NCBI GenBank assembly: GCA_963722075.1
Contig: CAVRJM010000001.1
Coordinates: forward strand, 128,001-192,000
Direction: 5' to 3'
From: Candidatus Babeliales bacterium
GTDB taxonomy: Bacteria > Babelota > Babeliae > Babelales > JANWKD01
DNA length: 64,000 bases
Part shown: piece after piece, positions 1-64,000 of the stretch
Numbering within the stretch: position 1 is the stretch's first letter
Layout: every line of letters begins with the position of its first letter
Notes under the pieces: generated by a model
The model's input: the letters and a program-made list of their open reading frames with translations, nothing else
Told to the model about the DNA's origin: nothing
The model's database searches: none
Made by a program: the position numbers and the translations under genes

Positions 1-124
1 GATAATTACTAAAAAGGGCGGCAACCATATGGGGATTTAGGGGTATATGTAAATTTGGTGAGGACATTTCCATTGCATTAGTAGTTATATAAGTGAGCAA
101 TATAAAGAGCATCAAAAAAATCAT
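1..124 (-). CDS. Partial secreted hypothetical protein (runs off the window start)
   Basis: Manual translation MIFLMLFILLTYITTNAMEMSSPNL...; AAGGA RBS upstream; signal peptide followed by the AME motif. Confidence 0.65.
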   Translation of the reverse strand, partial: MIFLMLFILLTYITTNAMEMSSPNLHIPLNPHMVAALFSNY

Positions 125-275
125 AAACTACATCCTTTTATGCAATACCTTCATGATTTATCTTTTAGAATAATATAGAACAAGAAAGAAAACAATTTAA
201 ACTTGCTAAAAAAAATGAAGAGATTTACTCTGTAAGCGTAAATTATATTTTTTAATAATATATAAAGGGCATATC

Positions 276-845
276 ATGAAAAAATTTTTCTATTTGTTAT
301 TATTATTGGCAATGCCTGTTAATTTGATTAATGCAAATGCTGAAATCATTTATAGCAAGGCTAAAAGCAAAGTAATTAAAAAAACATTTAAAAAACATAC
401 CAATGATAATGTGATTGCTACAGCACCTCAATGGGGATCTATTAAAAAAATATCTGATAATGATCGCGAAATATTAATTACCCATATGAAAATTTCAAAA
501 GCGGATCTTGAAAATGAATTTATACAGTCAGCATTCGCTACCAGTGCAAGAATGGAAGTTACCAAATATGATGAGTTACGTTGCGCAGAAACTTGGACCC
601 GACCAGCATTTATAGACGCAAAAAAAATAGCGCAAGAATCCAAAACGTTTAAAGAGTATATTCTTAAGAATATTGTAAATAGTGTTTTATTTTTGAATGG
701 TGATTTTGAGCGCAATTTAGAATTTGAAAATAGTATTGGTACGGTACTTGATAGTGAAAGCTCAATTACCGTGAGCAGAATGGAATGTTCTGATACTGAT
801 TTTATTGTTGAAATTAAAACTAATTATCTGTTTTCAAATAAATAA
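276..845 (+). CDS. Secreted hypothetical protein
   Basis: 189-aa ORF with Sec-type signal MKKFFYLLLLLAMPVNLINANA. Confidence 0.75.
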   Translation: MKKFFYLLLLLAMPVNLINANAEIIYSKAKSKVIKKTFKKHTNDNVIATAPQWGSIKKISDNDREILITHMKISKADLENEFIQSAFATSARMEVTKYDELRCAETWTRPAFIDAKKIAQESKTFKEYILKNIVNSVLFLNGDFERNLEFENSIGTVLDSESSITVSRMECSDTDFIVEIKTNYLFSNK

Positions 846-1156
846 GGATGATATTAGAAAATTCATCCCCGTCACCTTTTTTAGTGCAACTACTAGAAAT
901 TGTATCGCTTAAGCATGATGGAAGCTTAGCATCGATCGTAGAAGTAACGCAGCAAGAATGGGTTCATAAAATCAGGCCTCCCGGAATAGAACGGTGGCAA
1001 GTTAATCCCAATATCATCGAATTCTTTGAGCAAAAAAGGGCTTTTGTATTACCATTATTAAGCGGAAGATGATTTTATTGCATTGTATTTTGATACGATT
1101 GGAAGGTTATTGTATCAAGCATATAGATCAAAAATAAAAGTATCTGTTTAATTTTC

Positions 1157-1185
1157 TTGACAACACAAAAATGCATTGTTAGGAT
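1157..1185 (+). promoter_or_regulatory. Sigma70-type promoter
   Basis: TTGACA-N17-TAGGAT with extended -10 TG. Confidence 0.6.
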
Positions 1186-1254
1186 TTCGATAATTCAAAT
1201 AAGAAATTATAATGTCCCTAAATGAATAATACATCTGTATTATTCACCCCCTAA

Positions 1255-1290
1255 CCCTTCAGCTTACTTAAGTTGGAGGGAATTTTTTTT
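1255..1290 (+). terminator. Intrinsic terminator
   Basis: Stem cccttcagctta/taagttggaggg followed by a T-run; also lies at the 3' end of the convergent minus-strand operon. Confidence 0.65.
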
Positions 1291-1299
1291 GTAGTTTTT

Positions 1300-1569
1300 T
1301 TACATGAATGAAGAGACTTGGATAGTGCGAATTTGACCTTCTTCAGTTTCCATAATGATAAGGTCATTACCAATTTCTTTGATGTTCCATTTGGCAAGCG
1401 TATCGGCGGCATTCTGGGGCTGTTCTTTTTTGATTTCTTCTTTTGGTTTTTCGACAGCAAATTCAAATGGATTTCTTACTTTATTTGAAGCAGCTGATAA
1501 GGTGAGCACACAGATAAATAAACTGATATTGCGCTTACAAAGTTCGGATAAATTCATAAAGAAATTCAT
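1300..1569 (-). CDS. PilP-like small pilus/secretion assembly protein
   Basis: RNPF motif plus short beta C-terminus; coupled to a PilO-like gene. Confidence 0.45.
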   Translation of the reverse strand: MNFFMNLSELCKRNISLFICVLTLSAASNKVRNPFEFAVEKPKEEIKKEQPQNAADTLAKWNIKEIGNDLIIMETEEGQIRTIQVSSFM

Positions 1570-2144
1570 AAGGGCTCCTTAATATCAGTTATGCTAAACA
1601 GCAAAGAAAGGGTGAGATTGTTACTATTACTACTTAAGGTGACTTTTTTTATATGGGTAAGGTTATGTTCATGTAAGGCTGAAAAAAAAGAAAGAATCTG
1701 ATTAAAATCTCCGGTGTAATCAGTGTGAAATAGATGGGAGGTATACCATTTTTTTTGAATGGTCTCTAAGGGAGTATGATTGAGAATAGTAAGATTATTT
1801 TTTTGTGCCAACTGAAATACAATACGTAATACCTCATGTATTGATTTATGATTTCTTTTATGCCTATTAACATCTTGCTGCAAGGTAGCAATACGCCGTG
1901 CTGATTTTTTACGAAGCTGTTTATTTTTGATCTGTAATGATTTTTTGGTATTTTGTAATTGAGTTAATGCTGTTACTTGTGCTGTATTAGCATGTATATA
2001 TGATTGTACTGTTTGATATACGCATATAAACCATACGATCATGATGAGGCATAAAATTCCCGTGGTAATCCAGTAGTATAACCGTTTGGGTATTTGAAGC
2101 AGCGCATAGGTACATTTATTCAGGCGAAAGAAAAAATCGATCAT
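1566..2144 (-). CDS. PilO/GspM-like inner-membrane assembly protein
   Basis: N-terminal TM, coiled coil, C-terminal YTGDFNQILSFFSAL motif. Confidence 0.6.
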   Translation of the reverse strand: MIDFFFRLNKCTYALLQIPKRLYYWITTGILCLIMIVWFICVYQTVQSYIHANTAQVTALTQLQNTKKSLQIKNKQLRKKSARRIATLQQDVNRHKRNHKSIHEVLRIVFQLAQKNNLTILNHTPLETIQKKWYTSHLFHTDYTGDFNQILSFFSALHEHNLTHIKKVTLSSNSNNLTLSLLFSITDIKEPL

Positions 2145-2167
2145 ATAATTCTTTCACTAAAAAAAAA

Positions 2168-3373
2168 TTAAAAATTAGGCTTTATCCATTGCATAGGATC
2201 TACTGGTATATTATTAATTCTCATCTCCCAATGTAAATGATATCCACTTGCATACCCAGTTTTGCCTAATGTGCCAATAGGATTTCCTCGTTTAATTTTA
2301 TCGCCCACCGCTATGTCAGCAAAATTATCTAAATGATAGAAAAGTGAAAATACTCCGTATCCGTGATCAATAACGATAGTATTACCGCTATGCCCGTATC
2401 TGTTTTTTATGATGACAATACCATCTTGGGTAGCCCATACCACCGATTTAGGGGTATTAAGAACATCTACTGCTTTATGTGCATAGCGTCCTCGTTCTTG
2501 GGTAGTGCGTACGGTACCATATTCAGTTGAAATACTTTTAATATCAATTGGTGGGTAAAAAATTCCCTGCCATAATTTTTCTTGTGGTGAGCGTGGTAGT
2601 AATTCTTCAACATCACGTTCTAATTGAGCAGCGGCTAAACCAGCTTCTTTTTCTTCTTGTGCTTTAGTGGCATCTACATGTAAATTTTGCTTTTTAAATT
2701 GAAATGCAACGATTTGAAATTTAGTTTCAAGAGTCATGGAATTACCTACTTGATCGTTAACTTCTACGGTTAACAAATACTCATTAGGTGTTTCTTCACA
2801 TTCAATAGGGATAAACGCTTCGTAAATAGGTGAATTTTTAGATTCTTGAAATGCCGGATACCGATGCGAAAGGGTAGTTACCCATGCTGATTTTATTTCT
2901 TTATTCACTTGGAATTGAATATGAAGCGTTCTTCCTTGAAACACTTTATATTCTGATTCAGGTCGTATAAACGCTGCTTGTAAGGGCGTGTTATCAACAA
3001 CGAAAGGTATTTCTTTTACTGTTTTTTCTTGTTTATAAGTGCCATTAGTAACTTCTGCTTTAAGGATATGGGATCCGTTTGATAAGGTACGTGTTGAAAT
3101 AAAGAATGGATGTTCACAAGATGTTGAATTGATTTTAAATTTATTAATGAGTAATTTGCCATCAAGCCATACCGAAATATCAGCTACTTTATAATTATCA
3201 TGCGCATTTAAGACACATTGAACATCGTCTGCATAAAAATGATGATCATTAATACCAATTACCAATAATTCAGGTATATGAGTATCAAAAAAATAATGAT
3301 AACTTTTCCAGCCTAAAAAGAAAAAAATAATTAAACCAATTAACGATACAACGTGTAAAATACGAAAATTCAT
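2168..3373 (-). CDS. M23 family metallopeptidase
   Basis: HKAVD, YHL and HLHWE motifs; N-terminal TM and Ig-like region. Confidence 0.9.
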   Translation of the reverse strand: MNFRILHVVSLIGLIIFFFLGWKSYHYFFDTHIPELLVIGINDHHFYADDVQCVLNAHDNYKVADISVWLDGKLLINKFKINSTSCEHPFFISTRTLSNGSHILKAEVTNGTYKQEKTVKEIPFVVDNTPLQAAFIRPESEYKVFQGRTLHIQFQVNKEIKSAWVTTLSHRYPAFQESKNSPIYEAFIPIECEETPNEYLLTVEVNDQVGNSMTLETKFQIVAFQFKKQNLHVDATKAQEEKEAGLAAAQLERDVEELLPRSPQEKLWQGIFYPPIDIKSISTEYGTVRTTQERGRYAHKAVDVLNTPKSVVWATQDGIVIIKNRYGHSGNTIVIDHGYGVFSLFYHLDNFADIAVGDKIKRGNPIGTLGKTGYASGYHLHWEMRINNIPVDPMQWIKPNF

Positions 3374-3517
3374 GTAGTGTTTCCATTCCCCAACAGTAAG
3401 ATATATGAAATTGATTAAAAAATTGACCGTATATTGTATTATAAAATGTTTTGTGACTTTCGTAAAACCGACGTTTTAGTATATTCGCTTCTTACAAAAT
3501 CTGACTTGTTTTTATAA

Positions 3518-3595
3518 CTGGATTCTTACGGCCTAAAGGCCTCAGAATGACAAGGATGCTGAAACGTCATCCTGAGCATGAGCGTAAGGATCCAG
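3518..3595. repeat. Inverted pair of GTCAT...ATCCAG palindromic repeats
   Basis: ctggattcttacg..ctcagaatgac / gtcatcctgagc..gcgtaaggatccag; related to 23709-23811. Confidence 0.8.
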
Positions 3596-3691
3596 GGATT
3601 AATGCATTTTAAAAGTATTGCAATGTAAATGCTTTTGCCAACCAAAGACTAGAGACATATTTATATAATTAATATAAGGAGTTATTAATTA

Positions 3692-3773
3692 ATGGATTCC
3701 CACACTTCGTTCGGAATGACAATCGGACCGATCATCGTCATGGCTAGCTTGCGCGGCCATCCATTAATAAAAT
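3692..3773. repeat. Pair of GTCAT...ATCCATTAAT palindromic repeats
   Basis: Both units match the units at 61440-61520. Confidence 0.75.
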
Positions 3774-3823
3774 GCTGGTCGTTCTTAAAAGTATTGCTTT
3801 CTTAAAAATCGAGTCATTAAACT

Positions 3824-5473
3824 ATGGCTAATTATATTTTAAGGAGTTACAAATTGGTCATATCGCCTTTATCATTTGTTTTTATTATGAGCATTCTTTC
3901 AATGGTAACCATTTCAGGGCAACAAACTATTCCTGGTACCAATAATAAATTAACCTATGATGATTTTTTTACGCGTTACCAACAAGGGCAGATGGTCAAT
4001 GCACATACTAAAAACGATTTGCCTGCAGCATGCAAGCAAGGAGCGGCACCGACTCTAATGAGCTTTATAAAGACGGCTTCCCCGCATGTTAATCATCCAT
4101 CTGGCGGGCAGTTATTTCCTAATGATGGGCAGCTGGGGCAGTTGCTGACGACATTTTTAACAAACCTAGAACAAGATGAAACATCACGAAATTTTACTAT
4201 TTATTTTACCAAGCTGCATTTGCTTATTTTGCATCAGCTTTATATCTACCTAACTAAAATTTATACCGTTTTTAATATGTCTCATATAGATGCAATCCAA
4301 AAGTATTTAACCTTAGATGCCAAACAAGCGCTCAGTAAAAAAACATTAATAATTAATCATTTAATTAATATTATCGAAATGCAATCCAATGGCGCCATTC
4401 GCGCTCGTTTTCCTTCAATACCTAAGCATTTGGCCACCTATACAGGTAATATGTTAATGAAGCAAGATTACGGTGCTCAATTAAGTTTAATGCTTGATAA
4501 ATCTGAAGATTTTTTACTTTCAAGTACCGATCCACAAGTAAAGGAGTTGATAACGCCAACCGTCTCTACCATGCGCGATAGTTATTTAAGTTTATTTGGC
4601 GATTATTTAAGCTTTTTCCATGAATATACCCAAACACTTAATCAAGATGATACGTCGCATGGCTATGTTGGGTTTAATACTTTTGCAAAGCATGCACAGC
4701 GAATTGGCGAGCTACTGAGTGGAACAATTCCTGAAATGAGTACAACAATCACTAGTATACCAGAAAAAGTTGCTTGGTTGCGCTCATTAAAGAAATTAAA
4801 TCCGCCGATGTTTTTTTATGACGCTGAAACAATGCGTGGTCTTAAAATTATTCCCCATATTGCAAAATCATTACCCAAGAATGTACAAAGCATTCCATAC
4901 CCACAAAAACTCGTGGAAGATGCTAAAAAAGGAGTGCATTATCAACCTAAATTTGGTCCGCAAACCGGAATGCTCATTGCATTTTACCAAGGGGATCGCC
5001 TTTTTGTGAACATTCCTACCATGCAATATCCATATACTCAAGAATTAATACCGCAACCAGAATGGCTTAATTCATCCAGTGGGGTGATAAAAATGCTACA
5101 AGCATGCCTGGGAGACTTTTCTGCCTTATTAGATCCTGCTTTGGCAAGTGAGGATATTTTAGATCCTTGTTTACAATGTATTGTGCAAAATGCATCGATA
5201 AAAGCAGGATTAATAGCGGCAACTTCTACCACCTGCAAGATTTGTACCGCCTTTATTGATTCTATTCAAGCCGAGATTACCAATTTACAAGCGAAACATA
5301 TTGTGACTCCAAGTGGTCCTTCGGGTGGTGGTATTTCAACAGGCGGTACTGGAACGGGAGGCGGTGGCATTTCAACAGGCGGAACGAGTGATGGCTCGGG
5401 CGGTCTATCGACCGGCGGTCTTTCAACTAATCCTTCAAATAATCAAACGGGATCTATAGGAACGGGGCAATGA
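3824..5473 (+). CDS. Large hypothetical exported protein with two CxxC motifs and a Gly-rich tail (start uncertain)
   Basis: 549-aa ORF; hydrophobic N-terminus; GGISTGG repeats; ATGA overlap with the next gene. Confidence 0.8.
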   Translation: MANYILRSYKLVISPLSFVFIMSILSMVTISGQQTIPGTNNKLTYDDFFTRYQQGQMVNAHTKNDLPAACKQGAAPTLMSFIKTASPHVNHPSGGQLFPNDGQLGQLLTTFLTNLEQDETSRNFTIYFTKLHLLILHQLYIYLTKIYTVFNMSHIDAIQKYLTLDAKQALSKKTLIINHLINIIEMQSNGAIRARFPSIPKHLATYTGNMLMKQDYGAQLSLMLDKSEDFLLSSTDPQVKELITPTVSTMRDSYLSLFGDYLSFFHEYTQTLNQDDTSHGYVGFNTFAKHAQRIGELLSGTIPEMSTTITSIPEKVAWLRSLKKLNPPMFFYDAETMRGLKIIPHIAKSLPKNVQSIPYPQKLVEDAKKGVHYQPKFGPQTGMLIAFYQGDRLFVNIPTMQYPYTQELIPQPEWLNSSSGVIKMLQACLGDFSALLDPALASEDILDPCLQCIVQNASIKAGLIAATSTTCKICTAFIDSIQAEITNLQAKHIVTPSGPSGGGISTGGTGTGGGGISTGGTSDGSGGLSTGGLSTNPSNNQTGSIGTGQ

Positions 5474-7263
5474 GAATAATAAAAACGATGTTTTTATGTT
5501 ACTTATATTTAAATAATAACTTAGTTTTATCCGTTACTCACGAAATAGAAAAAATTATTGCCAACGTGTACGGCTCGGTGGGTATTAATAGTATGGAGCC
5601 AGAACTACATAAAATTCGAGAAATGCTTATTACCATTTCGCAGGCTACCCATTGTCAATTATTTGAGATTGCACAATTAGTGCGTGAAGATATAGAGCAG
5701 CTATTACAGCATTTAGAAGAAGAAATTAAAGAACAAGATGAACAACACAAAATGGTGGGAACGCATCGATTTTTTAAGAGGTTTTATTACCAAACGCAGC
5801 TTGAACATATATCTGCCTATAGTAACCAGCTTTATAAAAGCTTTCCTTTTTTAGAACAAATCACTTGCATGGTAAAAAAAATAACAAACCCCATTACTTC
5901 ATTATTTCAAAAAGAAGAAGGGAAGCTTTCTTTTCAAGAAATGGGGGCAAATCAGATACTTGATTATATGCAATTTGAACAAGAAATGTTATCGCATTAT
6001 AAAAATTTGCTTACGTTTTTTGCAGCAATTAAAAGAAATCAACTACCCGCAATTATTAATACCTGGTCAACTAGATCGGTGCAACACGCAGCGGCAATGC
6101 GTGTTCGCCATCTAGAGCCTCAGATACAAATGCAGCAATTTGAAGAGATTTTTGCTATTGCATTACAATCCTATATCATGGCGGGTGGCGGCATGTATAC
6201 GCAATGGATTGATGAACAAGATCAACTTGAATATAAAAAACTTTCTGATGAGCAAAATCAAATCCGATCTGATTTTGAACTCTATTTGCATAATATAAAA
6301 ACTGCTCAAGAGACAATTACTAAAAAAATCCTCAATGGGTTTCAACAGGGCATGAAAGATATTGGCGCAGATTATAAAAAAGCTAATAAAGAGCAAGAAG
6401 ATGAACAGGTATATTTATTTAAATCGATCAACCTAGATTACCCTATTGTTCGTGCTTTAAATCTGCCGCCCATTCCTTTTGATCAGATTTTTGCAGCAAG
6501 TATTATGAGTACGCCAGCACGACACCGATGGTATAACATGTATCAATACGGTGACTGGGAATTTGACGCAAAAAGAAATAGCTTTTGGCAAAATGGATTA
6601 GTCTTATTTGGCATTCCATTTTGGCAGGCAACTGATAAAACAGATCAATCACTTATTTCTGATCCTTCACAAAATAGTATCTTTACTGAATACATTAGTA
6701 ATGATGCATCGTATGACATTGTAGTAGAATGTACGCTTGTTAATGCGCAATATCCCTTTTTTGTAGGCCTATTATTTAATAGAGCGCGTTGGATTTCTGC
6801 TGATCCTGAACGAATTTGGCAATATCGATTGGTTGGCTTATACGGTACACAACTAAAACCGGATGACCCAAATACCCGTACCATTAACCTTTGTTTTGCA
6901 CAGCAAATTCTTGCCACTGTCAACAAGCAAGAGAATATTATTTCACCATTGCAGCAAATAACAACGAGCAATAAAAGTTTATTTCAATTGTCCGCTGCTG
7001 ATGCTAAAACGTTAATTAAAGATTCTCTTACATATCGTTTTGAAATTAATGTTGCGCCGACGAACGTTACGATAACGTTACTCAGTAAAGATGGTACTAA
7101 ACTATATAGTAATACACTGAATAATCTTGATCCATATCTTGCAATTTTTAATGGTATTGGATTTATGGCGGCAGGATGTCAGGCTGAATTTAAAATTATT
7201 AAACCAGAACAGCTCGTTTACACGGCAGCTGAATGTAAAGAATTTCTGGAGACACATACATGA
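5470..7263 (+). CDS. Large hypothetical exported protein with coiled coil and C-terminal lectin-like beta-sandwich
   Basis: 597-aa ORF; ATGA overlaps on both sides; C-terminus paralogous to part of 7260-11888. Confidence 0.8.
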   Translation: MRIIKTMFLCYLYLNNNLVLSVTHEIEKIIANVYGSVGINSMEPELHKIREMLITISQATHCQLFEIAQLVREDIEQLLQHLEEEIKEQDEQHKMVGTHRFFKRFYYQTQLEHISAYSNQLYKSFPFLEQITCMVKKITNPITSLFQKEEGKLSFQEMGANQILDYMQFEQEMLSHYKNLLTFFAAIKRNQLPAIINTWSTRSVQHAAAMRVRHLEPQIQMQQFEEIFAIALQSYIMAGGGMYTQWIDEQDQLEYKKLSDEQNQIRSDFELYLHNIKTAQETITKKILNGFQQGMKDIGADYKKANKEQEDEQVYLFKSINLDYPIVRALNLPPIPFDQIFAASIMSTPARHRWYNMYQYGDWEFDAKRNSFWQNGLVLFGIPFWQATDKTDQSLISDPSQNSIFTEYISNDASYDIVVECTLVNAQYPFFVGLLFNRARWISADPERIWQYRLVGLYGTQLKPDDPNTRTINLCFAQQILATVNKQENIISPLQQITTSNKSLFQLSAADAKTLIKDSLTYRFEINVAPTNVTITLLSKDGTKLYSNTLNNLDPYLAIFNGIGFMAAGCQAEFKIIKPEQLVYTAAECKEFLETHT

Positions 7264-10200
7264 AAATAATAACACAGCTTATACTCATCATGGGGTTATT
7301 GATTACACCGCGCGTATGGGCGGCTTCATTTACCGTTGATACTGCTGCTTCTTCTTTTAAATATTTACAATCAGATAGTTGTAGTTTTAACGATGCGAAC
7401 AATGCAGTAACTTGTAAAAGCGCCGGTGTTTTTCAAAATGTAAAAAAGGTTACTGGTGGAACCGCGTCGACTGGGCAGCAGTTAATTGGTTCATTTGTTG
7501 ATGCTACTAATAAAAGATATGATTTATATGCAACAACACCACAACATGTTATCAAACAAACAACCGATTTATTAGCAGCTATAAAGGCGACCGCTGCTGT
7601 TTTATTTAACCCAGTGGATGTGTTATCCTCAACCACCAATGGACCAGTTGTTACTAAACCAAATCCTTATTCAATAGCTTCATTAAATGAAAAAGCTGTT
7701 AATGCTTTGTGTGGGCCACAAGGGCTCAATCTTGATGCAAAATTAATCCAATACTTTAAAAATTTCTATTTTTATCTTGAATATGTGACGCGCTTAGAAT
7801 ATGCCGCACGTATAGCAGCGCTTGCAGCGCATTATAATATTGATATGGCAACGATTCTTGATAAAAAATCATGGCCCGATTTTGTTCAAACAGTTCAAGC
7901 AAAAGCAGGAAGCTGGAATAATTTAGAAAAAGCATTATTCCAACCAACGATCACCCCTAATTACTTAGGGATTATGGGGTATATTCAAGCAACTTCATGG
8001 GATGAATTAACCACATCGCCCTTTTGGGTTAGTTTAAATACTATTACCCAAAGCAGCATTATCAAAAGCAGCTTCTGGCAAAAATATAGTAAATATATGG
8101 TGACTCGTTCTTTTGTACAGGATCAAACGTTATTACTTTCAATTAAAGAAGTTGAAGAGACTATTTTTAAGTATATTCCTAATATCGAAGTTGCGTATTA
8201 CAATCCAGATTTTACTGCATTGCGTAATGCAACTGAAATGTTTCATATAAGTTTACTGCTTACTGATGCACAGCGATTGCGTATTATCCCCTCATGTATC
8301 GATTGGAGCATGCTTAAAGATGCGCAAAATACTGTTGATCTTACTCAAATCTATACGGCATCGCTTGAATTTAAGCAAACACCATTCTATTCAATTGCTG
8401 CAATGGCAGAAGATAATAGCCAAGCAGTATATACAAGCGTAGAACAGAATAAAGTTTCGGTGGATATTAATCTTTTTAAGCAAGAACCATTATTACAAGA
8501 AGAGTTGATCTTATTAAGTATGATCAAGGTGCTGCATGGATTAACTAATTATTTATACGATACTGATCATTTAGAAAAAACAATGGATGTATTAGCAAAT
8601 AAAAATATTATACAGCCCATACCGTCAATTTTTATTTACGCTCCTGAGGATTTTTTATATTTAGAAGATCTTAATTTGCTGCACAACAATTTTAAACAAT
8701 TAGCAACCAATACTACACCCGCTACTACAACTGAACAAAAAAAACAGGTTGTTCAGCATATGATGACGAGCATGTCGCAGCAAAAATCATCATCGACACC
8801 AAAAAATGTAGAAATGCAATTTGGATTTAGTGATTTATGGAACGGCGTGAAGGATAGCGCGGAAAGCACGTGGGATGTGGCTAAATCGGTAGGCCAAGAA
8901 GCAGTGTCTTTTGCAGAAGACGCCGGTAAAAAGGTAGCTAAAGAGGCAGAACAGTTAGGATTTGGAAAAGCGGTAGTAATGTTGGCAGGTATGTCTATAA
9001 AAGATGCACAACATCTATTGGATTCAGCAAAAAAAATTGAAGAATCGGTAGCAAGTGAGATTAAAGACGGTATGAAAACCGCCTCCAACTTTGTAACCGA
9101 TTTGCAAGATGAAGCGGAAAAAGGAATCAAAAAAATGGCTGATGCTATTACGGGTGGTTGTGAAACGGTTACCTTGCATTTTGATTCGGAATTATGCAAA
9201 TCGATTGGCGGTGCTATTCAAAGTGTTGCTGATATCGTGGTTACCGGTATTGCTGGTGATGTCTTAATGTATCTGAAGGCAATTGGTGGTATGATACAAT
9301 TAACGGCTGATGGTATAGATTTAATTGCGACAACGGCCGTTGACGTAGTTTCTGGCAATTGGGGTGCCATAGGAGGGGATTTAAAAAACGGTCTTCTTTC
9401 AATGGCGGCCGATGCAGCGGTGGTAGTATTGGAACCACTCCTTATCCAATTTAAGTATTTTATGCAACAATTAATGAATGCTATTCAATTTTGCCAATAC
9501 TTTATTTCTATTTTAACCCGTATATTTATAGATGCGACTACTGCCGTTGCTTACGCGCTGGGTGCGGAAGTAAGCATGTTTGGCAGCTTATTTGGCGTAA
9601 ATATTAATCCTAGTGACTGGGCAGATACGGTTGATACCGCTTTGAGTGAACATGAACGGTTAATTGGTACCTGTATTACCACTGCCTTATTATTGGCAAC
9701 CGTACCGTTAACCGGTGGCGCATCGATACCGCTCTTAGTGATGACGCTGGGGCCGCAGCTTTTTGCTATTTATGGAAGCTATCAAGATGATCAACTCGCC
9801 ATTGAGCAAAAACAAGAAGAAAAGGAATTTGTGCAAAGTTTTTCAACATATGTACAAAATAATAAAGTGATTGTTGCACAACAACAACAAGATTGGGCAG
9901 CAGAATTACATGATAAATATGAATCTGAGCTTGAAAATCAGGAACGTGGTTTAGGATTTTACGAAAACTTATTAGCGCATAATTTTGAAGCATTAAAAGA
10001 ACAAATGTCAACGGCGTTGGGTTCCTATTGGTCACAATTATTTACTCCCGATTCGCTCAATGAAATTCCAGCGCAAGTCGGGTCACTTTATGGCTTTAAT
10101 ACTAATGTATATGAGCTTAATCCATCTCAAGGATTTTCATTATATAGTGCTGCACGCAATAGTTTTAGCCAAGAAATAGCAGTATATCCAGCAATTGCTG

Positions 10201-11888
10201 TTCCTGGCCAAGGCGGATCATTTACCACGGTGGCAGAAACAAAAAATTGGTTTAATCAAAAAGAGATAGCAATTTTAGATACTGATGCTTCTGAAGTGGA
10301 AGTACGCATTAAGCCATTATATATACTAACAACGTTTCATGTTGGGCTCTATTTTGGTGGTGAATTTATTGATATTGATGCCGTTAAAAAAACCAAAGAA
10401 GCGCCTATTGATTTTGCTCATTTAGCTAAAATGGCGGTATTTAAAAAAGAGGATCAAAATAAACCGGTTAGTTTTGGTATTTATGAGCATGAAGGTAATG
10501 GATGGCTTGCCAATTCAGTAACAGCGCCAGCTTTCCAATTAGGGCAGTGGTATCATATTAAAATGCGCTTATCTGGAACTAACTTATCAGTAAAAATATG
10601 GGCAGAGCCAGAAACAGAACCAGCTACTGATTTTTCATATACCGTAACCGTTTCTCCTTCGCAGAAAATAATTGGGGTAATTTCTTCCGGTGCGTCAGTG
10701 GAATATCAATTTATTAATCCGGCAGTTACTATTACACCAATACCTACATCAAAACCGCCATATTCATTACGGCCAGCAGATAAGTTTTGTGCGTTGCCGT
10801 GTGATTACGCAAATGCAACCTGGCAATCGATTGCGGTGGAACGTGATCGTGAACAGATTGCTCGTGGGCAGATGGATTATTTAACAGCGCCGCAAGCAGG
10901 AATTACCATTGTTGATAAGAGTAACATTTTACGTGGGCAATATATGTATACCACGAATGCTACCAATTTGGTTATTAATGGTAAAAATGTAGAAGATTAT
11001 GTGGTGATGTGCAATATGCAGGATATTGGAACAACTCCTTCGGTAGTTCCTCAATCCATTGGTCAACCACTCAGCAATCTTAATCAAATGCCAGGGACGC
11101 CGTATTTAGCGAGCCTTATTAGTGAAAATACGTTTGATTTTAAAGGCAATTCCAATAACATGAATTTAACTGATTTATTCAGCACCTATTCTACGCAATT
11201 TGGTCCATTTAATGATACGCTATACAATCAATTACAAACGGCGCGAAAAGAATATAAGAATCAAGCGCTTTCGTTTACCTTTGGTTCATTTAAATTACAA
11301 GCAATTGCATCTGAAATTCCTAAAAATATATTTATTTATACTACACCATTGGTTGATGAAAATGGTAAACCAATTAAAGATGCAAAAGGAACACAATTAA
11401 CTGATTATTTCTTACTGACCGAAATTACTTCAGGCCCTTCACCAAGTTATAGTAAAAAGCGCGGAAATCCTGGTATTAGTTATAGTACTATGCTTGCTGA
11501 TAAATCAGTACAATATGGGGTTATTAGTTTAATATCTGGTAATTTATACGGCTCATCAAGTGCAAAGCCTGTAAGTTCAGGATTCTCGCGTTCAATTCTT
11601 CTTAGGAATTTTAATCAGCACAATCAACTTGATCCCGCTATTAAAGCAACCATTGAAACAACTCAGACTGCATATGATACGTATGTAAATGTACAAGAAA
11701 ATACACCAACGCCAAATACCGGATCTGCTTCGCAAGGAACGAATCCTTCTGACGCGGGAACAAAAACTGATCATAAAGGGACCGGAACGGGTAATCCAGT
11801 GCCGCCACAACCGCCTGCTAATAATAGTATTCAACAGCGCACCAATGATGCCAGCGGTGGCCAAATCACCTTTGGCGGGCCGCCGTAA
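7260..11888 (+). CDS. Very large secreted hypothetical protein with hydrophobic helices, coiled coil and ConA/LamG-like domain
   Basis: 1542-aa ORF; signal peptide ending VWA; FQLGQWYHIKMRLSGTNLSVKIW motif. Confidence 0.85.
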   Translation: MKIITQLILIMGLLITPRVWAASFTVDTAASSFKYLQSDSCSFNDANNAVTCKSAGVFQNVKKVTGGTASTGQQLIGSFVDATNKRYDLYATTPQHVIKQTTDLLAAIKATAAVLFNPVDVLSSTTNGPVVTKPNPYSIASLNEKAVNALCGPQGLNLDAKLIQYFKNFYFYLEYVTRLEYAARIAALAAHYNIDMATILDKKSWPDFVQTVQAKAGSWNNLEKALFQPTITPNYLGIMGYIQATSWDELTTSPFWVSLNTITQSSIIKSSFWQKYSKYMVTRSFVQDQTLLLSIKEVEETIFKYIPNIEVAYYNPDFTALRNATEMFHISLLLTDAQRLRIIPSCIDWSMLKDAQNTVDLTQIYTASLEFKQTPFYSIAAMAEDNSQAVYTSVEQNKVSVDINLFKQEPLLQEELILLSMIKVLHGLTNYLYDTDHLEKTMDVLANKNIIQPIPSIFIYAPEDFLYLEDLNLLHNNFKQLATNTTPATTTEQKKQVVQHMMTSMSQQKSSSTPKNVEMQFGFSDLWNGVKDSAESTWDVAKSVGQEAVSFAEDAGKKVAKEAEQLGFGKAVVMLAGMSIKDAQHLLDSAKKIEESVASEIKDGMKTASNFVTDLQDEAEKGIKKMADAITGGCETVTLHFDSELCKSIGGAIQSVADIVVTGIAGDVLMYLKAIGGMIQLTADGIDLIATTAVDVVSGNWGAIGGDLKNGLLSMAADAAVVVLEPLLIQFKYFMQQLMNAIQFCQYFISILTRIFIDATTAVAYALGAEVSMFGSLFGVNINPSDWADTVDTALSEHERLIGTCITTALLLATVPLTGGASIPLLVMTLGPQLFAIYGSYQDDQLAIEQKQEEKEFVQSFSTYVQNNKVIVAQQQQDWAAELHDKYESELENQERGLGFYENLLAHNFEALKEQMSTALGSYWSQLFTPDSLNEIPAQVGSLYGFNTNVYELNPSQGFSLYSAARNSFSQEIAVYPAIAVPGQGGSFTTVAETKNWFNQKEIAILDTDASEVEVRIKPLYILTTFHVGLYFGGEFIDIDAVKKTKEAPIDFAHLAKMAVFKKEDQNKPVSFGIYEHEGNGWLANSVTAPAFQLGQWYHIKMRLSGTNLSVKIWAEPETEPATDFSYTVTVSPSQKIIGVISSGASVEYQFINPAVTITPIPTSKPPYSLRPADKFCALPCDYANATWQSIAVERDREQIARGQMDYLTAPQAGITIVDKSNILRGQYMYTTNATNLVINGKNVEDYVVMCNMQDIGTTPSVVPQSIGQPLSNLNQMPGTPYLASLISENTFDFKGNSNNMNLTDLFSTYSTQFGPFNDTLYNQLQTARKEYKNQALSFTFGSFKLQAIASEIPKNIFIYTTPLVDENGKPIKDAKGTQLTDYFLLTEITSGPSPSYSKKRGNPGISYSTMLADKSVQYGVISLISGNLYGSSSAKPVSSGFSRSILLRNFNQHNQLDPAIKATIETTQTAYDTYVNVQENTPTPNTGSASQGTNPSDAGTKTDHKGTGTGNPVPPQPPANNSIQQRTNDASGGQITFGGPP

Positions 11889-11930
11889 TTAAGTTATTAT
11901 TATTAAAATAACTTGATTAAAGGGAATATT

Positions 11931-12035
11931 ATGTCCAAATGCAAAAAAAATAAGAAAAAGAAGAAAGATCTTTCTGCATTGAGAATTAAGACGAAGGGTT
12001 TAAAATTTAATCGAGAAGAAGCGAATAAACGATAG
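11931..12035 (+). CDS. 34-aa peptide resembling a VapB-type antitoxin C-terminus (orphan or remnant)
   Basis: MSKCKKNKKKKKDLSALRIKTKGLKFNREEANKR; AAGGGA RBS. Confidence 0.45.
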   Translation: MSKCKKNKKKKKDLSALRIKTKGLKFNREEANKR

Positions 12036-12072
12036 AAAGAGAACTAACTCAATTGAGGTAGATTTACGAAAG

Positions 12073-12453
12073 ATGTCGTTGCGAGCTTGCGAAGCAATCT
12101 AGGATATATTATAAACTTCTCAACTGTACATATAAATCACTCCAAGTTGGATTTGCTGATTCAATAAGAGCTAATTTATTTAACCGGGATCTCGCTTTAA
12201 TTTGTTTTTCTCGAACAATTGCAGTGTACATGTCATCAAAAAATTCAACATATACAAGCATTTTGCAATTATATTTTCTGGTAAACTCCACCTTATTATT
12301 TCTATGCTGAAAAATTCGCTGAGCTATATTTCCAGTAACTCTCGTATCGAGAGTACCATTTCGTTTATTTGCCATAATATAAACAGCAGGGCGTTTCATA
12401 GTTTATTAGAATCTAATTTTAACCTGGATTGCTTCGCAAGCTCGCAACGACAT
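12073..12453. mobile_element. Palindromic-repeat element carrying a GIY-YIG gene
   Basis: 31-bp inverted repeats at 12073-12103 and 12423-12453 (1 mismatch) tightly bracket the ORF. Confidence 0.75.
12109..12399 (-). CDS. Small GIY-YIG endonuclease (second motif degenerate)
   Basis: VYIMANKRNGTL..RIFQH..FTRKY..AIVREKQIK..NPTWSDL. Confidence 0.85.
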   Translation of the reverse strand: MKRPAVYIMANKRNGTLDTRVTGNIAQRIFQHRNNKVEFTRKYNCKMLVYVEFFDDMYTAIVREKQIKARSRLNKLALIESANPTWSDLYVQLRSL

Positions 12454-12534
12454 TCTTGTAAATGCATATATTCATGGCTTTGAGCAAAAACTTATTACAC
12501 CACTTTAATTTGAAGATATAACAAATTAATATAT

Positions 12535-13041
12535 TTACCGTGCTATTTTCAATTCAGTAACTGCCTTATCAAGGATTCCATTAATGAATTTATAGGCATC
12601 TTTCTCAGCAAAGCATTTAGCTAGTTCTATAGCCTCATTAATGGCAATGGTAGAAAGGATATCGGTGTTTAATAATTCCCATATTGCATAGCGCAAAATA
12701 AGTTTGGTACACACACCGAGTCGATCAAATCGCCAGTTGCTTAAAAATGGTTTATAAATATCATCAAGTTCATGACGAGAATCAATTATAACACGGGCAA
12801 TCGAAACAACATCGCTATCAAATGGAATGTCTAAATTAAATCCACGATTAACGTTATCTACAATTGCTTCTAATGAAATATCATAATCAAATGATTCTGC
12901 GATATATAAGAGATGAAAAACAACGGATCTTTTTTCTCGTTGATTTAAATCAGTAAACGCTTTCTCCTGATCTTCCTGTATAGGTTCAGGAGTTGCTAAT
13001 GGCTTATTGGGATCTGATGAAAGTTCTAAGCAATGTGACAC
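12535..13041 (-). CDS. nusB: Transcription antitermination factor NusB
   Basis: WRFDRL, ILRYAIWEL, AINEAIELAK, KFINGILD. Confidence 0.95.
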   Translation of the reverse strand: MSHCLELSSDPNKPLATPEPIQEDQEKAFTDLNQREKRSVVFHLLYIAESFDYDISLEAIVDNVNRGFNLDIPFDSDVVSIARVIIDSRHELDDIYKPFLSNWRFDRLGVCTKLILRYAIWELLNTDILSTIAINEAIELAKCFAEKDAYKFINGILDKAVTELKIAR

Positions 13042-13062
13042 CGGATAATTCCTTTTTATAAA

Positions 13063-13629
13063 TTATTTTTTTACGCGTTCGATGTATTTAGAATCTCTTG
13101 TGTCAACTTTAATAATTTCGCCTTCCTCAACAAATAAAGGAACTTGTAATACTAAACCGGTTTCTAAGGTAGCTGGTTTGGTTGCGCCTCCTTGAGCTGT
13201 ATCGCCACGTACACCGGGTGGCGTTTCAGTGACTTTGAGTTCCATGAAAAGAGGAGGATTAACAGCAATTGCCTTGCCAGAAAAATAAAGAACGTTGTAA
13301 ACTTCTTGTTCTTTAAGAAACTGTTCAACTTCTTCTATTTGATCTTTAGATAAAGAAACTTGTTCAAAACTATCTTGATCAAGGAAATGATAATGATCGC
13401 CATCGGTGTATAAATATTGCATGTTTTTATATTCTAAATCAGGAACTTCTAACTTTTCGCCAGACCTAAAGGTCTCTTCACGTACCAGGCCTGTAATCAT
13501 GTTTTTCATTTTCGTTCTAATATAAGCGCCGCCTTTTCCTGGTTTAACCCATTGAAAATCGACTACCATATATGGCTCGCCACGAAATAAAATCTTAGAT
13601 CCTTTTCTGAAGTCAGAAGTGGAGATCAC
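13063..13629 (-). CDS. efp: Elongation factor P
   Basis: KPGKGGA, PGVRGDT, KPATLETG. Confidence 0.97.
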   Translation of the reverse strand: MISTSDFRKGSKILFRGEPYMVVDFQWVKPGKGGAYIRTKMKNMITGLVREETFRSGEKLEVPDLEYKNMQYLYTDGDHYHFLDQDSFEQVSLSKDQIEEVEQFLKEQEVYNVLYFSGKAIAVNPPLFMELKVTETPPGVRGDTAQGGATKPATLETGLVLQVPLFVEEGEIIKVDTRDSKYIERVKK

Positions 13630-13709
13630 GCTCAGTACCTTTCAATAAAATAGTTATAAACCTTCTTTATTGTAGCTAATAAAAATTAATATGAAAAGCT
13701 TAAATACTA

Positions 13710-14111
13710 CTATTTATTAAATTTTGTATGCCACCAGTAGGAAAATCCTATACAGCAACCAGCGCCAATAATTTTGGGAAGTATCCCAAAGAATACTGAA
13801 TCTACTATTTTAACTTTCTCTTTAAATTCTTTTCTAACTTGGAAATTGGTATGCGCGGTTTTAAATGTCTCTGGTTCTTTAGAATTATTAAATTGCTGAG
13901 TGGCGTTTTGGTGCTTTTTTATGGCAGTGCGATAATTCATAATTTGATTTACGTTATTGCCGATAGAGAATAACAAAGCTGCGCTTGTAAAAAGGGCAAT
14001 ATTTGGAATCGTGCAATACTGATCAAGATATGATTTAATGCCGCCTTGGCTCAAAATTGGATGAATATTGCATATTGAGAGTAGAAAAATTAAGATTAAA
14101 AACTTTTTCAT
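13710..14111 (-). CDS. Hypothetical secreted/membrane protein
   Basis: Signal-like MKKFLILIFLL; C-terminal TM. Confidence 0.65.
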   Translation of the reverse strand: MKKFLILIFLLSICNIHPILSQGGIKSYLDQYCTIPNIALFTSAALLFSIGNNVNQIMNYRTAIKKHQNATQQFNNSKEPETFKTAHTNFQVRKEFKEKVKIVDSVFFGILPKIIGAGCCIGFSYWWHTKFNK

Positions 14112-14121
14112 ATGAATACCA

Positions 14122-14505
14122 TTATTTAAAAGGACAGACTTCACTTAATAAACGAGAGGATTTAGCTGTATGCTTACAATATCGATTGCAAATTGACCAA
14201 TTTAATTTTCGCCGATGTGCAAGCTCTTTGGCTGTTAAATATTCATGTCCGAAATGATTAAAAAAGAAAGAACCCATAAAAAAGTTATTAAAAAATAATG
14301 CGCGGCAAGTCTGAGGCATTTTTTTAAATAATTGAGGAATAAGCAAGAAGCTATTGAAGGCAGCCGAAAGCATAAAAGGGTGTTCATAAGCAATCAAAGC
14401 AGCTTTTTTTTTGATACGCTCTTCCTGTTGAATATCCATAGCAAAAAGCGATGAAACGCTTGCAATAAAAAATGCAATAAATAAAAATAATTTTTTATAT
14501 CCCAT
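14122..14505 (-). CDS. Hypothetical secreted/membrane protein
   Basis: Signal peptide ending SLFA-MD. Confidence 0.65.
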   Translation of the reverse strand: MGYKKLFLFIAFFIASVSSLFAMDIQQEERIKKKAALIAYEHPFMLSAAFNSFLLIPQLFKKMPQTCRALFFNNFFMGSFFFNHFGHEYLTAKELAHRRKLNWSICNRYCKHTAKSSRLLSEVCPFK

Positions 14506-14751
14506 TATAACCCCCAAAAAGAGTAGTTTATACGTGCTTCTTACTAAATAATATACTTTTTTAAAATATTTGTAAAATTATCTCTAATATGTTTCTATTT
14601 GAAATAATGAATAATTCAGTTTGTAATAATCATTCCTGATTTTGTATATTATATTGTAAAATTTATAAATTTCATTATAATAAATAGTAATTAAAAATAA
14701 TGAGCCTATGCCAAGGCTACGGCTAGGCAGACTTAATGGAGTATATTTTTT

Positions 14752-15147
14752 ATGAAATTACTATATTTATTTATAGCCCTTGGTTTATGCAGTCCCATCT
14801 TGGCTATGAACAAATGGAGAAGCGTCAAATCATTCGCCCACAAGACATCAGTGGCTACTTATAATAAGTCTTATCAAGCATTACAAAAAACCCCTTGGTT
14901 TCAAAAAACCAAGCAATTCTTTAATGCGCAACAAACAACCGATAGTTCTCCTGAAAAGATGGAGAAGATTTTTATTGCTATTGGTAGTAATCAAATGGTT
15001 GAAGCAGAAGTTAAAATCACCAAAAAGTTAAGCTGGTATCAACATCATCCCTTTAAATTTGCTGCATGGGTAGGGGCAGGTAGTTTTCTTACCGGGTCTA
15101 TTTTTGGGTGGCAGGTAAAAAAGCGATTGAGCAAGAAAAAAGGATAA
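14752..15147 (+). CDS. Hypothetical secreted protein with C-terminal TM
   Basis: Signal ending ILA-MN; GGAG RBS. Confidence 0.7.
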   Translation: MKLLYLFIALGLCSPILAMNKWRSVKSFAHKTSVATYNKSYQALQKTPWFQKTKQFFNAQQTTDSSPEKMEKIFIAIGSNQMVEAEVKITKKLSWYQHHPFKFAAWVGAGSFLTGSIFGWQVKKRLSKKKG

Positions 15148-15335
15148 ATAATATGGTAATTAATTTCTTAAAAAAAATAATGCTGATATTACTAATTATA
15201 GCATTTCCTTTACAAACTCATGCTTCTTTATTTTCGTATAATCTATTTTCAAAAATTCCCAACGTTTGTCAGAGTGTATATGAAAAATGTAATGAATATA
15301 ATATCGGTATTGCTATAGGAATAAGTTTATTATTA

Positions 15336-16482
15336 CAGGACTTACGCATTGGTCGAAAGTTCTGATTGGGACTTGAAATAAATAAAAAAGGGTGCTTCAA
15401 TTTTGTGAATTAAACAACAAAAGCAAAAAAGAAGGACACCCGAAATGAGAATAACAAATACAAATGAAGAATCAAGCACACCAAAATATGTAATGGGTTT
15501 ATTAAAAACAACGGCACGAAAAGTTTGCACAAATATTTCTGAAACACTGGGAATAATGCATGATGTGCTCAATAGGGAAGTTGAAAAAGCAGCCCAGAAT
15601 GCAGCAGAAATAACAAGCTCATTACAAAATGTTGCTCTAGAAAGTCTTAGCAATTGCGAAAGATATTTGATAATCGATGATACTCCCGTAAATAAGCAAT
15701 ATGCTAACGATATTGAAGGATTAGAAATTGTTTATGATAGTAGTGAGAAAAGATCAGCTTTGGGATTACGGTCTGTAATTGGCATGATCACTGATACCAG
15801 AGTAAGAATACCGATTGATGCGGAGATTATGATAAGCAAAGTATTTGGAGAAACCAATTACAAGACAAAAAGTGAAATTGCTTACATTATTATAGAGCGT
15901 GTTCTAGGATCAATTCGGTTTAATTGGTTAATTGCAGATGCCCATTATGCGACTGAATACCTTCTGCCAAAGCTTTTTAACAGGTCAATAAAATTTCTGA
16001 TGAAAATTCCCAGAAATCGCGTTGTTACTATTAACAATAAAACAGGACAATTGCAAAAAATTTTACGTTTGAAAAAAAATAACAGATTTGCTTGTGGATA
16101 CGGCACTATTTTTGGTCTTTCCTGTTATTTCTATGTGTTAAAAATTGATAAGGAAAAAATTATGTATCTTATCAGTAGCCATCAGCTCGGCAAAGAGAAG
16201 CTAATTTCTACATATAAGATTCGTTGGCAAATTGAATGCTTCAATAGAACTGCCAAACAACTTCTTGGATTCAGCGAATGCCAAATGCGTTCTTTTAACA
16301 TGCAGCGTGCGCATTTACTTTTCGTGTTATGGGCTTATGCTTTAGCCGACATAAGGCGGGTAAAAGATAATTTCGACAATACTGAACAAGCTGTCAGATC
16401 CTTTCGGGTCGCAAAACCCCCTACACCATCTAGTTTATTTTATGCTTTTGAAGAGAACTCTTATGCTCTTGCGTAAGTCCTG
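15336..16482 (+). mobile_element. Insertion sequence, DDE IS701/IS4-like, 1147 bp
   Basis: Perfect 13-bp TIRs CAGGACTTACGCA/TGCGTAAGTCCTG; 6-bp TSD TTATTA. Confidence 0.92.
15445..16476 (+). CDS. DDE transposase
   Basis: LIIDDT, IADAHY and YKIRWQIECFNRTAKQLLG motifs. Confidence 0.92.
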   Translation: MRITNTNEESSTPKYVMGLLKTTARKVCTNISETLGIMHDVLNREVEKAAQNAAEITSSLQNVALESLSNCERYLIIDDTPVNKQYANDIEGLEIVYDSSEKRSALGLRSVIGMITDTRVRIPIDAEIMISKVFGETNYKTKSEIAYIIIERVLGSIRFNWLIADAHYATEYLLPKLFNRSIKFLMKIPRNRVVTINNKTGQLQKILRLKKNNRFACGYGTIFGLSCYFYVLKIDKEKIMYLISSHQLGKEKLISTYKIRWQIECFNRTAKQLLGFSECQMRSFNMQRAHLLFVLWAYALADIRRVKDNFDNTEQAVRSFRVAKPPTPSSLFYAFEENSYALA

Positions 16483-17278
16483 TTATTAGGTAGTGGTTTA
16501 CTTTACTATATTAAATGTAAAAGCAATTCTTATGAAATGCTATTCCCAAATCCAGGAATTAACCAATTTCAAGGCAAAAAAGAATCTTGTCAGATTAATG
16601 TTCATAAAAGGAAAAAATATAATCCAAATGAAGAAATGAGAAAAATTCTATTTGATAAGCCTTCGGCATATATGGCTGGTGCTCAAATGAAAAAAGGTGG
16701 AATTGTTATAGATCGTACGAAAGAGGATGAAATCTGGTGTTTATTAACAGGATTTAAAAAACTATTCTGGCTAGGCTTTTCTGAAGATGGTGAAATGGAA
16801 AATTTAATAGCCGATGTTAAAAAATTACATCCCGATTTCAATAGTGATATTGGAATACTACAATACGAACATTATATTTTTGGCTGTGAATTAAATAAAT
16901 TGAAAATGAGACCGCTTATTCAAGGTTTTGCATATACCGCCGATGGGAAAGTTAATGCGTTATTATTTGCAAAGCATTATAATGAAACAAGGCTAAATGA
17001 TATCAATGATTATTTAACTGGATTTTTACTTGGTTACAATGAAGAGGATATCTATTTTTATTATGAATGTAACTTCGAATTTCCTGAACAAAAATATACG
17101 CTTGATAAACAGCTAGCTAAAAAATTTATTGAAAAAAATACCCCATCAGTTGAAGAATGGGCTTTAAAGTCGAACAAAATTACATTCATTCAATAACAAA
17201 TTTTTCATTCAATTGGGTTTGGGTTTCATTTCCATATCTAGAAAGTTAACCTAAAAGAATAGCAGTTTGCCAATATAC

Positions 17279-17496
17279 GTCGTTGCGAGCTTGCGAAGCA
17301 ATCCAGGTTTTTAAAATATCTATTTCATAACTATTCATCAGAATTGTAATTGCTTAAATAATATTTTCATATTTGTTTGAAAAACTAATTAGCTTGTTGT
17401 TTGATTAAGGTCTATACTACAATTTACCTAATATTTACACTCTCTAACTTTTTGCTATTTACTTTAGCCTGGATTGCTTCGCAAGCTCGCAACGAC
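17279..17496. repeat. Non-coding copy of the palindromic-repeat element
   Basis: Perfect 29-bp inverted arms at 17279-17307 and 17468-17496 around a 160-bp AT-rich spacer. Confidence 0.9.
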
Positions 17497-17565
17497 ATAT
17501 TGTTTAAGTAAATACTATTCAAAAACTCAAATTAATTTTAAATCGTACTGAATAATAGGTTAAAT

Positions 17566-20208
17566 CTACACTCGCCCAACTCTCACCACTACCATCTTTC
17601 TAGTATCCAATACATCTGCTACTGCCGCTTGAATCTCTTTTTTACTAACACGCGCTAACTGTTGTGCACGATTATCAAAGAAATCATACGGCATTTTATA
17701 CCGATGCATGAATAAGAAAGTAGCAGCAATTTGTTTATTGGTTTCAAAATTATCCACTAATGAATTAGCAAGAGCATTTTGTGCATGAAAATATTCATCA
17801 TCAGAAATGGTTTCATGTGCTTCATTAATTGTTTGTGCAATTTGTTTTTGTGCTTCTTCCAAGCGATCCTGAGAAACAATGGTTCTAATAAAACTCATTC
17901 CCGGTTGTTCATCGGCATGAGAAAGTAATGAGCCGCCAATAGTATAAAAGAGCCCCGATCGTTCACGTAGGGCAAAAAGGCGCGAATTCATTGCTCCTAG
18001 TACCCCCCCGGTAAAAATCTGATCAAAAATAAGCAATTTATCAAAAGCTGGATCTAATCTACTTACTGATTTACCCGCAAAAGCGAGTACCACTTGATCG
18101 CGGTTGATAGGATAATTAAGAATATGCGGTACTGGCGTAGGTATGGTGCCAAATGAAAGTGGTGTAACGGTTGGCCCTTGCCAATCGCTTAGAAATGTAT
18201 GCATAATTGCCGGTATATCATATTCCTGTAGATTCCCTACTATTGAAATAGTAGTTTGCTCAGGGGTTATATAACGCTTATATGCTTCAATAAGATCTTG
18301 ATGGGTAATAGCCTCTAAACTTTCTTGCGTTCCTAATGATAGTTTGCTGTAGGGATGGCTTTTATATATTTCTTTGCGTGCAAGTAAATTTACAAATTGG
18401 GAAGGCTGGTCCCAATAATTATGAATATCAGATAACAGTTGATCACGAACCTTATCAATTTCTGATTCAGGGAACGTAACATTGGTAAGAATTTCTTTAA
18501 GGAGTGATAATCCTGCCGGTAAATCGCTACTCAACATATTGAACGCAATAATACCGGGCTTTGATTCGATGTTCATACCGCGCGATTCAATTTCGTGGGC
18601 TAATTCAATGGCACTGTATTGCTTGGTTCCTTCAATGAGCATGTTACTCATAAAATTCAATAATCCCGGTAGTTGATCTGAATCGTAATATGATTTTGCT
18701 TTGAAATCAACCAATACATCTATTTTGGCAATATTGGGATTATGATAATACAAAATGGTTAATCCATTAGGTAATGTTATGGTTTGAGGTTTAGGAAAAT
18801 CAAATGTAGCTGCTTCCTTAACGTTAATAGCATGTACATGTACGCCTGGTTCAATAGCGCTTTCTCTCGATATTTGCGATAAAATAGCAGTATCTTGTTT
18901 ATCTGATTCTTGTTGTAATTCAAGCCATACTGATTGCTGCTGTTCAGGAAGTGGTAACAATCGCCCCTGATGCATTAAGATTGATTTGAAATAATCTTTA
19001 AGCATTTGTATGAGAGCCGGTTTAACCGTTTCTATAGGATGCTGTATATAACGGAATAGATAATTTTCATCGCGTGTTGCCAAAAATGATTGGCCGATGG
19101 TGTATGCTTGTTTTTGATTATTTTCCAAGAGATCTAAATATTCTGATTGCACCTGTTTAGTTGCTCGGATAATTTCTTCATCAGTAATACCCTGGTGTAT
19201 GAGTTGTTCAATTTCTTCTTGGATAATGGTAATTATTGAATCTGTTTCAGTGCCTTCTTTTGGTTGGAAATAGATAAAAAAGAGCCCATAATCAAACAGA
19301 TCATACACAAATGATTCCAGTTGCGTAACCAATTGCAATTCATCAATGAGTTTTTTTTGCAACCGTGAACTTTTTCCTGACCCCAGTACCCAAGAAAGCA
19401 CATTAAGGAAATAATCTTGTTGTTTATGCGCGCCGGGCACTATAAAACAAAGGGCTATTTGCGGGATTTTAACATCACGATAGAGCGTTGTTTGGGTTGC
19501 TATAAGCTCATTGGTATGATAATACAAATCCCTTTTATAGAGTGGATCTGGGTTAATTTGACCAAAAGCACGTTGTGCATGCCCAAGAACGTCGGCCTCA
19601 GCAACATCGCCAACCACCACTAAAGTTGCATTATTGGGATAATAATGTTTTTTATAAAACTGCATTAAATCAGCATGTTTTAAGCTCCATAAATCTTGCT
19701 TAAATCCAATAATGGGGTAATGGTAGGGATGATCAGCAAAGATGGTTGATATCATTTGCTGAATTAAGCTTGAATCGTAATTATCGCGATACATTTTTAA
19801 TTCTTGAATAACCGCTTTCATTTCTGAATTAAGCAGTTCTTGTTTAAACGTGCAGTTACGCATGCAATCGGCCATAATAGGAAGAGCTTCATGCCAGTGA
19901 TGAGTAGGAAAATCAAAAAGATAGCCAGTATAATCCCAGGAAGTAAATGCATTACACGTACCTGATAGTTTTTGCGTGATCATATTAATATCAGATTCAG
20001 ATAGTTTGTGTGTTCCTTTAAAGATCATATGCTCAATAAGATGTGCAATTCCTTTTTCGCTTGTTTTTTCATCTTTTGAACCCACATCATACCATAATTG
20101 AATTGATACTTTAGGAATCGTATGATTAGGGCGTACTAATACCGTTAACCCGTTATCTAACACTTTTTTAAATACTGTATCTGATTTACTCATGCTTTTC
20201 ACGCGCAA
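17566..20208 (-). CDS. M16 family zinc protease (fused two-half form)
   Basis: HLIEHMIFKGT, NAFT, second inactive half. Confidence 0.93.
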   Translation of the reverse strand: MRVKSMSKSDTVFKKVLDNGLTVLVRPNHTIPKVSIQLWYDVGSKDEKTSEKGIAHLIEHMIFKGTHKLSESDINMITQKLSGTCNAFTSWDYTGYLFDFPTHHWHEALPIMADCMRNCTFKQELLNSEMKAVIQELKMYRDNYDSSLIQQMISTIFADHPYHYPIIGFKQDLWSLKHADLMQFYKKHYYPNNATLVVVGDVAEADVLGHAQRAFGQINPDPLYKRDLYYHTNELIATQTTLYRDVKIPQIALCFIVPGAHKQQDYFLNVLSWVLGSGKSSRLQKKLIDELQLVTQLESFVYDLFDYGLFFIYFQPKEGTETDSIITIIQEEIEQLIHQGITDEEIIRATKQVQSEYLDLLENNQKQAYTIGQSFLATRDENYLFRYIQHPIETVKPALIQMLKDYFKSILMHQGRLLPLPEQQQSVWLELQQESDKQDTAILSQISRESAIEPGVHVHAINVKEAATFDFPKPQTITLPNGLTILYYHNPNIAKIDVLVDFKAKSYYDSDQLPGLLNFMSNMLIEGTKQYSAIELAHEIESRGMNIESKPGIIAFNMLSSDLPAGLSLLKEILTNVTFPESEIDKVRDQLLSDIHNYWDQPSQFVNLLARKEIYKSHPYSKLSLGTQESLEAITHQDLIEAYKRYITPEQTTISIVGNLQEYDIPAIMHTFLSDWQGPTVTPLSFGTIPTPVPHILNYPINRDQVVLAFAGKSVSRLDPAFDKLLIFDQIFTGGVLGAMNSRLFALRERSGLFYTIGGSLLSHADEQPGMSFIRTIVSQDRLEEAQKQIAQTINEAHETISDDEYFHAQNALANSLVDNFETNKQIAATFLFMHRYKMPYDFFDNRAQQLARVSKKEIQAAVADVLDTRKMVVVRVGRV

Positions 20209-20362
20209 AGCCTTTTATTTATTTACCAACAATAATTACTGATTTTTATTTAATCATAAGCTGAAAAAGAGAAAAAAAGTAGATCTGATTAATATTATTG
20301 CTATTTGTAATAAAAAAGATGTATCCTAAAAATGATAATAACCATAATTTCAGAGAAAAATT

Positions 20363-20815
20363 ATGAAATTACGAAATAAAATTATATTGTTATGTTCATT
20401 TTTTATCATTATAACGCTTATTGAACAGCTAAAAGCGTCCTTCATTGTTGTGCAAGGCTCCATTCAATTGTGGATTGTGACTATTATCAATAATTCAGGT
20501 ATCACGTTAGTAGTTATTGATGAAGTTATTGATCCGCAAGGTAGCTCAGCAATGGAACAAATATTAACTCCGGGAGTACCCAATAATCAGTTCAGCTTTC
20601 AATGGCCGTCCGACTTTCAAAAACCCAATGGGAGAAGAATTACTATTTATGGACTTATAAATGGTGTATTACAAACAAATAAAATTATTATAGGAAATAC
20701 GGCAGACGCAACGCATCCGATGGTTCCTTCAGGAGATTTTTATATTATTCGTTCATCCCGCAGAGCGATTTGTATTGCTGATAAATTAAACCCAAATCAA
20801 TGTGCGGGTCGTTAA
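20363..20815 (+). CDS. Secreted hypothetical protein
   Basis: 150-aa ORF with signal peptide. Confidence 0.65.
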   Translation: MKLRNKIILLCSFFIIITLIEQLKASFIVVQGSIQLWIVTIINNSGITLVVIDEVIDPQGSSAMEQILTPGVPNNQFSFQWPSDFQKPNGRRITIYGLINGVLQTNKIIIGNTADATHPMVPSGDFYIIRSSRRAICIADKLNPNQCAGR

Positions 20816-20826
20816 AGGAGTTAATT

Positions 20827-21213
20827 ATGAAAAAATTACTATGTATCGGGCTTTTACTGATCAATAGTTCGATTTTTGCTATACGGTTGACTAATGTTAC
20901 TAAATTTCCGGTGAGTGCCACAGTAACTTATTATGCAAATTGTACAAGTTTTGATCCATTAAATACCGTGCAGTATAAAATTACCGTTCCATCGCATGGC
21001 AGTGCTGATATTACACAAGCGTCTCCAGTGGTGGCGCGTGAAAAGGGGTGTAATTTAACGGTTATGAGCGTGGAAGCAAGTTTATTACTTTCTGATGGGA
21101 TCACGCAATTAAAACGTACCTTTGTAGGGCCATTTACCAAAGATATTGTGATTAATTCTTCCTTGCAAACTGATGCTTCATTCATTGTCAAAGGGATTAT
21201 TGCAGCGCAGTGA
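20827..21213 (+). CDS. Secreted beta-rich hypothetical protein
   Basis: AAGGAG RBS; MKKLLCIGLLLINSSIFA. Confidence 0.7.
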   Translation: MKKLLCIGLLLINSSIFAIRLTNVTKFPVSATVTYYANCTSFDPLNTVQYKITVPSHGSADITQASPVVAREKGCNLTVMSVEASLLLSDGITQLKRTFVGPFTKDIVINSSLQTDASFIVKGIIAAQ

Positions 21214-21286
21214 ATGGTTTTATATTGAATAATATAAACTACCAATTATACTTTTTATTATTTGAATAAACAGTATAAAGGTTTTC

Positions 21287-21736
21287 ATGAATCGTAAATT
21301 ATATGTATTAGTTCTAGTAGTTCTATTTTTTAATAATAATTTTTCTTTAGCAATGAATAATGAATTAAATACATTGGATGTATTTGATAATTTTTTCAAA
21401 GATGTTGCCATTTCAACGTTAAAAGTTGGAGCAGGAGCTGCTATCGGTTATTTTGGCGCGGTAACATTAGGTGAAGCAATGTGCGATCTCTTACAGTTTT
21501 GTGAATTGGGATTAATGGCAACAGGCATGTATGAGAGCCATGATCAAATTGCGGTACAAAGCCGTTCCGGATTTAAACAAATGGCAAAAAATCAGTTATT
21601 ATATGGGGAATTCGTATTATTATCTCCTAATAAATCTATTTCCAAGGGGACGTTGGCAAAACTAATTTTAGGGGGAAGTAGCTTATACGTGAGCCATGGT
21701 TTAATAAAAGATGCTCTTAATATTATTTTAAAATAA
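21287..21736 (+). CDS. Secreted/membrane hypothetical protein
   Basis: Signal ending SLA-MN. Confidence 0.7.
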   Translation: MNRKLYVLVLVVLFFNNNFSLAMNNELNTLDVFDNFFKDVAISTLKVGAGAAIGYFGAVTLGEAMCDLLQFCELGLMATGMYESHDQIAVQSRSGFKQMAKNQLLYGEFVLLSPNKSISKGTLAKLILGGSSLYVSHGLIKDALNIILK

Positions 21737-21822
21737 ATAATATCCGAAAGGTTCTGTTGAGTCTTTCTAGAGGTATCATAAAACTAACTCAAAGTAATAA
21801 AATATAAGCAGTTAGAAAAGCC

Positions 21823-22053
21823 GTCGTTGCGAGCTTGCCGAAGCAATCCAGATTAAAATAAATGATAATACAAGCTTATAGAAGATAATAGAATACAGCC
21901 CCGTCAATTATTGAAAAAGGTAAAAATTTATTTTATATAAAACTAATAAATAATTTTTTTCATTGAATGAATAAATCATTGTAATAAATAAACTTATGAA
22001 ATGAATTGAAAAATTTTAATGAACCTGGATTGCTTCGACGAGCTCGCAACGAC
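21823..22053. repeat. Non-coding copy of the palindromic-repeat element
   Basis: Arms at 21823-21852 and 22024-22053; about 170-bp AT-rich spacer. Confidence 0.85.
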
Positions 22054-22239
22054 GTACGTTTATAATTTTATATTATTTGAGCAAGATATTATGCATCTTA
22101 GTGGGAATTTAAAACTTCAAATAAGTGTAAAACTCAACAGAATCTAGCGAGTTTGGCATCTAAAACAGCCTATTTACAAAAAAAGGTCCTTTATTAATGG
22201 GATCCTCACGCTGCGCTCGGACGATAAAAAGAGGGATCA

Positions 22240-23592
22240 TTACTTAGTCTTTGCATCCTGCACATCATACCCAAGTTGTTTTAACTTCTCACGCAATTCA
22301 TCTGATTTTTTATAATCCTTAGCAATGCGTGCTGCTTCACGCTCCTCAATCAATTGTTGAATTTCAGCAGTAATAGTAACTGCTTTTTCAGGTAAGGGAT
22401 GTAAAGTAAGGCCTAAAATATCAATAATGAATTTTTTTACCAAGCATGCTTCATCAGGTGAAAGTTTTTTAAGATGTTCAAAAACTACGCCAAACATGCC
22501 GGGTGTATTTAAATCATCAACTAAAAACTCCATCATTTTTTTTATAATTTCCGATTCTTTTACTTGAGAAGGCAGTATATTTTCAGGAATTTGTACTTTA
22601 CTAAAGAACAGTGCCAATTTTTGATATGTTTTGTGTGCCGTTTGTAAATCATCTAAAGAAAAATCCAGCGGCGATCGATAATGATGTGTCAGAATCATGT
22701 ATCGTAATACCATCGGATCAAATTGTTCAAAAATTTGGCGAATGGTAAAGAAATTATGCAGAGATTTAGACATTTTTTCTTCATTTATGCGCACAAATGC
22801 ATTATGCATCCAGTATCGTGCAAATGGTTTACCCCAGACGCTTTCTGATTGCGCAATTTCATTTTCATGATGTGGGAAAATAAGATCCATGCCGCCGCCA
22901 TGAATATCAATATGTTCGCCTAAAAAATGGCGGGCAAGCGCCGAACATTCTATATGCCAACCCGGGCGTCCATATCCCCAAGGGCTTTTCCAAAAAGTTC
23001 CTTCTGGTTCTGCTTTCCATAAAGCAAAATCAAGAGGATCTCTTTTTTTATGGTTTTGTTCAACACGAGCACCAATGCGCAAATCTTCAAGCTTTTGTTT
23101 AGATAATTGCCCATAATCAGAAAAGGTTGGGATGCTAAAATAAACATCACCATCTACCACATACGCTTTGCCGGTATCAACGAGTTTTTTAATAAGGGTA
23201 ATAATCTCAGGGATGTGCTCTGTTACACGGGGTTGAAAGGTTGGTGCCAAGCAATTGAGCGCTACCATGTCTTCCTGATAGGCAGTAATAAATTGATTGG
23301 CAACGAGTAAAAATTTGCTTGGATCGCCATATTCTTGTACTGCTTTATTAATTAATTTGTCATCAATATCAGTAAAATTGCGACAATAAATAACGGTATA
23401 ATCCAAAAATGTTAATAATCGATATAACAGATCAAATACAATATACACGCGGGCATGGCCAACGTGAGAATAATCATAAGGAGTTACGCCACAAACATAC
23501 ATGGTAACCTTGTGAGGATACCAGGGTTTAAATGATTCTTTTTTAGCGCTTAAGGTATTGTTAATAACTAGCATATATTCCAACTCGTGCAT
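22240..23592 (-). CDS. cysS: Cysteine--tRNA ligase
   Basis: MYVCGVTPYDYSHVGH, GRPGWHIECS, KMSKS. Confidence 0.97.
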   Translation of the reverse strand: MHELEYMLVINNTLSAKKESFKPWYPHKVTMYVCGVTPYDYSHVGHARVYIVFDLLYRLLTFLDYTVIYCRNFTDIDDKLINKAVQEYGDPSKFLLVANQFITAYQEDMVALNCLAPTFQPRVTEHIPEIITLIKKLVDTGKAYVVDGDVYFSIPTFSDYGQLSKQKLEDLRIGARVEQNHKKRDPLDFALWKAEPEGTFWKSPWGYGRPGWHIECSALARHFLGEHIDIHGGGMDLIFPHHENEIAQSESVWGKPFARYWMHNAFVRINEEKMSKSLHNFFTIRQIFEQFDPMVLRYMILTHHYRSPLDFSLDDLQTAHKTYQKLALFFSKVQIPENILPSQVKESEIIKKMMEFLVDDLNTPGMFGVVFEHLKKLSPDEACLVKKFIIDILGLTLHPLPEKAVTITAEIQQLIEEREAARIAKDYKKSDELREKLKQLGYDVQDAKTK

Positions 23593-23708
23593 TTTAAGGG
23601 TTTTTTATAGTTTAAAAAAGATTATCCACTCTGGTCAATCTTAAAAAAAAAGGTATTCTAATTTATTATTAAAAATTACAGAATTATATTAAATAAATTT
23701 TTCGATAT

Positions 23709-23811
23709 GTCATTCTGAGATCTTGCTTTGCAAGATCGTGAGAATCCAGTTATAAAATATAAAGACTTTTTTATTTATTTACTGGATCCCCACGCTAGCG
23801 CTCGGGATGAC
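23709..23811. repeat. Inverted pair of GTCAT...ATCCAG repeats upstream of bamA
   Basis: gtcattctgag..gtgagaatccag / ctggatccccacg..ctcgggatgac. Confidence 0.8.
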
Positions 23812-23847
23812 GTCTGGGTTGGTTCTGGTAGCTTAGGAGCGTATAAT

Positions 23848-26481
23848 ATGACATCGGTGCTGATGAACGTACTGTTATTTTTTTCATTTTTCTTTTCAAT
23901 TCCTTGTATTGTATATGCAGATAGTGATACTAAATCACCTGAACCCATTGCTTTAGAAGAGGATTTATGGCGCATAACAGAACCACAACAACAACCCCCT
24001 GCATTGCCTGTTGAACCCATATACGATAATGCAGATGACGTTTCAATTGTATCGCAACATAAATTAAAAGATAAAGCTGAAAAAACAACTAACAATGATA
24101 TGAATCCACAAGACAGGATGGTCCCTGCAAAACCGCTTATTAATGATATTATCATTATTGGCAATAATCAGGTAGGTACTGATGCAATTCTTAATAAAAT
24201 TCCCTATCACGTTAATGAAGAATATACACCGATCAAATCAAAATCCCTTATTTCAAACCTAATGGAGATGGGATACTTTAAAAACGTATCGCTTAAAGGG
24301 GAATTACTTCCGGATAATAAAATAAATCTATATGTGATACTAGCAGAAAAACAACCACTTAAAGAGGTGATTTTTAAAGGGAATAAGCATTTATTAGAAA
24401 AAGATATAAAGAAAAAAATTAAATTTAATGAAAAACCCGCTATTGATGAAAGTGATCTTAAAAAATTTATTAATGACCTTAAAAAATTATATAGAGAAAA
24501 AAACTACCATAACGTTGAAATCGAAGCACAGCTAGAAGATGCTGGCCAGGGTAAGGTAAATGCCGTTTTTACCATTACTGAAAATAAAAAATCTGCTGTT
24601 CAACGAGTTTTTTTTGAAGGGAATAAAGCATTTTCTGATAAAGAGTTACGGGGCCTCATATTCACGCGTGAAGATTGGGTATTAGGGTTTATGGATAAAG
24701 CTGGTTTTTATCAGCCAGAAGCAATCGAAGCAGATCGCCATATGTTGGAAAATTTTTACCAAAGCCGAGGGTATTTAAATGCAAAAGTAACTGATGTTGA
24801 AATACAGCCTGATGTGCAGGATCCTTATAATATGAAAATAACATTTCATATTCTTGAAGGCGATCTTTATACCGTACGCGATATTAAAGTAGCGGGTAAT
24901 GATGCTGTTTCTGAAGCGGAAGTTTTAAGTCGATTACCCATAAAATCAGGTGATTTATATTCTAAAGAAAAAATTCGTGATTCAATTGAATTAATACGCT
25001 TACTACTGGGGGAATATGGCTATATTTATGCCGATGTTGATCCTTCTATTGAACCCGATAATGAAAATAAGACGGTAAATATCACCTTCTTTACTGAATT
25101 AGGTGATAAAATTACCGTTCGTAAAATTGAAATTCGTGGTAACCAAAAGACGCGCCAAAAGATTATTCGTCGTCAATTATTATTTGATGAAGGTGATTTA
25201 TTAACAACGCAACGCCTTGAAAAATCAAAAGAACGGGTAGAACAATTGGGTTATTTTGATCAACAAAATGGGGTGAGTTGGAAACTTAAGCGGGTAAATC
25301 AGGATATTGCCGATTTAGAACTTTTTGTAAATGAGGTTAAAACAGGGCGTGTAGATATGCAACTAGGTTTTGGTGGTTCGCCGCGTGATTTACAAAACCC
25401 TACCGAATCGTTACGTATTGGTGGGTCTATTTCTGATACAAATTTACTTGGCCTTGGTATTGGATTTAATTTAAGTGGTGAATTTTCAAAGCAAGAACGG
25501 CAACTTCTTTTCAATATTACTGAACCGTGGCTTTTTGATCGTCCTATTTTTGCAGCGCTTGATTTAGCAATCAAAAAATCATTATATGAAGATTTTCAAT
25601 TTACCAAAAATGAAGTAAAAGAGCAGTTGGTAAATGGCTCATTTAGTGTTGGTTTTATTTCTCAAAAATTAAATATGACGCGCTTCCTTTTCCTTTTTGG
25701 GGTAGAAGGGTTGCATTATAATCAACCACCTGAAGTAAACCCAGCCTCAATACCAGATCCAAAGGAAGCGGCAGAATTTACGATGATTCTACAGCGCCGT
25801 TTTCCGCAAGGTAGTTTTGCCTGGACTGGTGCACAAGCAAGCCAGGATTTTCGTAATCATCCGCTGCACCCCAGCCGTGGATATCAATGGCTTATTCAAA
25901 CACGTATGGGCATTCCTAATAGTGGTCATTTTCATTTAGCTTCCGCACCGCAAGCATCTGCCTTCAATTTTGGATTCTGGAAACTAGATGGCGATGCCAG
26001 CTATTATACGCCATTAATTGGTGAACGTGATTTAGTATTTTACTTCCATACCCATTTTGGCATTGTGGGATCATTCCCGGGGAAAGTAATTCCATTTAGG
26101 GAATTGTACCATATTGGTGGTCCGGCCAGTGTTAGAGGGTTCTTATTTGGTGAAATTGGGCCCACCTTCAAAGGCGTCGATTCTATTGGTGCTAAAAAAG
26201 CATTTTGGTTTAACGCTGAGTTAATTTTCCCGGTAGCTCCTGACTTTTCTATTAAAGGAATCGTATTTTATGATGGTGGTGCTGGATGGGATACGCCTGA
26301 TTCGCAAGCAATTTCCAAAAAACGGCTTAAAAATAATAGCTTTAACTATCGTCATTCAGTAGGATTTGGGGTGCGTTTATTGAGGCCTACGCCAATGCGT
26401 ATTGATTGGGGTTTCAAGCTTGATAAACGTAAGGGCGAATCACCGAGTGAAGTACATTTGACGATGTCTCATGATTTCTAA
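23848..26481 (+). CDS. bamA: Outer membrane protein assembly factor BamA
   Basis: POTRA repeats, VRGF motif, C-terminal F; AGGAG RBS before 23848. Confidence 0.93.
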   Translation: MTSVLMNVLLFFSFFFSIPCIVYADSDTKSPEPIALEEDLWRITEPQQQPPALPVEPIYDNADDVSIVSQHKLKDKAEKTTNNDMNPQDRMVPAKPLINDIIIIGNNQVGTDAILNKIPYHVNEEYTPIKSKSLISNLMEMGYFKNVSLKGELLPDNKINLYVILAEKQPLKEVIFKGNKHLLEKDIKKKIKFNEKPAIDESDLKKFINDLKKLYREKNYHNVEIEAQLEDAGQGKVNAVFTITENKKSAVQRVFFEGNKAFSDKELRGLIFTREDWVLGFMDKAGFYQPEAIEADRHMLENFYQSRGYLNAKVTDVEIQPDVQDPYNMKITFHILEGDLYTVRDIKVAGNDAVSEAEVLSRLPIKSGDLYSKEKIRDSIELIRLLLGEYGYIYADVDPSIEPDNENKTVNITFFTELGDKITVRKIEIRGNQKTRQKIIRRQLLFDEGDLLTTQRLEKSKERVEQLGYFDQQNGVSWKLKRVNQDIADLELFVNEVKTGRVDMQLGFGGSPRDLQNPTESLRIGGSISDTNLLGLGIGFNLSGEFSKQERQLLFNITEPWLFDRPIFAALDLAIKKSLYEDFQFTKNEVKEQLVNGSFSVGFISQKLNMTRFLFLFGVEGLHYNQPPEVNPASIPDPKEAAEFTMILQRRFPQGSFAWTGAQASQDFRNHPLHPSRGYQWLIQTRMGIPNSGHFHLASAPQASAFNFGFWKLDGDASYYTPLIGERDLVFYFHTHFGIVGSFPGKVIPFRELYHIGGPASVRGFLFGEIGPTFKGVDSIGAKKAFWFNAELIFPVAPDFSIKGIVFYDGGAGWDTPDSQAISKKRLKNNSFNYRHSVGFGVRLLRPTPMRIDWGFKLDKRKGESPSEVHLTMSHDF

Positions 26482-26559
26482 AAAACCCTTTATTTAAGGT
26501 ATGTATTTCTGCTAAAATAGGTATATATTGGTTAGATATTATGAAAATGGAGAGTATCT

Positions 26560-26883
26560 ATGAAAAACAATAAAATATCTTATTTATTATTATTGTTAGT
26601 TTGTCAAAGCATGCGCGCAATGGAAAATCCAAATCCTGAAAAGGAAGTAAAAAGCGAATATAACCTGCAAGGGCTTGATTTTGCTGATGAAATAATATTA
26701 TCAGCTGCAATACAGAAACTTGAATATTTGAAAAATAATAAGAATAGTATAATCCAAAACTATATAAATAAAGCTGGAATAACCCTGAAAGAGGCAACGA
26801 ATCTATATGACAATAATTTAACAGAAGCTCAGGGCTATTTGGATGAGGTAGTAACGGCGATCAAGAAAGGATTGGGTTACTAA
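26560..26883 (+). CDS. Small secreted helical protein, array member
   Basis: Signal + AME; shared array motif. Confidence 0.8.
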   Translation: MKNNKISYLLLLLVCQSMRAMENPNPEKEVKSEYNLQGLDFADEIILSAAIQKLEYLKNNKNSIIQNYINKAGITLKEATNLYDNNLTEAQGYLDEVVTAIKKGLGY

Positions 26884-26937
26884 CGTAGAAGATGCTGAAC
26901 AGCATTTAGAAATATAATATCTTGAATGGAGCAAAAA

Positions 26938-27492
26938 ATGGACGGTTATAACAACTATAAAAAATATTTTATTACGATCATAGGTTTATTACTTGCCATT
27001 TCTTCACTGAATGCGATGCTTTATGATGCGCCTAATAATAATGATAAACGTATCAAAGAAATAGAAGATCATCTGGCCTTCATTAATAATCATATTGATG
27101 AGTTTATTAAAAGTACTATGAAGCAATTTAATATATCAGAAGAAGACGCTATAGAGTATTATCATCAGCTTGTTGATGGCTACGAAGATGAGATTCAAAA
27201 ATTACATGAAAAAGATACGCATCTTGAATATTTCCTGGTATACAATGAGGATCCAGAAAATATTCGTGGCCAATTGAGGGGAATAAATGACGAAATTACA
27301 TATTATGAAAAAGAAAAAAACGATATAATCCAAAATTTTAGTATTGGATATCAGATATCTAAATCAGAGGCACTTGAGCAATATGAAAGGAACTTGTCCA
27401 ATTTAAAAGATGAAAGAGACGGGTTATTACTTTTATTGGGACAATTAAAGCCGGAATTAACGGTAGAAGAATACATTAAAAAAATTGAATAA
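26938..27492 (+). CDS. Small secreted protein, array member (fusion of modules A and B)
   Basis: N-half similar to 27621-27908; C-half similar to 29013-29384. Confidence 0.85.
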   Translation: MDGYNNYKKYFITIIGLLLAISSLNAMLYDAPNNNDKRIKEIEDHLAFINNHIDEFIKSTMKQFNISEEDAIEYYHQLVDGYEDEIQKLHEKDTHLEYFLVYNEDPENIRGQLRGINDEITYYEKEKNDIIQNFSIGYQISKSEALEQYERNLSNLKDERDGLLLLLGQLKPELTVEEYIKKIE

Positions 27493-27620
27493 ACCTTTTG
27501 TATCAAAGAAGAAAAGGGAATAAAATGATGAAAAAGGGTGTGGGAGAACATTAAGGTAGAAAATGCTGAAAAATTTCAAGACAGCATTTAGAAATATAAG
27601 ATCTTAAATGGGGTAAAAAA

Positions 27621-27908
27621 ATGGACGGTAAAAATAAATTTAAAATGTATCTTTTTATAAGTATGCTTTTGCTTACCCTATCTTCATTGTACGCAATGAA
27701 CTATTACGATCAGCGTATCAAAGAATTAACTGACCATGCGCAATTTATCAAAGACCATGCTGAATATTTTATTAAAAGTCATATGAAACAATTTGATGTA
27801 GCAGAAGAAGAAGCACGACGCTTTTATAATGAATTGATGGGTAACTTTGAGCGAAAAATTCAAAAGTTATTTCGGAAAAGAGATGAAGTTAAGAATGTTA
27901 AACGATAG
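27621..27908 (+). CDS. Small secreted protein, array member (module A)
   Basis: Signal + AM; paralog of 29484-29768. Confidence 0.85.
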   Translation: MDGKNKFKMYLFISMLLLTLSSLYAMNYYDQRIKELTDHAQFIKDHAEYFIKSHMKQFDVAEEEARRFYNELMGNFERKIQKLFRKRDEVKNVKR

Positions 27909-27922
27909 AGAAAGGAGTGATC

Positions 27923-28273
27923 ATGCAAGTACATAAACTATTTTATTTATTAATTTTAATTTTAGGGATTAATTCTGGTATTAAATCGATGGAAAACCCA
28001 TATCCAGAGGGTAGCAGAGAGTTTAGCCGAATGTATGTTCAACAAATACCAGCCAAATATTTAGAAGAAGCATTAAAAAAAGCACAGCAAGACTTTATAG
28101 TATTTAGAGATGGTAAAGAATCTTTCATTCAACAGGTTATGCATGATTTTGGCTATAATAGGGAAGATGTACAATTCGCTTACGACAAGGAGTTAGAAGT
28201 AAAAGAAGCAATTGTAGATAGTATACAAGAGGCTATCAGAAATATACAAAACATCACCGAAGGTGCAGAATAA
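27923..28273 (+). CDS. Small secreted protein, array member
   Basis: AAGGAG RBS; signal + SMENP. Confidence 0.8.
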   Translation: MQVHKLFYLLILILGINSGIKSMENPYPEGSREFSRMYVQQIPAKYLEEALKKAQQDFIVFRDGKESFIQQVMHDFGYNREDVQFAYDKELEVKEAIVDSIQEAIRNIQNITEGAE

Positions 28274-28314
28274 ACGAGATGAAGAAGGACTGTCTAATAA
28301 AAAAAGGAGTATTT

Positions 28315-28377
28315 ATGAAGATAAATAAACTATTTTATTTATTTAAGCATGACCTGAAAACCCCATCGGCTTTCTAA
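28315..28377 (+). pseudogene. Truncated array member running into the IS200 left end
   Basis: AAGGAG RBS + MKINKLFYLF, matching the paralog starts HKLFYLL and NKLFYLF. Confidence 0.55.
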
Positions 28378-28902
28378 GCCTGGGGATGAAAGGTCATCCG
28401 TATAAGGCGCGGAGGGAGCGGCTGAGTTGCGAAGTGGAGCGCCGTCGAAAAATGTGGCATACTATGAGGTATGTATTGGACAGGAGCACATACAAAGCAT
28501 AGGCACATGTACCACATAGTTTGGACACCTAAATATTGGAAGAGGGTATTGCAGGGCAAAATAGCAAAACGAATAGAAGAGCTATTGAAGGAATGCTCAG
28601 AAGTAAACAATTGGGAAATACATGAATTGAATGTGCAGCCGGATCATGTGCATCTAATGGTTCAACTAAAGCCACACATAAGTGTCAGTAAAGCAGTACA
28701 ATTGTTCAAAGGTGGAAGCAGTAAAGTGATTAGAGAAGAATTTCCTGAATTAGAAGAATATTTATGGGGGGATAGCTTCTGGGGAGATGGGTTTTTTTCT
28801 GAAACTGTTGGCCAAGTAAATGTTGATGTCATTCGCGAATATATAAAAAATCAATAGTCCTTAGAATGCGAAGCCACGGCTTTTAAGCCGTGCGAGCTTC
28901 AC
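28345..28902 (+). mobile_element. IS200/IS605-family element (tnpA only; left boundary approximate)
   Basis: Left hairpin about 28349-28397; right hairpin 28870-28900 ending TTCAC. Confidence 0.8.
28471..28857 (+). CDS. tnpA: Y1 HUH transposase TnpA
   Basis: YHIVWTPKY, PDHVHL, FKGGSS, IREYIKNQ. Confidence 0.95.
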   Translation: MYWTGAHTKHRHMYHIVWTPKYWKRVLQGKIAKRIEELLKECSEVNNWEIHELNVQPDHVHLMVQLKPHISVSKAVQLFKGGSSKVIREEFPELEEYLWGDSFWGDGFFSETVGQVNVDVIREYIKNQ

Positions 28903-29012
28903 TTAAGCTATATATTTTTGGTAAAATAGATGTATGGTGATGGAGTAATAACAGGGAAAATATAGTTAAAACAACTGAATCACTAGAATTATAATTTATA
29001 AGTGGAGCAAAA

Positions 29013-29384
29013 ATGGACGGTTTTATTAAATATAAAAAATCTTTTATTGCAATTATAGGTTTGTTACTTATTTCTTCATTAAATGGAATGGAGCCTGATA
29101 AACCTTCTAAATCTGAGGAACCTAGTGCCTATTATCTAGAAGATCCAGAATATGTTCGTGAGGAATTGAAAGCATTAAATAATGATATTAAATATTATGA
29201 AGAAAACAAAGAAGAGATAGTTCAAAATATTAGTATTGGATATCAGATATCCATGTCAGAGGCGCTAAATCAATACGAACGGCACTTATCTAATTTAAAA
29301 GAGGAAAGGGAGGAGTTGCTGCGGTTATTAGCTCCAGAAAATCCAGAATTATCATTTGAAGAATATGTTAAAAAAATTGAATAA
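29013..29384 (+). CDS. Small secreted protein, array member (module B)
   Basis: Signal + GME; SIGYQISxSEALxQYER shared with 26938. Confidence 0.85.
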   Translation: MDGFIKYKKSFIAIIGLLLISSLNGMEPDKPSKSEEPSAYYLEDPEYVREELKALNNDIKYYEENKEEIVQNISIGYQISMSEALNQYERHLSNLKEEREELLRLLAPENPELSFEEYVKKIE

Positions 29385-29483
29385 CAACAAATAATAAAAT
29401 GCGTAATTATATATAGGTGCGGTAGTTCTTTTAAATTTCAAGTCAGCATTTTAGAAATATAAGATCTTAAATGGAGTAGAAAA

Positions 29484-29768
29484 ATGGACGGTAAAAATAA
29501 ATTTAAAATGTATCTTTTTATAAGCATGTTTTTGCTTACTCTATCTTCATTGCACGCAATGAGCTATTTTGATCAACGCATTTAAGAAATAAAAGATCAT
29601 GCTCAATTTATTAGGGATCATGTAGATGAATTTATTAAAAGCCATGTAAGGCAATTTGGGGTAGATGAAGAAGAAGCACGGCGCTTTTATAATGAATTGA
29701 TGGGTAACTTTGAAAAGAAAATTCAGAAATTGCTTAGAAAAAAAGATGAAGAAAATAAGGGTGCCTAA
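29484..29768 (+). pseudogene. Module A paralog with a nonsense mutation
   Basis: Close paralog of 27621-27908; TAA at 29583-29585 where the paralog has AAA. Confidence 0.85.
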
Positions 29769-29778
29769 GGGGGAAAAA

Positions 29779-30111
29779 ATGAGCTTTAATAAGTTATTTT
29801 ATTTATTTGTATTAATAATGATAATGGGACGTGATGTTTTTGCTATGGAATATACCGGCTTTTATGTTGAGAGTCCAAGCACTACTCAAATTAAATCTGT
29901 AAACGAACAAATTAAAAGTTTGGAAAAAATGATTCAAGGCATAGAAAAAAATAGGGAAAGATTTGTAAACCGTCGGGTAAGGGAAGGGATGACTAAAGAA
30001 GCAGCAGAAATTGATTTTCAGGATTGGCTTGAAAAAAAGAAAGCGCAATTGTATACGCTAAAAAATCCTGATACAGAAGAAAGCTACGTATCGGAAATAT
30101 GGCAAGAATAA
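29779..30111 (+). CDS. Small secreted protein, array member
   Basis: MSFNKLFYLFVLIMIMGRDVFA-ME. Confidence 0.8.
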   Translation: MSFNKLFYLFVLIMIMGRDVFAMEYTGFYVESPSTTQIKSVNEQIKSLEKMIQGIEKNRERFVNRRVREGMTKEAAEIDFQDWLEKKKAQLYTLKNPDTEESYVSEIWQE

Positions 30112-30136
30112 ATTAAAATGAATTGGAGGAGAAAAC

Positions 30137-30456
30137 ATGAAGATGTTTAAGCTAATTTTTATAGCACTATTATATTGATAAGTAACACTAATCTTATTAA
30201 TGCAATGAAGCGTCCATATCGAAGTGATACCTGGGAAGCTCCAGCTTCATCATTTGTGTTTCAACAAATATATACAGATTGGGATAGAAAAGTTAAAAAT
30301 ATGGAAGATAATAGAGATCAAGAAATACAGCAATTGACTATTGATAATCCAACTTGGACTTTAGAAGACGTAGAAAATGAATATAATAGAATTTTAGAAA
30401 ATGCAAAAGCAAACCGTGAGAATGCAAAGAATCAATTTTTATCCGAGATTTCTTAA
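30137..30456 (+). pseudogene. Array member with a frameshift in the signal peptide
   Basis: GGAGAG RBS + MKMFKLIFIALL in one frame; LISNTNLINA-MK.. continues in the -1 frame. Confidence 0.65.
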
Positions 30457-30597
30457 TTTTTTACTATTGTATTGCCAAATGAAATTCCAATAAGATTAGA
30501 TGGGTAATAAAATATCTCTTGAGCTATTTATGTAAGTATAAATTCTATTATAATAAGGTAATAATAATTATTATATTGTTTTCAATAGGAAATATTT

Positions 30598-30936
30598 ATG
30601 AAAATGGCTCATTTTTTTTATATACTTCTTTTTATTAATGGTATTGCAAGTAATGCGATGGAACATTCAGATTCTGAAATTAATTTAATGTTAAAAGAAT
30701 ATCCTCAAGAATTAGATGAAAAAGAATTTTATGCTGGAATGGTAGGGCTAGCTGATGATCTTGTAGGGATATTGGAAACTAGCAGAGAGGAAGAAATAAA
30801 CAATATAATGAAAAGAGATGATTTATCAATTACTGACGCTAGTCAGCAATATATTAAAACCATTGCATATTGGCGAAATTTTAAAGCTGATTATAATAAA
30901 AAACTTCAAGAAGTGAAGAATCAAAACAATAGCTAA
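30598..30936 (+). CDS. Small secreted protein, array member
   Basis: Signal + AME. Confidence 0.8.
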   Translation: MKMAHFFYILLFINGIASNAMEHSDSEINLMLKEYPQELDEKEFYAGMVGLADDLVGILETSREEEINNIMKRDDLSITDASQQYIKTIAYWRNFKADYNKKLQEVKNQNNS

Positions 30937-30961
30937 ATTTTATATTACATCGAAACATTCT

Positions 30962-31294
30962 ATGAAAATAACGTATTTTTTTTATTTATTACTATTATTA
31001 GCTGGATATCAAAATTTAATACGATCGATGGAAGCGCCAAAAAAATTATCAATAAGTGAGCGGCGTCGTAACCTAGTGCCATCACGACGTTTTCAGAATC
31101 CTGATGAAATTATTAAATTGCTCGAAGGTAGCAAAAAGCAAATGATAGAAGAAAAAATGCGTAAAAATCCCGAGATGACGTATCAAATGGCAGAGGTTGC
31201 ATATTGCCAACGGTTAGATGAGGTAAAACAGCATCATTCTCAAAGAGCTTCGCCGCCTGAAATTCAAGAATCAAAAAATTCGAACAAACAATAA
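30962..31294 (+). CDS. Small secreted protein, array member
   Basis: Signal + SME. Confidence 0.8.
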   Translation: MKITYFFYLLLLLAGYQNLIRSMEAPKKLSISERRRNLVPSRRFQNPDEIIKLLEGSKKQMIEEKMRKNPEMTYQMAEVAYCQRLDEVKQHHSQRASPPEIQESKNSNKQ

Positions 31295-31324
31295 TTAAAA
31301 TTTATATTACATCGAGGTAATTCT

Positions 31325-31603
31325 ATGAAAGTAACATATTTTTTCTATTTATTTCCTTTTTTTACTGCAATGGTTGTAAGACCTATGGAGCATAAAAGAA
31401 ATTTTGAGCAAGAGCGAATTAAAACAAGAGCTGATATTGTAATAGCAGTTATTAAGGATCTTATTGGTCATAAAGAAACAACTATTCAACGTATAATGAA
31501 TAATAACAAGCTTACTTATGATCAGGCACAACAAGAATATAGAAATACACTTATGATATGTTCACAAGAATGTTCACAATTGCTTAGCAAAATGAATGGA
31601 TAA
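31325..31603 (+). CDS. Small secreted protein, array member
   Basis: Signal + PME. Confidence 0.8.
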   Translation: MKVTYFFYLFPFFTAMVVRPMEHKRNFEQERIKTRADIVIAVIKDLIGHKETTIQRIMNNNKLTYDQAQQEYRNTLMICSQECSQLLSKMNG

Positions 31604-31631
31604 AATACGCTATTATTTTTGTGCAAGAATA

Positions 31632-32450
31632 TTATGAATTAATTGAGTACAGATCAGATTTTTTTACAATAAAACCTTCTTGTATTAATTCAAGCAATGC
31701 TTTTTTAATGCGTTCAGGTTCTCTTTCAATATGAGCACATAATTGATTAAAAGAAAGTGCAGCTTCGATTGCCATTGTTTTTAAAATCATACCTCTAATT
31801 TGGCGATCGGAGCCTTCAAATTTACTTTGTTTGGTGTAATGGGCACTTTTTCGATTAGGATTGGGAATATTCTTTTTGAGCATAACGCCGTAATCCATGA
31901 GGGCATAATACCATTCGCGCGGATTATGGGTATCTACTGTTTGCTGAACAAGGGGGTAAATATCATTATCTGTTACTTCAACTTTATTATTAAAAAAAAA
32001 GTAAATAAATACCGTTCTAATATTAGTTTCAATAAATGCAGTTGGTTGATTATAGGCAAATGCGCAAATTGAAGCGGCAGTTGCTTTTCCAATACCCGGA
32101 AAAGTAACTAAAATATCGGGAGTGGTTGGTAAAGAACCATTATACTCACTTATTACTTTTTGAGCGATTTGTTGTAAATATAAAGCGCGGCGATTATACC
32201 CTAATCCTTGCCAGGTGGTTAAAATATCTTTTAAGGGTGCTTGGGCAAGCGATTCAAATGTATTAAAGCGGGCAAGGAATTCTTCAAATTTATGCATAAC
32301 GCGATGTGTTTGTGTTTGTTGAAGCATTACTTCTGAAACTACAACATAATAAGGTTCATGATGAATGCGCCATAGAAAGTGTCGTTTATGTTCATGATAA
32401 TAATGCCAAATGGTGGTAATAAAATCCGAAAGCTGTTTAGCACTATGCAT
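31632..32450 (-). CDS. mutY: A/G-specific adenine glycosylase (short MutY-like)
   Basis: VSEVMLQQTQ, WQGLGYNRRA, HhH FPGIGKATA. Confidence 0.85.
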   Translation of the reverse strand: MHSAKQLSDFITTIWHYYHEHKRHFLWRIHHEPYYVVVSEVMLQQTQTHRVMHKFEEFLARFNTFESLAQAPLKDILTTWQGLGYNRRALYLQQIAQKVISEYNGSLPTTPDILVTFPGIGKATAASICAFAYNQPTAFIETNIRTVFIYFFFNNKVEVTDNDIYPLVQQTVDTHNPREWYYALMDYGVMLKKNIPNPNRKSAHYTKQSKFEGSDRQIRGMILKTMAIEAALSFNQLCAHIEREPERIKKALLELIQEGFIVKKSDLYSINS

Positions 32451-32456
32451 ATGTAT

Positions 32457-33602
32457 CTATGAATATAAAAGTTGTTCAATAACCGGGTTTAAATATGAAC
32501 CGAAATCTTTTTTAGGAAAATTAGTTAAGTTACGAACGCATTCTTGGTAATATCTTTTGTCATCCATCATTTTAGCTACCGCATAATTGAGTTGCTTATA
32601 ATGAGTAACCACCATACCAAATTTATTTTTTTGAATAAAATTAATATTGAATTTTTCCCAATAGAGTGGCGTAGATGTATTATCTAAAATAATGGGCAGA
32701 TTCATATAGATCGCTTCGCAAACGCTCACCGTTCCTGCTTTGGTAATACACGCATTTGAAATTGCCATTAAATCAGCAATTCTATTGGTATAACTTATAA
32801 TGGATAATGAAATATGCGGTGGTAAAGTAATTTTTTCTAAACGTTTACGCAATGATTCATTTCTTCCTAAACAAATAATGATATGAATGGGTTTGGTTAA
32901 TTCTAGAAGTGTTAATAAATAATAATACGTTGCTTGTGAGCCAGCTGCTCCCATTAAAACCAAAACCGTAAATTTATCATCGGGCACATTAAATTCTTTT
33001 TTTATTGCTGCAATATTTTTAGTCTGAAAAAATGTTGGTTTAATAGGAAAGCCCGTGATTTTTTTATTATACGGAGCAATAGCCTTATTTGCAGAAAATT
33101 TTAATATTTCAGAATCTTCAAAAGGAATAGTCAAAGTAAATTTATTATAAATTGGATCGGTAATGGTCCCAATGAATGATGTTGAATCTAAATCAGTAGG
33201 AATCAATAAAAATGGAATATTACATTCTTTACAGCTATCTTTAACGATATTATTAAAAAGCGGTATAACTGAAATAACTAAATCAGGTTGTTGTTTTTGT
33301 AAATATGCGGTAATAATTCGCTTAATTACCTTTTGATTGAGATAAATTAAAAATAAGCCTAATTGGTATAACTTATTAATGAACCAGGTCCATTTTTTTT
33401 GTAAGCAGAAATTATAGAATTTTTCCTGAGTATATTTACCGCGGCTACATATTTTGATGAGGTCTAAACAACCTAGTACTTCATCAATTAAATAAACCGT
33501 ATCAATAGTATAAGTATGAGGCTTCAGATATTCTTTGATTGTATCAGTGGCTGAAATATGTCCACCTCCTCCGTAGCTTGAAAAGACTAAAATCTTTTTC
33601 AT
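32457..33602 (-). CDS. MGDG synthase/UgtP-like glycosyltransferase (GT28)
   Basis: GGGHISA, PTDLD, TGFPIK, ITKAG..SVCEA. Confidence 0.85.
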   Translation of the reverse strand: MKKILVFSSYGGGGHISATDTIKEYLKPHTYTIDTVYLIDEVLGCLDLIKICSRGKYTQEKFYNFCLQKKWTWFINKLYQLGLFLIYLNQKVIKRIITAYLQKQQPDLVISVIPLFNNIVKDSCKECNIPFLLIPTDLDSTSFIGTITDPIYNKFTLTIPFEDSEILKFSANKAIAPYNKKITGFPIKPTFFQTKNIAAIKKEFNVPDDKFTVLVLMGAAGSQATYYYLLTLLELTKPIHIIICLGRNESLRKRLEKITLPPHISLSIISYTNRIADLMAISNACITKAGTVSVCEAIYMNLPIILDNTSTPLYWEKFNINFIQKNKFGMVVTHYKQLNYAVAKMMDDKRYYQECVRNLTNFPKKDFGSYLNPVIEQLLYS

Positions 33603-33937
33603 TTAGGTTCTATCCCTAACGCGTGAAAGTTAAAATGATTGTTTTATGAATATTTTTTTAATCTAAAATAGCATGGTAGTAAATGGTACTAGATACAACT
33701 GGGTTAAATAAGACTTAAATTTATATTTTTTAACAGAAAAATTATAAGGGATATCTATTTTCTTCATAGGGTTCATTTCTAATTTTAAAAGTAATTGTAA
33801 TATTGTCCGTGAAATAACAGTATAAGTATACTAAAAGTTTTTTGGAATTTACACTGTGAAATTATTGAAATAATCAATGTCGCTTATAAACTATAGTAAA
33901 ATATAAATCTTTAGACAAAATTAAAAAAGCGATCGTA

Positions 33938-34264
33938 ATGAATATCTTACTATTTATAATTCTTTTCTTGTTTTCCTTCAATAACTGGGCTATGGATTTT
34001 GGGTCCAGTAGGCCAATTTTTCCCCTTGTTCGTAATGATTTTATGGTTGACTATGTAATAAAAGGTCAAAATAATATTTTTCATATAAAAGCTAAAGTAG
34101 GTCCGGGTTCTTACTGGACTCAAATACCATTGGATTCTTCTCATTGTACCCCAATGCAATTCATTGAAAATGAACTGATGCAAAAGGATGTTAAAGAACT
34201 TATTGATGAAAATAAGATTGCGCCAGGTTCAACTGCAAGGATACTTATTACAAGATTGTTTTGA
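33938..34264 (+). CDS. Signal-peptide N-terminal fragment of the toxin gene (frameshifted)
   Basis: Signal + AMD; overlaps the next ORF by 77 bp in another frame. Confidence 0.6.
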   Translation: MNILLFIILFLFSFNNWAMDFGSSRPIFPLVRNDFMVDYVIKGQNNIFHIKAKVGPGSYWTQIPLDSSHCTPMQFIENELMQKDVKELIDENKIAPGSTARILITRLF

Positions 34265-36449
34265 TTATGCTCTGAATAACTCTATCGAATATGTAAATGC
34301 GGCACTTATTGATAAAGAGCGAGCACCATATCATTTATTATTAGCTACCTCTTTATATAAAGCGCTTACTGATACCAATGCTTCTGATGCAATTTTGTAT
34401 TGTGATTCATTGCTCTGTTCGTATGCACCGTTGCAAGGCTGTTATAATACGGTTTTGGAGCACAGCGCATCATTAATTAACATTCTGGATCAAAAACTAA
34501 CACCTGGTCAAAAAACTATTCTTGAAGATGCGCTTAAATCAGTAAGTCATTTATGGTATAAGGCGCAGTGGAAACACGATGCAGATGCATGGAGAAAAAT
34601 ACAATCATTAAGAACATTTCGTGATTACAATGAAGAGACATTTGTATTAGCTCAGCCAAATGGGGATGATAGTGATATAATGCCGCTTTCAGATCCATTG
34701 TTTGAAGATGCTCATGTTGATTTATTATGTACAGCTTGTTACCAAAATCCCATTTTTACTACAGTGCTTGAAAATAATCCAGCTAATTTTGCCTTAGAAT
34801 GTAAAGCTAAATTAATGGGGAATTTTAATGAAACATTTAATTTTAATGCAGTTGAAGCCATTTTTAGAGATGTTAATGCCCCACCTATGGTTATTTCATT
34901 ATTGCGTGATGCCTTACATTTTTGGGCAGGTGCGGTAAGTGGTGTGGAAAAGGAGGTTGGAAGCCTGGCAATTAATTTTGGTGAGATTGCTTATGATTAT
35001 TCAACACAAAATGATATGAAACATTGTTTGAGCTTTGCCTATATCGGGCGCCAATTATTAAAATACGGTCAGATTGTACAGAATGTTATTATTAATAAAT
35101 TTGATGAATATAAGCATTTAGCGGCTACAGGAGGGGAGTTCATTCAATATAGAATTGAATCATTTGCGCATTTTGTACCAGCATTAGCAGAAGCAGTAGA
35201 TAGTTTAGCAAATGCACTCAATGGTAAAGGCTTTTATTCGCCTTATTATGCATTTGAAGAGCAACAGCTTATTGAAGAGGTGATACGGGATCCTTATGCT
35301 TATAAAGAAAAACTTGATGCAGCTATTAATGATAATATGCTCATACAAGCAGGTGAAACCGCTCTTACCATGCTGCATTTTATTGCGCATCTACAGGATC
35401 CTGCGGTTAAAGCGCATATTGCTTTAAAAGCGCCAGCAGTAGCAGTGAAAGTAGTGAAATATATTAATGACTATCTTGCGCTTCCTGATGAAAAGCATTT
35501 TGAAGATACATTTGATTTTCTATTAGATGGTCTGATTATAAACAAAATTTTCCGCTTGGGTGGATATTTGTTTAAATTAGTTAGCCGTCATCATCAAGAA
35601 TTAGAATTTTTAAGTAGAAGAGCTAAAAATATAAAGCAAGGCAAATTATTGGAGCGAGCGGAAGCTTGTTTAGAAAAAGCAGGCCAAAAATTAATTAATA
35701 GCGCCAATAACAAATTAGTTCCAGATATTATGTCCTCTAATGGTGTATTATTTCGTAAAGGTACACCTAAACCAAATTTTAATAATGTAGTACCGGGATT
35801 ACAGAAATTCTTAACAGAGATTGGAGAATTAGAAGCTAAATACGGGCAACAGGCAGTACAACGAGTATTAGATGCGCTGGGCTATAATAATCAATATGCT
35901 TTAAATAAAACCTTACATTGGAGAAATCAATATCCTTTTAAGCAAACATTAATGGAGATTATCGAAGAACATGCAAAAAATATAATTGATTTTGAAAGCA
36001 ATGCAGGATGGAGTTTGTTGCCATTTGATCCTACTGAAGGTAATAAATGCATTTTAAAAACTATCGAAGAAGCTGTTGCGGGAGTCGCATGTGAAAAACA
36101 AGGGTTATTGACAGGATTAGTGAGAGATAACGTTGTGGGAAGAGGAGATTTTATTGATGGTTTTGGAAAAATTTGGGATGTAAAAACAGCAAAAACAGAT
36201 GGAATCTCCAAGTTTAATACTTTTAATGTTAATGATTTCATTCAAAGCATTGTTAAGGAGCTAACAAAACCTACCAATGAAAATGTAATTATTCATATTT
36301 CATACTTAACTGAAAAAAAAGAATTTGAGTTACTTTGTAAAAAACTAAGAGAATTATCTAATGATCAATTAAAAAGATGTATTATGGTACATAAATATGA
36401 TACCAAAAAAACCACTGATAATTTAATTAAATTTTTAGGTAAAAAATAA
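34188..36449 (+). CDS. Putative polymorphic toxin with a C-terminal nuclease domain
   Basis: GDFIDGFGKIWDVKT..ENVIIHI, a PD-(D/E)xK/CdiA-CT-like pattern. Confidence 0.6.
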   Translation: MLKNLLMKIRLRQVQLQGYLLQDCFDYALNNSIEYVNAALIDKERAPYHLLLATSLYKALTDTNASDAILYCDSLLCSYAPLQGCYNTVLEHSASLINILDQKLTPGQKTILEDALKSVSHLWYKAQWKHDADAWRKIQSLRTFRDYNEETFVLAQPNGDDSDIMPLSDPLFEDAHVDLLCTACYQNPIFTTVLENNPANFALECKAKLMGNFNETFNFNAVEAIFRDVNAPPMVISLLRDALHFWAGAVSGVEKEVGSLAINFGEIAYDYSTQNDMKHCLSFAYIGRQLLKYGQIVQNVIINKFDEYKHLAATGGEFIQYRIESFAHFVPALAEAVDSLANALNGKGFYSPYYAFEEQQLIEEVIRDPYAYKEKLDAAINDNMLIQAGETALTMLHFIAHLQDPAVKAHIALKAPAVAVKVVKYINDYLALPDEKHFEDTFDFLLDGLIINKIFRLGGYLFKLVSRHHQELEFLSRRAKNIKQGKLLERAEACLEKAGQKLINSANNKLVPDIMSSNGVLFRKGTPKPNFNNVVPGLQKFLTEIGELEAKYGQQAVQRVLDALGYNNQYALNKTLHWRNQYPFKQTLMEIIEEHAKNIIDFESNAGWSLLPFDPTEGNKCILKTIEEAVAGVACEKQGLLTGLVRDNVVGRGDFIDGFGKIWDVKTAKTDGISKFNTFNVNDFIQSIVKELTKPTNENVIIHISYLTEKKEFELLCKKLRELSNDQLKRCIMVHKYDTKKTTDNLIKFLGKK

Positions 36450-36793
36450 TGAACGTGAGCATTGATTGGAATGACAAAACTATTATATATACTAAGGGTT
36501 CAATTTTAGACAAATTATGTTATTCAATGATCTCTATAATTGGAGAACAAGATATAGATATTAATGATGCTATTGATGAATTATTACGGGTTTGGTATGA
36601 CATTCCAGCTGGGGGAATTGATATTGCTGACTATATTCATAACAAAGTTGACTTTGATTCCTTTTTAATAATATTACGCAAAGGATTGGATAGGCTTTAT
36701 AAAGAAAATCAATATATCTTTCTCCATTATAAAAATGATTTAGAAAATTTTTATCAAGAATTACTAAAAATTCAAGAATCATGGCCTACTTAA
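36449..36793 (+). CDS. Putative immunity protein
   Basis: Small, acidic, no signal peptide; TAATG coupling to the toxin gene. Confidence 0.6.
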   Translation: MNVSIDWNDKTIIYTKGSILDKLCYSMISIIGEQDIDINDAIDELLRVWYDIPAGGIDIADYIHNKVDFDSFLIILRKGLDRLYKENQYIFLHYKNDLENFYQELLKIQESWPT

Positions 36794-36829
36794 ATTTAAT
36801 TGCATTGTAAAAAATCGTTTTGAAGATCT

Positions 36830-37375
36830 TCAACCAAGAAGAATAAAAGGCAATAGCATTGATAATAGATATGCATATATTAAGCAACAAAGCGGCCCAA
36901 TGCCATTTATGTTAAATGGCCATAGTAAGATGTACACAAACATCAGAAACATTTTAATAATACGTGAATCGGTCATGTACCATAACCCTGCGAGATCTTG
37001 TTTACTTGGTATAGCATTGAAACCAATTGACATGCCTACCCAATAGAGGACAAGGCCAAACATAAGATGGCTAAGCGATGTTGGCATGAGAAAGTTTGTA
37101 CCAAGAAAAATAGGAATACCCATCGGAAGCGTTAAAACCATGCACAAAATGGAATTAATAAAAAGTGGCGCCATTCCTATAAAAAATGCTGCACGTAAAC
37201 TATTGGTGGGATGGTGACGGACGTGGCCGGCAGTTTTACTGAATGGTTTAAAATAATTAATTTCATATACCGGTACATTGAAGATATCGCAAAAAAAGCG
37301 ATGTGCTATTTCATGAATAATAACACCGGGAAATGTAATACATGCAATAGTTTGTCCAGGAATCCAAAAAAACAT
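36830..37375 (-). CDS. Membrane zincin-like metalloprotease
   Basis: PGVIIHEIAH, APL and PSKQD motifs; several TMs. Confidence 0.75.
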   Translation of the reverse strand: MFFWIPGQTIACITFPGVIIHEIAHRFFCDIFNVPVYEINYFKPFSKTAGHVRHHPTNSLRAAFFIGMAPLFINSILCMVLTLPMGIPIFLGTNFLMPTSLSHLMFGLVLYWVGMSIGFNAIPSKQDLAGLWYMTDSRIIKMFLMFVYILLWPFNINGIGPLCCLIYAYLLSMLLPFILLG

Positions 37376-37381
37376 ACCGTC

Positions 37382-37807
37382 CTAACAAAAACCCGATTTA
37401 AATGTAGTTCTTTGCTGATCAGTTGGTAAATAACAGGCTAATTCTTCAACTTCGTGATCATTGTATTCTTTATCTTGCAAGTAACAGAGACCGCATTCAT
37501 ACATTGAAGGAGCATCGGCACTACAGGCAAAGCAGCATTGAATAATTCTTTTTCTGGCTTTACCAAAATATTCATATTTCTCGAAGAACGTAGTATATAG
37601 TGCAAGTGCACCATAATAATCTTTATTAATAAAGCAACGCTCTGCCTTATCTACTTTATTTTTTAATTTACGATGCCTAGGAAATTCTATCCAAAAAAAC
37701 ATGAGCGTTACATATAAAAAAATTAACAATAATCCCGATCCGAATAATTTTATACGAAAAGGATAGCGATGCTTTTCCAGATAGTTGTCTTGCATAATAA
37801 AATCCAC
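37382..37807 (-). CDS. Membrane-anchored TPR-like hypothetical protein
   Basis: TM followed by a helical repeat-like segment. Confidence 0.6.
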   Translation of the reverse strand: MDFIMQDNYLEKHRYPFRIKLFGSGLLLIFLYVTLMFFWIEFPRHRKLKNKVDKAERCFINKDYYGALALYTTFFEKYEYFGKARKRIIQCCFACSADAPSMYECGLCYLQDKEYNDHEVEELACYLPTDQQRTTFKSGFC

Positions 37808-38121
37808 AATTATTTAAAGTTAAAAAAATATAGCAAAAAATAGGAGTAGTAGCAAGAATGGCATGCTTTTTGCAATAGCATAAAAATCTTATGGATAACT
37901 TTTTTGTTGCCAATTTTGAACAAACACAGCTCTTTTCGATTACGTTTCATTGGTCTTTTTATTCATTATTAGCAATTAAACGGTAAATCTAGTATCATAA
38001 TTATAAACAAATTATAAAATAATAGATCACCATCCGCCTACGTTTACCCTTCGACGGGACAAGCGCTTTATCCCGCCTTAGCTTTTAGCGGCGGCGGATC
38101 GTGACAAGAAAGTAGTTTATA

Positions 38122-38616
38122 ATGGAATGGATTAAACGATTTTTGAAAAAAGTAATTTATCAGGAACGCTCTCCTGAAAAATTGGCTCTCTCTTTTTGTA
38201 TAGGTAATTATATAGCTTTTTCTCCCTTTCCTTGTTTTCATACAGCAATGGTATTTCTCTTTAGTTGGTTATTTAAGCTTAATTTTGCCGTTACCTTAGC
38301 ATCTTCCTGTTTTATTAACAATCCCTGGACGCTTATCCCGGTATATGGAGCTGATTATTTTTTTGGTTATTGGTTACTGTATAAAGTATTAAATCTTAAT
38401 ATTGCCTATTATGATCCATGGTGGATGCAACCCATTAATAGTTTTTGCATTAAAACACTGGGAATTGCTAAACCCTGCATTTTTTCCTTCTTAATTGGGG
38501 GAAATATACTTGGTATTGGTCTTAGCCTTCTTTTATATCCCATTATGAAACGAATATTCACCTATTATATAGCAGCAGAATTTGGAACAGCGCATGAAAA
38601 TAGTTACTCAAAATAA
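38122..38616 (+). CDS. DUF2062-family membrane protein
   Basis: SPEKLALSFCIG..NNPWTLIPVY. Confidence 0.8.
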   Translation: MEWIKRFLKKVIYQERSPEKLALSFCIGNYIAFSPFPCFHTAMVFLFSWLFKLNFAVTLASSCFINNPWTLIPVYGADYFFGYWLLYKVLNLNIAYYDPWWMQPINSFCIKTLGIAKPCIFSFLIGGNILGIGLSLLLYPIMKRIFTYYIAAEFGTAHENSYSK

Positions 38617-39043
38617 AAAAGCATTTTTTGATTATGAAATTTTAGATCGCTTAGAGGCAGGGATAGTATTGAATGGCGATGAAGTAAAATCAATTCGTGC
38701 GGGCCATATTTCGCTTATAGGCGCCTTTGCCCACGTTAAGGATGGTGAACTATACCTCATTAATGCTTCAATAACACCGTATGCGCAGGCCTATCAAAAA
38801 AAAGAAGATCAAGCGGCGCGTACTCGTAAATTGCTCATTAAACGACGTGAATTAACTCGCTTGGTAGGTGATATTTCCCGTAAAGGCGTTACGGTAATAC
38901 CGCTCAAAGTTTATATCAATGAGAGGGGCTTAATAAAGGTTGAATTGGGCATCTGCAAGCATAAAAAAGCTGTTGAAAAGAAACAAGCTCTTAAAGAACG
39001 CGATATTAAGCGCGAGACTGCACGCGAATTAAAAAAACACTAA
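38594..39043 (+). CDS. smpB: SsrA-binding protein
   Basis: NKKAFFDY, EAGIVL, EVKSIR, RTRKLL. Confidence 0.97.
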   Translation: MKIVTQNKKAFFDYEILDRLEAGIVLNGDEVKSIRAGHISLIGAFAHVKDGELYLINASITPYAQAYQKKEDQAARTRKLLIKRRELTRLVGDISRKGVTVIPLKVYINERGLIKVELGICKHKKAVEKKQALKERDIKRETARELKKH

Positions 39044-39747
39044 CCAATCTTATGTATCCGTTTCCATTCACCCAATGCTACCGGAAAATGCGGTAATGCT
39101 AGTTCCAATAATGCATATGCATACGCGCGAATTTCATGTTGTGCACCCGGATTCATGCGCAGCTTCATAAAATGCATTAATGAATGTAAATTGCAGGTGA
39201 AAATAAATTCTGAATAGGTGCATAAGGGAAGCACGGCACGTGCTTGCTCTCGGCTGACTCCTTGGTCAAGTAAATGAGCGTAGGTATTCGATGCTAATTC
39301 TAATGATTGTTTATAGGCTTCAGTGAGCTGCTTATTTTCAAAAGCACCGGTGGAGCATTGGCGATTAGTAGCATCTTGATAGCGCCAATACGTGGGAATG
39401 TAAAATTCTAAGGGTGCCTTTACATAGCGATAACTAATTTCATTATAGGAATTCATGCGATGTCGCATCCATTGGCGAACCACAAATAAGGGGGCCTTAA
39501 TTCTAAAAGAAAGTTGGTTGTGTTCAAAGGGGCTGGTGTGGTTATGTTCAACCAGATATTTAATTAATTTATGATCCCGCTCAGTTACCGTTGTGGACAT
39601 TTTTCCATAGGAAACGCGCGCGGCATTAACAATATCTAGATCTGATCCTGAAACTCGTATTAGTTCTACTGAGCTGATACCATCGTGCAATGGGTCGATG
39701 CCGGTGACTGATTTTTCATATTCTTGGGCGGTAATAATTTCATTCAT
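39040..39747 (-). CDS. thyX: FAD-dependent thymidylate synthase
   Basis: HTSPFEH, RQWMRHR..SYNEISYRY. Confidence 0.97.
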   Translation of the reverse strand: MNEIITAQEYEKSVTGIDPLHDGISSVELIRVSGSDLDIVNAARVSYGKMSTTVTERDHKLIKYLVEHNHTSPFEHNQLSFRIKAPLFVVRQWMRHRMNSYNEISYRYVKAPLEFYIPTYWRYQDATNRQCSTGAFENKQLTEAYKQSLELASNTYAHLLDQGVSREQARAVLPLCTYSEFIFTCNLHSLMHFMKLRMNPGAQHEIRAYAYALLELALPHFPVALGEWKRIHKIG

Positions 39748-39844
39748 AATTTCCTACTTTTAGTAATTTGTTAAATTTATTTAAAATGTGAGTTTTTGCT
39801 TAGTGCAGAAAATTATGATACTTGATATGGATTTACAAATGGAC

Positions 39845-40055
39845 GTCGTTGCGATCTAGCCTTCGCTCAAGAGCTTCGGCGGACATGGCCCCTGCCGAAG
39901 CAATCCAGGCTCAATTATAAATTTTTTAACTACTGATTTATTAATTAATTTAATGAATTATTAATTACTTTTTTATTAAATTAATGAGCTTTTCCAGGTG
40001 CCTATACTCTTTATTTGGTTTTTAATCTGGATTGCTTCGGCAAGCTCGCAACGAC
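39845..40055. repeat. Copy of the palindromic-repeat element with a nested module in its left arm
   Basis: Arms at 39845-39909 and 40027-40055; insert at 39855-39883. Confidence 0.85.
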
Positions 40056-40169
40056 GGCTTTCTATCTACATATTTTTTAACTTTGAGTAAATCATAATAT
40101 TTCTACAAAAAATCAATTGGAATCTAGTATAGCGTTAAAAATGTATAAGAAAAAATAAGAAAAATGAAT

Positions 40170-40586
40170 TTACTTATTTTCAAATATTTTTGAGATAAGC
40201 TTATCAATATGTACATCATAATCTGTTCTCATCTCATTAATTTTATCTTTCATACGAAGTATATCTTCAAGCATTACATTAGGAAGGGAACCACCTTCCT
40301 TTGCGCTTACGATCATAAAAAGTAATCGTTCATGGGCTGGTAAATATGCATAATAACCCACTCCTCCTTTAATTGCATCAAAGGTTCTAATCTCGGAAAT
40401 AAAATTTTCAGCTAAAGTTTTTAAATTAACAGGGCCTGTTTCACGTAATATTTTTATGATTTTTCTTTCAAATTCAGCCGCTTCTATTGCCTCTCTTTCC
40501 CGAGAACTTAATTGTCTTTCCATGGCCATAAGGGTAAATGGGGCAAAGGCTATGGTAAAAAGGGCTATTTTTAACAGATTTTTCAT
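40170..40586 (-). CDS. Secreted hypothetical protein
   Basis: GGAGG RBS; signal + AME. Confidence 0.75.
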   Translation of the reverse strand: MKNLLKIALFTIAFAPFTLMAMERQLSSREREAIEAAEFERKIIKILRETGPVNLKTLAENFISEIRTFDAIKGGVGYYAYLPAHERLLFMIVSAKEGGSLPNVMLEDILRMKDKINEMRTDYDVHIDKLISKIFENK

Positions 40587-40753
40587 TATTTCCTCCAAAG
40601 TATAGGGTTTTTTATTAATTATAACATTTCTATTTGTCAAAAATATAGGGTTTAAAGGGGATTTTAGAGCCTATCCCCAGCTTCACTTTGTGATATAGGG
40701 CTTGTCCCATGGTATTCTCCCGTGCCGGCAGGTATAAATAAGTTTGGGGCGGC

Positions 40754-40783
40754 TTGTCCCGCCGTAGCCTTGGCGAAGGCGGA
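40754..40783. repeat. Second repeat module (ccgccgtagccttggcgaaggcgga)
   Basis: Related to modules at 38032, 44912, 55071 and 62254. Confidence 0.65.
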
Positions 40784-40787
40784 AAAA

Positions 40788-40815
40788 TTGACATTTTCAA
40801 GGTTTTGCGTAGAAT
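40788..40815 (+). promoter_or_regulatory. Sigma70 promoter for rpmA-secF
   Basis: TTGACA-N16-TAGAAT. Confidence 0.65.
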
Positions 40816-40903
40816 AAACAATAAAAATAGGTAAAAATCATTACTAATTTACCTTTCTTATACAAAACTGTTCTTAAAAATTATTCATACAAAAGGATTT
40901 GCG

Positions 40904-41164
40904 ATGGCAACCAGTAAATCGGGCGGTTCCACCTCGAACGGCCGAGATAGTCGTAGTAAACGATTAGGCGTTAAATTATTTGATGGGCAAGTAGTTAACG
41001 GGGGCGAAATTCTTGTTCGTCAACGTGGTACTAGAATTCACCCCGGTTCTGCAGTAGGTATTGGAACTGATCATACCCTATTTGCATTATCTTCTGGATT
41101 TGTTAAGTTCCATTATGGACCTAAAAAAAGAAGATATGTATCTATTATTGAGAAAAATGCGTAA
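40904..41164 (+). CDS. rpmA: 50S ribosomal protein L27
   Basis: [18 protein letters not shown]. Confidence 0.97.
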
Positions 41165-41247
41165 TTTTTCCCATATCCAATAATAGTTTTATAATAAAAA
41201 ACGAGTAATACCTTATGCTATCACCTAGTTTACGGTTGGAGAGTACC

Positions 41248-42135
41248 ATGATAGATTTTCTAAGATATCGCGTAGCATGTGCTATTTTTTCCCTCTTAAT
41301 ATTTTTTGGTTTTATTGGCATGTATGTATACCGTATGAATACTCGAGGGTATGCTTTTAGCTATAGCGTTGATTTTACGGGTGGTACACAAATTCTGATG
41401 CGTTTTGCACAACCGGTTACTGATAGCCAAATTAAGGATGTACTTGAGCGCAATGGATTTAGTAATCCGGTCATGCGTGATTTCTCGGCGACTGAAGTAG
41501 CAGTACGGCTTAAACAAGTTGCTACTGATACAAAGGGATTAAGTGATACGATTAAGCAGACCTTGCAAGATGGATTTCCTAATAATAGCGTTGAAATACT
41601 TTCTGTCGATAGTGTAAGTGGTGCTATTGGTGAAGTATTGCGTTGGAAATCAATTTATGCTGTTTGTTTAGCGCTTTTCTTAATGTTGTTATACATATGG
41701 TTCCGTTTCTGGTCGGTAAGTTTTGGCGTGGGGGCAGTTGTAGCGCTTTTTCATGATGCCATGGCCATTCTTTTTGTTTTCTTATTATTAGATAAAGAAA
41801 TTTCTATCAATGTTATTAGTGCAATTTTAGCGGTACTTGGTTACTCGATTAACGATACGATCGTTATTTTTACTAGGATTCGCCAAAACATAAAAACAAT
41901 GAAAAACATGTCTATTGATAAGATCGTTAATATCAGCCTTAATCAAACATTACGTCGCACCATTTTAACCAGCTTTGCAACAACGTTAGTGGTATTATCG
42001 CTCATGATTTTAGGTGGCGAAGCATTGCGCGATCTCTCATTAGCATTATTGGTTGGTATGATCTTCGGGACTTATTCATCTATTTACATAGCAGCTCCGG
42101 TTATGTTACTCTTATATAAAGAAGGAGCTAAATAA
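41248..42135 (+). CDS. secF: Protein translocase subunit SecF
   Basis: DFTGG, LFHD, GYSINDTIVIF, GTYSSIYIA. Confidence 0.95.
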   Translation: MIDFLRYRVACAIFSLLIFFGFIGMYVYRMNTRGYAFSYSVDFTGGTQILMRFAQPVTDSQIKDVLERNGFSNPVMRDFSATEVAVRLKQVATDTKGLSDTIKQTLQDGFPNNSVEILSVDSVSGAIGEVLRWKSIYAVCLALFLMLLYIWFRFWSVSFGVGAVVALFHDAMAILFVFLLLDKEISINVISAILAVLGYSINDTIVIFTRIRQNIKTMKNMSIDKIVNISLNQTLRRTILTSFATTLVVLSLMILGGEALRDLSLALLVGMIFGTYSSIYIAAPVMLLLYKEGAK

Positions 42136-42341
42136 AATACTAAACACGTTTCTTTTAACAAATCAATGGAGTGAAAAATTCGTCTATTTTGTTTCATTTT
42201 TATGTAAGTAAAGCAGTGTATTGTCATTATATATTCACACTGTTTTTTGTATTCTAAAAAATTTCGTTTTTTTAATATTCTATTTAAAAAAGTAATAAAA
42301 AATTTTTAATTGTATCATTCTTCTTAAGGAGATCTATCGTT

Positions 42342-43646
42342 ATGGTAACGCAAGAATTAGAGAAAATGAGTCTTGCCGATTTAAATCAATATGCACGAAA
42401 ATTGGGTGTAGTAGGCGCTACCTTAATGTCAAAAGTGGTTTTAATTCAAAAAATTAAAGAACTACAAGAAAATCCTGATAAGGAATTGGAAGTAGAAGGG
42501 GTATTAGAAAAATTACCTGATGGATTTGGGTTTTTACGATCTGCTAAATTTGATTATGTATCCGGCCCTGATGATATTTATGTTTCGCCATCTCAAATAC
42601 GTCGTTTTGGTTTAAGAACGGGGGATACGGTATCAGGCGTTATCCGTAAACCTAAAGACGGGGAAAAATATTTTGCCTTATTAAAGATTGATAAAGTAAA
42701 TTTTATGGATCCATCAACGCTTGGTGATCGATTATTCTTTGATCGCTTAACACCGTTGCATCCCGATAAAAAATTTAATTTAGAATCTAATCCCACCTAT
42801 ATTTCTACTCGTTTAATGGATATTTTCTCGCCTATAGGTAAAGGACAGCGCGGATTAATTGTTGCGCCGCCAAAAGCAGGTAAAACGGTTCTCTTAAAAG
42901 AAATCGCTCAAACTATTTTAGCCAATCATCCAGAAGTATATCTCATTGTTCTTTTAGTTGATGAACGCCCTGAGGAAGTTTCTGATATGCGCCGTTCTAT
43001 AAAAGGCATGAACGCTGAAGTAATTAGTTCTACCTTTGATGAGGCAGCAGAACGTCACGTGCAAGTTGCAGAAATTGTGTTAGAGAAAGCAAAACGCTTT
43101 GTTGAAGTAGGCAAAGATGTGGTTATCGTGCTTGATGCTATTACCCGTTTAGCGCGTGCTTATAATACTATTGCACCAGCATCTGGTAAAATTTTAACCG
43201 GTGGTATTGATGCTAATGCTTTGCAGCGGCCAAAACGGTTTTTTGGTGCAGCACGTAATACTGAAGAGGGCGGATCTCTTACCATTATTGCAACCGCATT
43301 AATTGAGACTGGTTCTCGTATGGACGAAGTTATTTACGAGGAATTCAAGGGAACTGGTAATATGGAAATGCACCTGAGTCGAAAATTAGCAAACCGTCGC
43401 TTATTTCCTGCCTTTGATCTACTCATTTCTGGTACCCGTAAGGAAGATTTACTACTTTCTCCCGATGAACTTAATAAATCATGGATTCTACGTAAGTTCT
43501 TGGCTACAATGCCTACGGTAGAAGGCATGGAATTCTTAATTGATAAAATGAAAAAGCATAAAACGAACGCTGAATTTTTTGAATCAATTCATAAGAAGAA
43601 TGGAAGCAGCTCCAATGGTTCTTCAAATCCTGGCTCTGCAGCATAA
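42342..43646 (+). CDS. rho: Transcription termination factor Rho
   Basis: [31 protein letters not shown]. Confidence 0.98.
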
Positions 43647-44717
43647 ATTAATTTTTTTGGTAGCAGTAATAGGATTCTTGGCTACTGCAATGGAACCACC
43701 GCATAAGAAAATAAAAGAAACTAAATCCTTGCCAGCTTTATCAGAGCGATTGCCTACTGAAGCATCGTTACGCATTAGAGCGATTTATTGCTTAGCACAA
43801 AAATATCATGAAGAGAGTCCATATGGTGAAGGTAGTGAAGATAATACATTATCAGCTATAGCAACAAAGGTGCCCGATAATTGCTGGTGTTTACTGGAAG
43901 CGCTTTATAAAAAGAAACTACAGCCAACGCGTGCCTTAAGATTCATATGTAAGCATATTATGCCGATGAAGACATGGTGTACGATTTAATCAGTATTGGT
44001 GCAAGCCCCAATTGCTTTGTGCGGTGTGATGGGTATCGCATACCCATTTTAGTAAGTATGATTAAAATTGGCAGGTCATCAGTTGTCGAAGCATTGCTAC
44101 AATGTGGTGCTCATCCCAATAAAGTATATTACCATGATGATGCTTGTTCATATGAAAATAGAATATATAAATCAATTTCAGTATTAATGCATGCTGCGCT
44201 TTTTAAAAAGAAGAAAGAAATAGGCATACTTTTGTGTTATGGCGCAGACATAGCGCAAAGGCAGGGCGCCGGTTATACCACATTGGAATATGCTGCACCT
44301 GATAAAGAAGCGATGGAATTATTATTAGAGGCAGGTGCACCTAAAAATGATGCCGTGCTCGATTTTACTATTGAAAAAAAATACACCCAGATAACCAATT
44401 GGCTATTAATAAGCCATGATTTCAAACCAGATTTAGAAACATTGTGTCGAGCGTTAGAAAAAAATGAATCTGCTACGGTTGGGGTACTGTTAGATTTGAA
44501 AATTCCTGAAATTACTATCCATAGCAAATGGGGCACATATCCTATCGTTGCTAAGGCGATAGATAATGATTGTGTTGCAAGTCTAGAACAATTTCTTAAT
44601 CGTGGATTACCCATTAATTATCAAGTTGATCAACGAGGTACTACGTTACTACAATATGCACGACGAGAAAATGCAGTCAGAATCATGCAGTATCTTACAG
44701 AGCATGGGGCTCATTAA
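43615..44717 (+). pseudogene. Secreted ankyrin-repeat protein split by a -1 frameshift near 43952
   Basis: Signal + AMEPP in the first frame; ankyrin repeats (LLQCGAHPN, LLEAGA, LTEHGA) in the second frame, open from 43953. Confidence 0.7.
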
Positions 44718-44736
44718 TTCTATATACTCAAAAAAG

Positions 44737-44953
44737 ATGTCGTTGCGAGCTTGCGAAGCAATCCAGGCTGAACATTTTTCAAAACTACAAGAATTAATTT
44801 ATCTATCCAAAAAACCCGAAATAAGTATGTTTATTATCTTTCCATTATTATTACCAGAATTAATTTGCGTGTAATTAATAGAGCAATTTTTATATAAACC
44901 TGGATTGCTTCTCCGCCGAAGCTCTTCGAGCGAAGGCTGGATCGCAATGACAT
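44737..44953. repeat. Copy of the palindromic-repeat element with a nested module in its right arm
   Basis: Arms at 44737-44767 and 44899-44953; insert at 44912-44941. Confidence 0.85.
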
Positions 44954-45029
44954 TGGTTTATAATTTTATGTAAATTGAACATCACTTTCTACAATAATCT
45001 GCCCAAGAAGAATTATTAAAATAGAGACA

Positions 45030-47045
45030 TCATGCGGCTGGATTAAGGTATTCATATGCATTATCAATAATCGAGCTTTCAATTCCTTCTTCTTTAAGAA
45101 TATCAAGTGCAATATGTTGCTCGGATATTCCTGGCTCTAATTTAAATGGATAATGAATATGACCAAGCGGGTCAATTTCTACCGATACTTTGTAATTACT
45201 AAAACTTGAATCCTCACTGAGTTGTGTTAGTTCAGCAAAATGGGTGGCGATAATACTCAAACAATTGGGCAACGTTCCTAAATAATGCGCAATGCTTAAT
45301 GCAGCAGCTTTGCTTTCGGCAACTGAGGTTCCGTTAAATAATTCATCCATAGCAAGTAAGCACCGTTGCTGTTGATTTATTTGTTGGGTAATATCACACA
45401 ATGTATGAACGCGTATCACTTGTGCCTTAAATAATGAGTTACCCGAAGCAATATCATCTTGAATATTTAAATAGGTGGCAATTGCGTCAAAAGGGGTAAT
45501 TATTGCTTTATCAGCTGCAGCGATCCCGATAGTTTGGGCAAGTACTATATTAATTATTAATCCTTTAATAAGCGCTGATTTTCCGCCGGCATTGGGACCC
45601 GTCAAAATAACATTGGGTTTATCGGTATCGCCCATAACTAAGGAATTAGGGACCACTATATTTTTATTAATTAAAATGTTCCAAAAGTTATGCAGTTCAA
45701 TAAAAGGAGTTGCTTGTGCTTTATATTCTACAAAACAGAAATGAACATGCTCATGTTCAAACTCTTTAAGGAGCGTGGCACATGAGAGGTATGCATCTAA
45801 TTGGCCTACTAATAAAAATAATTGTTGGAGTGATGCTTTAACGGTATGCATCAAACGATACGCAGCTAAAATAGTTCCTTGATGAGCAAAAAAGGTGGCA
45901 GGAGATTTAAAAGTATCGCTTTTTAATAAGGTAAATAATTTTTTTATTTTTTTGTATTTTTTTAGGGTGTCCATTTGGTTAATGAAATCAGTGGCAATAC
46001 TGCAGTGTTGCATTAAGTAGCGATTATGTTTAAGGATATCGTACATCTGTTCAAAAGAAGCAAACGCATCTGCCAGCGCCATTAACTTTTGGTGCATTAA
46101 AAGTTGGAGGGTAATATTATCAATGGTCCAATCAAAATTTTCTTTAAATGATAAGCCTGAATAACCACTAGCTAAAGTACAAAGTCCTGTTTGGGCATAT
46201 TTATTGGTACTAAAATAAGTAATGCAAGCACTTAATACCGCAGGACATACGCTTTGAAAATAAGTGCCAACTTGATGAATAGTATTTGGTAATGGTACAT
46301 CAAGTAATTGCATTAAACTATATAGTGGCAATGAAACAACGGCACCCAGTAAAAGTGCTGTGGTAGAAATACGAATTTGATGGTCCCATAATGATTTTGC
46401 TAGCAGTAAGAGTTCAGAGCTATTTAATAAATGATCAAATTTTTTTATGGCTGGTATTGAAAAATAACAGCGCTTACTTGCTTGTACAAAGCCATCTTGG
46501 CCGCCATAAAATGATAAGATAATATTTTCTTGAAGTGCAATTTTTTGTAAGCATTCATGTAGCTGCGTATATAATGATTCATTGCTCATGAAATAACGAA
46601 TGAGTGATTGCCGTTGTTGTAATTCGGTTATAGAACTAATAGGCGCGCTGAGCAACCCATATAAGTAGATTCTACCAAATTGTGTAAGGGTGCGATCAAC
46701 ACAATGTGCAGCAAACGTATCTTCCTTTTTATTACCGCACAAAAGATTAATATCTTGAGCGGTAATCATATCAAATAAAATTGCGGGCAGCTGCGTTGGG
46801 TGTTGTATTGCGGCCTTATCAAATATGGTAAAGGTAGTTTTTTGTTTTTTGAATGGTTGAAGATTTTGTTGGTATTTAAAACAGCGATTAAGATAATCGC
46901 CAAAGCATTCATTGGGCCATTCCTCATCGTCCCATGAAAGTGAGCGCATTGCGTACGGTTCTATTTTTTTATAAATAGTTTCGTGTGCTTCAGTTGATAA
47001 TAATAACCAAGTAATTAAAATAATTAGTAGATGTTTTTTTTTCAT
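45030..47045 (-). CDS. MutS-related ATPase (domains III/V) with signal peptide and TM segment
   Basis: TGPNAGGKS, SLFKAQ, MDELFNGT, ATHF. Confidence 0.85.
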   Translation of the reverse strand: MKKKHLLIILITWLLLSTEAHETIYKKIEPYAMRSLSWDDEEWPNECFGDYLNRCFKYQQNLQPFKKQKTTFTIFDKAAIQHPTQLPAILFDMITAQDINLLCGNKKEDTFAAHCVDRTLTQFGRIYLYGLLSAPISSITELQQRQSLIRYFMSNESLYTQLHECLQKIALQENIILSFYGGQDGFVQASKRCYFSIPAIKKFDHLLNSSELLLLAKSLWDHQIRISTTALLLGAVVSLPLYSLMQLLDVPLPNTIHQVGTYFQSVCPAVLSACITYFSTNKYAQTGLCTLASGYSGLSFKENFDWTIDNITLQLLMHQKLMALADAFASFEQMYDILKHNRYLMQHCSIATDFINQMDTLKKYKKIKKLFTLLKSDTFKSPATFFAHQGTILAAYRLMHTVKASLQQLFLLVGQLDAYLSCATLLKEFEHEHVHFCFVEYKAQATPFIELHNFWNILINKNIVVPNSLVMGDTDKPNVILTGPNAGGKSALIKGLIINIVLAQTIGIAAADKAIITPFDAIATYLNIQDDIASGNSLFKAQVIRVHTLCDITQQINQQQRCLLAMDELFNGTSVAESKAAALSIAHYLGTLPNCLSIIATHFAELTQLSEDSSFSNYKVSVEIDPLGHIHYPFKLEPGISEQHIALDILKEEGIESSIIDNAYEYLNPAA

Positions 47046-47115
47046 AACTGCCTTTTTTGATAAATGAATTGAGTAATAATGGCAGTTTGAAGAATAATTA
47101 TTGTATCTATATTTG

Positions 47116-48096
47116 TCAAATTAATAACGGGTATTCTTTAAACCCAATTAAACGACATTCAGGCTGCGGTAAAATACCAAATTGTTCATAAACGCGTTGT
47201 TGCATAGTGCGCGCAAGAGAAATAATATCAGCGCTAGTTGCATTGCCTTTATTAACGATCATATTAGCATGCTGATACGAAACAATGGCATCTCCATAGG
47301 TAAGTACTCCTTTTACCCCAATTTTATCTAAATAATAAGCAACATAAATAAGCTTTTTGCCGTTGCTCATGAGGCTTACTTCATGCTCATAGAAGTTTCT
47401 AAAAAAGCTACCGCAGGTTCCGCTGGTAGGATAACGTGATGCACGATGGCGAATAATTTCTACGGATCGTCCGCGTGCAAATGCTGCTTCTAGTTGGGTG
47501 ATTTTTTTTACTTTAAAGGTAGCGCTTACTAAATAATACTGATCTGATTGTAAGGTAGAATCATTATAGCCAAAATTAAACCACCCATTATCGACATGTT
47601 TAATAATTCCAGTTTCTTTTTCTATAACTTCCGCGCTTACCAAAAAATGGGAAAGTAGGAATTGAAAATAATGCAAATTAATAAAAACGGAACCGCCTAC
47701 GGTGCCGGGAATACCGCTAAATTCTTCCAGCCCACTCAGATTATTATCAAGGCAGGTATTAATAAGGTCAGCAATAGTAATGCCCGCGCCAGCTTTTACT
47801 AAAAGATAATCTTTGTCACCATCAAAAAATTCAACATTTTTTAAGTGAGGACGAATTACCAACCCATTGAAGCCCTGATCGCTTATTAAGATGTTGGCGC
47901 CTTGCCCCAGGAGAAAAATAGGCAGATTGTATTGTTGGCCAAAAGAAAGTGCACTTTGGAATTCATGAATATGTGTTGGTTCACTAAAAAAAGCAGCAGT
48001 GCCGCCCGTACTAAACCAATTTTTATCGTGCAATGGCACGTTAATCTGAATGTTTGAAGGAAGTAAAGATGGTTCTATAAGTTCAAGATTATTCAT
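47116..48096 (-). CDS. murB: UDP-N-acetylenolpyruvoylglucosamine reductase
   Basis: LGQGANIL, GIPGTVGG, GSFFRN, HANMIVN. Confidence 0.93.
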   Translation of the reverse strand: MNNLELIEPSLLPSNIQINVPLHDKNWFSTGGTAAFFSEPTHIHEFQSALSFGQQYNLPIFLLGQGANILISDQGFNGLVIRPHLKNVEFFDGDKDYLLVKAGAGITIADLINTCLDNNLSGLEEFSGIPGTVGGSVFINLHYFQFLLSHFLVSAEVIEKETGIIKHVDNGWFNFGYNDSTLQSDQYYLVSATFKVKKITQLEAAFARGRSVEIIRHRASRYPTSGTCGSFFRNFYEHEVSLMSNGKKLIYVAYYLDKIGVKGVLTYGDAIVSYQHANMIVNKGNATSADIISLARTMQQRVYEQFGILPQPECRLIGFKEYPLLI

Positions 48097-49018
48097 TGGT
48101 TTGTAGTTGAATGGAACAAACTTTTTTTGGTATGGTTCGAATTACTACTTTTTTTTGTTCAACTAAGATGGAACATTCTTTGCTACAGGTATTGCCAAAA
48201 CGTGCGATGCAGCCAGGACAGGCGATAAATTGGTTATTGCATTCAGCATTTATGCAGTTAGTATAATCATCATACATAATGCCGCATAGTTCGCAATTAG
48301 TCAGAATATCATCAGTAACCTTAACAGCAATGCGCCCATCAAAAACATAGTTTTTGCCTTTAAAATAACCATCGGGGAACTGCTCTGCGTAGCGATGAAT
48401 ACCCCCTTCAAGCTGATAAACTTTGCTAGCAACATTTTTTGATTTTAAGTAACTTGATGCGCGTTCGCATCTAATGCCACCGGTGCAATACATAAGCACT
48501 TCTTTATCTTTAAAAAGTTCTTGATTAGCATCAATGTAGTCAGGTAACTCCCGAAAATGATCAATATTTGGGGTGATTGCCTGCTTGAAAGCGCCAATAC
48601 GTGATTCATAGTTATTGCGTGCGTCTAAAATGATTAAGTTATCAGGTGGTTCAGTCAGGAGCTCATGTACCTGCTCAGGAGTTAGGTGAATTCCGCCATT
48701 TTTAGCGGTAATTTCTTGTGTATCAAGCCCTAGATGAGTAATTTCATTTTTAACGACAATGCGTAAGCGGGGAAAGTAATCGGCAGCGCCGTCACTTTCT
48801 TTAAAATCAATATGTAAAAATAACGGATGCTCATTCATAAGCTGTTTATAGCTTGCAATTGAATCATTAGTTCCACCTAAGGTGCCATTAATTCCTTCAT
48901 GAGCAATGATAACGCGTCCTTTAAGATGAAGCTCTTTACCTATTTTTTCTTGCCATTTTCTGATTTGCTCAGGATAGGTAATATCGACGTATTTATAAAA
49001 TAATATAATTTTACCCAT
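48089..49018 (-). CDS. trhO: Rhodanese-domain tRNA uridine(34) hydroxylase (YceA/UPF0176)
   Basis: EGINGT, DARNNYE, MYCTGGIRCE. Confidence 0.9.
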   Translation of the reverse strand: MGKIILFYKYVDITYPEQIRKWQEKIGKELHLKGRVIIAHEGINGTLGGTNDSIASYKQLMNEHPLFLHIDFKESDGAADYFPRLRIVVKNEITHLGLDTQEITAKNGGIHLTPEQVHELLTEPPDNLIILDARNNYESRIGAFKQAITPNIDHFRELPDYIDANQELFKDKEVLMYCTGGIRCERASSYLKSKNVASKVYQLEGGIHRYAEQFPDGYFKGKNYVFDGRIAVKVTDDILTNCELCGIMYDDYTNCINAECNNQFIACPGCIARFGNTCSKECSILVEQKKVVIRTIPKKVCSIQLQTNE

Positions 49019-49270
49019 AGTTTGTTATTTATAGTGGTTAAAGTGATGAAGCGGGAATCATTTTTTCTTAAAAGTATCAAAAAACTCTCAATTTGTCGAA
49101 TAAGGCAGGTATATTACTAGCAGGCAAATATATAAAAATTAATGTATAAGGCCATGTTGACTAAGATTTAGTTTACGTAGACGGATGGCCATCCATTAAT
49201 AAAATTATTCATACAACTATTCTAAATTATATGTTTCAGGTGCATTTGTCGGGTATTTCGGAGGTCTAAG

Positions 49271-49299
49271 TTGACAGGAATTGTTTATTTTTTCACAAT
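49271..49299 (+). promoter_or_regulatory. Sigma70 promoter
   Basis: TTGACA-N17-CACAAT upstream of the 49334 gene and pheT operon. Confidence 0.5.
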
Positions 49300-49333
49300 A
49301 AATCTATAATAAAGTGTTTTTTAAAAGGAAAAA

Positions 49334-49762
49334 ATGAAAAAAATTGCACTTCTAGGTATGCTCTTACTAGTATCTTCAGCTATACAAGCCGAAAATACTA
49401 CCGACTCAGCTATCCCTACACAAGAAATAACCAGTGATACTATTGATATGAATGGTTTTGTAGACCCTCTTATCGAGGGGTTATTAGCAGAAGAAGCAGA
49501 ACTATTTCTATTTACGGTAATGCGAATAAATCGCTTGGTGTTGCAGAAACAAATTAATGATAATGCGCAGCAACACAATCAGCAATTAGAAGAATTAGCA
49601 ATTCAAAATAAAGCGTTACAAGAAAGAGTGGCAGAATTAGAAGAAAAGGACGAGCAGAAAACAATAGTGATTGTTCAGATGAAATCGCAATTAAATTACT
49701 TGGGTACCAAGCTTGCGCAGTTTGAATATAAAAAAAATAGTGAAGGCATTATTGGTGGTTAA
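49334..49762 (+). CDS. Secreted coiled-coil hypothetical protein
   Basis: Signal peptide; heptad-rich C-terminus. Confidence 0.75.
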   Translation: MKKIALLGMLLLVSSAIQAENTTDSAIPTQEITSDTIDMNGFVDPLIEGLLAEEAELFLFTVMRINRLVLQKQINDNAQQHNQQLEELAIQNKALQERVAELEEKDEQKTIVIVQMKSQLNYLGTKLAQFEYKKNSEGIIGG

Positions 49763-49791
49763 GCGCCCTTTATAAAGGATATGGTTATTCA

Positions 49792-52128
49792 ATGAAATTA
49801 TCGCTCCGTTGGATTTTTGATCATTTAGCAACATCCTGGAAAGATCATTCTATTCCAGATCTCATTGCTCGTATTAATAATACCGTTGCAGAAGTAGAAT
49901 TATTTGAATTTTATGCGCTTGATTTTTCTCTATTCACCTTTATAAAGGTGACTGATATAGCGCCAGATAGCATTATTGGGTTTAGTGATGAATATAAGTT
50001 ATCTATAGCCCTTACTCCACGAGATGATATTCAAATGCACGAATGGTATTTAATAAAAAGGAGTAAGGAAAAATGGGTATGGGCGAGCGCAACAGATTTT
50101 AAAGCACAAAAAGAAGGATTGTTGCCAGCATTTACCATTCGGTTAGATGACATAGCAGGTCAATGGAAAAAAACAATCGAGCATGAAGATTATATTCTTA
50201 CGATCGCAAATACTTCTCTTACGCATCGGCCAGATTTATGGTCACATCGCGGGTTTGCACGTGAAATTGCCGTGATTTTGGGATGCGCATTACGCGATGA
50301 AAAGCATTTTTTAACCGATTATGTAATTAACGAAGAAAAAGGGCCTGAGCATACTACAAAAGCCGACCAGGTTGCCTTTGGTGTCTTAACTGCTCATGTT
50401 AAACGATTGGCAGGATTATATATTTCACGTATTCAAAATCAACCGTGTGTATTTGATATTGCCTATCGCTTGCTGCGGGTGGATGGCAAGCCTATTAATG
50501 CAATTGTTGATCTTACCAATTATGTTATGTACGATATCGGCCAGCCAATGCATGCCTTTGATGCAACAAAATTGGCGGCAAAAAAAATTATAGCTACGCA
50601 GGTAGCACAGGAACAACCATTGGTGTTATTAGATGGCCAAGAAATTATAATTTCTGAACATGATCTTGTTATTAGTGATGGCAAAAAAGCCGTAGCGCTA
50701 GCGGGCATTATGGGAGGAAAATCAAGTGCCATTGAGCGTACTACTAATTCCATAATAATAGAAGCAGCTACCTTTGATGCGGCAACGATTCGCAGAAGTT
50801 CGATGCATTTTAAAATACGTACTGAAGCATCAACTCGTTTTGAAAAATCGTTGGATGTTCATCAATTACCTAAAGCATTGTTACGATTTTTACATCTACT
50901 GGAAAAAAATAATATTTCATTTGAAGCTCAAGATCCTATTACGTGCATAGGGAATGTCGGTAAAGTAATCACTATCAATATTGAGCATGCATTTATTGAA
51001 AAAAAAATTGGTGCAGTTATTGAACAGCAGTTTGTGGTAAAAACATTAGAATCCTTGGGATTTAATGTAGAAATAATTCAAAAACCGCATCTGCATTATT
51101 TGGTTACGGTGCCACATTGGCGCGCTAAAGATGTAACGATTGCTGAAGACTTGGTAGAAGAAGTAGTACGTTTTTATGGGTATAATAATATTGTGTATCA
51201 ATTGCCGCAATTGCCAACTAAACCGATGCCGTATTTGCAGACGCAACGGCGCTATACTATTAAGCAGCTTCTTGCATTCCATGGATTAATGCGTGAAGTG
51301 TATAATTATGCGTTATATGATGATGAATTTCTTAACGTAATTTCTTGGCAACCACTATACGCATTATCATTACAAAATCCAATTTCTGAGCACATGACAC
51401 GGTTGGTTACCAGCTTAATACCGCACCTATTCAAAACTGTGTACCAAAATAAAAATTATCAAGATACATTACCGTTTTTTGAGTGTAATAAAATATGGCC
51501 AGCTACCATGCAATCGGGCACATTATCCTTTGGAGAGCAACAAAGCATAGCCGGCGTTTTTTATGATGAAAAAAAGCCAGTAGATTTTTATCAAAAAAAA
51601 CAAATTCTTACTGATATATTTGCAAGTTTAGGAATTTCTATACAATGGGCCAAAACCGATGCGGTGCTGCCACTATGGTACCATCCCTATAAAACGGCAA
51701 CACTTATGCATGACCAAACCGTTATTGGATGGGCTGGCTCGGTTAATCCTGGCTTTTTATCACGCTTTTTACCGGGTGATGCATTTATTTTTGAATTAAA
51801 TGCTGATCAATTAGTAGCAATACCGCCTAAACTGGTTACCATGGCGCCACTTGCAAAATACCAAGATACCTGGCGCGATATTAGTATGTTCATACCCGCG
51901 GTACTATCATTTGATCAGGTTGTACGTACCATAAAAGCTGTTTCGCCACTGATTTTTGATGTTGCATTGATAGACTTTTTTCAAAAGCCTGAATGGCTGG
52001 ATAAACGTGCAATGACGGTACGCTTTTTTGCGCGAGATCCTCATAAAACCTTAACAACAGAAGAAATTGATCAATTGTATCATCAGATTGTGCAAAGCCT
52101 GACACCGTATCAGGTGGAAATAAGATGA
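49792..52128 (+). CDS. pheT: Phenylalanine--tRNA ligase beta subunit
   Basis: HRPDLWSHRGFARE, GQPMHAFD, DLVEEVVRFYGY, FDX-ACB C-terminus. Confidence 0.95.
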   Translation: MKLSLRWIFDHLATSWKDHSIPDLIARINNTVAEVELFEFYALDFSLFTFIKVTDIAPDSIIGFSDEYKLSIALTPRDDIQMHEWYLIKRSKEKWVWASATDFKAQKEGLLPAFTIRLDDIAGQWKKTIEHEDYILTIANTSLTHRPDLWSHRGFAREIAVILGCALRDEKHFLTDYVINEEKGPEHTTKADQVAFGVLTAHVKRLAGLYISRIQNQPCVFDIAYRLLRVDGKPINAIVDLTNYVMYDIGQPMHAFDATKLAAKKIIATQVAQEQPLVLLDGQEIIISEHDLVISDGKKAVALAGIMGGKSSAIERTTNSIIIEAATFDAATIRRSSMHFKIRTEASTRFEKSLDVHQLPKALLRFLHLLEKNNISFEAQDPITCIGNVGKVITINIEHAFIEKKIGAVIEQQFVVKTLESLGFNVEIIQKPHLHYLVTVPHWRAKDVTIAEDLVEEVVRFYGYNNIVYQLPQLPTKPMPYLQTQRRYTIKQLLAFHGLMREVYNYALYDDEFLNVISWQPLYALSLQNPISEHMTRLVTSLIPHLFKTVYQNKNYQDTLPFFECNKIWPATMQSGTLSFGEQQSIAGVFYDEKKPVDFYQKKQILTDIFASLGISIQWAKTDAVLPLWYHPYKTATLMHDQTVIGWAGSVNPGFLSRFLPGDAFIFELNADQLVAIPPKLVTMAPLAKYQDTWRDISMFIPAVLSFDQVVRTIKAVSPLIFDVALIDFFQKPEWLDKRAMTVRFFARDPHKTLTTEEIDQLYHQIVQSLTPYQVEIR

Positions 52129-52583
52129 AAAAGAGTACCGGTCTCCTACTATATGGATTTGTTTTTATGGCAATTCTATGTATTGATCGAGTAACTAAAC
52201 TATTTGCACAAATGGTTGGTGATTGGGTGGTTATTCCCCATTTTTTGAGGATGTACCTCGTATATAATCGCGGCGTTTCTTGGAGTTTTTTTCATTCAGA
52301 TAATAATACGGTATTTATGTGGTTAACGTTTGTTATCGTGTTGTTTATTGTCATTTTTTTTGCTTACACGATCCATCGTTGGCAAAATCAGGCACTGATC
52401 CTGGGTGAAGTAATGGTTCTTGCTGGCGCATTATCTAATGTAGTTGATCGCTTCCTGTATGGAGGCGTTATAGATTTTATACTCATGTCATATTATTCCT
52501 GGTCCTGGCCCATTTTTAATGCGGCGGATGTTTTTATTGTAATGGGATTAATAATAATGGTTGTAAGTGAGCTATTTATTTAA
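52125..52583 (+). CDS. lspA: Signal peptidase II
   Basis: NRGVSW, GALSNVVDR, VIDFI, FNAAD. Confidence 0.95.
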   Translation: MKKSTGLLLYGFVFMAILCIDRVTKLFAQMVGDWVVIPHFLRMYLVYNRGVSWSFFHSDNNTVFMWLTFVIVLFIVIFFAYTIHRWQNQALILGEVMVLAGALSNVVDRFLYGGVIDFILMSYYSWSWPIFNAADVFIVMGLIIMVVSELFI

Positions 52584-53020
52584 TGAAACGATTATTACTA
52601 TATTATGCAACATTAGGACCCATTGGTTATCAACGAGCGTCTGGAACGGTTGCTAGTTTATGTACTATGGTATGCTTATTTTGTATACCAGCGATAGGAA
52701 CGGGTTGGTATTTACTCATTTGTAGCATGCTATATCTTATTTCACATGTTATTATAAAAAATGTATTGAAGCATTTTCAAAACGAAGACCCCTCTGAGAT
52801 TGTCATTGATGAGCTGGTAGGATCCTTGGTTACTTTTTATGGTGTTTCCTTCTCTGCATCATCATTAATTTTGGGGTTTTTGTTATTTCGTTTTTTTGAT
52901 ATATCAAAAGTATGGCCCATAAATATGGTAGAAAAATTTGGCGGGCCGACTGGTATTATGCTTGATGATATTATTGCCGGAATATTCAGTAATCTTATTT
53001 TAAAAATTCTTTTTATATGA
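52583..53020 (+). CDS. pgpA: Phosphatidylglycerophosphatase A
   Basis: DPSEIVIDE, FRFFDI, GIMLDD. Confidence 0.93.
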   Translation: MKRLLLYYATLGPIGYQRASGTVASLCTMVCLFCIPAIGTGWYLLICSMLYLISHVIIKNVLKHFQNEDPSEIVIDELVGSLVTFYGVSFSASSLILGFLLFRFFDISKVWPINMVEKFGGPTGIMLDDIIAGIFSNLILKILFI

Positions 53021-53679
53021 ATAAGCAGCACGTGATCGTAAGATCTCTTTTAAATATGGTGGTACCCCGTTTTTGCAATAATTGTGGTTGTTGGCTGACT
53101 GAACGTACTATTTTGTGTGCACCATGCACGGATGTTATAAATCCCGTTGTATCCAAAGAACTATTCATCACCTCGACCGCTTCCATGCACGTATATGCCG
53201 TATCTGATTATGCGTATCCGTTAAAATCGTTAATTTTAGCCAAATCCCATGGTAATCGAGTTGCCAGTATGCATTTAGGTCATCTGCTCTGGCAGATGAG
53301 CACAATTAGCACAATGGATTTTGATATTATAGTCCCCATTCCGCTTCATTGGACTCGGTATGCGTACCGGGGGTACAATCAAGCTGAAGTATTAGCACAA
53401 GTGCTTGCCCGCTATAGCAAAAAGCCGGTAGTTAATTTACTCAAGCGAACCAAGCGCACCATATTTCAATCAAAGCTACCGTTGAAGCAACGCGCTGAAA
53501 ATGTAAAAAATGTATTTAAAATGGTATCAGTGACCGATCACCATGATTATTATGGAAAGAAGATTCTATTGGTTGATGATTTGATGACCACTGGATCAAC
53601 CTTTAAATACGCAGCGCGAGAACTATTAGCATTAAAACCAGCATCAATTGCAGGGGTGGTTGCCTGTAGAGTTGTATAG
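53017..53679 (+). CDS. comF: ComF family phosphoribosyltransferase-like protein
   Basis: N-terminal CxxC..CxxC, RGYNQ, LVDDLMTTGST. Confidence 0.9.
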   Translation: MNKQHVIVRSLLNMVVPRFCNNCGCWLTERTILCAPCTDVINPVVSKELFITSTASMHVYAVSDYAYPLKSLILAKSHGNRVASMHLGHLLWQMSTISTMDFDIIVPIPLHWTRYAYRGYNQAEVLAQVLARYSKKPVVNLLKRTKRTIFQSKLPLKQRAENVKNVFKMVSVTDHHDYYGKKILLVDDLMTTGSTFKYAARELLALKPASIAGVVACRVV

Positions 53680-53772
53680 GTTGTTTTTGCAACATTTGGG
53701 TTTCTATGGTAGGATTTTTAAAAGGAAAAATATATGTATAAAATACTTATTAAACCAAAAAGGGAATACCCA

Positions 53773-54858
53773 ATGAATAAACGTATGTTTGCCAGCTCCA
53801 TATTAGTAATGGGTGCGCTTGTTTTATTGCCTAATTGTGAATTATCTAAATCTGGCGAATCAGCGGCGCCAGCTGCTGCCCATGAAAAATCGGTGCCAGG
53901 GGCTCCTGCACCAGCAGTTTCTAAACCAGCGCCTTCAGGCCCACAAGGGGAAATTCTGTTGACCTTATATGATCAAAAAGTTCCAAAAGTTACCGTAACG
54001 GATTTTCAAAATTATAAAAAAGAGCTTTTAGAAGCACAACCTAACTATGCTTCCATTATTGAATTTATGCCGGGTGCTAATGAGCAGATTTTTGAAAGCC
54101 TCGTGAATGAAGCGATCCTTGAAGAATGGGCGGATAAGAACCATATCGCGCAAACCAAGGAATATAAAGAAGATCTTGATAAAATTATGAAATATGCGCA
54201 TCGCAGCTTGAACGTTAAATACTTCCAAGAAAAACATCCAGTAACCGTTACTGATGCAGAAATCAAAAAATATTATGACGAAAACAAAAATAATATTCCA
54301 CAATTAATTGTTTCTCCTGGTGGCGTAACTGCTAAAGCGGTTATGTTTGATACCAAAGCAGCAGCACAGGCTTTCTATGATAAGGTGAAAGATCCTAAAT
54401 CTAATTTTGATGCAATGGCTAAAGAAACAAACGCAGCGGTAAAAGATCTTGGCGAAGTAAATAACCAAAGCTTTGAAGTGGATAGCGCTGTTCGCAAAAC
54501 CTTAATGGATGCAAAAAGATTCCCAGCGGTTGATCTTGTTGAAATCAGTGATAAATCATTTGCCGTAGTTAAAGCATTAAGCAAAAAAGATGCGCAATAT
54601 GTTCCATTTGACCAAGTTAAGCCAGGCATTGAAAACTTGTTAAAACAACAAAAAGCTGCTGAAGTATTAACTAAAGAACTTGATAAACTCAAAAAGGAAT
54701 ACAAGGCAAACGTTAACAAAGAATATTTCGAACGTGAACGTAAAGTACAAGAAGAGCATGCTCAAAAGGCAGCCGCTTCTATGAAAAAAGAACTTGGTGA
54801 ACCTACCAAAGGTGAAGAAGAAAAAAAACCAGCACCCAAGCCAATGAAAGCTGCTTAA
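53773..54858 (+). CDS. PrsA/PpiC-like foldase, probable lipoprotein
   Basis: Signal with Cys; SurA-like N-domain VTDAEIKKYY; degenerate parvulin domain. Confidence 0.75.
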   Translation: MNKRMFASSILVMGALVLLPNCELSKSGESAAPAAAHEKSVPGAPAPAVSKPAPSGPQGEILLTLYDQKVPKVTVTDFQNYKKELLEAQPNYASIIEFMPGANEQIFESLVNEAILEEWADKNHIAQTKEYKEDLDKIMKYAHRSLNVKYFQEKHPVTVTDAEIKKYYDENKNNIPQLIVSPGGVTAKAVMFDTKAAAQAFYDKVKDPKSNFDAMAKETNAAVKDLGEVNNQSFEVDSAVRKTLMDAKRFPAVDLVEISDKSFAVVKALSKKDAQYVPFDQVKPGIENLLKQQKAAEVLTKELDKLKKEYKANVNKEYFERERKVQEEHAQKAAASMKKELGEPTKGEEEKKPAPKPMKAA

Positions 54859-54880
54859 GGATTTGATTTAATTTTTATAA

Positions 54881-55113
54881 CTGGATTCTCATCCGTCTTC
54901 GTTAAAACTACGCCGGACAAGCGACCTAATTAAGCCTGACTGGATGTGGGGACTGTGTCCGCCGAAGTTTTTTACTCAATAGTAATTAACTAAGGAAATC
55001 AACGAAGGCGGATCCAGTGAATAAATAAAAAGCCTTTATTCTTTAAAACTGGATTGCTTCGTAACTCATGTCCGCCGAAGCCAACCGGGCGAAGGCTGGA
55101 TCGACTATGGCAT
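54881..55113. repeat. Mosaic cluster of both repeat modules
   Basis: ctggattctca + tccgtcttcg..cggacaag; tccgccgaag..cgaaggcggatccag; ctggattgcttc + tccgccgaag..cgaaggctgga. Confidence 0.75.
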
Positions 55114-55190
55114 TTTCTTGTTTAGTACGATCTATTTGAAAAAGAAGGGACACGTGTAATTATGATTCTTACATTATATGGGGTTTTCTT

Positions 55191-56111
55191 ATGAAAAAAT
55201 TATGGCCAATTCTCTACATTTTTTCTCTCTGCTTTTATATAAATGTAACAAGTGCAGTTGTTATGGATGTATTAAAGGATAAAGAGTTATTTGATATTAA
55301 TAGCGTAGTGGTAACGGTTGATGGTCCCGAACGCAAGCGCTATATTTGTAAATCAGAATTAATGCGTGTTGGTATTGATGGTAGAAAACCATCAGTGGAA
55401 GATTTAATTACTGAAGAACTTGCCTTGCAAGATGCCATTAAACATAAGATACCGGTTGAGGATTTTGCTGATCGTTACATCGCTTCAATAAAAAAAGCGC
55501 ATAACGTTAATGATCGTGAAGTTGATCGTATCTTTGAAGCCGCTGGACTTACTCCTGATGAAGGGCGTGCTAAGTTGCAAGCAATGGGTGCGCATAATAC
55601 CATGATTGATATGAAGGTAAAAGCACGGATTTTTGTTCCCCAACAAGAAATCGAAGAGTATGCTAAAAATAATCCCCTCTATAAAGAACCAAAATATCAA
55701 TTAGAAGTAGCGATTGTTCCATTTTTTTCCTTTGATCGAAAAAAACAAGAAGAACAATTCCAGTTTCTGATTGAGCAAGCCAAAGAAGGGCAATTAGATG
55801 TGATATGGGGTGCTCCCTTTTGGTTGAAAAAAAGCGATATTGCTGATGATAAACAATTTATACTCACCATGCAGGTGGGCGAGGTTTCGTTACCGCAACC
55901 TGGCAATGCTGGTTTTGAATTTTGCCGTTTAAAAAATAAAAAACCTGAAAAGCTTATTCCTTTAGAAAAAAGATTTAGAACGATTCTCGATGAATTGCGT
56001 GAACCAAAATTTAAGGGAATGTTTGATAGCTATATCAATGATCTTTTAACCAATGCAGCCATTATTTACCCAGAAGCTGATTGTTCTGGCGGAGACACCG
56101 GCCGGGCTTGA
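55191..56111 (+). CDS. SurA-like periplasmic chaperone
   Basis: Signal peptide, SurA N-domain pattern, degenerate parvulin (GEVSLP). Confidence 0.65.
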   Translation: MKKLWPILYIFSLCFYINVTSAVVMDVLKDKELFDINSVVVTVDGPERKRYICKSELMRVGIDGRKPSVEDLITEELALQDAIKHKIPVEDFADRYIASIKKAHNVNDREVDRIFEAAGLTPDEGRAKLQAMGAHNTMIDMKVKARIFVPQQEIEEYAKNNPLYKEPKYQLEVAIVPFFSFDRKKQEEQFQFLIEQAKEGQLDVIWGAPFWLKKSDIADDKQFILTMQVGEVSLPQPGNAGFEFCRLKNKKPEKLIPLEKRFRTILDELREPKFKGMFDSYINDLLTNAAIIYPEADCSGGDTGRA

Positions 56112-57439
56112 GGACCATATAATACATAATGCTGCGCATGTGGGAAACCTTGTGCTGCCAATTTATTCATAAGAGCAATGCCAATAGTTTGTTTGGCTGG
56201 TTTATGTTCGATATATAAACGTGCAATAAGATAAGAAGCCGTTTGATGATGATTTCTATGTGCTTGCTTGAGTAGCTTATATCCGACTTTTTGGTTGAAT
56301 GCTCCTGGTTGATTAAGATGATGGATCGCTAATTCATATTGCGCATCAGAATCTTTTTGGCCAGCTGCTATCTCTAAGTAAAAAAGCCCTAAGGAAATAT
56401 CTTGATCAAGATACGTGCCCTTTAATAGATGGGTTCCGTATTCACGGTAAGCAGGCATATGCTGTTGTGCCACTGCTTCTTGAAAAAATTTTTTTGCTTT
56501 TTCTTTATTTTGGGGAAGGTATCTATTGGTACAATAATAACGTCCCATAAGGCATTGAGCAGGAGCAAATCCTATGCATGCTGCATTATGTATTAATTTG
56601 ATACCTTTTTTTATATCAAATGGGACTCCGTTACCCTGCAAATATAAAACACCCAGACTATTTTGAGCATATAAACAGCCTAATTGGGTGGCCTTTTCAT
56701 AATAGAACGTTGCGTGATTGTAATTTTGCTTTACGAAGTTATTTTCAGTTTCATATAATAAGCCCAAATAAAAAGCTGCGGTAGCAAAATCTGATTTCGC
56801 TGCTTGTTTCATAAGCTCGAGTGCTTGTTTTATGTTTTTTATTTGACCAAAGCCATATAAGTAACAGAGCCCTAATGAAAATGTGGCAGGAATTGAACCC
56901 ATCATTTGAGCTTTATTATAACAGCTTTGGGCTTTGAATTCATCATTTTTATATTCATACAGTTTACCAAGCAAATAAAGTGCCCGATGATCCGATTTTG
57001 CTTTTTCTAAATAAGCAATACCTAGTTGTTCATTAATAGATTCTATATCCGTTATTTTTTTAATTAAATAATAAATACCCCAAAATAAATAATCTGAAGG
57101 GCTAACGGGTGATCTTTGCTCAAAAAATGAAAAATCTATTTGATCCCACCGCATATTTTTAAAGGGATCGCTTGGGGTTTGGTAGGCATCAGCATCATCA
57201 AGAAATTTGTTATAGGTTGCGTAGTAAATAAGCGTTTGGAGGGCCTGTGGATTGCTGTTAGCATGTGCAATTAATAGTGGAATGACGGGAAAAATATCTT
57301 TCAAATTAATGGAAGGGGTATGGTAATGGGAAGCAATAAGATGTGTTGGATCCTCATGAGTTAGTTTCCCAATGAGTGGCGGTTTCATAGAATATAATGC
57401 AGTATTTATAAATACTATAAATATTAATAATAGAAACAT
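56066..57439 (-). CDS. Sel1-repeat protein, secreted
   Basis: Repeats such as AQNSLGVLYLQGNGV and AAFYLGLLYE. Confidence 0.9.
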   Translation of the reverse strand: MFLLLIFIVFINTALYSMKPPLIGKLTHEDPTHLIASHYHTPSINLKDIFPVIPLLIAHANSNPQALQTLIYYATYNKFLDDADAYQTPSDPFKNMRWDQIDFSFFEQRSPVSPSDYLFWGIYYLIKKITDIESINEQLGIAYLEKAKSDHRALYLLGKLYEYKNDEFKAQSCYNKAQMMGSIPATFSLGLCYLYGFGQIKNIKQALELMKQAAKSDFATAAFYLGLLYETENNFVKQNYNHATFYYEKATQLGCLYAQNSLGVLYLQGNGVPFDIKKGIKLIHNAACIGFAPAQCLMGRYYCTNRYLPQNKEKAKKFFQEAVAQQHMPAYREYGTHLLKGTYLDQDISLGLFYLEIAAGQKDSDAQYELAIHHLNQPGAFNQKVGYKLLKQAHRNHHQTASYLIARLYIEHKPAKQTIGIALMNKLAAQGFPHAQHYVLYGPQARPVSPPEQSASG

Positions 57440-57589
57440 GTCCCTTTCCCCTTTACGAGTTTCATCTGTTACTATATCAAAATAGATTTTGGTAATTAAA
57501 GAATTAAAAGCAAAAAGTGAATAATTGCATTTATTTATAATAGGTTACTATAATGCAGATGGTTTTGAATTAAATTAAGAGGAATTTGT

Positions 57590-58558
57590 ATGAAACATGG
57601 ATTGTTGTTATTACTTTTTTTACCCGGCATTGTTAATGGAATGTTAGAATTAGAAAACGGGCTTAAGCAGCTAAAATCAAAATTATCAACGCTTGATAGG
57701 CAAATGCATGCATTTTATACCGCGCCGATAGCTACAAAACCTGCAAAACCACCGATGCCTATTATCTCAGAACCAATAATTGCTAAAAAACCGGAACCCC
57801 AAAGTATCAGTGCTCCTCTAAAACGGCTTACTTCTATACAATATAATGATTTAAAAAAGGTGATAGAAGAAGAATCTAAAGAAGATGGTTGTTGGAATTA
57901 TAATTTAAATACCTATCCAGTTATCCAGGAACTTGAAAAAGAATTGGGGCTTTCTCAATTTATTTTTTCATGCCTTGGTAAATATATTATGATTTCCAGC
58001 CGTACCATGATGCGTGGGAACCGTGAATTATTCTCTATTGATGAGGTGAGGACTGAATTAAATAGTTACCGTTTTGATAAGGTAACCAAAGAGTATAAAA
58101 TTCATCTTATGCCTAAATCGGGTGAAGATTTACTCCTTATCATTGAGCGTTTGCTCAAAGAAATTCAATCGAATGATCAACTGCAAAATTCGCTTGTTGA
58201 AATTAAATTTAAAACGCCTGATTATCAAGAATTAAAGGAGCGATTAAAAAAACTGAAAAGCGGTAGTAAAAAAGTTAAGCCTATTATTGTTATATATCCA
58301 GGTAGCAGTAAAAAAGATGCGCAAACGGTGTTAAATAGTGTGTATAAATTATTTGGCACTATGGAAGGGCTTGATATGGCACCGCGATTTAATGAAAAAA
58401 TTACCTCGTTAATATATTATGCACAAAGCCATGGCGATATAAAAAGAGGTAATGAGTTTGATGAATTTTTTACTGAAGATAAGAAATTCTTCAAACCGGA
58501 TGTAGAAGGCAAAGGATACGATATTGATTATCGCTTACAAAATCCCGCTGCACATTAA
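57590..58558 (+). CDS. Secreted hypothetical protein, possible phosphoSer/Thr lyase-like fold
   Basis: Signal peptide; YKIHLMP..IKFK..IVIYP..IYYAQ. Confidence 0.7.
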   Translation: MKHGLLLLLFLPGIVNGMLELENGLKQLKSKLSTLDRQMHAFYTAPIATKPAKPPMPIISEPIIAKKPEPQSISAPLKRLTSIQYNDLKKVIEEESKEDGCWNYNLNTYPVIQELEKELGLSQFIFSCLGKYIMISSRTMMRGNRELFSIDEVRTELNSYRFDKVTKEYKIHLMPKSGEDLLLIIERLLKEIQSNDQLQNSLVEIKFKTPDYQELKERLKKLKSGSKKVKPIIVIYPGSSKKDAQTVLNSVYKLFGTMEGLDMAPRFNEKITSLIYYAQSHGDIKRGNEFDEFFTEDKKFFKPDVEGKGYDIDYRLQNPAAH

Positions 58559-59809
58559 TTATTCGTATTCTTCTTCTTGATTAATTTGAGCATACAATTC
58601 ACATGCCTTTTTAGTTAAATTATCTTTATTATCTTTATACTCATTTTTAGATGAAAAATAATGAGATATAATAGCTTCAAATCCAACATCAATATTAATG
58701 GGCGCTCTTTTTTCGCGTACTTCGATGGTTCTGACGGGGGTAACACTCACTAGATGCAATGCATGGTTACATGCTTGAATAACTTTTTGTAAATCAACCG
58801 TATCTTTAGTTTGATCAGGAACATAATAGATAATTTTCACAATGGCATCAGCAATATCATACTGCTGAATTGCTTCAATAATTTGATAGGTCTGATCCAA
58901 ATTCGGTTTTAAGCGAATCTCTATTTGCAAAAACGGGCGTATGGGTGTCTTAATAAATTCATGTGTAGTTACGTTTTTTTCTTTAATAGTAACGGAACAA
59001 AACCCTTTTTCTTCTTTGCGTTCGCCAAAATCAATGCGTTCAATAGATCCGGAATATATAATAGCCGGATATCCCTCAGGATTAAGATTTTGATAACGAT
59101 GTAAATGTCCTAAGGCAACATAATCAAATGGTTCAATAGCTAATTGAGATGGTAGTAAAATAGGATCAGTGCCATAAATAGCGCGTTTTTCTGAGCCCGA
59201 AAAAATCCCTGAACTTACCGTTAGATGACCTGCCAGCACGGCCGGGATGGTTGGATCAAGTTCTTGTGCCAGATTGTTAATAATAGTGCTCACTGATTGT
59301 GAAATATAATCAGTAAGCACGGTGTTCGATTTATATGCATGAGTGTTATTCATTGCAATATTAGTTCTACTGGGCCACGGGATACCAACAATCTGAACAG
59401 GACCGCTTTTGGTTGGTAATGTTATCCAGGATGGTTTTGCAAATACATGAAACCCTTGCACGGGGAGCTCACCAAAGATATCAAGGGTGGTGGCTTTACC
59501 AAAACTTAACGGGTTATCATGATTACCAACCACAATAATAATGGGGATTCCTGCTTTATATAAACGTAAAAAGCAGCGCATTAAGAGCCGCTGCTGCGTG
59601 GGGCTTGGATTGATTGTTTTATATGCATCACCCGAAAACAGAAAAAAATCAAAAGCATGATCAATGGTGTAATCGATGCAAAAATTAAGCGCCTTTTCAA
59701 AATCTAATAAGCGTGTATGGATTCCTGTTTTGGCATCGATCTTACCATAATTTTCCATACCAAAATGGATATCGGCAGTGTGAATAAATCGTATCCCATT
59801 ACGATCCAT
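58559..59809 (-). CDS. sbcD: SbcD/Mre11 nuclease subunit
   Basis: HTADIHFG, SGD, GNHD, ALGHLH, YSGSIERIDFGE. Confidence 0.93.
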   Translation of the reverse strand: MDRNGIRFIHTADIHFGMENYGKIDAKTGIHTRLLDFEKALNFCIDYTIDHAFDFFLFSGDAYKTINPSPTQQRLLMRCFLRLYKAGIPIIIVVGNHDNPLSFGKATTLDIFGELPVQGFHVFAKPSWITLPTKSGPVQIVGIPWPSRTNIAMNNTHAYKSNTVLTDYISQSVSTIINNLAQELDPTIPAVLAGHLTVSSGIFSGSEKRAIYGTDPILLPSQLAIEPFDYVALGHLHRYQNLNPEGYPAIIYSGSIERIDFGERKEEKGFCSVTIKEKNVTTHEFIKTPIRPFLQIEIRLKPNLDQTYQIIEAIQQYDIADAIVKIIYYVPDQTKDTVDLQKVIQACNHALHLVSVTPVRTIEVREKRAPINIDVGFEAIISHYFSSKNEYKDNKDNLTKKACELYAQINQEEEYE

Positions 59810-61245
59810 TATGTTCCTTCAATGGATTTTGCGGTTTTGGTGGCGGCAATAAATGGAGAACGGGCTGTTCGCTCTTTTATTTTTTTAGCATATCCTTCTT
59901 TATTTATTTGCCGAGCGCGGCCGATTGCTAGGGTTGCTGGTGGAATATGGTTGGTAATAACAGAACCTGCTGCGGTGTAGCTTTCTTTTTCTATAGTTAC
60001 CGGAGCAACAAGTGTGTTGTTACTGCCAATAAATACCTGATCTTTAATAATGGTAGCATGTTTGTTAACACCATCATAATTACAGGTGATAGTGCCAGCA
60101 CCTATATTGACCTTATTGCCAATAGTTGCATTACCCAAAAAAGAAAGATGTTTTGCTTTACTGTGTTTGCCCACCGTGCTCTTTTTTACTTGTACAAAAT
60201 TGCCAATAACTGAATGCTCTTCAATGGTTGTTGATCCTTCAATATGCGCAAAAGGGCCAATATGACAATAATCATGAATGGTAGAATCAGTAATAACGGA
60301 ATGAGAATAAACAGTAACCTTATTCCCAACTGATGCGTTATTAATAATTGAAAAGGGTTCAATGTTGCAATTGTTGCCAATGCGCGATCCATTAATAATA
60401 TGCACACCGCTACTTATATAGCTTCCCGATCCAATAATTACATCAGTATCAATATGAACATTTTGTGCAGCATAAAAACGTACGCCACGTTCCATCCAGT
60501 AGGTAATTAATGATGAGCGTTTTATTTGCTCAACAGTCCAAAGTTCTTTAAAATCATTAACGCCGCGAATGGTATCAAAAGGTGCATCAATCGTTTTAAC
60601 GATCAGCTGTTGATCGCCAGCAATTTTTATTAAATCAGTAATATATAATTCATTAGTTATCTTGCTCTGTTCAAGCTTATGGATATTATCTTCTAAAAAG
60701 CTTTTTTTAAAGAGGTAAATACCCGCATTAATGCAGCAAGATTCTTCCTTATAATCGGTACGTTCTTTTGCCTCAACAATAGTAATTCTGGTATCTTCTT
60801 TCAGAATGCGCCCATATCCTTTGAGCCCTGGATCAGTATTATGTGCTATAACCAAGGTAACTGCCGCATCTGTAAGTGTATGCGTATCAATTAATTGGGT
60901 GATGAGTTCTTGCGTGATGAGGGGAGTATCGCCATTGAGTACTAATACATATTCGGCATTCCAATTATTTTTCGTGGAATACAATGCATGTCCAGTACCT
61001 TTTTGTTCAGACTGAATTTCAAAATTGATCGTTGTGCCATGCCGTCGGGTGATTATATGTTCTATGGTCTCCCGATCATGGCCCACGACTACGGTAGTAT
61101 CAATATGTAATTTTTCAAGAAGAGTAGTTGCATATAATATCATTTCTTGACCGCAAATTTTTTCCGCTAATTTAGTTTTGCCGGTATTAAAACGTGTTGA
61201 GCGGCCTGCTGCTAAAATGATTGCTTGTACCTTATTTTCTGACAT
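59809..61245 (-). CDS. glmU: Bifunctional GlmU
   Basis: LAAGRSTR, GTGHA, hexapeptide repeats, GAGTITCNYDG; AAGGAG RBS. Confidence 0.96.
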   Translation of the reverse strand: MSENKVQAIILAAGRSTRFNTGKTKLAEKICGQEMILYATTLLEKLHIDTTVVVGHDRETIEHIITRRHGTTINFEIQSEQKGTGHALYSTKNNWNAEYVLVLNGDTPLITQELITQLIDTHTLTDAAVTLVIAHNTDPGLKGYGRILKEDTRITIVEAKERTDYKEESCCINAGIYLFKKSFLEDNIHKLEQSKITNELYITDLIKIAGDQQLIVKTIDAPFDTIRGVNDFKELWTVEQIKRSSLITYWMERGVRFYAAQNVHIDTDVIIGSGSYISSGVHIINGSRIGNNCNIEPFSIINNASVGNKVTVYSHSVITDSTIHDYCHIGPFAHIEGSTTIEEHSVIGNFVQVKKSTVGKHSKAKHLSFLGNATIGNKVNIGAGTITCNYDGVNKHATIIKDQVFIGSNNTLVAPVTIEKESYTAAGSVITNHIPPATLAIGRARQINKEGYAKKIKERTARSPFIAATKTAKSIEGT

Positions 61246-61439
61246 ACAGAGCTCCTTAAATCGTGAACAATTCAATCCCATCATGAGGGGTGCCTAATTT
61301 TGTCCCAGTATACCTGCCATTTTGAATATTTTTAATCCCTTTTTATTTTTTTTGTATGCAATTATTAGATGATACATGGTATAAAAATATAACTGAAAGC
61401 GACTTGAGCAAAGGCTGGATCATAATGATAGTTGTTCCT

Positions 61440-61520
61440 ATTGTTCATTCCGAATGCAGTTTGGGAATCCATTAATAAAATCACTATTGTCATCACGAGC
61501 TTGCGTGGTGATCCATTAAT
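61440..61520. repeat. Tandem GTCAT...ATCCATTAAT palindromic repeats
   Basis: Units match those at 3692-3773. Confidence 0.7.
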
Positions 61521-61543
61521 GAGATTATCATCCTATTTTATAT

Positions 61544-61999
61544 TCAGATTACTTTTGGCTTGTATATCGTAATTTTATTGCCATCAGGATCAAGCGCAAT
61601 AAATGCCCTTTTGCCTTCTATTTCAATTAATGGTTGCAGTATAGGAATTTCCATAGCGATAAAATCTTCATAAGAATTCTCGATCTTGTTAGCACCAAAC
61701 GATAAGTTATAAGTACCCGTGGGTTGCCATTCGTTGGCGGAAAGAGATAAAATTAACTTTCCAAAATCTAATGAAAAAGAAGAAGAAGTTGGTCTTAGAT
61801 TATCAGGTTTTATTCCCAAAATTTTTTCGTAGAAAGCGGTACTTACGTTCACGTTTTTTACATATACCATATCGATATAATGTATGGAAGCTTTTTGTGC
61901 ATTACCCCATACAAGAGTTCCCATTTGTTTATAAAATATAGGTATTAATACCATCATAACAATTTTGAATAATAAAACCTTATCCGGTTCAGATGTCAT
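61544..61999 (-). CDS. VOC/glyoxalase family protein
   Basis: AFYEKILG..DPDGNKI. Confidence 0.85.
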   Translation of the reverse strand: MTSEPDKVLLFKIVMMVLIPIFYKQMGTLVWGNAQKASIHYIDMVYVKNVNVSTAFYEKILGIKPDNLRPTSSSFSLDFGKLILSLSANEWQPTGTYNLSFGANKIENSYEDFIAMEIPILQPLIEIEGKRAFIALDPDGNKITIYKPKVI

Positions 62000-62504
62000 A
62001 TAATAATTTTACTTTCGTGGTAATATTTTCTTTCGAACAATGATCTATTACTAGTTGTCCTCAATACTACCACTTTTATTACACCCATTTTTTCATTTTA
62101 TTGTGATTTGCTCAAATTTCTATTTTAACGTTTAATAATATAGCTTAATTTTTCTCAGTTGTCTCTATGAGAGCTTAATTTAAGACTATAAATAAAAAAA
62201 TGAGAAGTTATTGAAGTTTGCCATAGTATGTTCAACGTAATTATACCAGCGCCTTGTCCGGCATCGCCTTGGCGACGACGGAAAGCTAGGGATGACAGAG
62301 GGAAAAATTTTTACTAGAAGATTCCTTACTTCGCTCAACATACTAGGTTGAGTTATGCTGAAGAAATGAATTGCCTGTTCCGAAATGTCAGGATCAAAGG
62401 TATAAAATAAAAAACAAAATGATATGTTGAAACTACCAAAAATAACTTCTCAAAAAACCAGAATCCTTTATCCTTATGTAATGTATAATAACGGTGAGTT
62501 TTAT

Positions 62505-62597
62505 GGAGAGATGGCTGAGCGGTCGAAAGCGGTTGCCTCGAAAGCGATTATTCTCTAAATAAGGGAATCGAGGGTTCGAATCCCTCTCTCTCCTCCA
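62505..62597 (+). tRNA. tRNA-Ser(CGA)
   Basis: GGAGAGA/TCTCTCC acceptor stem, anticodon loop CT-CGA-AA, long variable arm, GGTTCGAATCC, encoded CCA. Confidence 0.95.
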
Positions 62598-62796
62598 TAC
62601 TTCGCTAAAGCTTCGTATGGCAGGCCAACTTTTTAAATGATTGAAATTAATATAAATAGAATAGTGAAAGCGAAGTATGCCTTCGAAGTTCGTAGGGCTT
62701 ATGAGAATAACGTGAAGATGGATACAACGCTTGGCACGGCTATTTAGAATGATAGAAATTTATTATTAGAGCAATGAAAGAGCGAAGACGGTAATA

Positions 62797-64000
62797 ATGT
62801 TTGTTAAGTATCGAAATTCTTTTTTTATTTTTTTTCTGTTGTGTTTAATCGGTTCCACCAGTAAAGCATGGGTAGCTGATAATCGTTTTTTACCTGAATT
62901 TTATCCGCATGTTAATCATTACAGAACATGGGAATCTCCCTCTACCAGTTATCTTGATGGGCTTTTTATGGTGGGGCATGATGCTTTTGATCATGAGGAC
63001 GATGAAAAAGAGGTGGGCATTTTTGATATATTTGGTAATTATGATGAAAATAAATTAGCACAAGCAATTGTTGCAATTGGGCTCCCCGATCCATTTGATG
63101 CCTTTCCAACATTACAACGATTTCGTGGTCAAGAAATTTTGTGGAATATGGAAAGCAAAATTCAAGCACAAGGTGCGGTATTTCAATTTGAACAACAAGT
63201 ATGGGATTATCTTTGGATAGGCGGTTCATCATTTTTTCTTCATCTATATTCACGCATCAATTTTGAATTAAACCCCCATACCATTAGAACATTATCAATT
63301 AGCCCTGAGGATCAAATAAGCTTAGATCAAATGCGTCGCCTGATGAATGATGAAATTGGCATTTTTCCGCCGGTGGTGAGTAAAGTTGGTTTTTCAGATA
63401 TAGATGTCTATTTGCGCTTAGGCTCTATGTGGGAATACCTGTGTAAATTTAGAAAAGTTGATGCAGGCTTCAGTTTTGGGGGATTAATACCAACCGGTTT
63501 GATGCGTACGATCCAAAATCCTGCTTCTATTCCCATTGGTGGTGATGGGCATTGGGGCGTATATCTTAAAGGAGACCTTGAATTAGAATTAAAAGAAGAT
63601 TGGAAGGCTGGCGCCTGGTTTCGTATTAATAAGCGATTTAAAAAATATAGAACGGAGCGGTTGCAGGTTGTTGATGAGCAGCAACTTTTTGGCGTAGTTC
63701 AAGGCCGTGTTGCCATTAATCCCGGATGGACTTTTCTTTTTGCGCCGTATGGACGATTAGAAAATATCCGTGAAGGATTTGGTCTTGAGTTGGGGTATGT
63801 TATTACGCATCATATGCAGGATGATTGGAAGGATGCACGTGAGGTGCAAATACCAACAGTAAATCTGCAAGAGATTATAAAACGTTCTTCATGGACGTCT
63901 GAATATGTTATGGTTGAAGCATTTTTTGATTCTGCTAGAATTTTACCATCTTATTGTAAAGCACCAATTATATCTTTTAGATGGGATGTACCAATACGAT
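62797..64000 (+). CDS. Partial secreted protein, possible outer-membrane beta-barrel (runs off the window end)
   Basis: Frame open from MFVKYRNSFFIFFLLCLIGSTSKA-WV; alternating aromatic/beta pattern; PIGGDGHWG motif. Confidence 0.7.
   Translation, partial: MFVKYRNSFFIFFLLCLIGSTSKAWVADNRFLPEFYPHVNHYRTWESPSTSYLDGLFMVGHDAFDHEDDEKEVGIFDIFGNYDENKLAQAIVAIGLPDPFDAFPTLQRFRGQEILWNMESKIQAQGAVFQFEQQVWDYLWIGGSSFFLHLYSRINFELNPHTIRTLSISPEDQISLDQMRRLMNDEIGIFPPVVSKVGFSDIDVYLRLGSMWEYLCKFRKVDAGFSFGGLIPTGLMRTIQNPASIPIGGDGHWGVYLKGDLELELKEDWKAGAWFRINKRFKKYRTERLQVVDEQQLFGVVQGRVAINPGWTFLFAPYGRLENIREGFGLELGYVITHHMQDDWKDAREVQIPTVNLQEIIKRSSWTSEYVMVEAFFDSARILPSYCKAPIISFRWDVPIR

Follow-up and report, generated by a model that had tools for sequence, protein, structure and literature searches.

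The operon described here, found within a 64,000-nucleotide stretch of Babeliales DNA (the window), is specific to the order Babeliales (phylum Dependentiae) and encodes three undescribed protein families, likewise limited to that order. Our preferred reading, to which we give a probability of about 0.4, is that its products form a lectin-guided complex that engages membranes in host contact; what we infer in this reading comprises export, assembly into a complex, glycan binding, the membrane targeted and any pore. Dependentiae, widespread as obligate intracellular parasites of protists, enter and handle their host cells by means that are almost wholly undescribed. One published account describes these organisms as dependent on their host and reports that 44% of the proteins of one cultured member carry signal peptides, with enrichment among proteins of unknown function (PMC6561590).

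The three genes constitute a real, conserved and coupled unit that is inherited as a block. The initial annotation had proposed that they are joined by ATGA overlaps, and the coordinates of the open reading frames (Table 1) bear this out: the gene 1/gene 2 and gene 2/gene 3 junctions each comprise a 4-nt overlap, which must read ATGA because the neighboring frames start with ATG. At 17 related loci, each readable junction is either an overlap of 1–20 nt or a gap no wider than 19 nt. Synteny, suggested at the outset as a check, also proved to be conserved; among 61 relatives searched, the gene 2 and gene 3 profiles each match 19 and the gene 1 profile matches 18, all in the same genomes and with a constant gene order, and gene 1 is missed in one carrier only, a genome 64% complete in which the contig begins within gene 2. 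In the phylum as a whole, 52 of 261 genomes match the gene 3 profile (44 of 189 when only genomes at least 90% complete are counted), and the distribution is patchy, with matches throughout or nearly throughout some families (f1, 4/4; f6, 14/14; f13, 15/16; f11, 8/10) and sparse or absent ones in others (f3, 6/41; f19, 0/80; f12, 0/35).

Table 1. Coordinates of the operon genes and of features of their products, in window numbering
Feature	Position	Strand	Basis or remark
Gene 1	3824..5473	+	549 aa ORF, ATG start
Gene 2	5470..7263	+	597 aa ORF, ATG start; overlaps gene 1 stop (ATGA)
Gene 2 helical half, residues 2-321	5473..6432	+	AlphaFold2
Gene 2 ConA-like beta-sandwich, residues 345-581	6502..7212	+	AlphaFold2 and structure search
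Gene 3	7260..11888	+	1542 aa ORF, ATG start; overlaps gene 2 stop (ATGA)
Gene 3 putative signal peptide, residues 1-21, ...PRVWA/AS	7260..7322	+	Read from sequence
Gene 3 N-terminal domain, residues 24-504	7329..8771	+	Conserved; no family
Gene 3 Ala/Asp/Gly/Lys-rich amphipathic helical region, residues 505-795	8772..9644	+	
Gene 3 hydrophobic helical hairpin, residues 796-836	9645..9767	+	Conserved; G820 invariant
Gene 3 Gln/Glu-rich long helices before the beta domain, residues 837-928	9768..10043	+	AlphaFold2
Gene 3 ConA-like beta-sandwich, residues 934-1155	10059..10724	+	AlphaFold2, pLDDT 80-94
Gene 3 C-terminal region, residues 1174-1475	10779..11684	+	AlphaFold2, pLDDT 75-88
Gene 3 low-complexity Thr/Gly/Pro/Asn tail	11685..11885	+	Sequence

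Inspection of the neighborhood shows that the operon is always flanked by a housekeeping gene for an EnvC-like M23 peptidase and usually by uvrC; in the window, the flanking genes encode the M23 peptidase, NusB and EF-P, and phage genes are absent. The M23 gene was found in all five operon-less genomes tested (43–56% identity) and directly adjoins uvrC in three of them, indicating that its adjacency to the operon reflects conserved gene order rather than a functional link. Comparison with the window's proteins in the same 10 genomes gives identities of 28–52% for gene 3 versus 46–77% for the adjacent M23 peptidase; the operon thus diverges faster than the genes around it, as expected if it were a host-interaction factor. 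A match of gene 3 to a phage tail tape measure family (phrog_1272, E 3.6e-4) is confined to residues 495–743, and with no phage genes flanking the operon this identity was rejected.

As initially proposed, all three proteins appear to be of an exported type, judging from the N-termini of the genes themselves or of their homologues. The accompanying claim that every N-terminus is hydrophobic holds for genes 1 and 3 and is less clear for gene 2 in this genome: on a Kyte-Doolittle scale with a 19-residue window, residues 12–30 of gene 1 form a signal-type segment that scores 2.2, whereas the gene 2 N-terminus stays below 1.5, although its homologues align with plain signal-type N-termini. The signal peptide of gene 3 appears to be of the classical, cleavable type and precedes an N-terminal domain with invariant residues Y170, W273, Q274, P307, Y377, P455 and Y460. 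Gene 1 has a conserved core with invariant Cys, Pro and Trp positions and a Gly/Ser/Thr-rich tail (approximately residues 494–549); it matches no known family in Pfam, NCBIfam or PDB sequence searches and shows no relationship with gene 3 (hhalign probability 1.5%). Two secretin genes are present in this genome and offer a possible way out of the periplasm for the operon products; searches for a TolC-type outer-membrane protein (PF02321) and for VirB4 (PF03135) found none.

AlphaFold2 models combined with structure searches assign a ConA-like fold to gene 2 (345–581) and gene 3 (934–1155), which sustains the domain first proposed for gene 3 and adds one in gene 2. Each beta-sandwich is preceded by a long helix and the top four structural matches of the two domains are identical, indicating that gene 2 repeats the C-terminal plan of gene 3. 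The repeat had been anticipated by the initial annotation, and in gene 2 it comprises a Gly-rich helix (224–242), a 73-residue helix (249–321) and the beta-sandwich; a weak profile-profile match between the last strands of the two sandwiches (hhalign probability 51%, E 1.5e-4, 71 columns) also backs it. The gene 2 model has a mean pLDDT of 80.3, with values mostly of 80–95 for the helices up to residue 213, ~40 for the Gly-rich helix and ~60–73 for the long helix; in gene 3, model confidence in the helices that precede the sandwich is low up to approximately residue 909. At the level of the fold, both domains are two-sheet jelly-rolls that superpose on lectins and carbohydrate-binding modules (CBMs), a fold that is compatible with sugar binding yet no proof of it. 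Among members of the superfamily, the domains can be likened to CBM66 of Bacillus subtilis (4b1m), ECA2234 (3mep), the thrombospondin C-terminal L-lectin-like domain (2rhp/1ux6), legume lectins and galectins; they show no sequence membership at Pfam thresholds, and what sets them apart is that each caps a long helix in one of two jointly encoded proteins of exported type. No DUF1080 or LamG-type Pfam match exceeds the gathering threshold in genes 1–3, and the only sub-cut-off matches are to SO2946-like_C (E 0.075) and the NCBIfam family FDP_fam (E 0.02).

Upstream of its sandwich, gene 3 was said to contain an amphipathic helix followed by several hydrophobic helices. The order is confirmed, in that an amphipathic region precedes a conserved hydrophobic hairpin at ~796–836; of the plural only this hairpin stands, as segments 652–670 and 711–729 carry 1–9 charges in homologues and are amphipathic. 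The hairpin follows the pattern HER, 17 hydrophobic residues, TGG, 19 hydrophobic residues (the peptide ALLLATVPLTGGASIPLLVMTLG, residues 808–830, lies within it), and in 17 of 17 homologues it is more hydrophobic than any other stretch of the mature protein, with 19-residue Kyte-Doolittle scores of 1.69–2.75 and arms of 17–22 residues that are as hydrophobic as the gene 3 signal peptide or more so. Its gene 2 counterpart (residues 222–246) is weakly hydrophobic across 16 homologues. Examination of the hairpin tip reveals no Lys or Arg in the 13 homologues with short tips, and the flanks are mostly net acidic (N side, 10/17; C side, 13/17); family f6 carries an acidic helical insertion of ~190–340 residues exactly at the tip, which is again net acidic (19–33 Lys+Arg versus 34–52 Asp+Glu). 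Read as sequence, the Lys/Arg-free tip and mostly acidic flanks are unlike a cytoplasmic loop.

The region that leads into the hairpin (505–795) is modelled as long helices at a pLDDT of 26–49 and has a composition like that of apolipophorin-III and Baculo_PEP_C repeats. These helices find distant matches (E 1e-13 to 1e-8) in giant proteins with Baculo_PEP_C, ApoLp-III or Apolipoprotein repeats, phasin and chlorosome-envelope type repeats occur among the distant matches too, and a profile search of PDB sequences gives a weak match to apolipophorin-III (1eq1, E 0.097). Such matches go to low-complexity helices and composition alone may account for them; gene 3 itself reaches no Pfam threshold, and neither it nor any of its 16 homologues matches ApoLp-III or Apolipoprotein in Pfam directly. 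The likeness to apolipophorins extends to composition and to predicted long amphipathic helices, whereas apolipophorins, unlike gene 3, have neither a hydrophobic hairpin nor a lectin head.

A complex prediction with gene 3 residues 795–1170 and gene 2 residues 224–597 returned a score of 0.47 (runs of 0.56, 0.47 and 0.04), against 0.00 for the best of three controls. Of 157 solved complexes, 116 reach the pass mark for this procedure, as do 2 of 215 mismatched pairs, and scores of 0.60 or below include 18 of the 157 solved complexes and both passing mismatches; the runs share at least 1% of their contacts, with a partner pLDDT of at least 69. The prediction called for by the initial annotation weakly supports a pairing of genes 2 and 3, and the run at 0.04 speaks against it.

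In the host-contact complex that we favor, the three Sec-exported proteins would act as a single extracytoplasmic assembly. Gene 2 and the C-terminal half of gene 3 share a plan of a Gly-rich hydrophobic helix or hairpin, a 70–100-residue helix and a ConA-like beta-sandwich, and the two proteins would probably pair along their helical stalks to give a two-headed lectin-like unit. Upstream of its stalk, gene 3 contributes ~300 residues of apolipophorin-like amphipathic helices, ending in the conserved helix-TGG-helix hairpin, the operon's sole strongly hydrophobic element. Once exported, the heads may bind glycans on the protist plasma or phagosome membrane, after which the amphipathic helices and hairpin could dock on or insert into the host bilayer to anchor, permeabilize or breach it. 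Several points weigh against this reading: the helical region that bears the claim is the one modelled at a pLDDT of 26–49 and may keep the hairpin buried in a soluble bundle, a Sec-exported protein with such a hairpin could stay in the bacterial inner membrane, and a tip that has to traverse a target membrane could hardly bear the ~190–340-residue insertion of family f6. Most alpha-helical pore formers from diderms, moreover, are not known to carry Sec signals. An extended version, improbable in our estimate, would make the operon a new class of membrane-breaching machine, namely a Sec-exported, lectin-guided alpha-helical insertion complex that is unrelated to the ClyA, colicin, Tc and type III translocon families and opens the protist phagosome or plasma membrane; some Babeliales would dock by means of the complex, and the apolipophorin-like bundle would then unfold over the bilayer, forcing the hairpin in.

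The main competing explanation, which we regard as rather unlikely while still taking it seriously, is that Sec inserts the two arms of the hairpin as transmembrane helices into the bacterium's own inner membrane, leaving the tip in the cytoplasm, such that the large parts of gene 3 would lie in the periplasm together with genes 1 and 2 as a trans-envelope or peptidoglycan- or glycan-binding structure, one that might reach the surface yet would not attack host membranes. A cleavable-type signal peptide combined with hairpin arms of 17–22 residues that score up to 2.75 suits this arrangement, as do mostly acidic flanks, expected outside the cytoplasm, and the hydrophilic f6 insertion is easily placed in the cytoplasm; the absence of Lys and Arg from the 13 short tips and the acidity of the f6 insertions nonetheless run counter to the positive-inside rule. 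The constant company of the EnvC-like peptidase gene, which might suggest an envelope function, is accounted for by conserved gene order, given its presence in 5/5 operon-less genomes, and a core envelope part would be expected neither to be absent from 209 of 261 genomes nor to outpace its neighbor gene in divergence. The apolipophorin-type similarity raises the further idea, quite unlikely in our view, of a lipid-binding or scavenging complex whose helices and hairpin bind host membranes, lipid droplets or vesicles, with the lectin-type heads for targeting, and which extracts or carries lipids for a metabolism-poor parasite. The ApoLp-III, Apolipoprotein, phasin and chlorosome-envelope repeats in the distant matches are those of lipid-surface coats, the PDB match is to apolipophorin-III, and these organisms are described as host-dependent (PMC6561590); the similarity is, however, indirect and one of composition, no fold typical of lipid transfer was recognized, and nothing in the operon points to cellular uptake.

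The initial annotation was right that the proteins have no recognizable family, in that searches against Pfam, NCBIfam, PHROG, PDB sequences and the ESM Atlas gave none of the three a match that accounts for it. Its likening of the operon to ClyA/Hbl/Nhe/YaxAB toxins fares poorly, and membership of a true ClyA-family bi- or tripartite alpha-pore-forming toxin group (Hbl, Nhe, AhlABC, SmhABC, YaxAB) seems to us extremely improbable. ClyA-family subunits are similar-sized paralogues of ~35–45 kDa, whereas the proteins here span 549, 597 and 1542 aa, carry lectin-type and other domains, and are not paralogues across their length, as the gene 2/gene 3 match covers 71 beta-domain columns only. Searches of the three proteins returned no HlyE or Bacillus_HBL type family at E ≤1, those of 17 homologues of gene 3 and 16 of gene 1 no ClyA-type Pfam family at E 0.01, and PDB sequence and profile searches no solved ClyA-family member; ClyA-family chains are absent from the best 50 matches listed per structure search, which were filled by the beta domain, and the gene 3 helices that would need to adopt the toxin fold are those modelled at a pLDDT below 50. 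What the operon shares with these toxins is a set of three coupled genes, long helices, one subunit with a hydrophobic hairpin or foot (gene 3 796–836, in 17/17 homologues) and a proposed stepwise assembly on a membrane; a review of ClyA-type toxins describes tripartite members as well as a hydrophobic or foot domain that inserts into the membrane (PMC9558359). The operon differs in subunits three to four times larger, in Sec signals in a diderm and in its lectin-type heads. A resemblance to the clostridial neurotoxin heavy chain, in which long translocation-domain helices are followed by a lectin-like jelly-roll, likewise dissolves on inspection: Foldseek aligned full-length chains over ~550 columns with TM-scores of 0.08–0.16 and an rmsd of 28–32 Å, such that only the jelly-roll truly matches, and we rejected kinship as there is no protease, beta-trefoil or sequence relation.

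The operon amounts to a well-delimited, ~300 kDa, three-protein unit carried by roughly one in five of the genomes sampled, and its two predicted lectin-type heads and conserved membrane-seeking element provide concrete fragments for study. Insertion of the hairpin into host membranes would mean a new family of membrane-active helical proteins; anchoring in the bacterium would bring to light an undescribed envelope structure in a phylum with a little-understood envelope. Either reading leaves three protein families, together with a repeated module, that could be defined and named.

The repeated module lies in the C-terminal region of gene 3, where residues 1174–1475 hold two tandem copies of ~130 residues each (QYxYTT ... 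DYVV ... SLITGxxYD), and it recurs in one further giant ORF that this genome encodes. With other giant proteins of Dependentiae, the operon products share signals, lineage restriction and a presumed host-contact role; they differ from the giant beta-helix and fibre proteins in being a helical and ConA-like three-gene set, and show no sequence overlap with the giant fibre protein e1-2078494 of the same genome. The low-complexity tail of gene 3 closes with a short conserved motif, approximately (D/Q)R(T/Q)xxA(S/A)GGxxxxFGG, in which G1539 is invariant.

Inspection of the 3824-11888 stretch confirmed the three ORFs of the initial annotation, together with its ATGA overlaps: gene 2 and gene 3 each start at an ATG placed four bases ahead of the preceding stop codon, so that both junctions read ATGA. 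Hydrophobic N-termini had been assigned to all three products, and this held for gene 1, which has a single hydrophobic stretch (residues 12-30), and for gene 3, which has a classical signal peptide ending VWA|A; gene 2, by contrast, is weakly hydrophobic in the window's genome and signal-like in its homologues. The genome itself is 1.47 Mb and 99% complete, and the organism is diderm, since BamA is encoded at 23728-26481.

Features of the operon and its surroundings (nucleotides are window positions unless a locus is named; L-numbers denote loci, and G000:C1 is a contig of the window's own genome)
Feature	Position	Strand	Basis or remark
M23 peptidase gene	2168-3373	divergent	upstream of operon; confirmed by Pfam in the window and at 3 related loci
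Gene 1	3824-5473	+	ORF, 549 aa, ATG start
Gene 2	5470-7263	+	ORF, 597 aa, ATG start
Gene 3	7260-11888	+	ORF, 1542 aa, ATG start
Gene 2 helices	up to residue 213		AlphaFold2 model
Gene 2 Gly-rich helix	residues 224-242		pLDDT about 40
Gene 2 single helix	residues 249-321		AlphaFold2 model
Module-bearing ORF, 1934 aa	L035:3120-8924; G000:C1 about 458-464 kb, outside the window	-	BLASTP

The synteny comparison proposed in the initial annotation found the operon conserved. Of 61 genomes compared within the order, 19 have gene 3, the same 19 have gene 2 and 18 of those have gene 1, the sole miss being a 64%-complete genome whose contig starts inside gene 2; all carriers keep the order 1-2-3 on a single strand, and at every readable junction (17 loci, taking the first ATG, GTG or TTG as the start) the adjacent genes either overlap by 1-20 nt or lie no more than 19 nt apart. 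Phylum-wide, a profile built on gene 3 residues 505-1475 matches 52 of 261 genomes, the 261 all belonging to one order; among those at least 90% complete the figure is 44 of 189. Matches are found in families f1 (4/4), f6 (14/14), f13 (15/16), f11 (8/10), f2 (2/4), f9 (1/1), f10 (1/1) and f3 (6/41), and none in f19 (0/80), f12 (0/35), f7 (0/12) and further families. Run on 1.84 billion representative proteins, this profile returned 375 matches at E <=1e-3; of these, 124 reached E <=1e-30, every one a full-length relative or a fragment. A word-based search across 5.8 billion clusters returned 19 (the window's gene 3 protein and 18 others) with no Pfam domain and no name past 'hypothetical protein'. 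The sequencing runs listed as carrying the sequence are soil and peat metagenome DNA only (RNA runs, 0). No whole-length paralogue of gene 1, gene 2 or gene 3 was found within the same genome. The operon is not described in the main texts searched or in the part of PMC6561590 covered; supplements might carry its genes under the label of hypothetical proteins. These genes constitute a real, conserved and previously undescribed three-protein system of Babeliales.

Several variants were seen among the relatives. Gene 2 of the closest one (G001, same genus; L015:11940-13735, minus strand) is broken by a single in-frame TAA near codon 192, the mark of a pseudogene or else an error of sequencing; its genes 1 and 3 are intact. 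In family f13 (L021, L024, L027), gene 1 reaches 1169-1285 aa and gene 2 786-984 aa, far more than in the window, by virtue of long mid-protein insertions, the remainder being alignable. A single 977-aa frame that seemed to fuse genes 1 and 2 in another relative (G045, L025) proved an artefact, as it crosses an N run read as X, after which gene 2's own start and signal follow; such runs can make the ORF-length figures of genome searches misleading.

The M23 peptidase gene is alignable in 17 operon loci, and uvrC lies downstream of the operon in eight of nine related loci tested. Genomes devoid of the operon retain the M23 gene in 5/5 cases (43-56% identity), beside uvrC in three of them; the operon is therefore an insert, present in some genomes and absent from others, within conserved surroundings, and the genes next to it are uninformative on its function. 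A functional tie to the M23 peptidase was accordingly rejected, since that gene persists beside uvrC where the operon is missing. In a tree of M23 proteins from 22 genomes, the deep branches lack resolution and a single clade of operon bearers is neither established nor rejected (p-AU 0.12). Within the ten genomes in which both were measured, gene 3 shows 28-52% identity as against 46-77% for M23, sequence identities that indicate that the operon evolves faster than its neighbour. In the window, the region 3' of the operon (12535-16476) holds NusB, EF-P and, further on, a DDE transposase (15445-16476) in uvrC's place, which suggests a local rearrangement. A 192-aa ORF 3' of the M23 gene (1566-2144, minus strand) has a sub-threshold PilO match (E 5e-4), and ORFs of 203-205 aa come after the M23 gene in three related loci examined (L015, L017, L044).

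Searches by sequence placed none of the proteins in a known family. Neither Pfam nor NCBIfam gave a match over threshold to genes 1-3, to 17 homologues of gene 3 or to 16 of gene 1; searching PDB by sequence and by profile gave nothing below E 0.005, the best match (E 0.009) being designed helical bundles; and the ESM Atlas gave no usable match for gene 3 or gene 1, between which no relation was found. One weak PHROGs match to a tape-measure protein (E 3.6e-4) fell on the Ala/Gly/Asp-rich helices of gene 3 and was judged compositional, and a phage tape-measure identity was rejected.

In the gene 2 model (AlphaFold2, 16 sequences; mean pLDDT 80.3, pTM 0.47), helices precede a ConA-like beta-sandwich (residues 345-581), and in that of gene 3 residues 505-1475 (17 sequences, mean pLDDT 63.5) a similar domain (residues 934-1155) separates a region modelled, with low confidence, as long helices (residues 505-909, pLDDT 26-49) from a mixed alpha/beta region (residues 1174-1475, pLDDT 75-88). 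The beta domain fills the structure-search lists of both models throughout, and its ConA-like fold is the only membership among the known systems tested that held. The two beta domains have their top four structural matches in common and a profile-profile comparison aligns the last strands of the two (probability 51%, E 1.5e-4); gene 2 is therefore a shorter version of the gene 3 C-terminal plan, much as the initial annotation had supposed when it saw gene 2 repeat the order of gene 3. Named rows among BFVD viral structures are phage tail, structural or lectin-type proteins, which we read, by row name, as probable ConA-like jelly-roll matches. Foldseek rows for clostridial neurotoxin chains (about 550 columns, TM-scores 0.08-0.16, rmsd 28-32 Å) reflect a jelly-roll plus long helices only, and a relationship to these toxins was rejected. 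By sequence, gene 3 residues 1174-1475 consist of a module of about 130 residues that occurs twice; another giant ORF of the window's genome, which has no Pfam family, carries several copies of it (BLASTP E 1e-4), and many relatives have module-bearing giant ORFs of 1,000-2,700 aa, mostly of about 1,900-2,700 aa.

Complex prediction weakly supports binding between gene 3 residues 795-1170 and gene 2 residues 224-597, with a score of 0.47 (runs 0.56, 0.47 and 0.04) as against 0.00 for the best of three controls. Of 157 solved complexes 116 attain the mark for this score, as do 2 of 215 mismatches, and scores of 0.60 or below account for only 18 of the solved complexes plus both passing mismatches; the runs share at least 1% of contacts, and pLDDT for the partners is 69 or more. 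None of 163 other proteins, a set with the 150 best gene 3 representatives and those of 2000-2700 aa in it, was matched by the profiles of genes 1 and 2; by this measure there are no natural fusions of gene 3 with either partner.

Several hydrophobic helices had been ascribed to gene 3, one by a quoted peptide that we located at residues 808-830. Of these, only the hairpin at residues 796-836 (HER-17 residues-TGG-19 residues) has conserved hydrophobicity, the mature protein's peak lying there in 17/17 homologues (score 1.69-2.75), whereas segments 652-670 and 711-729 are amphipathic in relatives. The helices before it (residues 505-795) have distant profile matches (E 1e-13 to 1e-8) to giant proteins whose matched parts bear Baculo_PEP_C, ApoLp-III and Apolipoprotein repeats, and gene 3 has a PDB profile match to apolipophorin-III at E 0.097; this likeness may be one of composition only.

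Taken together, these features suggest, and we infer, a device in which two lectin-type heads would sit on helical stalks adjoining an amphipathic-helix region with a terminal hydrophobic hairpin. It could attach to a glycosylated membrane and interact with the bilayer, a tentative reading to which we assign a probability of about 0.4; that it would go on to form an actual pore is improbable. The main rival, which we consider somewhat less likely, is that the hairpin doubly anchors the protein in the bacterium's own inner membrane. The Sec signal and the strength of the hairpin speak for such self-anchoring, as does family f6 (L019, L022, L025, L028), in which an insertion of about 190-340 residues, Ala/Glu/Lys/Thr-rich and net acidic, lies exactly at the hairpin tip (window position 9705-9730). 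The charge pattern speaks against it, the tip being free of Lys and Arg in all 13 short-tip homologues and the flanks mostly net acidic (N side 10/17, C side 13/17), as do the patchy distribution and the evolutionary rate. More broadly, the comparative pattern is more in keeping with a host-interaction factor than with a core component of the envelope, because the lineage is obligately parasitic, presence is patchy, divergence is fast, and the exported giants bear lectin-type heads and low-complexity tails.

The description given in the initial annotation is upheld, and its interpretation as a multipartite membrane-attack complex in part: a complex bearing lectin domains and an element that seeks membranes has support, a ClyA-type toxin does not. 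ClyA-family subunits are far smaller than the operon proteins, which have no sequence match to that family and are not paralogues of one another over their whole length. What the operon shares with the bi- and tripartite toxins, as described in the part of PMC9558359 drawn on here, is several subunits and one hydrophobic hairpin.

The window's genome has two secretin genes, and neither a TolC-type gene nor VirB4 was found in it; any release would therefore proceed by a secretin pathway or by vesicles, which the part of PMC6561590 covered records in a cultured relative. In most gene 3 homologues a variable low-complexity tail is followed, at the very end of the protein (window 11830-11885 in gene 3), by a short conserved motif of about (D/Q)R(T/Q)xxA(S/A)GGxxxxFGG, in which G1539 is invariant in the alignment and which could be a sorting or docking peptide.

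Follow-up and report, generated by a model that had tools for sequence, protein, structure and literature searches.

The closest described relative of the locus reported here is the system formed by SsnA of Neisseria meningitidis and its repeat. The sections of Chenal et al. 2025 (Nat Commun 16:2388, PMC11893778) used here describe SsnA as a 94-residue, single-domain GIY-YIG enzyme that binds the NTS (CGTCATTCCCGCGMAVGCGGGAATCYRG), the longer form of dRS3, as single-stranded DNA, with the cut falling a few nucleotides upstream of it, the cutting being abolished and the binding kept in the mutants Y6A, Y17A, and E64A. Homologues of SsnA (about cd10448) are widespread, 71% of them with at least one repeat of this kind (SRM) nearby and 42% with repeats on either side of the gene. 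Besides SsnA, three homologues were found to cut the motif that belongs to them, so that sequence-specific binding and cutting are direct for four, and the Discussion of the same paper likens the arrangement NTS-ssnA-NTS to insertion sequences and to REP/IS200-type transposases (PMC11893778). No later literature on the mobility of Ssn/SRM elements was found among the papers citing this work, as judged by their titles and the beginnings of their abstracts, nor was any found that links GIY-YIG enzymes with repetitive extragenic palindromic repeats or that reports relevant GIY-YIG MITE or inverted-repeat work.

The repeats themselves have an older history. The CGTC-tagged REPs of Di Nocera, De Gregorio and Rocco 2013 (BMC Genomics 14:522, PMC3733652) have a CGTC or TGTC tag, stems of 8-9 bp, and a CCA tail, occur mostly as inverted dimers, and include dRS3 as the Neisseria CGTC-1 family; a dedicated enzyme is not reported in the sections of that paper on which we draw. 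Chenal et al. 2025 (PMC11893778) linked dRS3 to the NTS, and the Ssn-related motifs correspond to the CGTC-tagged REPs. The enzyme behind these repeats was an open question in 2013 that was answered in outline in 2025, and the present locus opens no new field.

Two other groups of elements invite comparison. REP/REPIN-RAYT systems likewise have an enzyme gene flanked by a dispersed palindromic repeat, inverted dimers, and a hairpin read as single-stranded DNA, but their enzyme is an HUH Y1 transposase related to IS200/IS605, not a GIY-YIG nuclease, and their tag is GTAG, not CGTC. GIY-YIG enzymes cut DNA, and no rejoining or strand-transfer chemistry is known among them. The GIY-YIG homing endonucleases of the I-TevI and SegB type have in common with the locus the catalytic fold and a small, free-standing, selfish-looking gene; they differ in that they bind DNA through a separate domain, cleave double-stranded DNA, and have no enclosing inverted repeats.

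The stretch of DNA analyzed here, called the window, comprises 64,000 nucleotides (G000:C1:128001-192000), and its positions are those of contig C1 minus 128000; coordinates with the prefix C1 refer to the contig. The genome amounts to 1.47 Mb in 4 contigs, with 34.7% G+C. At 12073-12453 of the window, between convergent genes, lies a cassette composed of the following parts:

12063..12106, + strand: left cassette arm, with its core at 12073-12103 (TGTC tag, TTGC...GCAA stem, TCTAGG tail) and including the semi-conserved outer flank ATTTACGAAAGA
12109..12399, - strand: ssn-type GIY-YIG ORF of 96 aa, with Y7, R28, H32, and E64 kept, Y18 replaced by D, and G20 by R
12420..12463, - strand: right cassette arm on the upstream side of the gene, with its core at 12423-12453 and an inner flank, GTTAAAAT, common to both other cassettes of the genome

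The arm cores at 12073-12103 (+) and 12423-12453 (-) each match a degenerate 31-mer, in which Y stands for T and C, with 0 mismatches; taken as an inverted repeat, the arms can be followed over 34 nt at 94% complementarity, or over about 44 nt once the outer flank ATTTAC-RA-AGA is counted, and the gaps between ORF and arm measure 5 nt on one side and 23 nt on the other. The translated ORF matches the Pfam family GIY-YIG (PF01541, E = 1.2e-8, 35.6 bits against a cut-off of 22.6, residues 5-75) as its sole Pfam family, and searches with the 96-residue protein returned no family in NCBIfam and no relative among PDB sequences. A scan of 11850-12650 for promoters and terminators found no promoter-like site upstream of the ORF and no terminator. 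The original prediction had placed a 96-residue GIY-YIG ORF between 31-nt inverted arms and had seen in this a parallel to REP/RAYT/REPIN systems with a GIY-YIG nuclease instead of a Y1 transposase; the first point is confirmed by the arms without mismatch and by PF01541, which also identifies the enclosed gene as GIY-YIG and not as a Y1 transposase. Its idea of a poorly described class did not survive, as the arrangement, its breadth, and the activity on hairpins are already in Chenal et al. 2025 (PMC11893778).

We are confident that the locus is an Ssn-type cassette, i.e., a single-domain GIY-YIG gene flanked on both sides by its cognate SRM. The protein has one domain and no extra one, at a length close to the approximately 94 residues of the described enzymes (96 aa, PF01541 only), and in tag, stem, tail, and orientation the layout of an SRM is found on both sides of the gene in 3/3 copies of this genome. 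The positions Y7, Y18, and E64 lie within one residue of Y6, Y17, and E64, which were mutated in SsnA (PMC11893778); the window copy, with D18 and R20, lacks the full set of both tyrosines and the glutamate, which a paralogue at C1:1398408-1398695 possesses. The published SRM pattern, HGTCWYN(0-2)YYVSBRHN(0-5)WNVSBRGN(0-2)RNCYNB, matches 0/90 arms, its 2 matches in the genome lying elsewhere, so membership in the SRM class rests on layout and not on the published definition. The same pattern occurs near the gene in 3/30 loci of the phylum and on at least one side in 4/80 loci of other phyla.

Set beside SsnA and NTS, the locus has the same kind of single-domain GIY-YIG enzyme of about 95 aa, an oriented repeat on both sides whose tag is (C/T)GTC and whose tail is C-YRG, and a repeat present in many copies, mostly outside genes. 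It differs in its stem, which is TTGCGAG...GCAATCC here and TTCCCGCG...CGCGGGAA in NTS, in the weakness of the predicted hairpin, in a window copy without the second catalytic tyrosine, and in its host, an intracellular soil bacterium whose phylum name is absent from the main text of PMC11893778. By analogy with the four homologues assayed in PMC11893778, an active enzyme of this genome would bind its motif solely as single-stranded DNA and in one orientation, and would cut a few nucleotides 5' of the tag; the approximately 105 dispersed arms would then be the binding and cleavage sites of the intact copy at C1:1398408-1398695.

A regular expression for the arm ends gives 90 arms genome-wide, and a profile made from 82 short arms gives 105 at E <= 0.05 (96 at E <= 1e-3), 104 of the 105 on contig C1. 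The consensus of the 82 short arms, aaaaa-n-a-(C51/T31)GTC(G76/A6)TTGCGAG-c-TT-g-(t)-CGAAGCAATCCAG, comprises a CGTC or TGTC tag, a short TTGC/GCAA stem, and a CCAG tail. The tag starts with C in 51 and with T in 31 of the 82 arms and continues with GTC in 82/82, the tail has C in 82, C in 81, and A in 82, and one identical 27-nt core is common to 27 arms. The outer flanks are semi-conserved, e.g., ATTTACAAATGTAC or TAGAAAAGCC before the tag. There are also long arm variants (48-62 nt), in which a GC-rich insert (TCCAGCCTTCGC...GGCGGA) stands between TTGCGA and GAAGCAATCC, a repeat nested in a repeat; outside the window, arms with this insert lie at C1:104871, 675570, 1001324, 1008100, 1008278, and 1135711.

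Folded as single-stranded DNA with nearest-neighbour parameters, the short arms reach -2.7 to -3.6 kcal/mol (z = 0.08 to 0.95), no better than shuffles. Canonical pairing is limited to about five pairs, (G/A)TTGC with GCAAT, with G.T at the first position in 76/82, whereas CGTC-tagged REPs have stems of 8-9 bp that start with A-T and loops of 4-5 nt. The outer stem is supported by compensatory change from T-A to C-G (16 compensated, 1 broken): among 167 distinct arms of other phyla, the third stem pair is T-A in 140, C-G in 16, T.G in 10, and C.A in 1. The invariant CGAAG of the arm may fold into a compact mini-hairpin of the GAA type, in which the G.A pairs would be sheared.

When arms less than 1300 nt apart are counted as neighbours, 30 cases are convergent, with the tags outward, against 3, 1, and 1 (total 5) in the other orientations, and 45 arms are single; 39 single arms sorted by replichore have no strand bias (11+/10- and 11+/7-). 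The genome-wide count proposed with the original prediction comes to about 105 arms, with 30 convergent pairs among them, and to three copies of the nuclease gene. The pairs divide into three nuclease cassettes, with spacers of 290, 311, and 324 nt, and 27 gene-less pairs, with spacers of 34-169 nt in 24 pairs, 244 nt in one, and 835 or 1152 nt in the remaining two. With their tag and CCA tail, and with frequent inverted dimers whose spacers run from tens of nucleotides to about 160, they resemble the CGTC-tagged REPs. At least five units have homologous spacers (71-85% identity over 57-164 nt) and fall in one single-linkage cluster of 10; sixteen spacers match nothing. A profile of the cassette matches 0/27 gene-less spacers at E <= 0.01. 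One spacer had a short BLAST link to the cassette cluster, which the cassette profile did not confirm.

In the window, a strict search with the 31-mer (up to 3 mismatches) finds 5 matches, against 0 in 100 shuffles. The expectation of at least four further occurrences around non-coding spacers is borne out by the profile search, which adds four convergent pairs to the cassette; the strict 31-mer adds three arms only. Besides the cassette, the window contains:

17272..17503, no strand assigned: convergent arm pair without a gene, whose 153-nt spacer has no match among the other spacers
21816..22060, no strand assigned: gene-less convergent arm pair with a 163-nt spacer, 85% identical over 164 nt to the unit C1:337449-337692 (related-spacer family)
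39845..40061, no strand assigned: gene-less pair with a left arm (39845-39906) of the long variant, 62 nt in length, inside which lies a GC-rich insert
44732..44951, no strand assigned: gene-less pair whose right arm (44902-44951) is a 50-nt long variant, with a single-stranded DNA fold of -11.8 kcal/mol (z = -2.6)
55044..55064, - strand: partial single arm, 3' half only (E = 3.8e-3, profile search)

The nuclease itself is present three times in the genome according to tblastn, in 3/3 cases flanked by arms on both sides, and the copies are in different states:

12109-12399, - strand: window copy, with an open frame over all 96 codons
C1:1398408-1398695: intact paralogue, 76% identical to the window copy, with every conserved residue present
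C1:1361607-1361846: broken copy, with 2 nt inserted, 24 nt deleted, and a TGA stop

Of 31 aligned homologues from the phylum, the window copy alone lacks the tyrosine and the glycine of the second motif, which reads GTLDTRVT in place of GTLYTGVT. Y18 and G20 occur in 119 of the 120 best database homologues, the window protein being the sole exception, and Y7 and E64 in 120/120. From these residues, the window copy is probably cleavage-dead, although a different residue might serve as a substitute in catalysis. Because Y17A in the Neisseria enzyme abolishes cleavage and not binding, the window copy may still bind; on the same analogy, it would occupy the hairpin without cutting it.

A harsher reading, to which we give somewhat less than an even chance, is that the window copy has lost all function and is a pseudogene at an early stage. 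It draws on the changes polarized with an outgroup equidistant from both open copies (78/96 identical to each), four of which, Y18D, G20R, G70R, and K74N, fall in the window copy at sites conserved at >=0.91, on the state of the third copy, already broken by frameshift, stop, and deletion, and on the want of a promoter-like site upstream in the scan of 11850-12650. It has to contend with 96 codons that are all open, with a number of derived changes that equals that of the intact copy (9 vs 9), and with a pairwise dN/dS of 0.15 between the two open-frame copies (dS 0.94, pS = 0.54). Such a ratio denotes constraint over most of the divergence, so the window copy may still have a function. The arms of these two cassettes differ at only about 3-4 per 38 positions, which, given nearly saturated synonymous sites, means that the arms are constrained or homogenized; as far as the sequences can tell, they are kept constant through selection or concerted evolution and not through recent copying alone.

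The same genome has three small GIY-YIG ORFs of a different type, missed by the Ssn query, at C1:371244-371456, C1:1122058-1122270, and C1:1112723-1112932 (L036-L038). They lie about 100-200 nt downstream of a tRNA gene (Gln, Gly, and Glu); that of L036 has 79 aa, and one of the three contains an in-frame TGA.

Beyond this genome, 4492 database homologues of similar length were found at E <= 1e-5, many of them at 60-70% identity. Within the phylum, inverted arms that combine a (C/T)GTC tag with an ATCCAG-like tail occur at about 24 of 30 loci, on stems that vary (TTGCGAG, TCCTGAGG, TCCCGG, TCCTCGAC, TGCTGAAC, TCACGAGG); at the other six, one of which lies at a contig edge, inverted repeats are weak or missing. 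The 80 closest homologues in named genomes (50-69% identity, from a single-protein query) come from Alpha- and Gammaproteobacteria, Nitrospinota, Bacteroidota, Cyanobacteria, Planctomycetota, Patescibacteria, and others, and the same arm class lies within 300 nt of the gene, tags outward, in 64/80 of these loci and on both sides in 44/80. Close homologues hence do generally have flanking palindromes, and the association between nuclease and repeat put forward by the original prediction is real and general, with 3/3 copies here and 64/80 close homologues elsewhere. In two relatives (L015 and L027), the nuclease ORF extends into the downstream arm, and its C-terminal peptide (...DPETSSG and ...DPGSSPG) is a translation of the hairpin.

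The covariation of nuclease clade and repeat that had been anticipated is also seen. A tree of 29 proteins, with three truncated rows left out, resolves two clades (SH-aLRT 97), and on it the arm class, labelled for 24 rows, changes 4 times against a shuffled mean of 9.5, with 0/500 shuffles as low, the clades partly following host families, so that this is not independent of kinship. G108, a genome of the same genus, nevertheless has a 56%-identical nuclease with TCCTGAGG-type arms and 0 arms of the class described here. The nearest homologues in named genomes are proteobacterial (L039-L046, 66-69% identity), compared with 64% for the best in the bacterium's own family (L002-L003), which suggests that cassettes have been transferred between phyla.

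The expectation that repeat abundance follows the nuclease holds in part. The arm pattern occurs at least 6 times in 17/261 genomes of the phylum, and 14 of these 17 have a homologue at E <= 0.001; the three arm-rich genomes without one are 95%, 59%, and 66% complete, and among the other 244 genomes 72 have a match at this threshold, the weak ones of which may be other GIY-YIG families. Against the expectation stand two genomes. In the same-genus genome G108, the cassette has only its own 2 flanking arms genome-wide. The second, G040 (95% complete), has 24 arms, and a homologue search detected no Ssn homologue in it. All 24 arms are on one strand in two dense clusters (C1:52439-56035 and 108694-113151), which is array-like and unlike dispersed pairs. 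A further genome, G093, carries at C44:4829-5120 a 35-aa nuclease remnant with a stop codon between two arms, possibly an intermediate on the way from a cassette to a gene-less pair.

These counts bear on what the arms are. They could be structural or regulatory hairpins of the host, REP-like and acting on transcripts or on DNA topology, with the nuclease as a passenger that homes into existing pairs, the repeat then being independent of it. The preponderance of gene-less pairs over cassettes (27 to 3), the 24 arms of G040 without a detected homologue, and the intergenic position of the arms, such as that of 12073-12453 between convergent genes, fit this reading. We nevertheless consider it improbable: that one arm class accompanies a nuclease clade over many phyla (64/80) and changes with the clade is hard to explain by host hairpins, nothing terminator-like was found at the cassette, and sequence-specific binding and cutting are direct for four homologues in the sections of Chenal et al. 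2025 used here (PMC11893778).

The history of the site was traced through relatives. In a same-genus genome, the efp-nusB neighborhood is syntenic with that of the window, and nusB is separated from a large surface-type gene by a 72-aa ORF and by a gene with a PIN domain (PF01850, E = 6e-16). The window retains a remnant of the former:

11913..12035, + strand: 40-aa ORF, remnant of the 72-aa ORF, with the last 22 residues recognizable at 77% identity

By this comparison of sequences, the cassette occupies the place of the PIN gene. In the same-genus locus L031:2065-2689, the 72-aa ORF overlaps the PIN-domain gene as a VapBC-like pair, of which the PIN gene is missing in the window. The cassette is absent at the orthologous nusB locus of 3/3 relatives of the same family, so it is not ancestral at this site. 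The empty-site comparison suggested with the original prediction gave no clean empty site, the relatives being too diverged (NusB 67-68% identity). In soil runs from two studies, contigs span the cassette together with its two junctions, and among contigs of 4 soil or peat runs none bypasses the cassette, a result that says little as contigs drop rare variants. No target-site duplication was seen at 25 pairs.

In one proposal for how the repeats multiplied, the cassette is the autonomous form and the gene-less pairs are non-autonomous, moved or copied in trans by the GIY-YIG nuclease, as a counterpart of RAYT and REPIN. This is compatible with the Ssn identification, to which it adds that the enzyme causes the spread, and we consider it less likely than not. 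Several observations agree with it: about 105 arms here and 0 of the same class in the same-genus genome, the identical 27-nt core of 27 arms, the 30 convergent pairs with homologous spacers in at least five units (57-164 nt at 71-85%), the orthologous nusB locus that lacks the cassette in 3/3 relatives, the proteobacterial affinity of the closest named homologues (66-69% against 64% in the family) with the transfer between phyla that it suggests, and the 35-aa remnant of G093 as a possible intermediate. Other observations pull the other way. Neither a target-site duplication (25 pairs) nor an empty-site form (contigs of 4 soil or peat runs) was seen, the cassette profile matches 0/27 gene-less spacers, and the 39 single arms have no replication strand bias. 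G040 holds 24 arms with no homologue detected in a genome 95% complete, and G108, whose cassette has only its own 2 arms, indicates that a cassette alone does not lead to amplification. The chemistry, too, is a difficulty, as GIY-YIG enzymes cut DNA and are not known to rejoin it.

A fuller version of this proposal, about which we are more doubtful still, takes the genome to hold the full series of stages, i.e., an intact nuclease copy, one that has lost catalysis, a broken one, and 27 gene-less pairs spread in trans by the Ssn nuclease. In that series, the open copy that has lost catalysis may act as a regulator that binds hairpins without cutting, or as a protector of the sites.

Within the frame of an Ssn-type cassette, three things are new at this locus. 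The first is the arm class GTCRTTGCGAG...CGAAGCAATCCAG, which escapes the published pattern and yet accompanies one nuclease clade over many phyla; the reported association of 71% is for this reason probably too low, and motifs specific to each clade are called for. The second is that, within the phylum, the arm class goes with the nuclease clade. The third is a natural Y-to-D variant at the very tyrosine whose alanine mutant binds without cutting. The Y18D copy and its intact paralogue, side by side in the same small genome, are a ready-made pair for separating binding from cutting. Moreover, with about 105 sites, 30 pairs, and three cassettes at varying stages of decay in 1.47 Mb, this compact genome makes the question of how such repeats multiply a tractable one.
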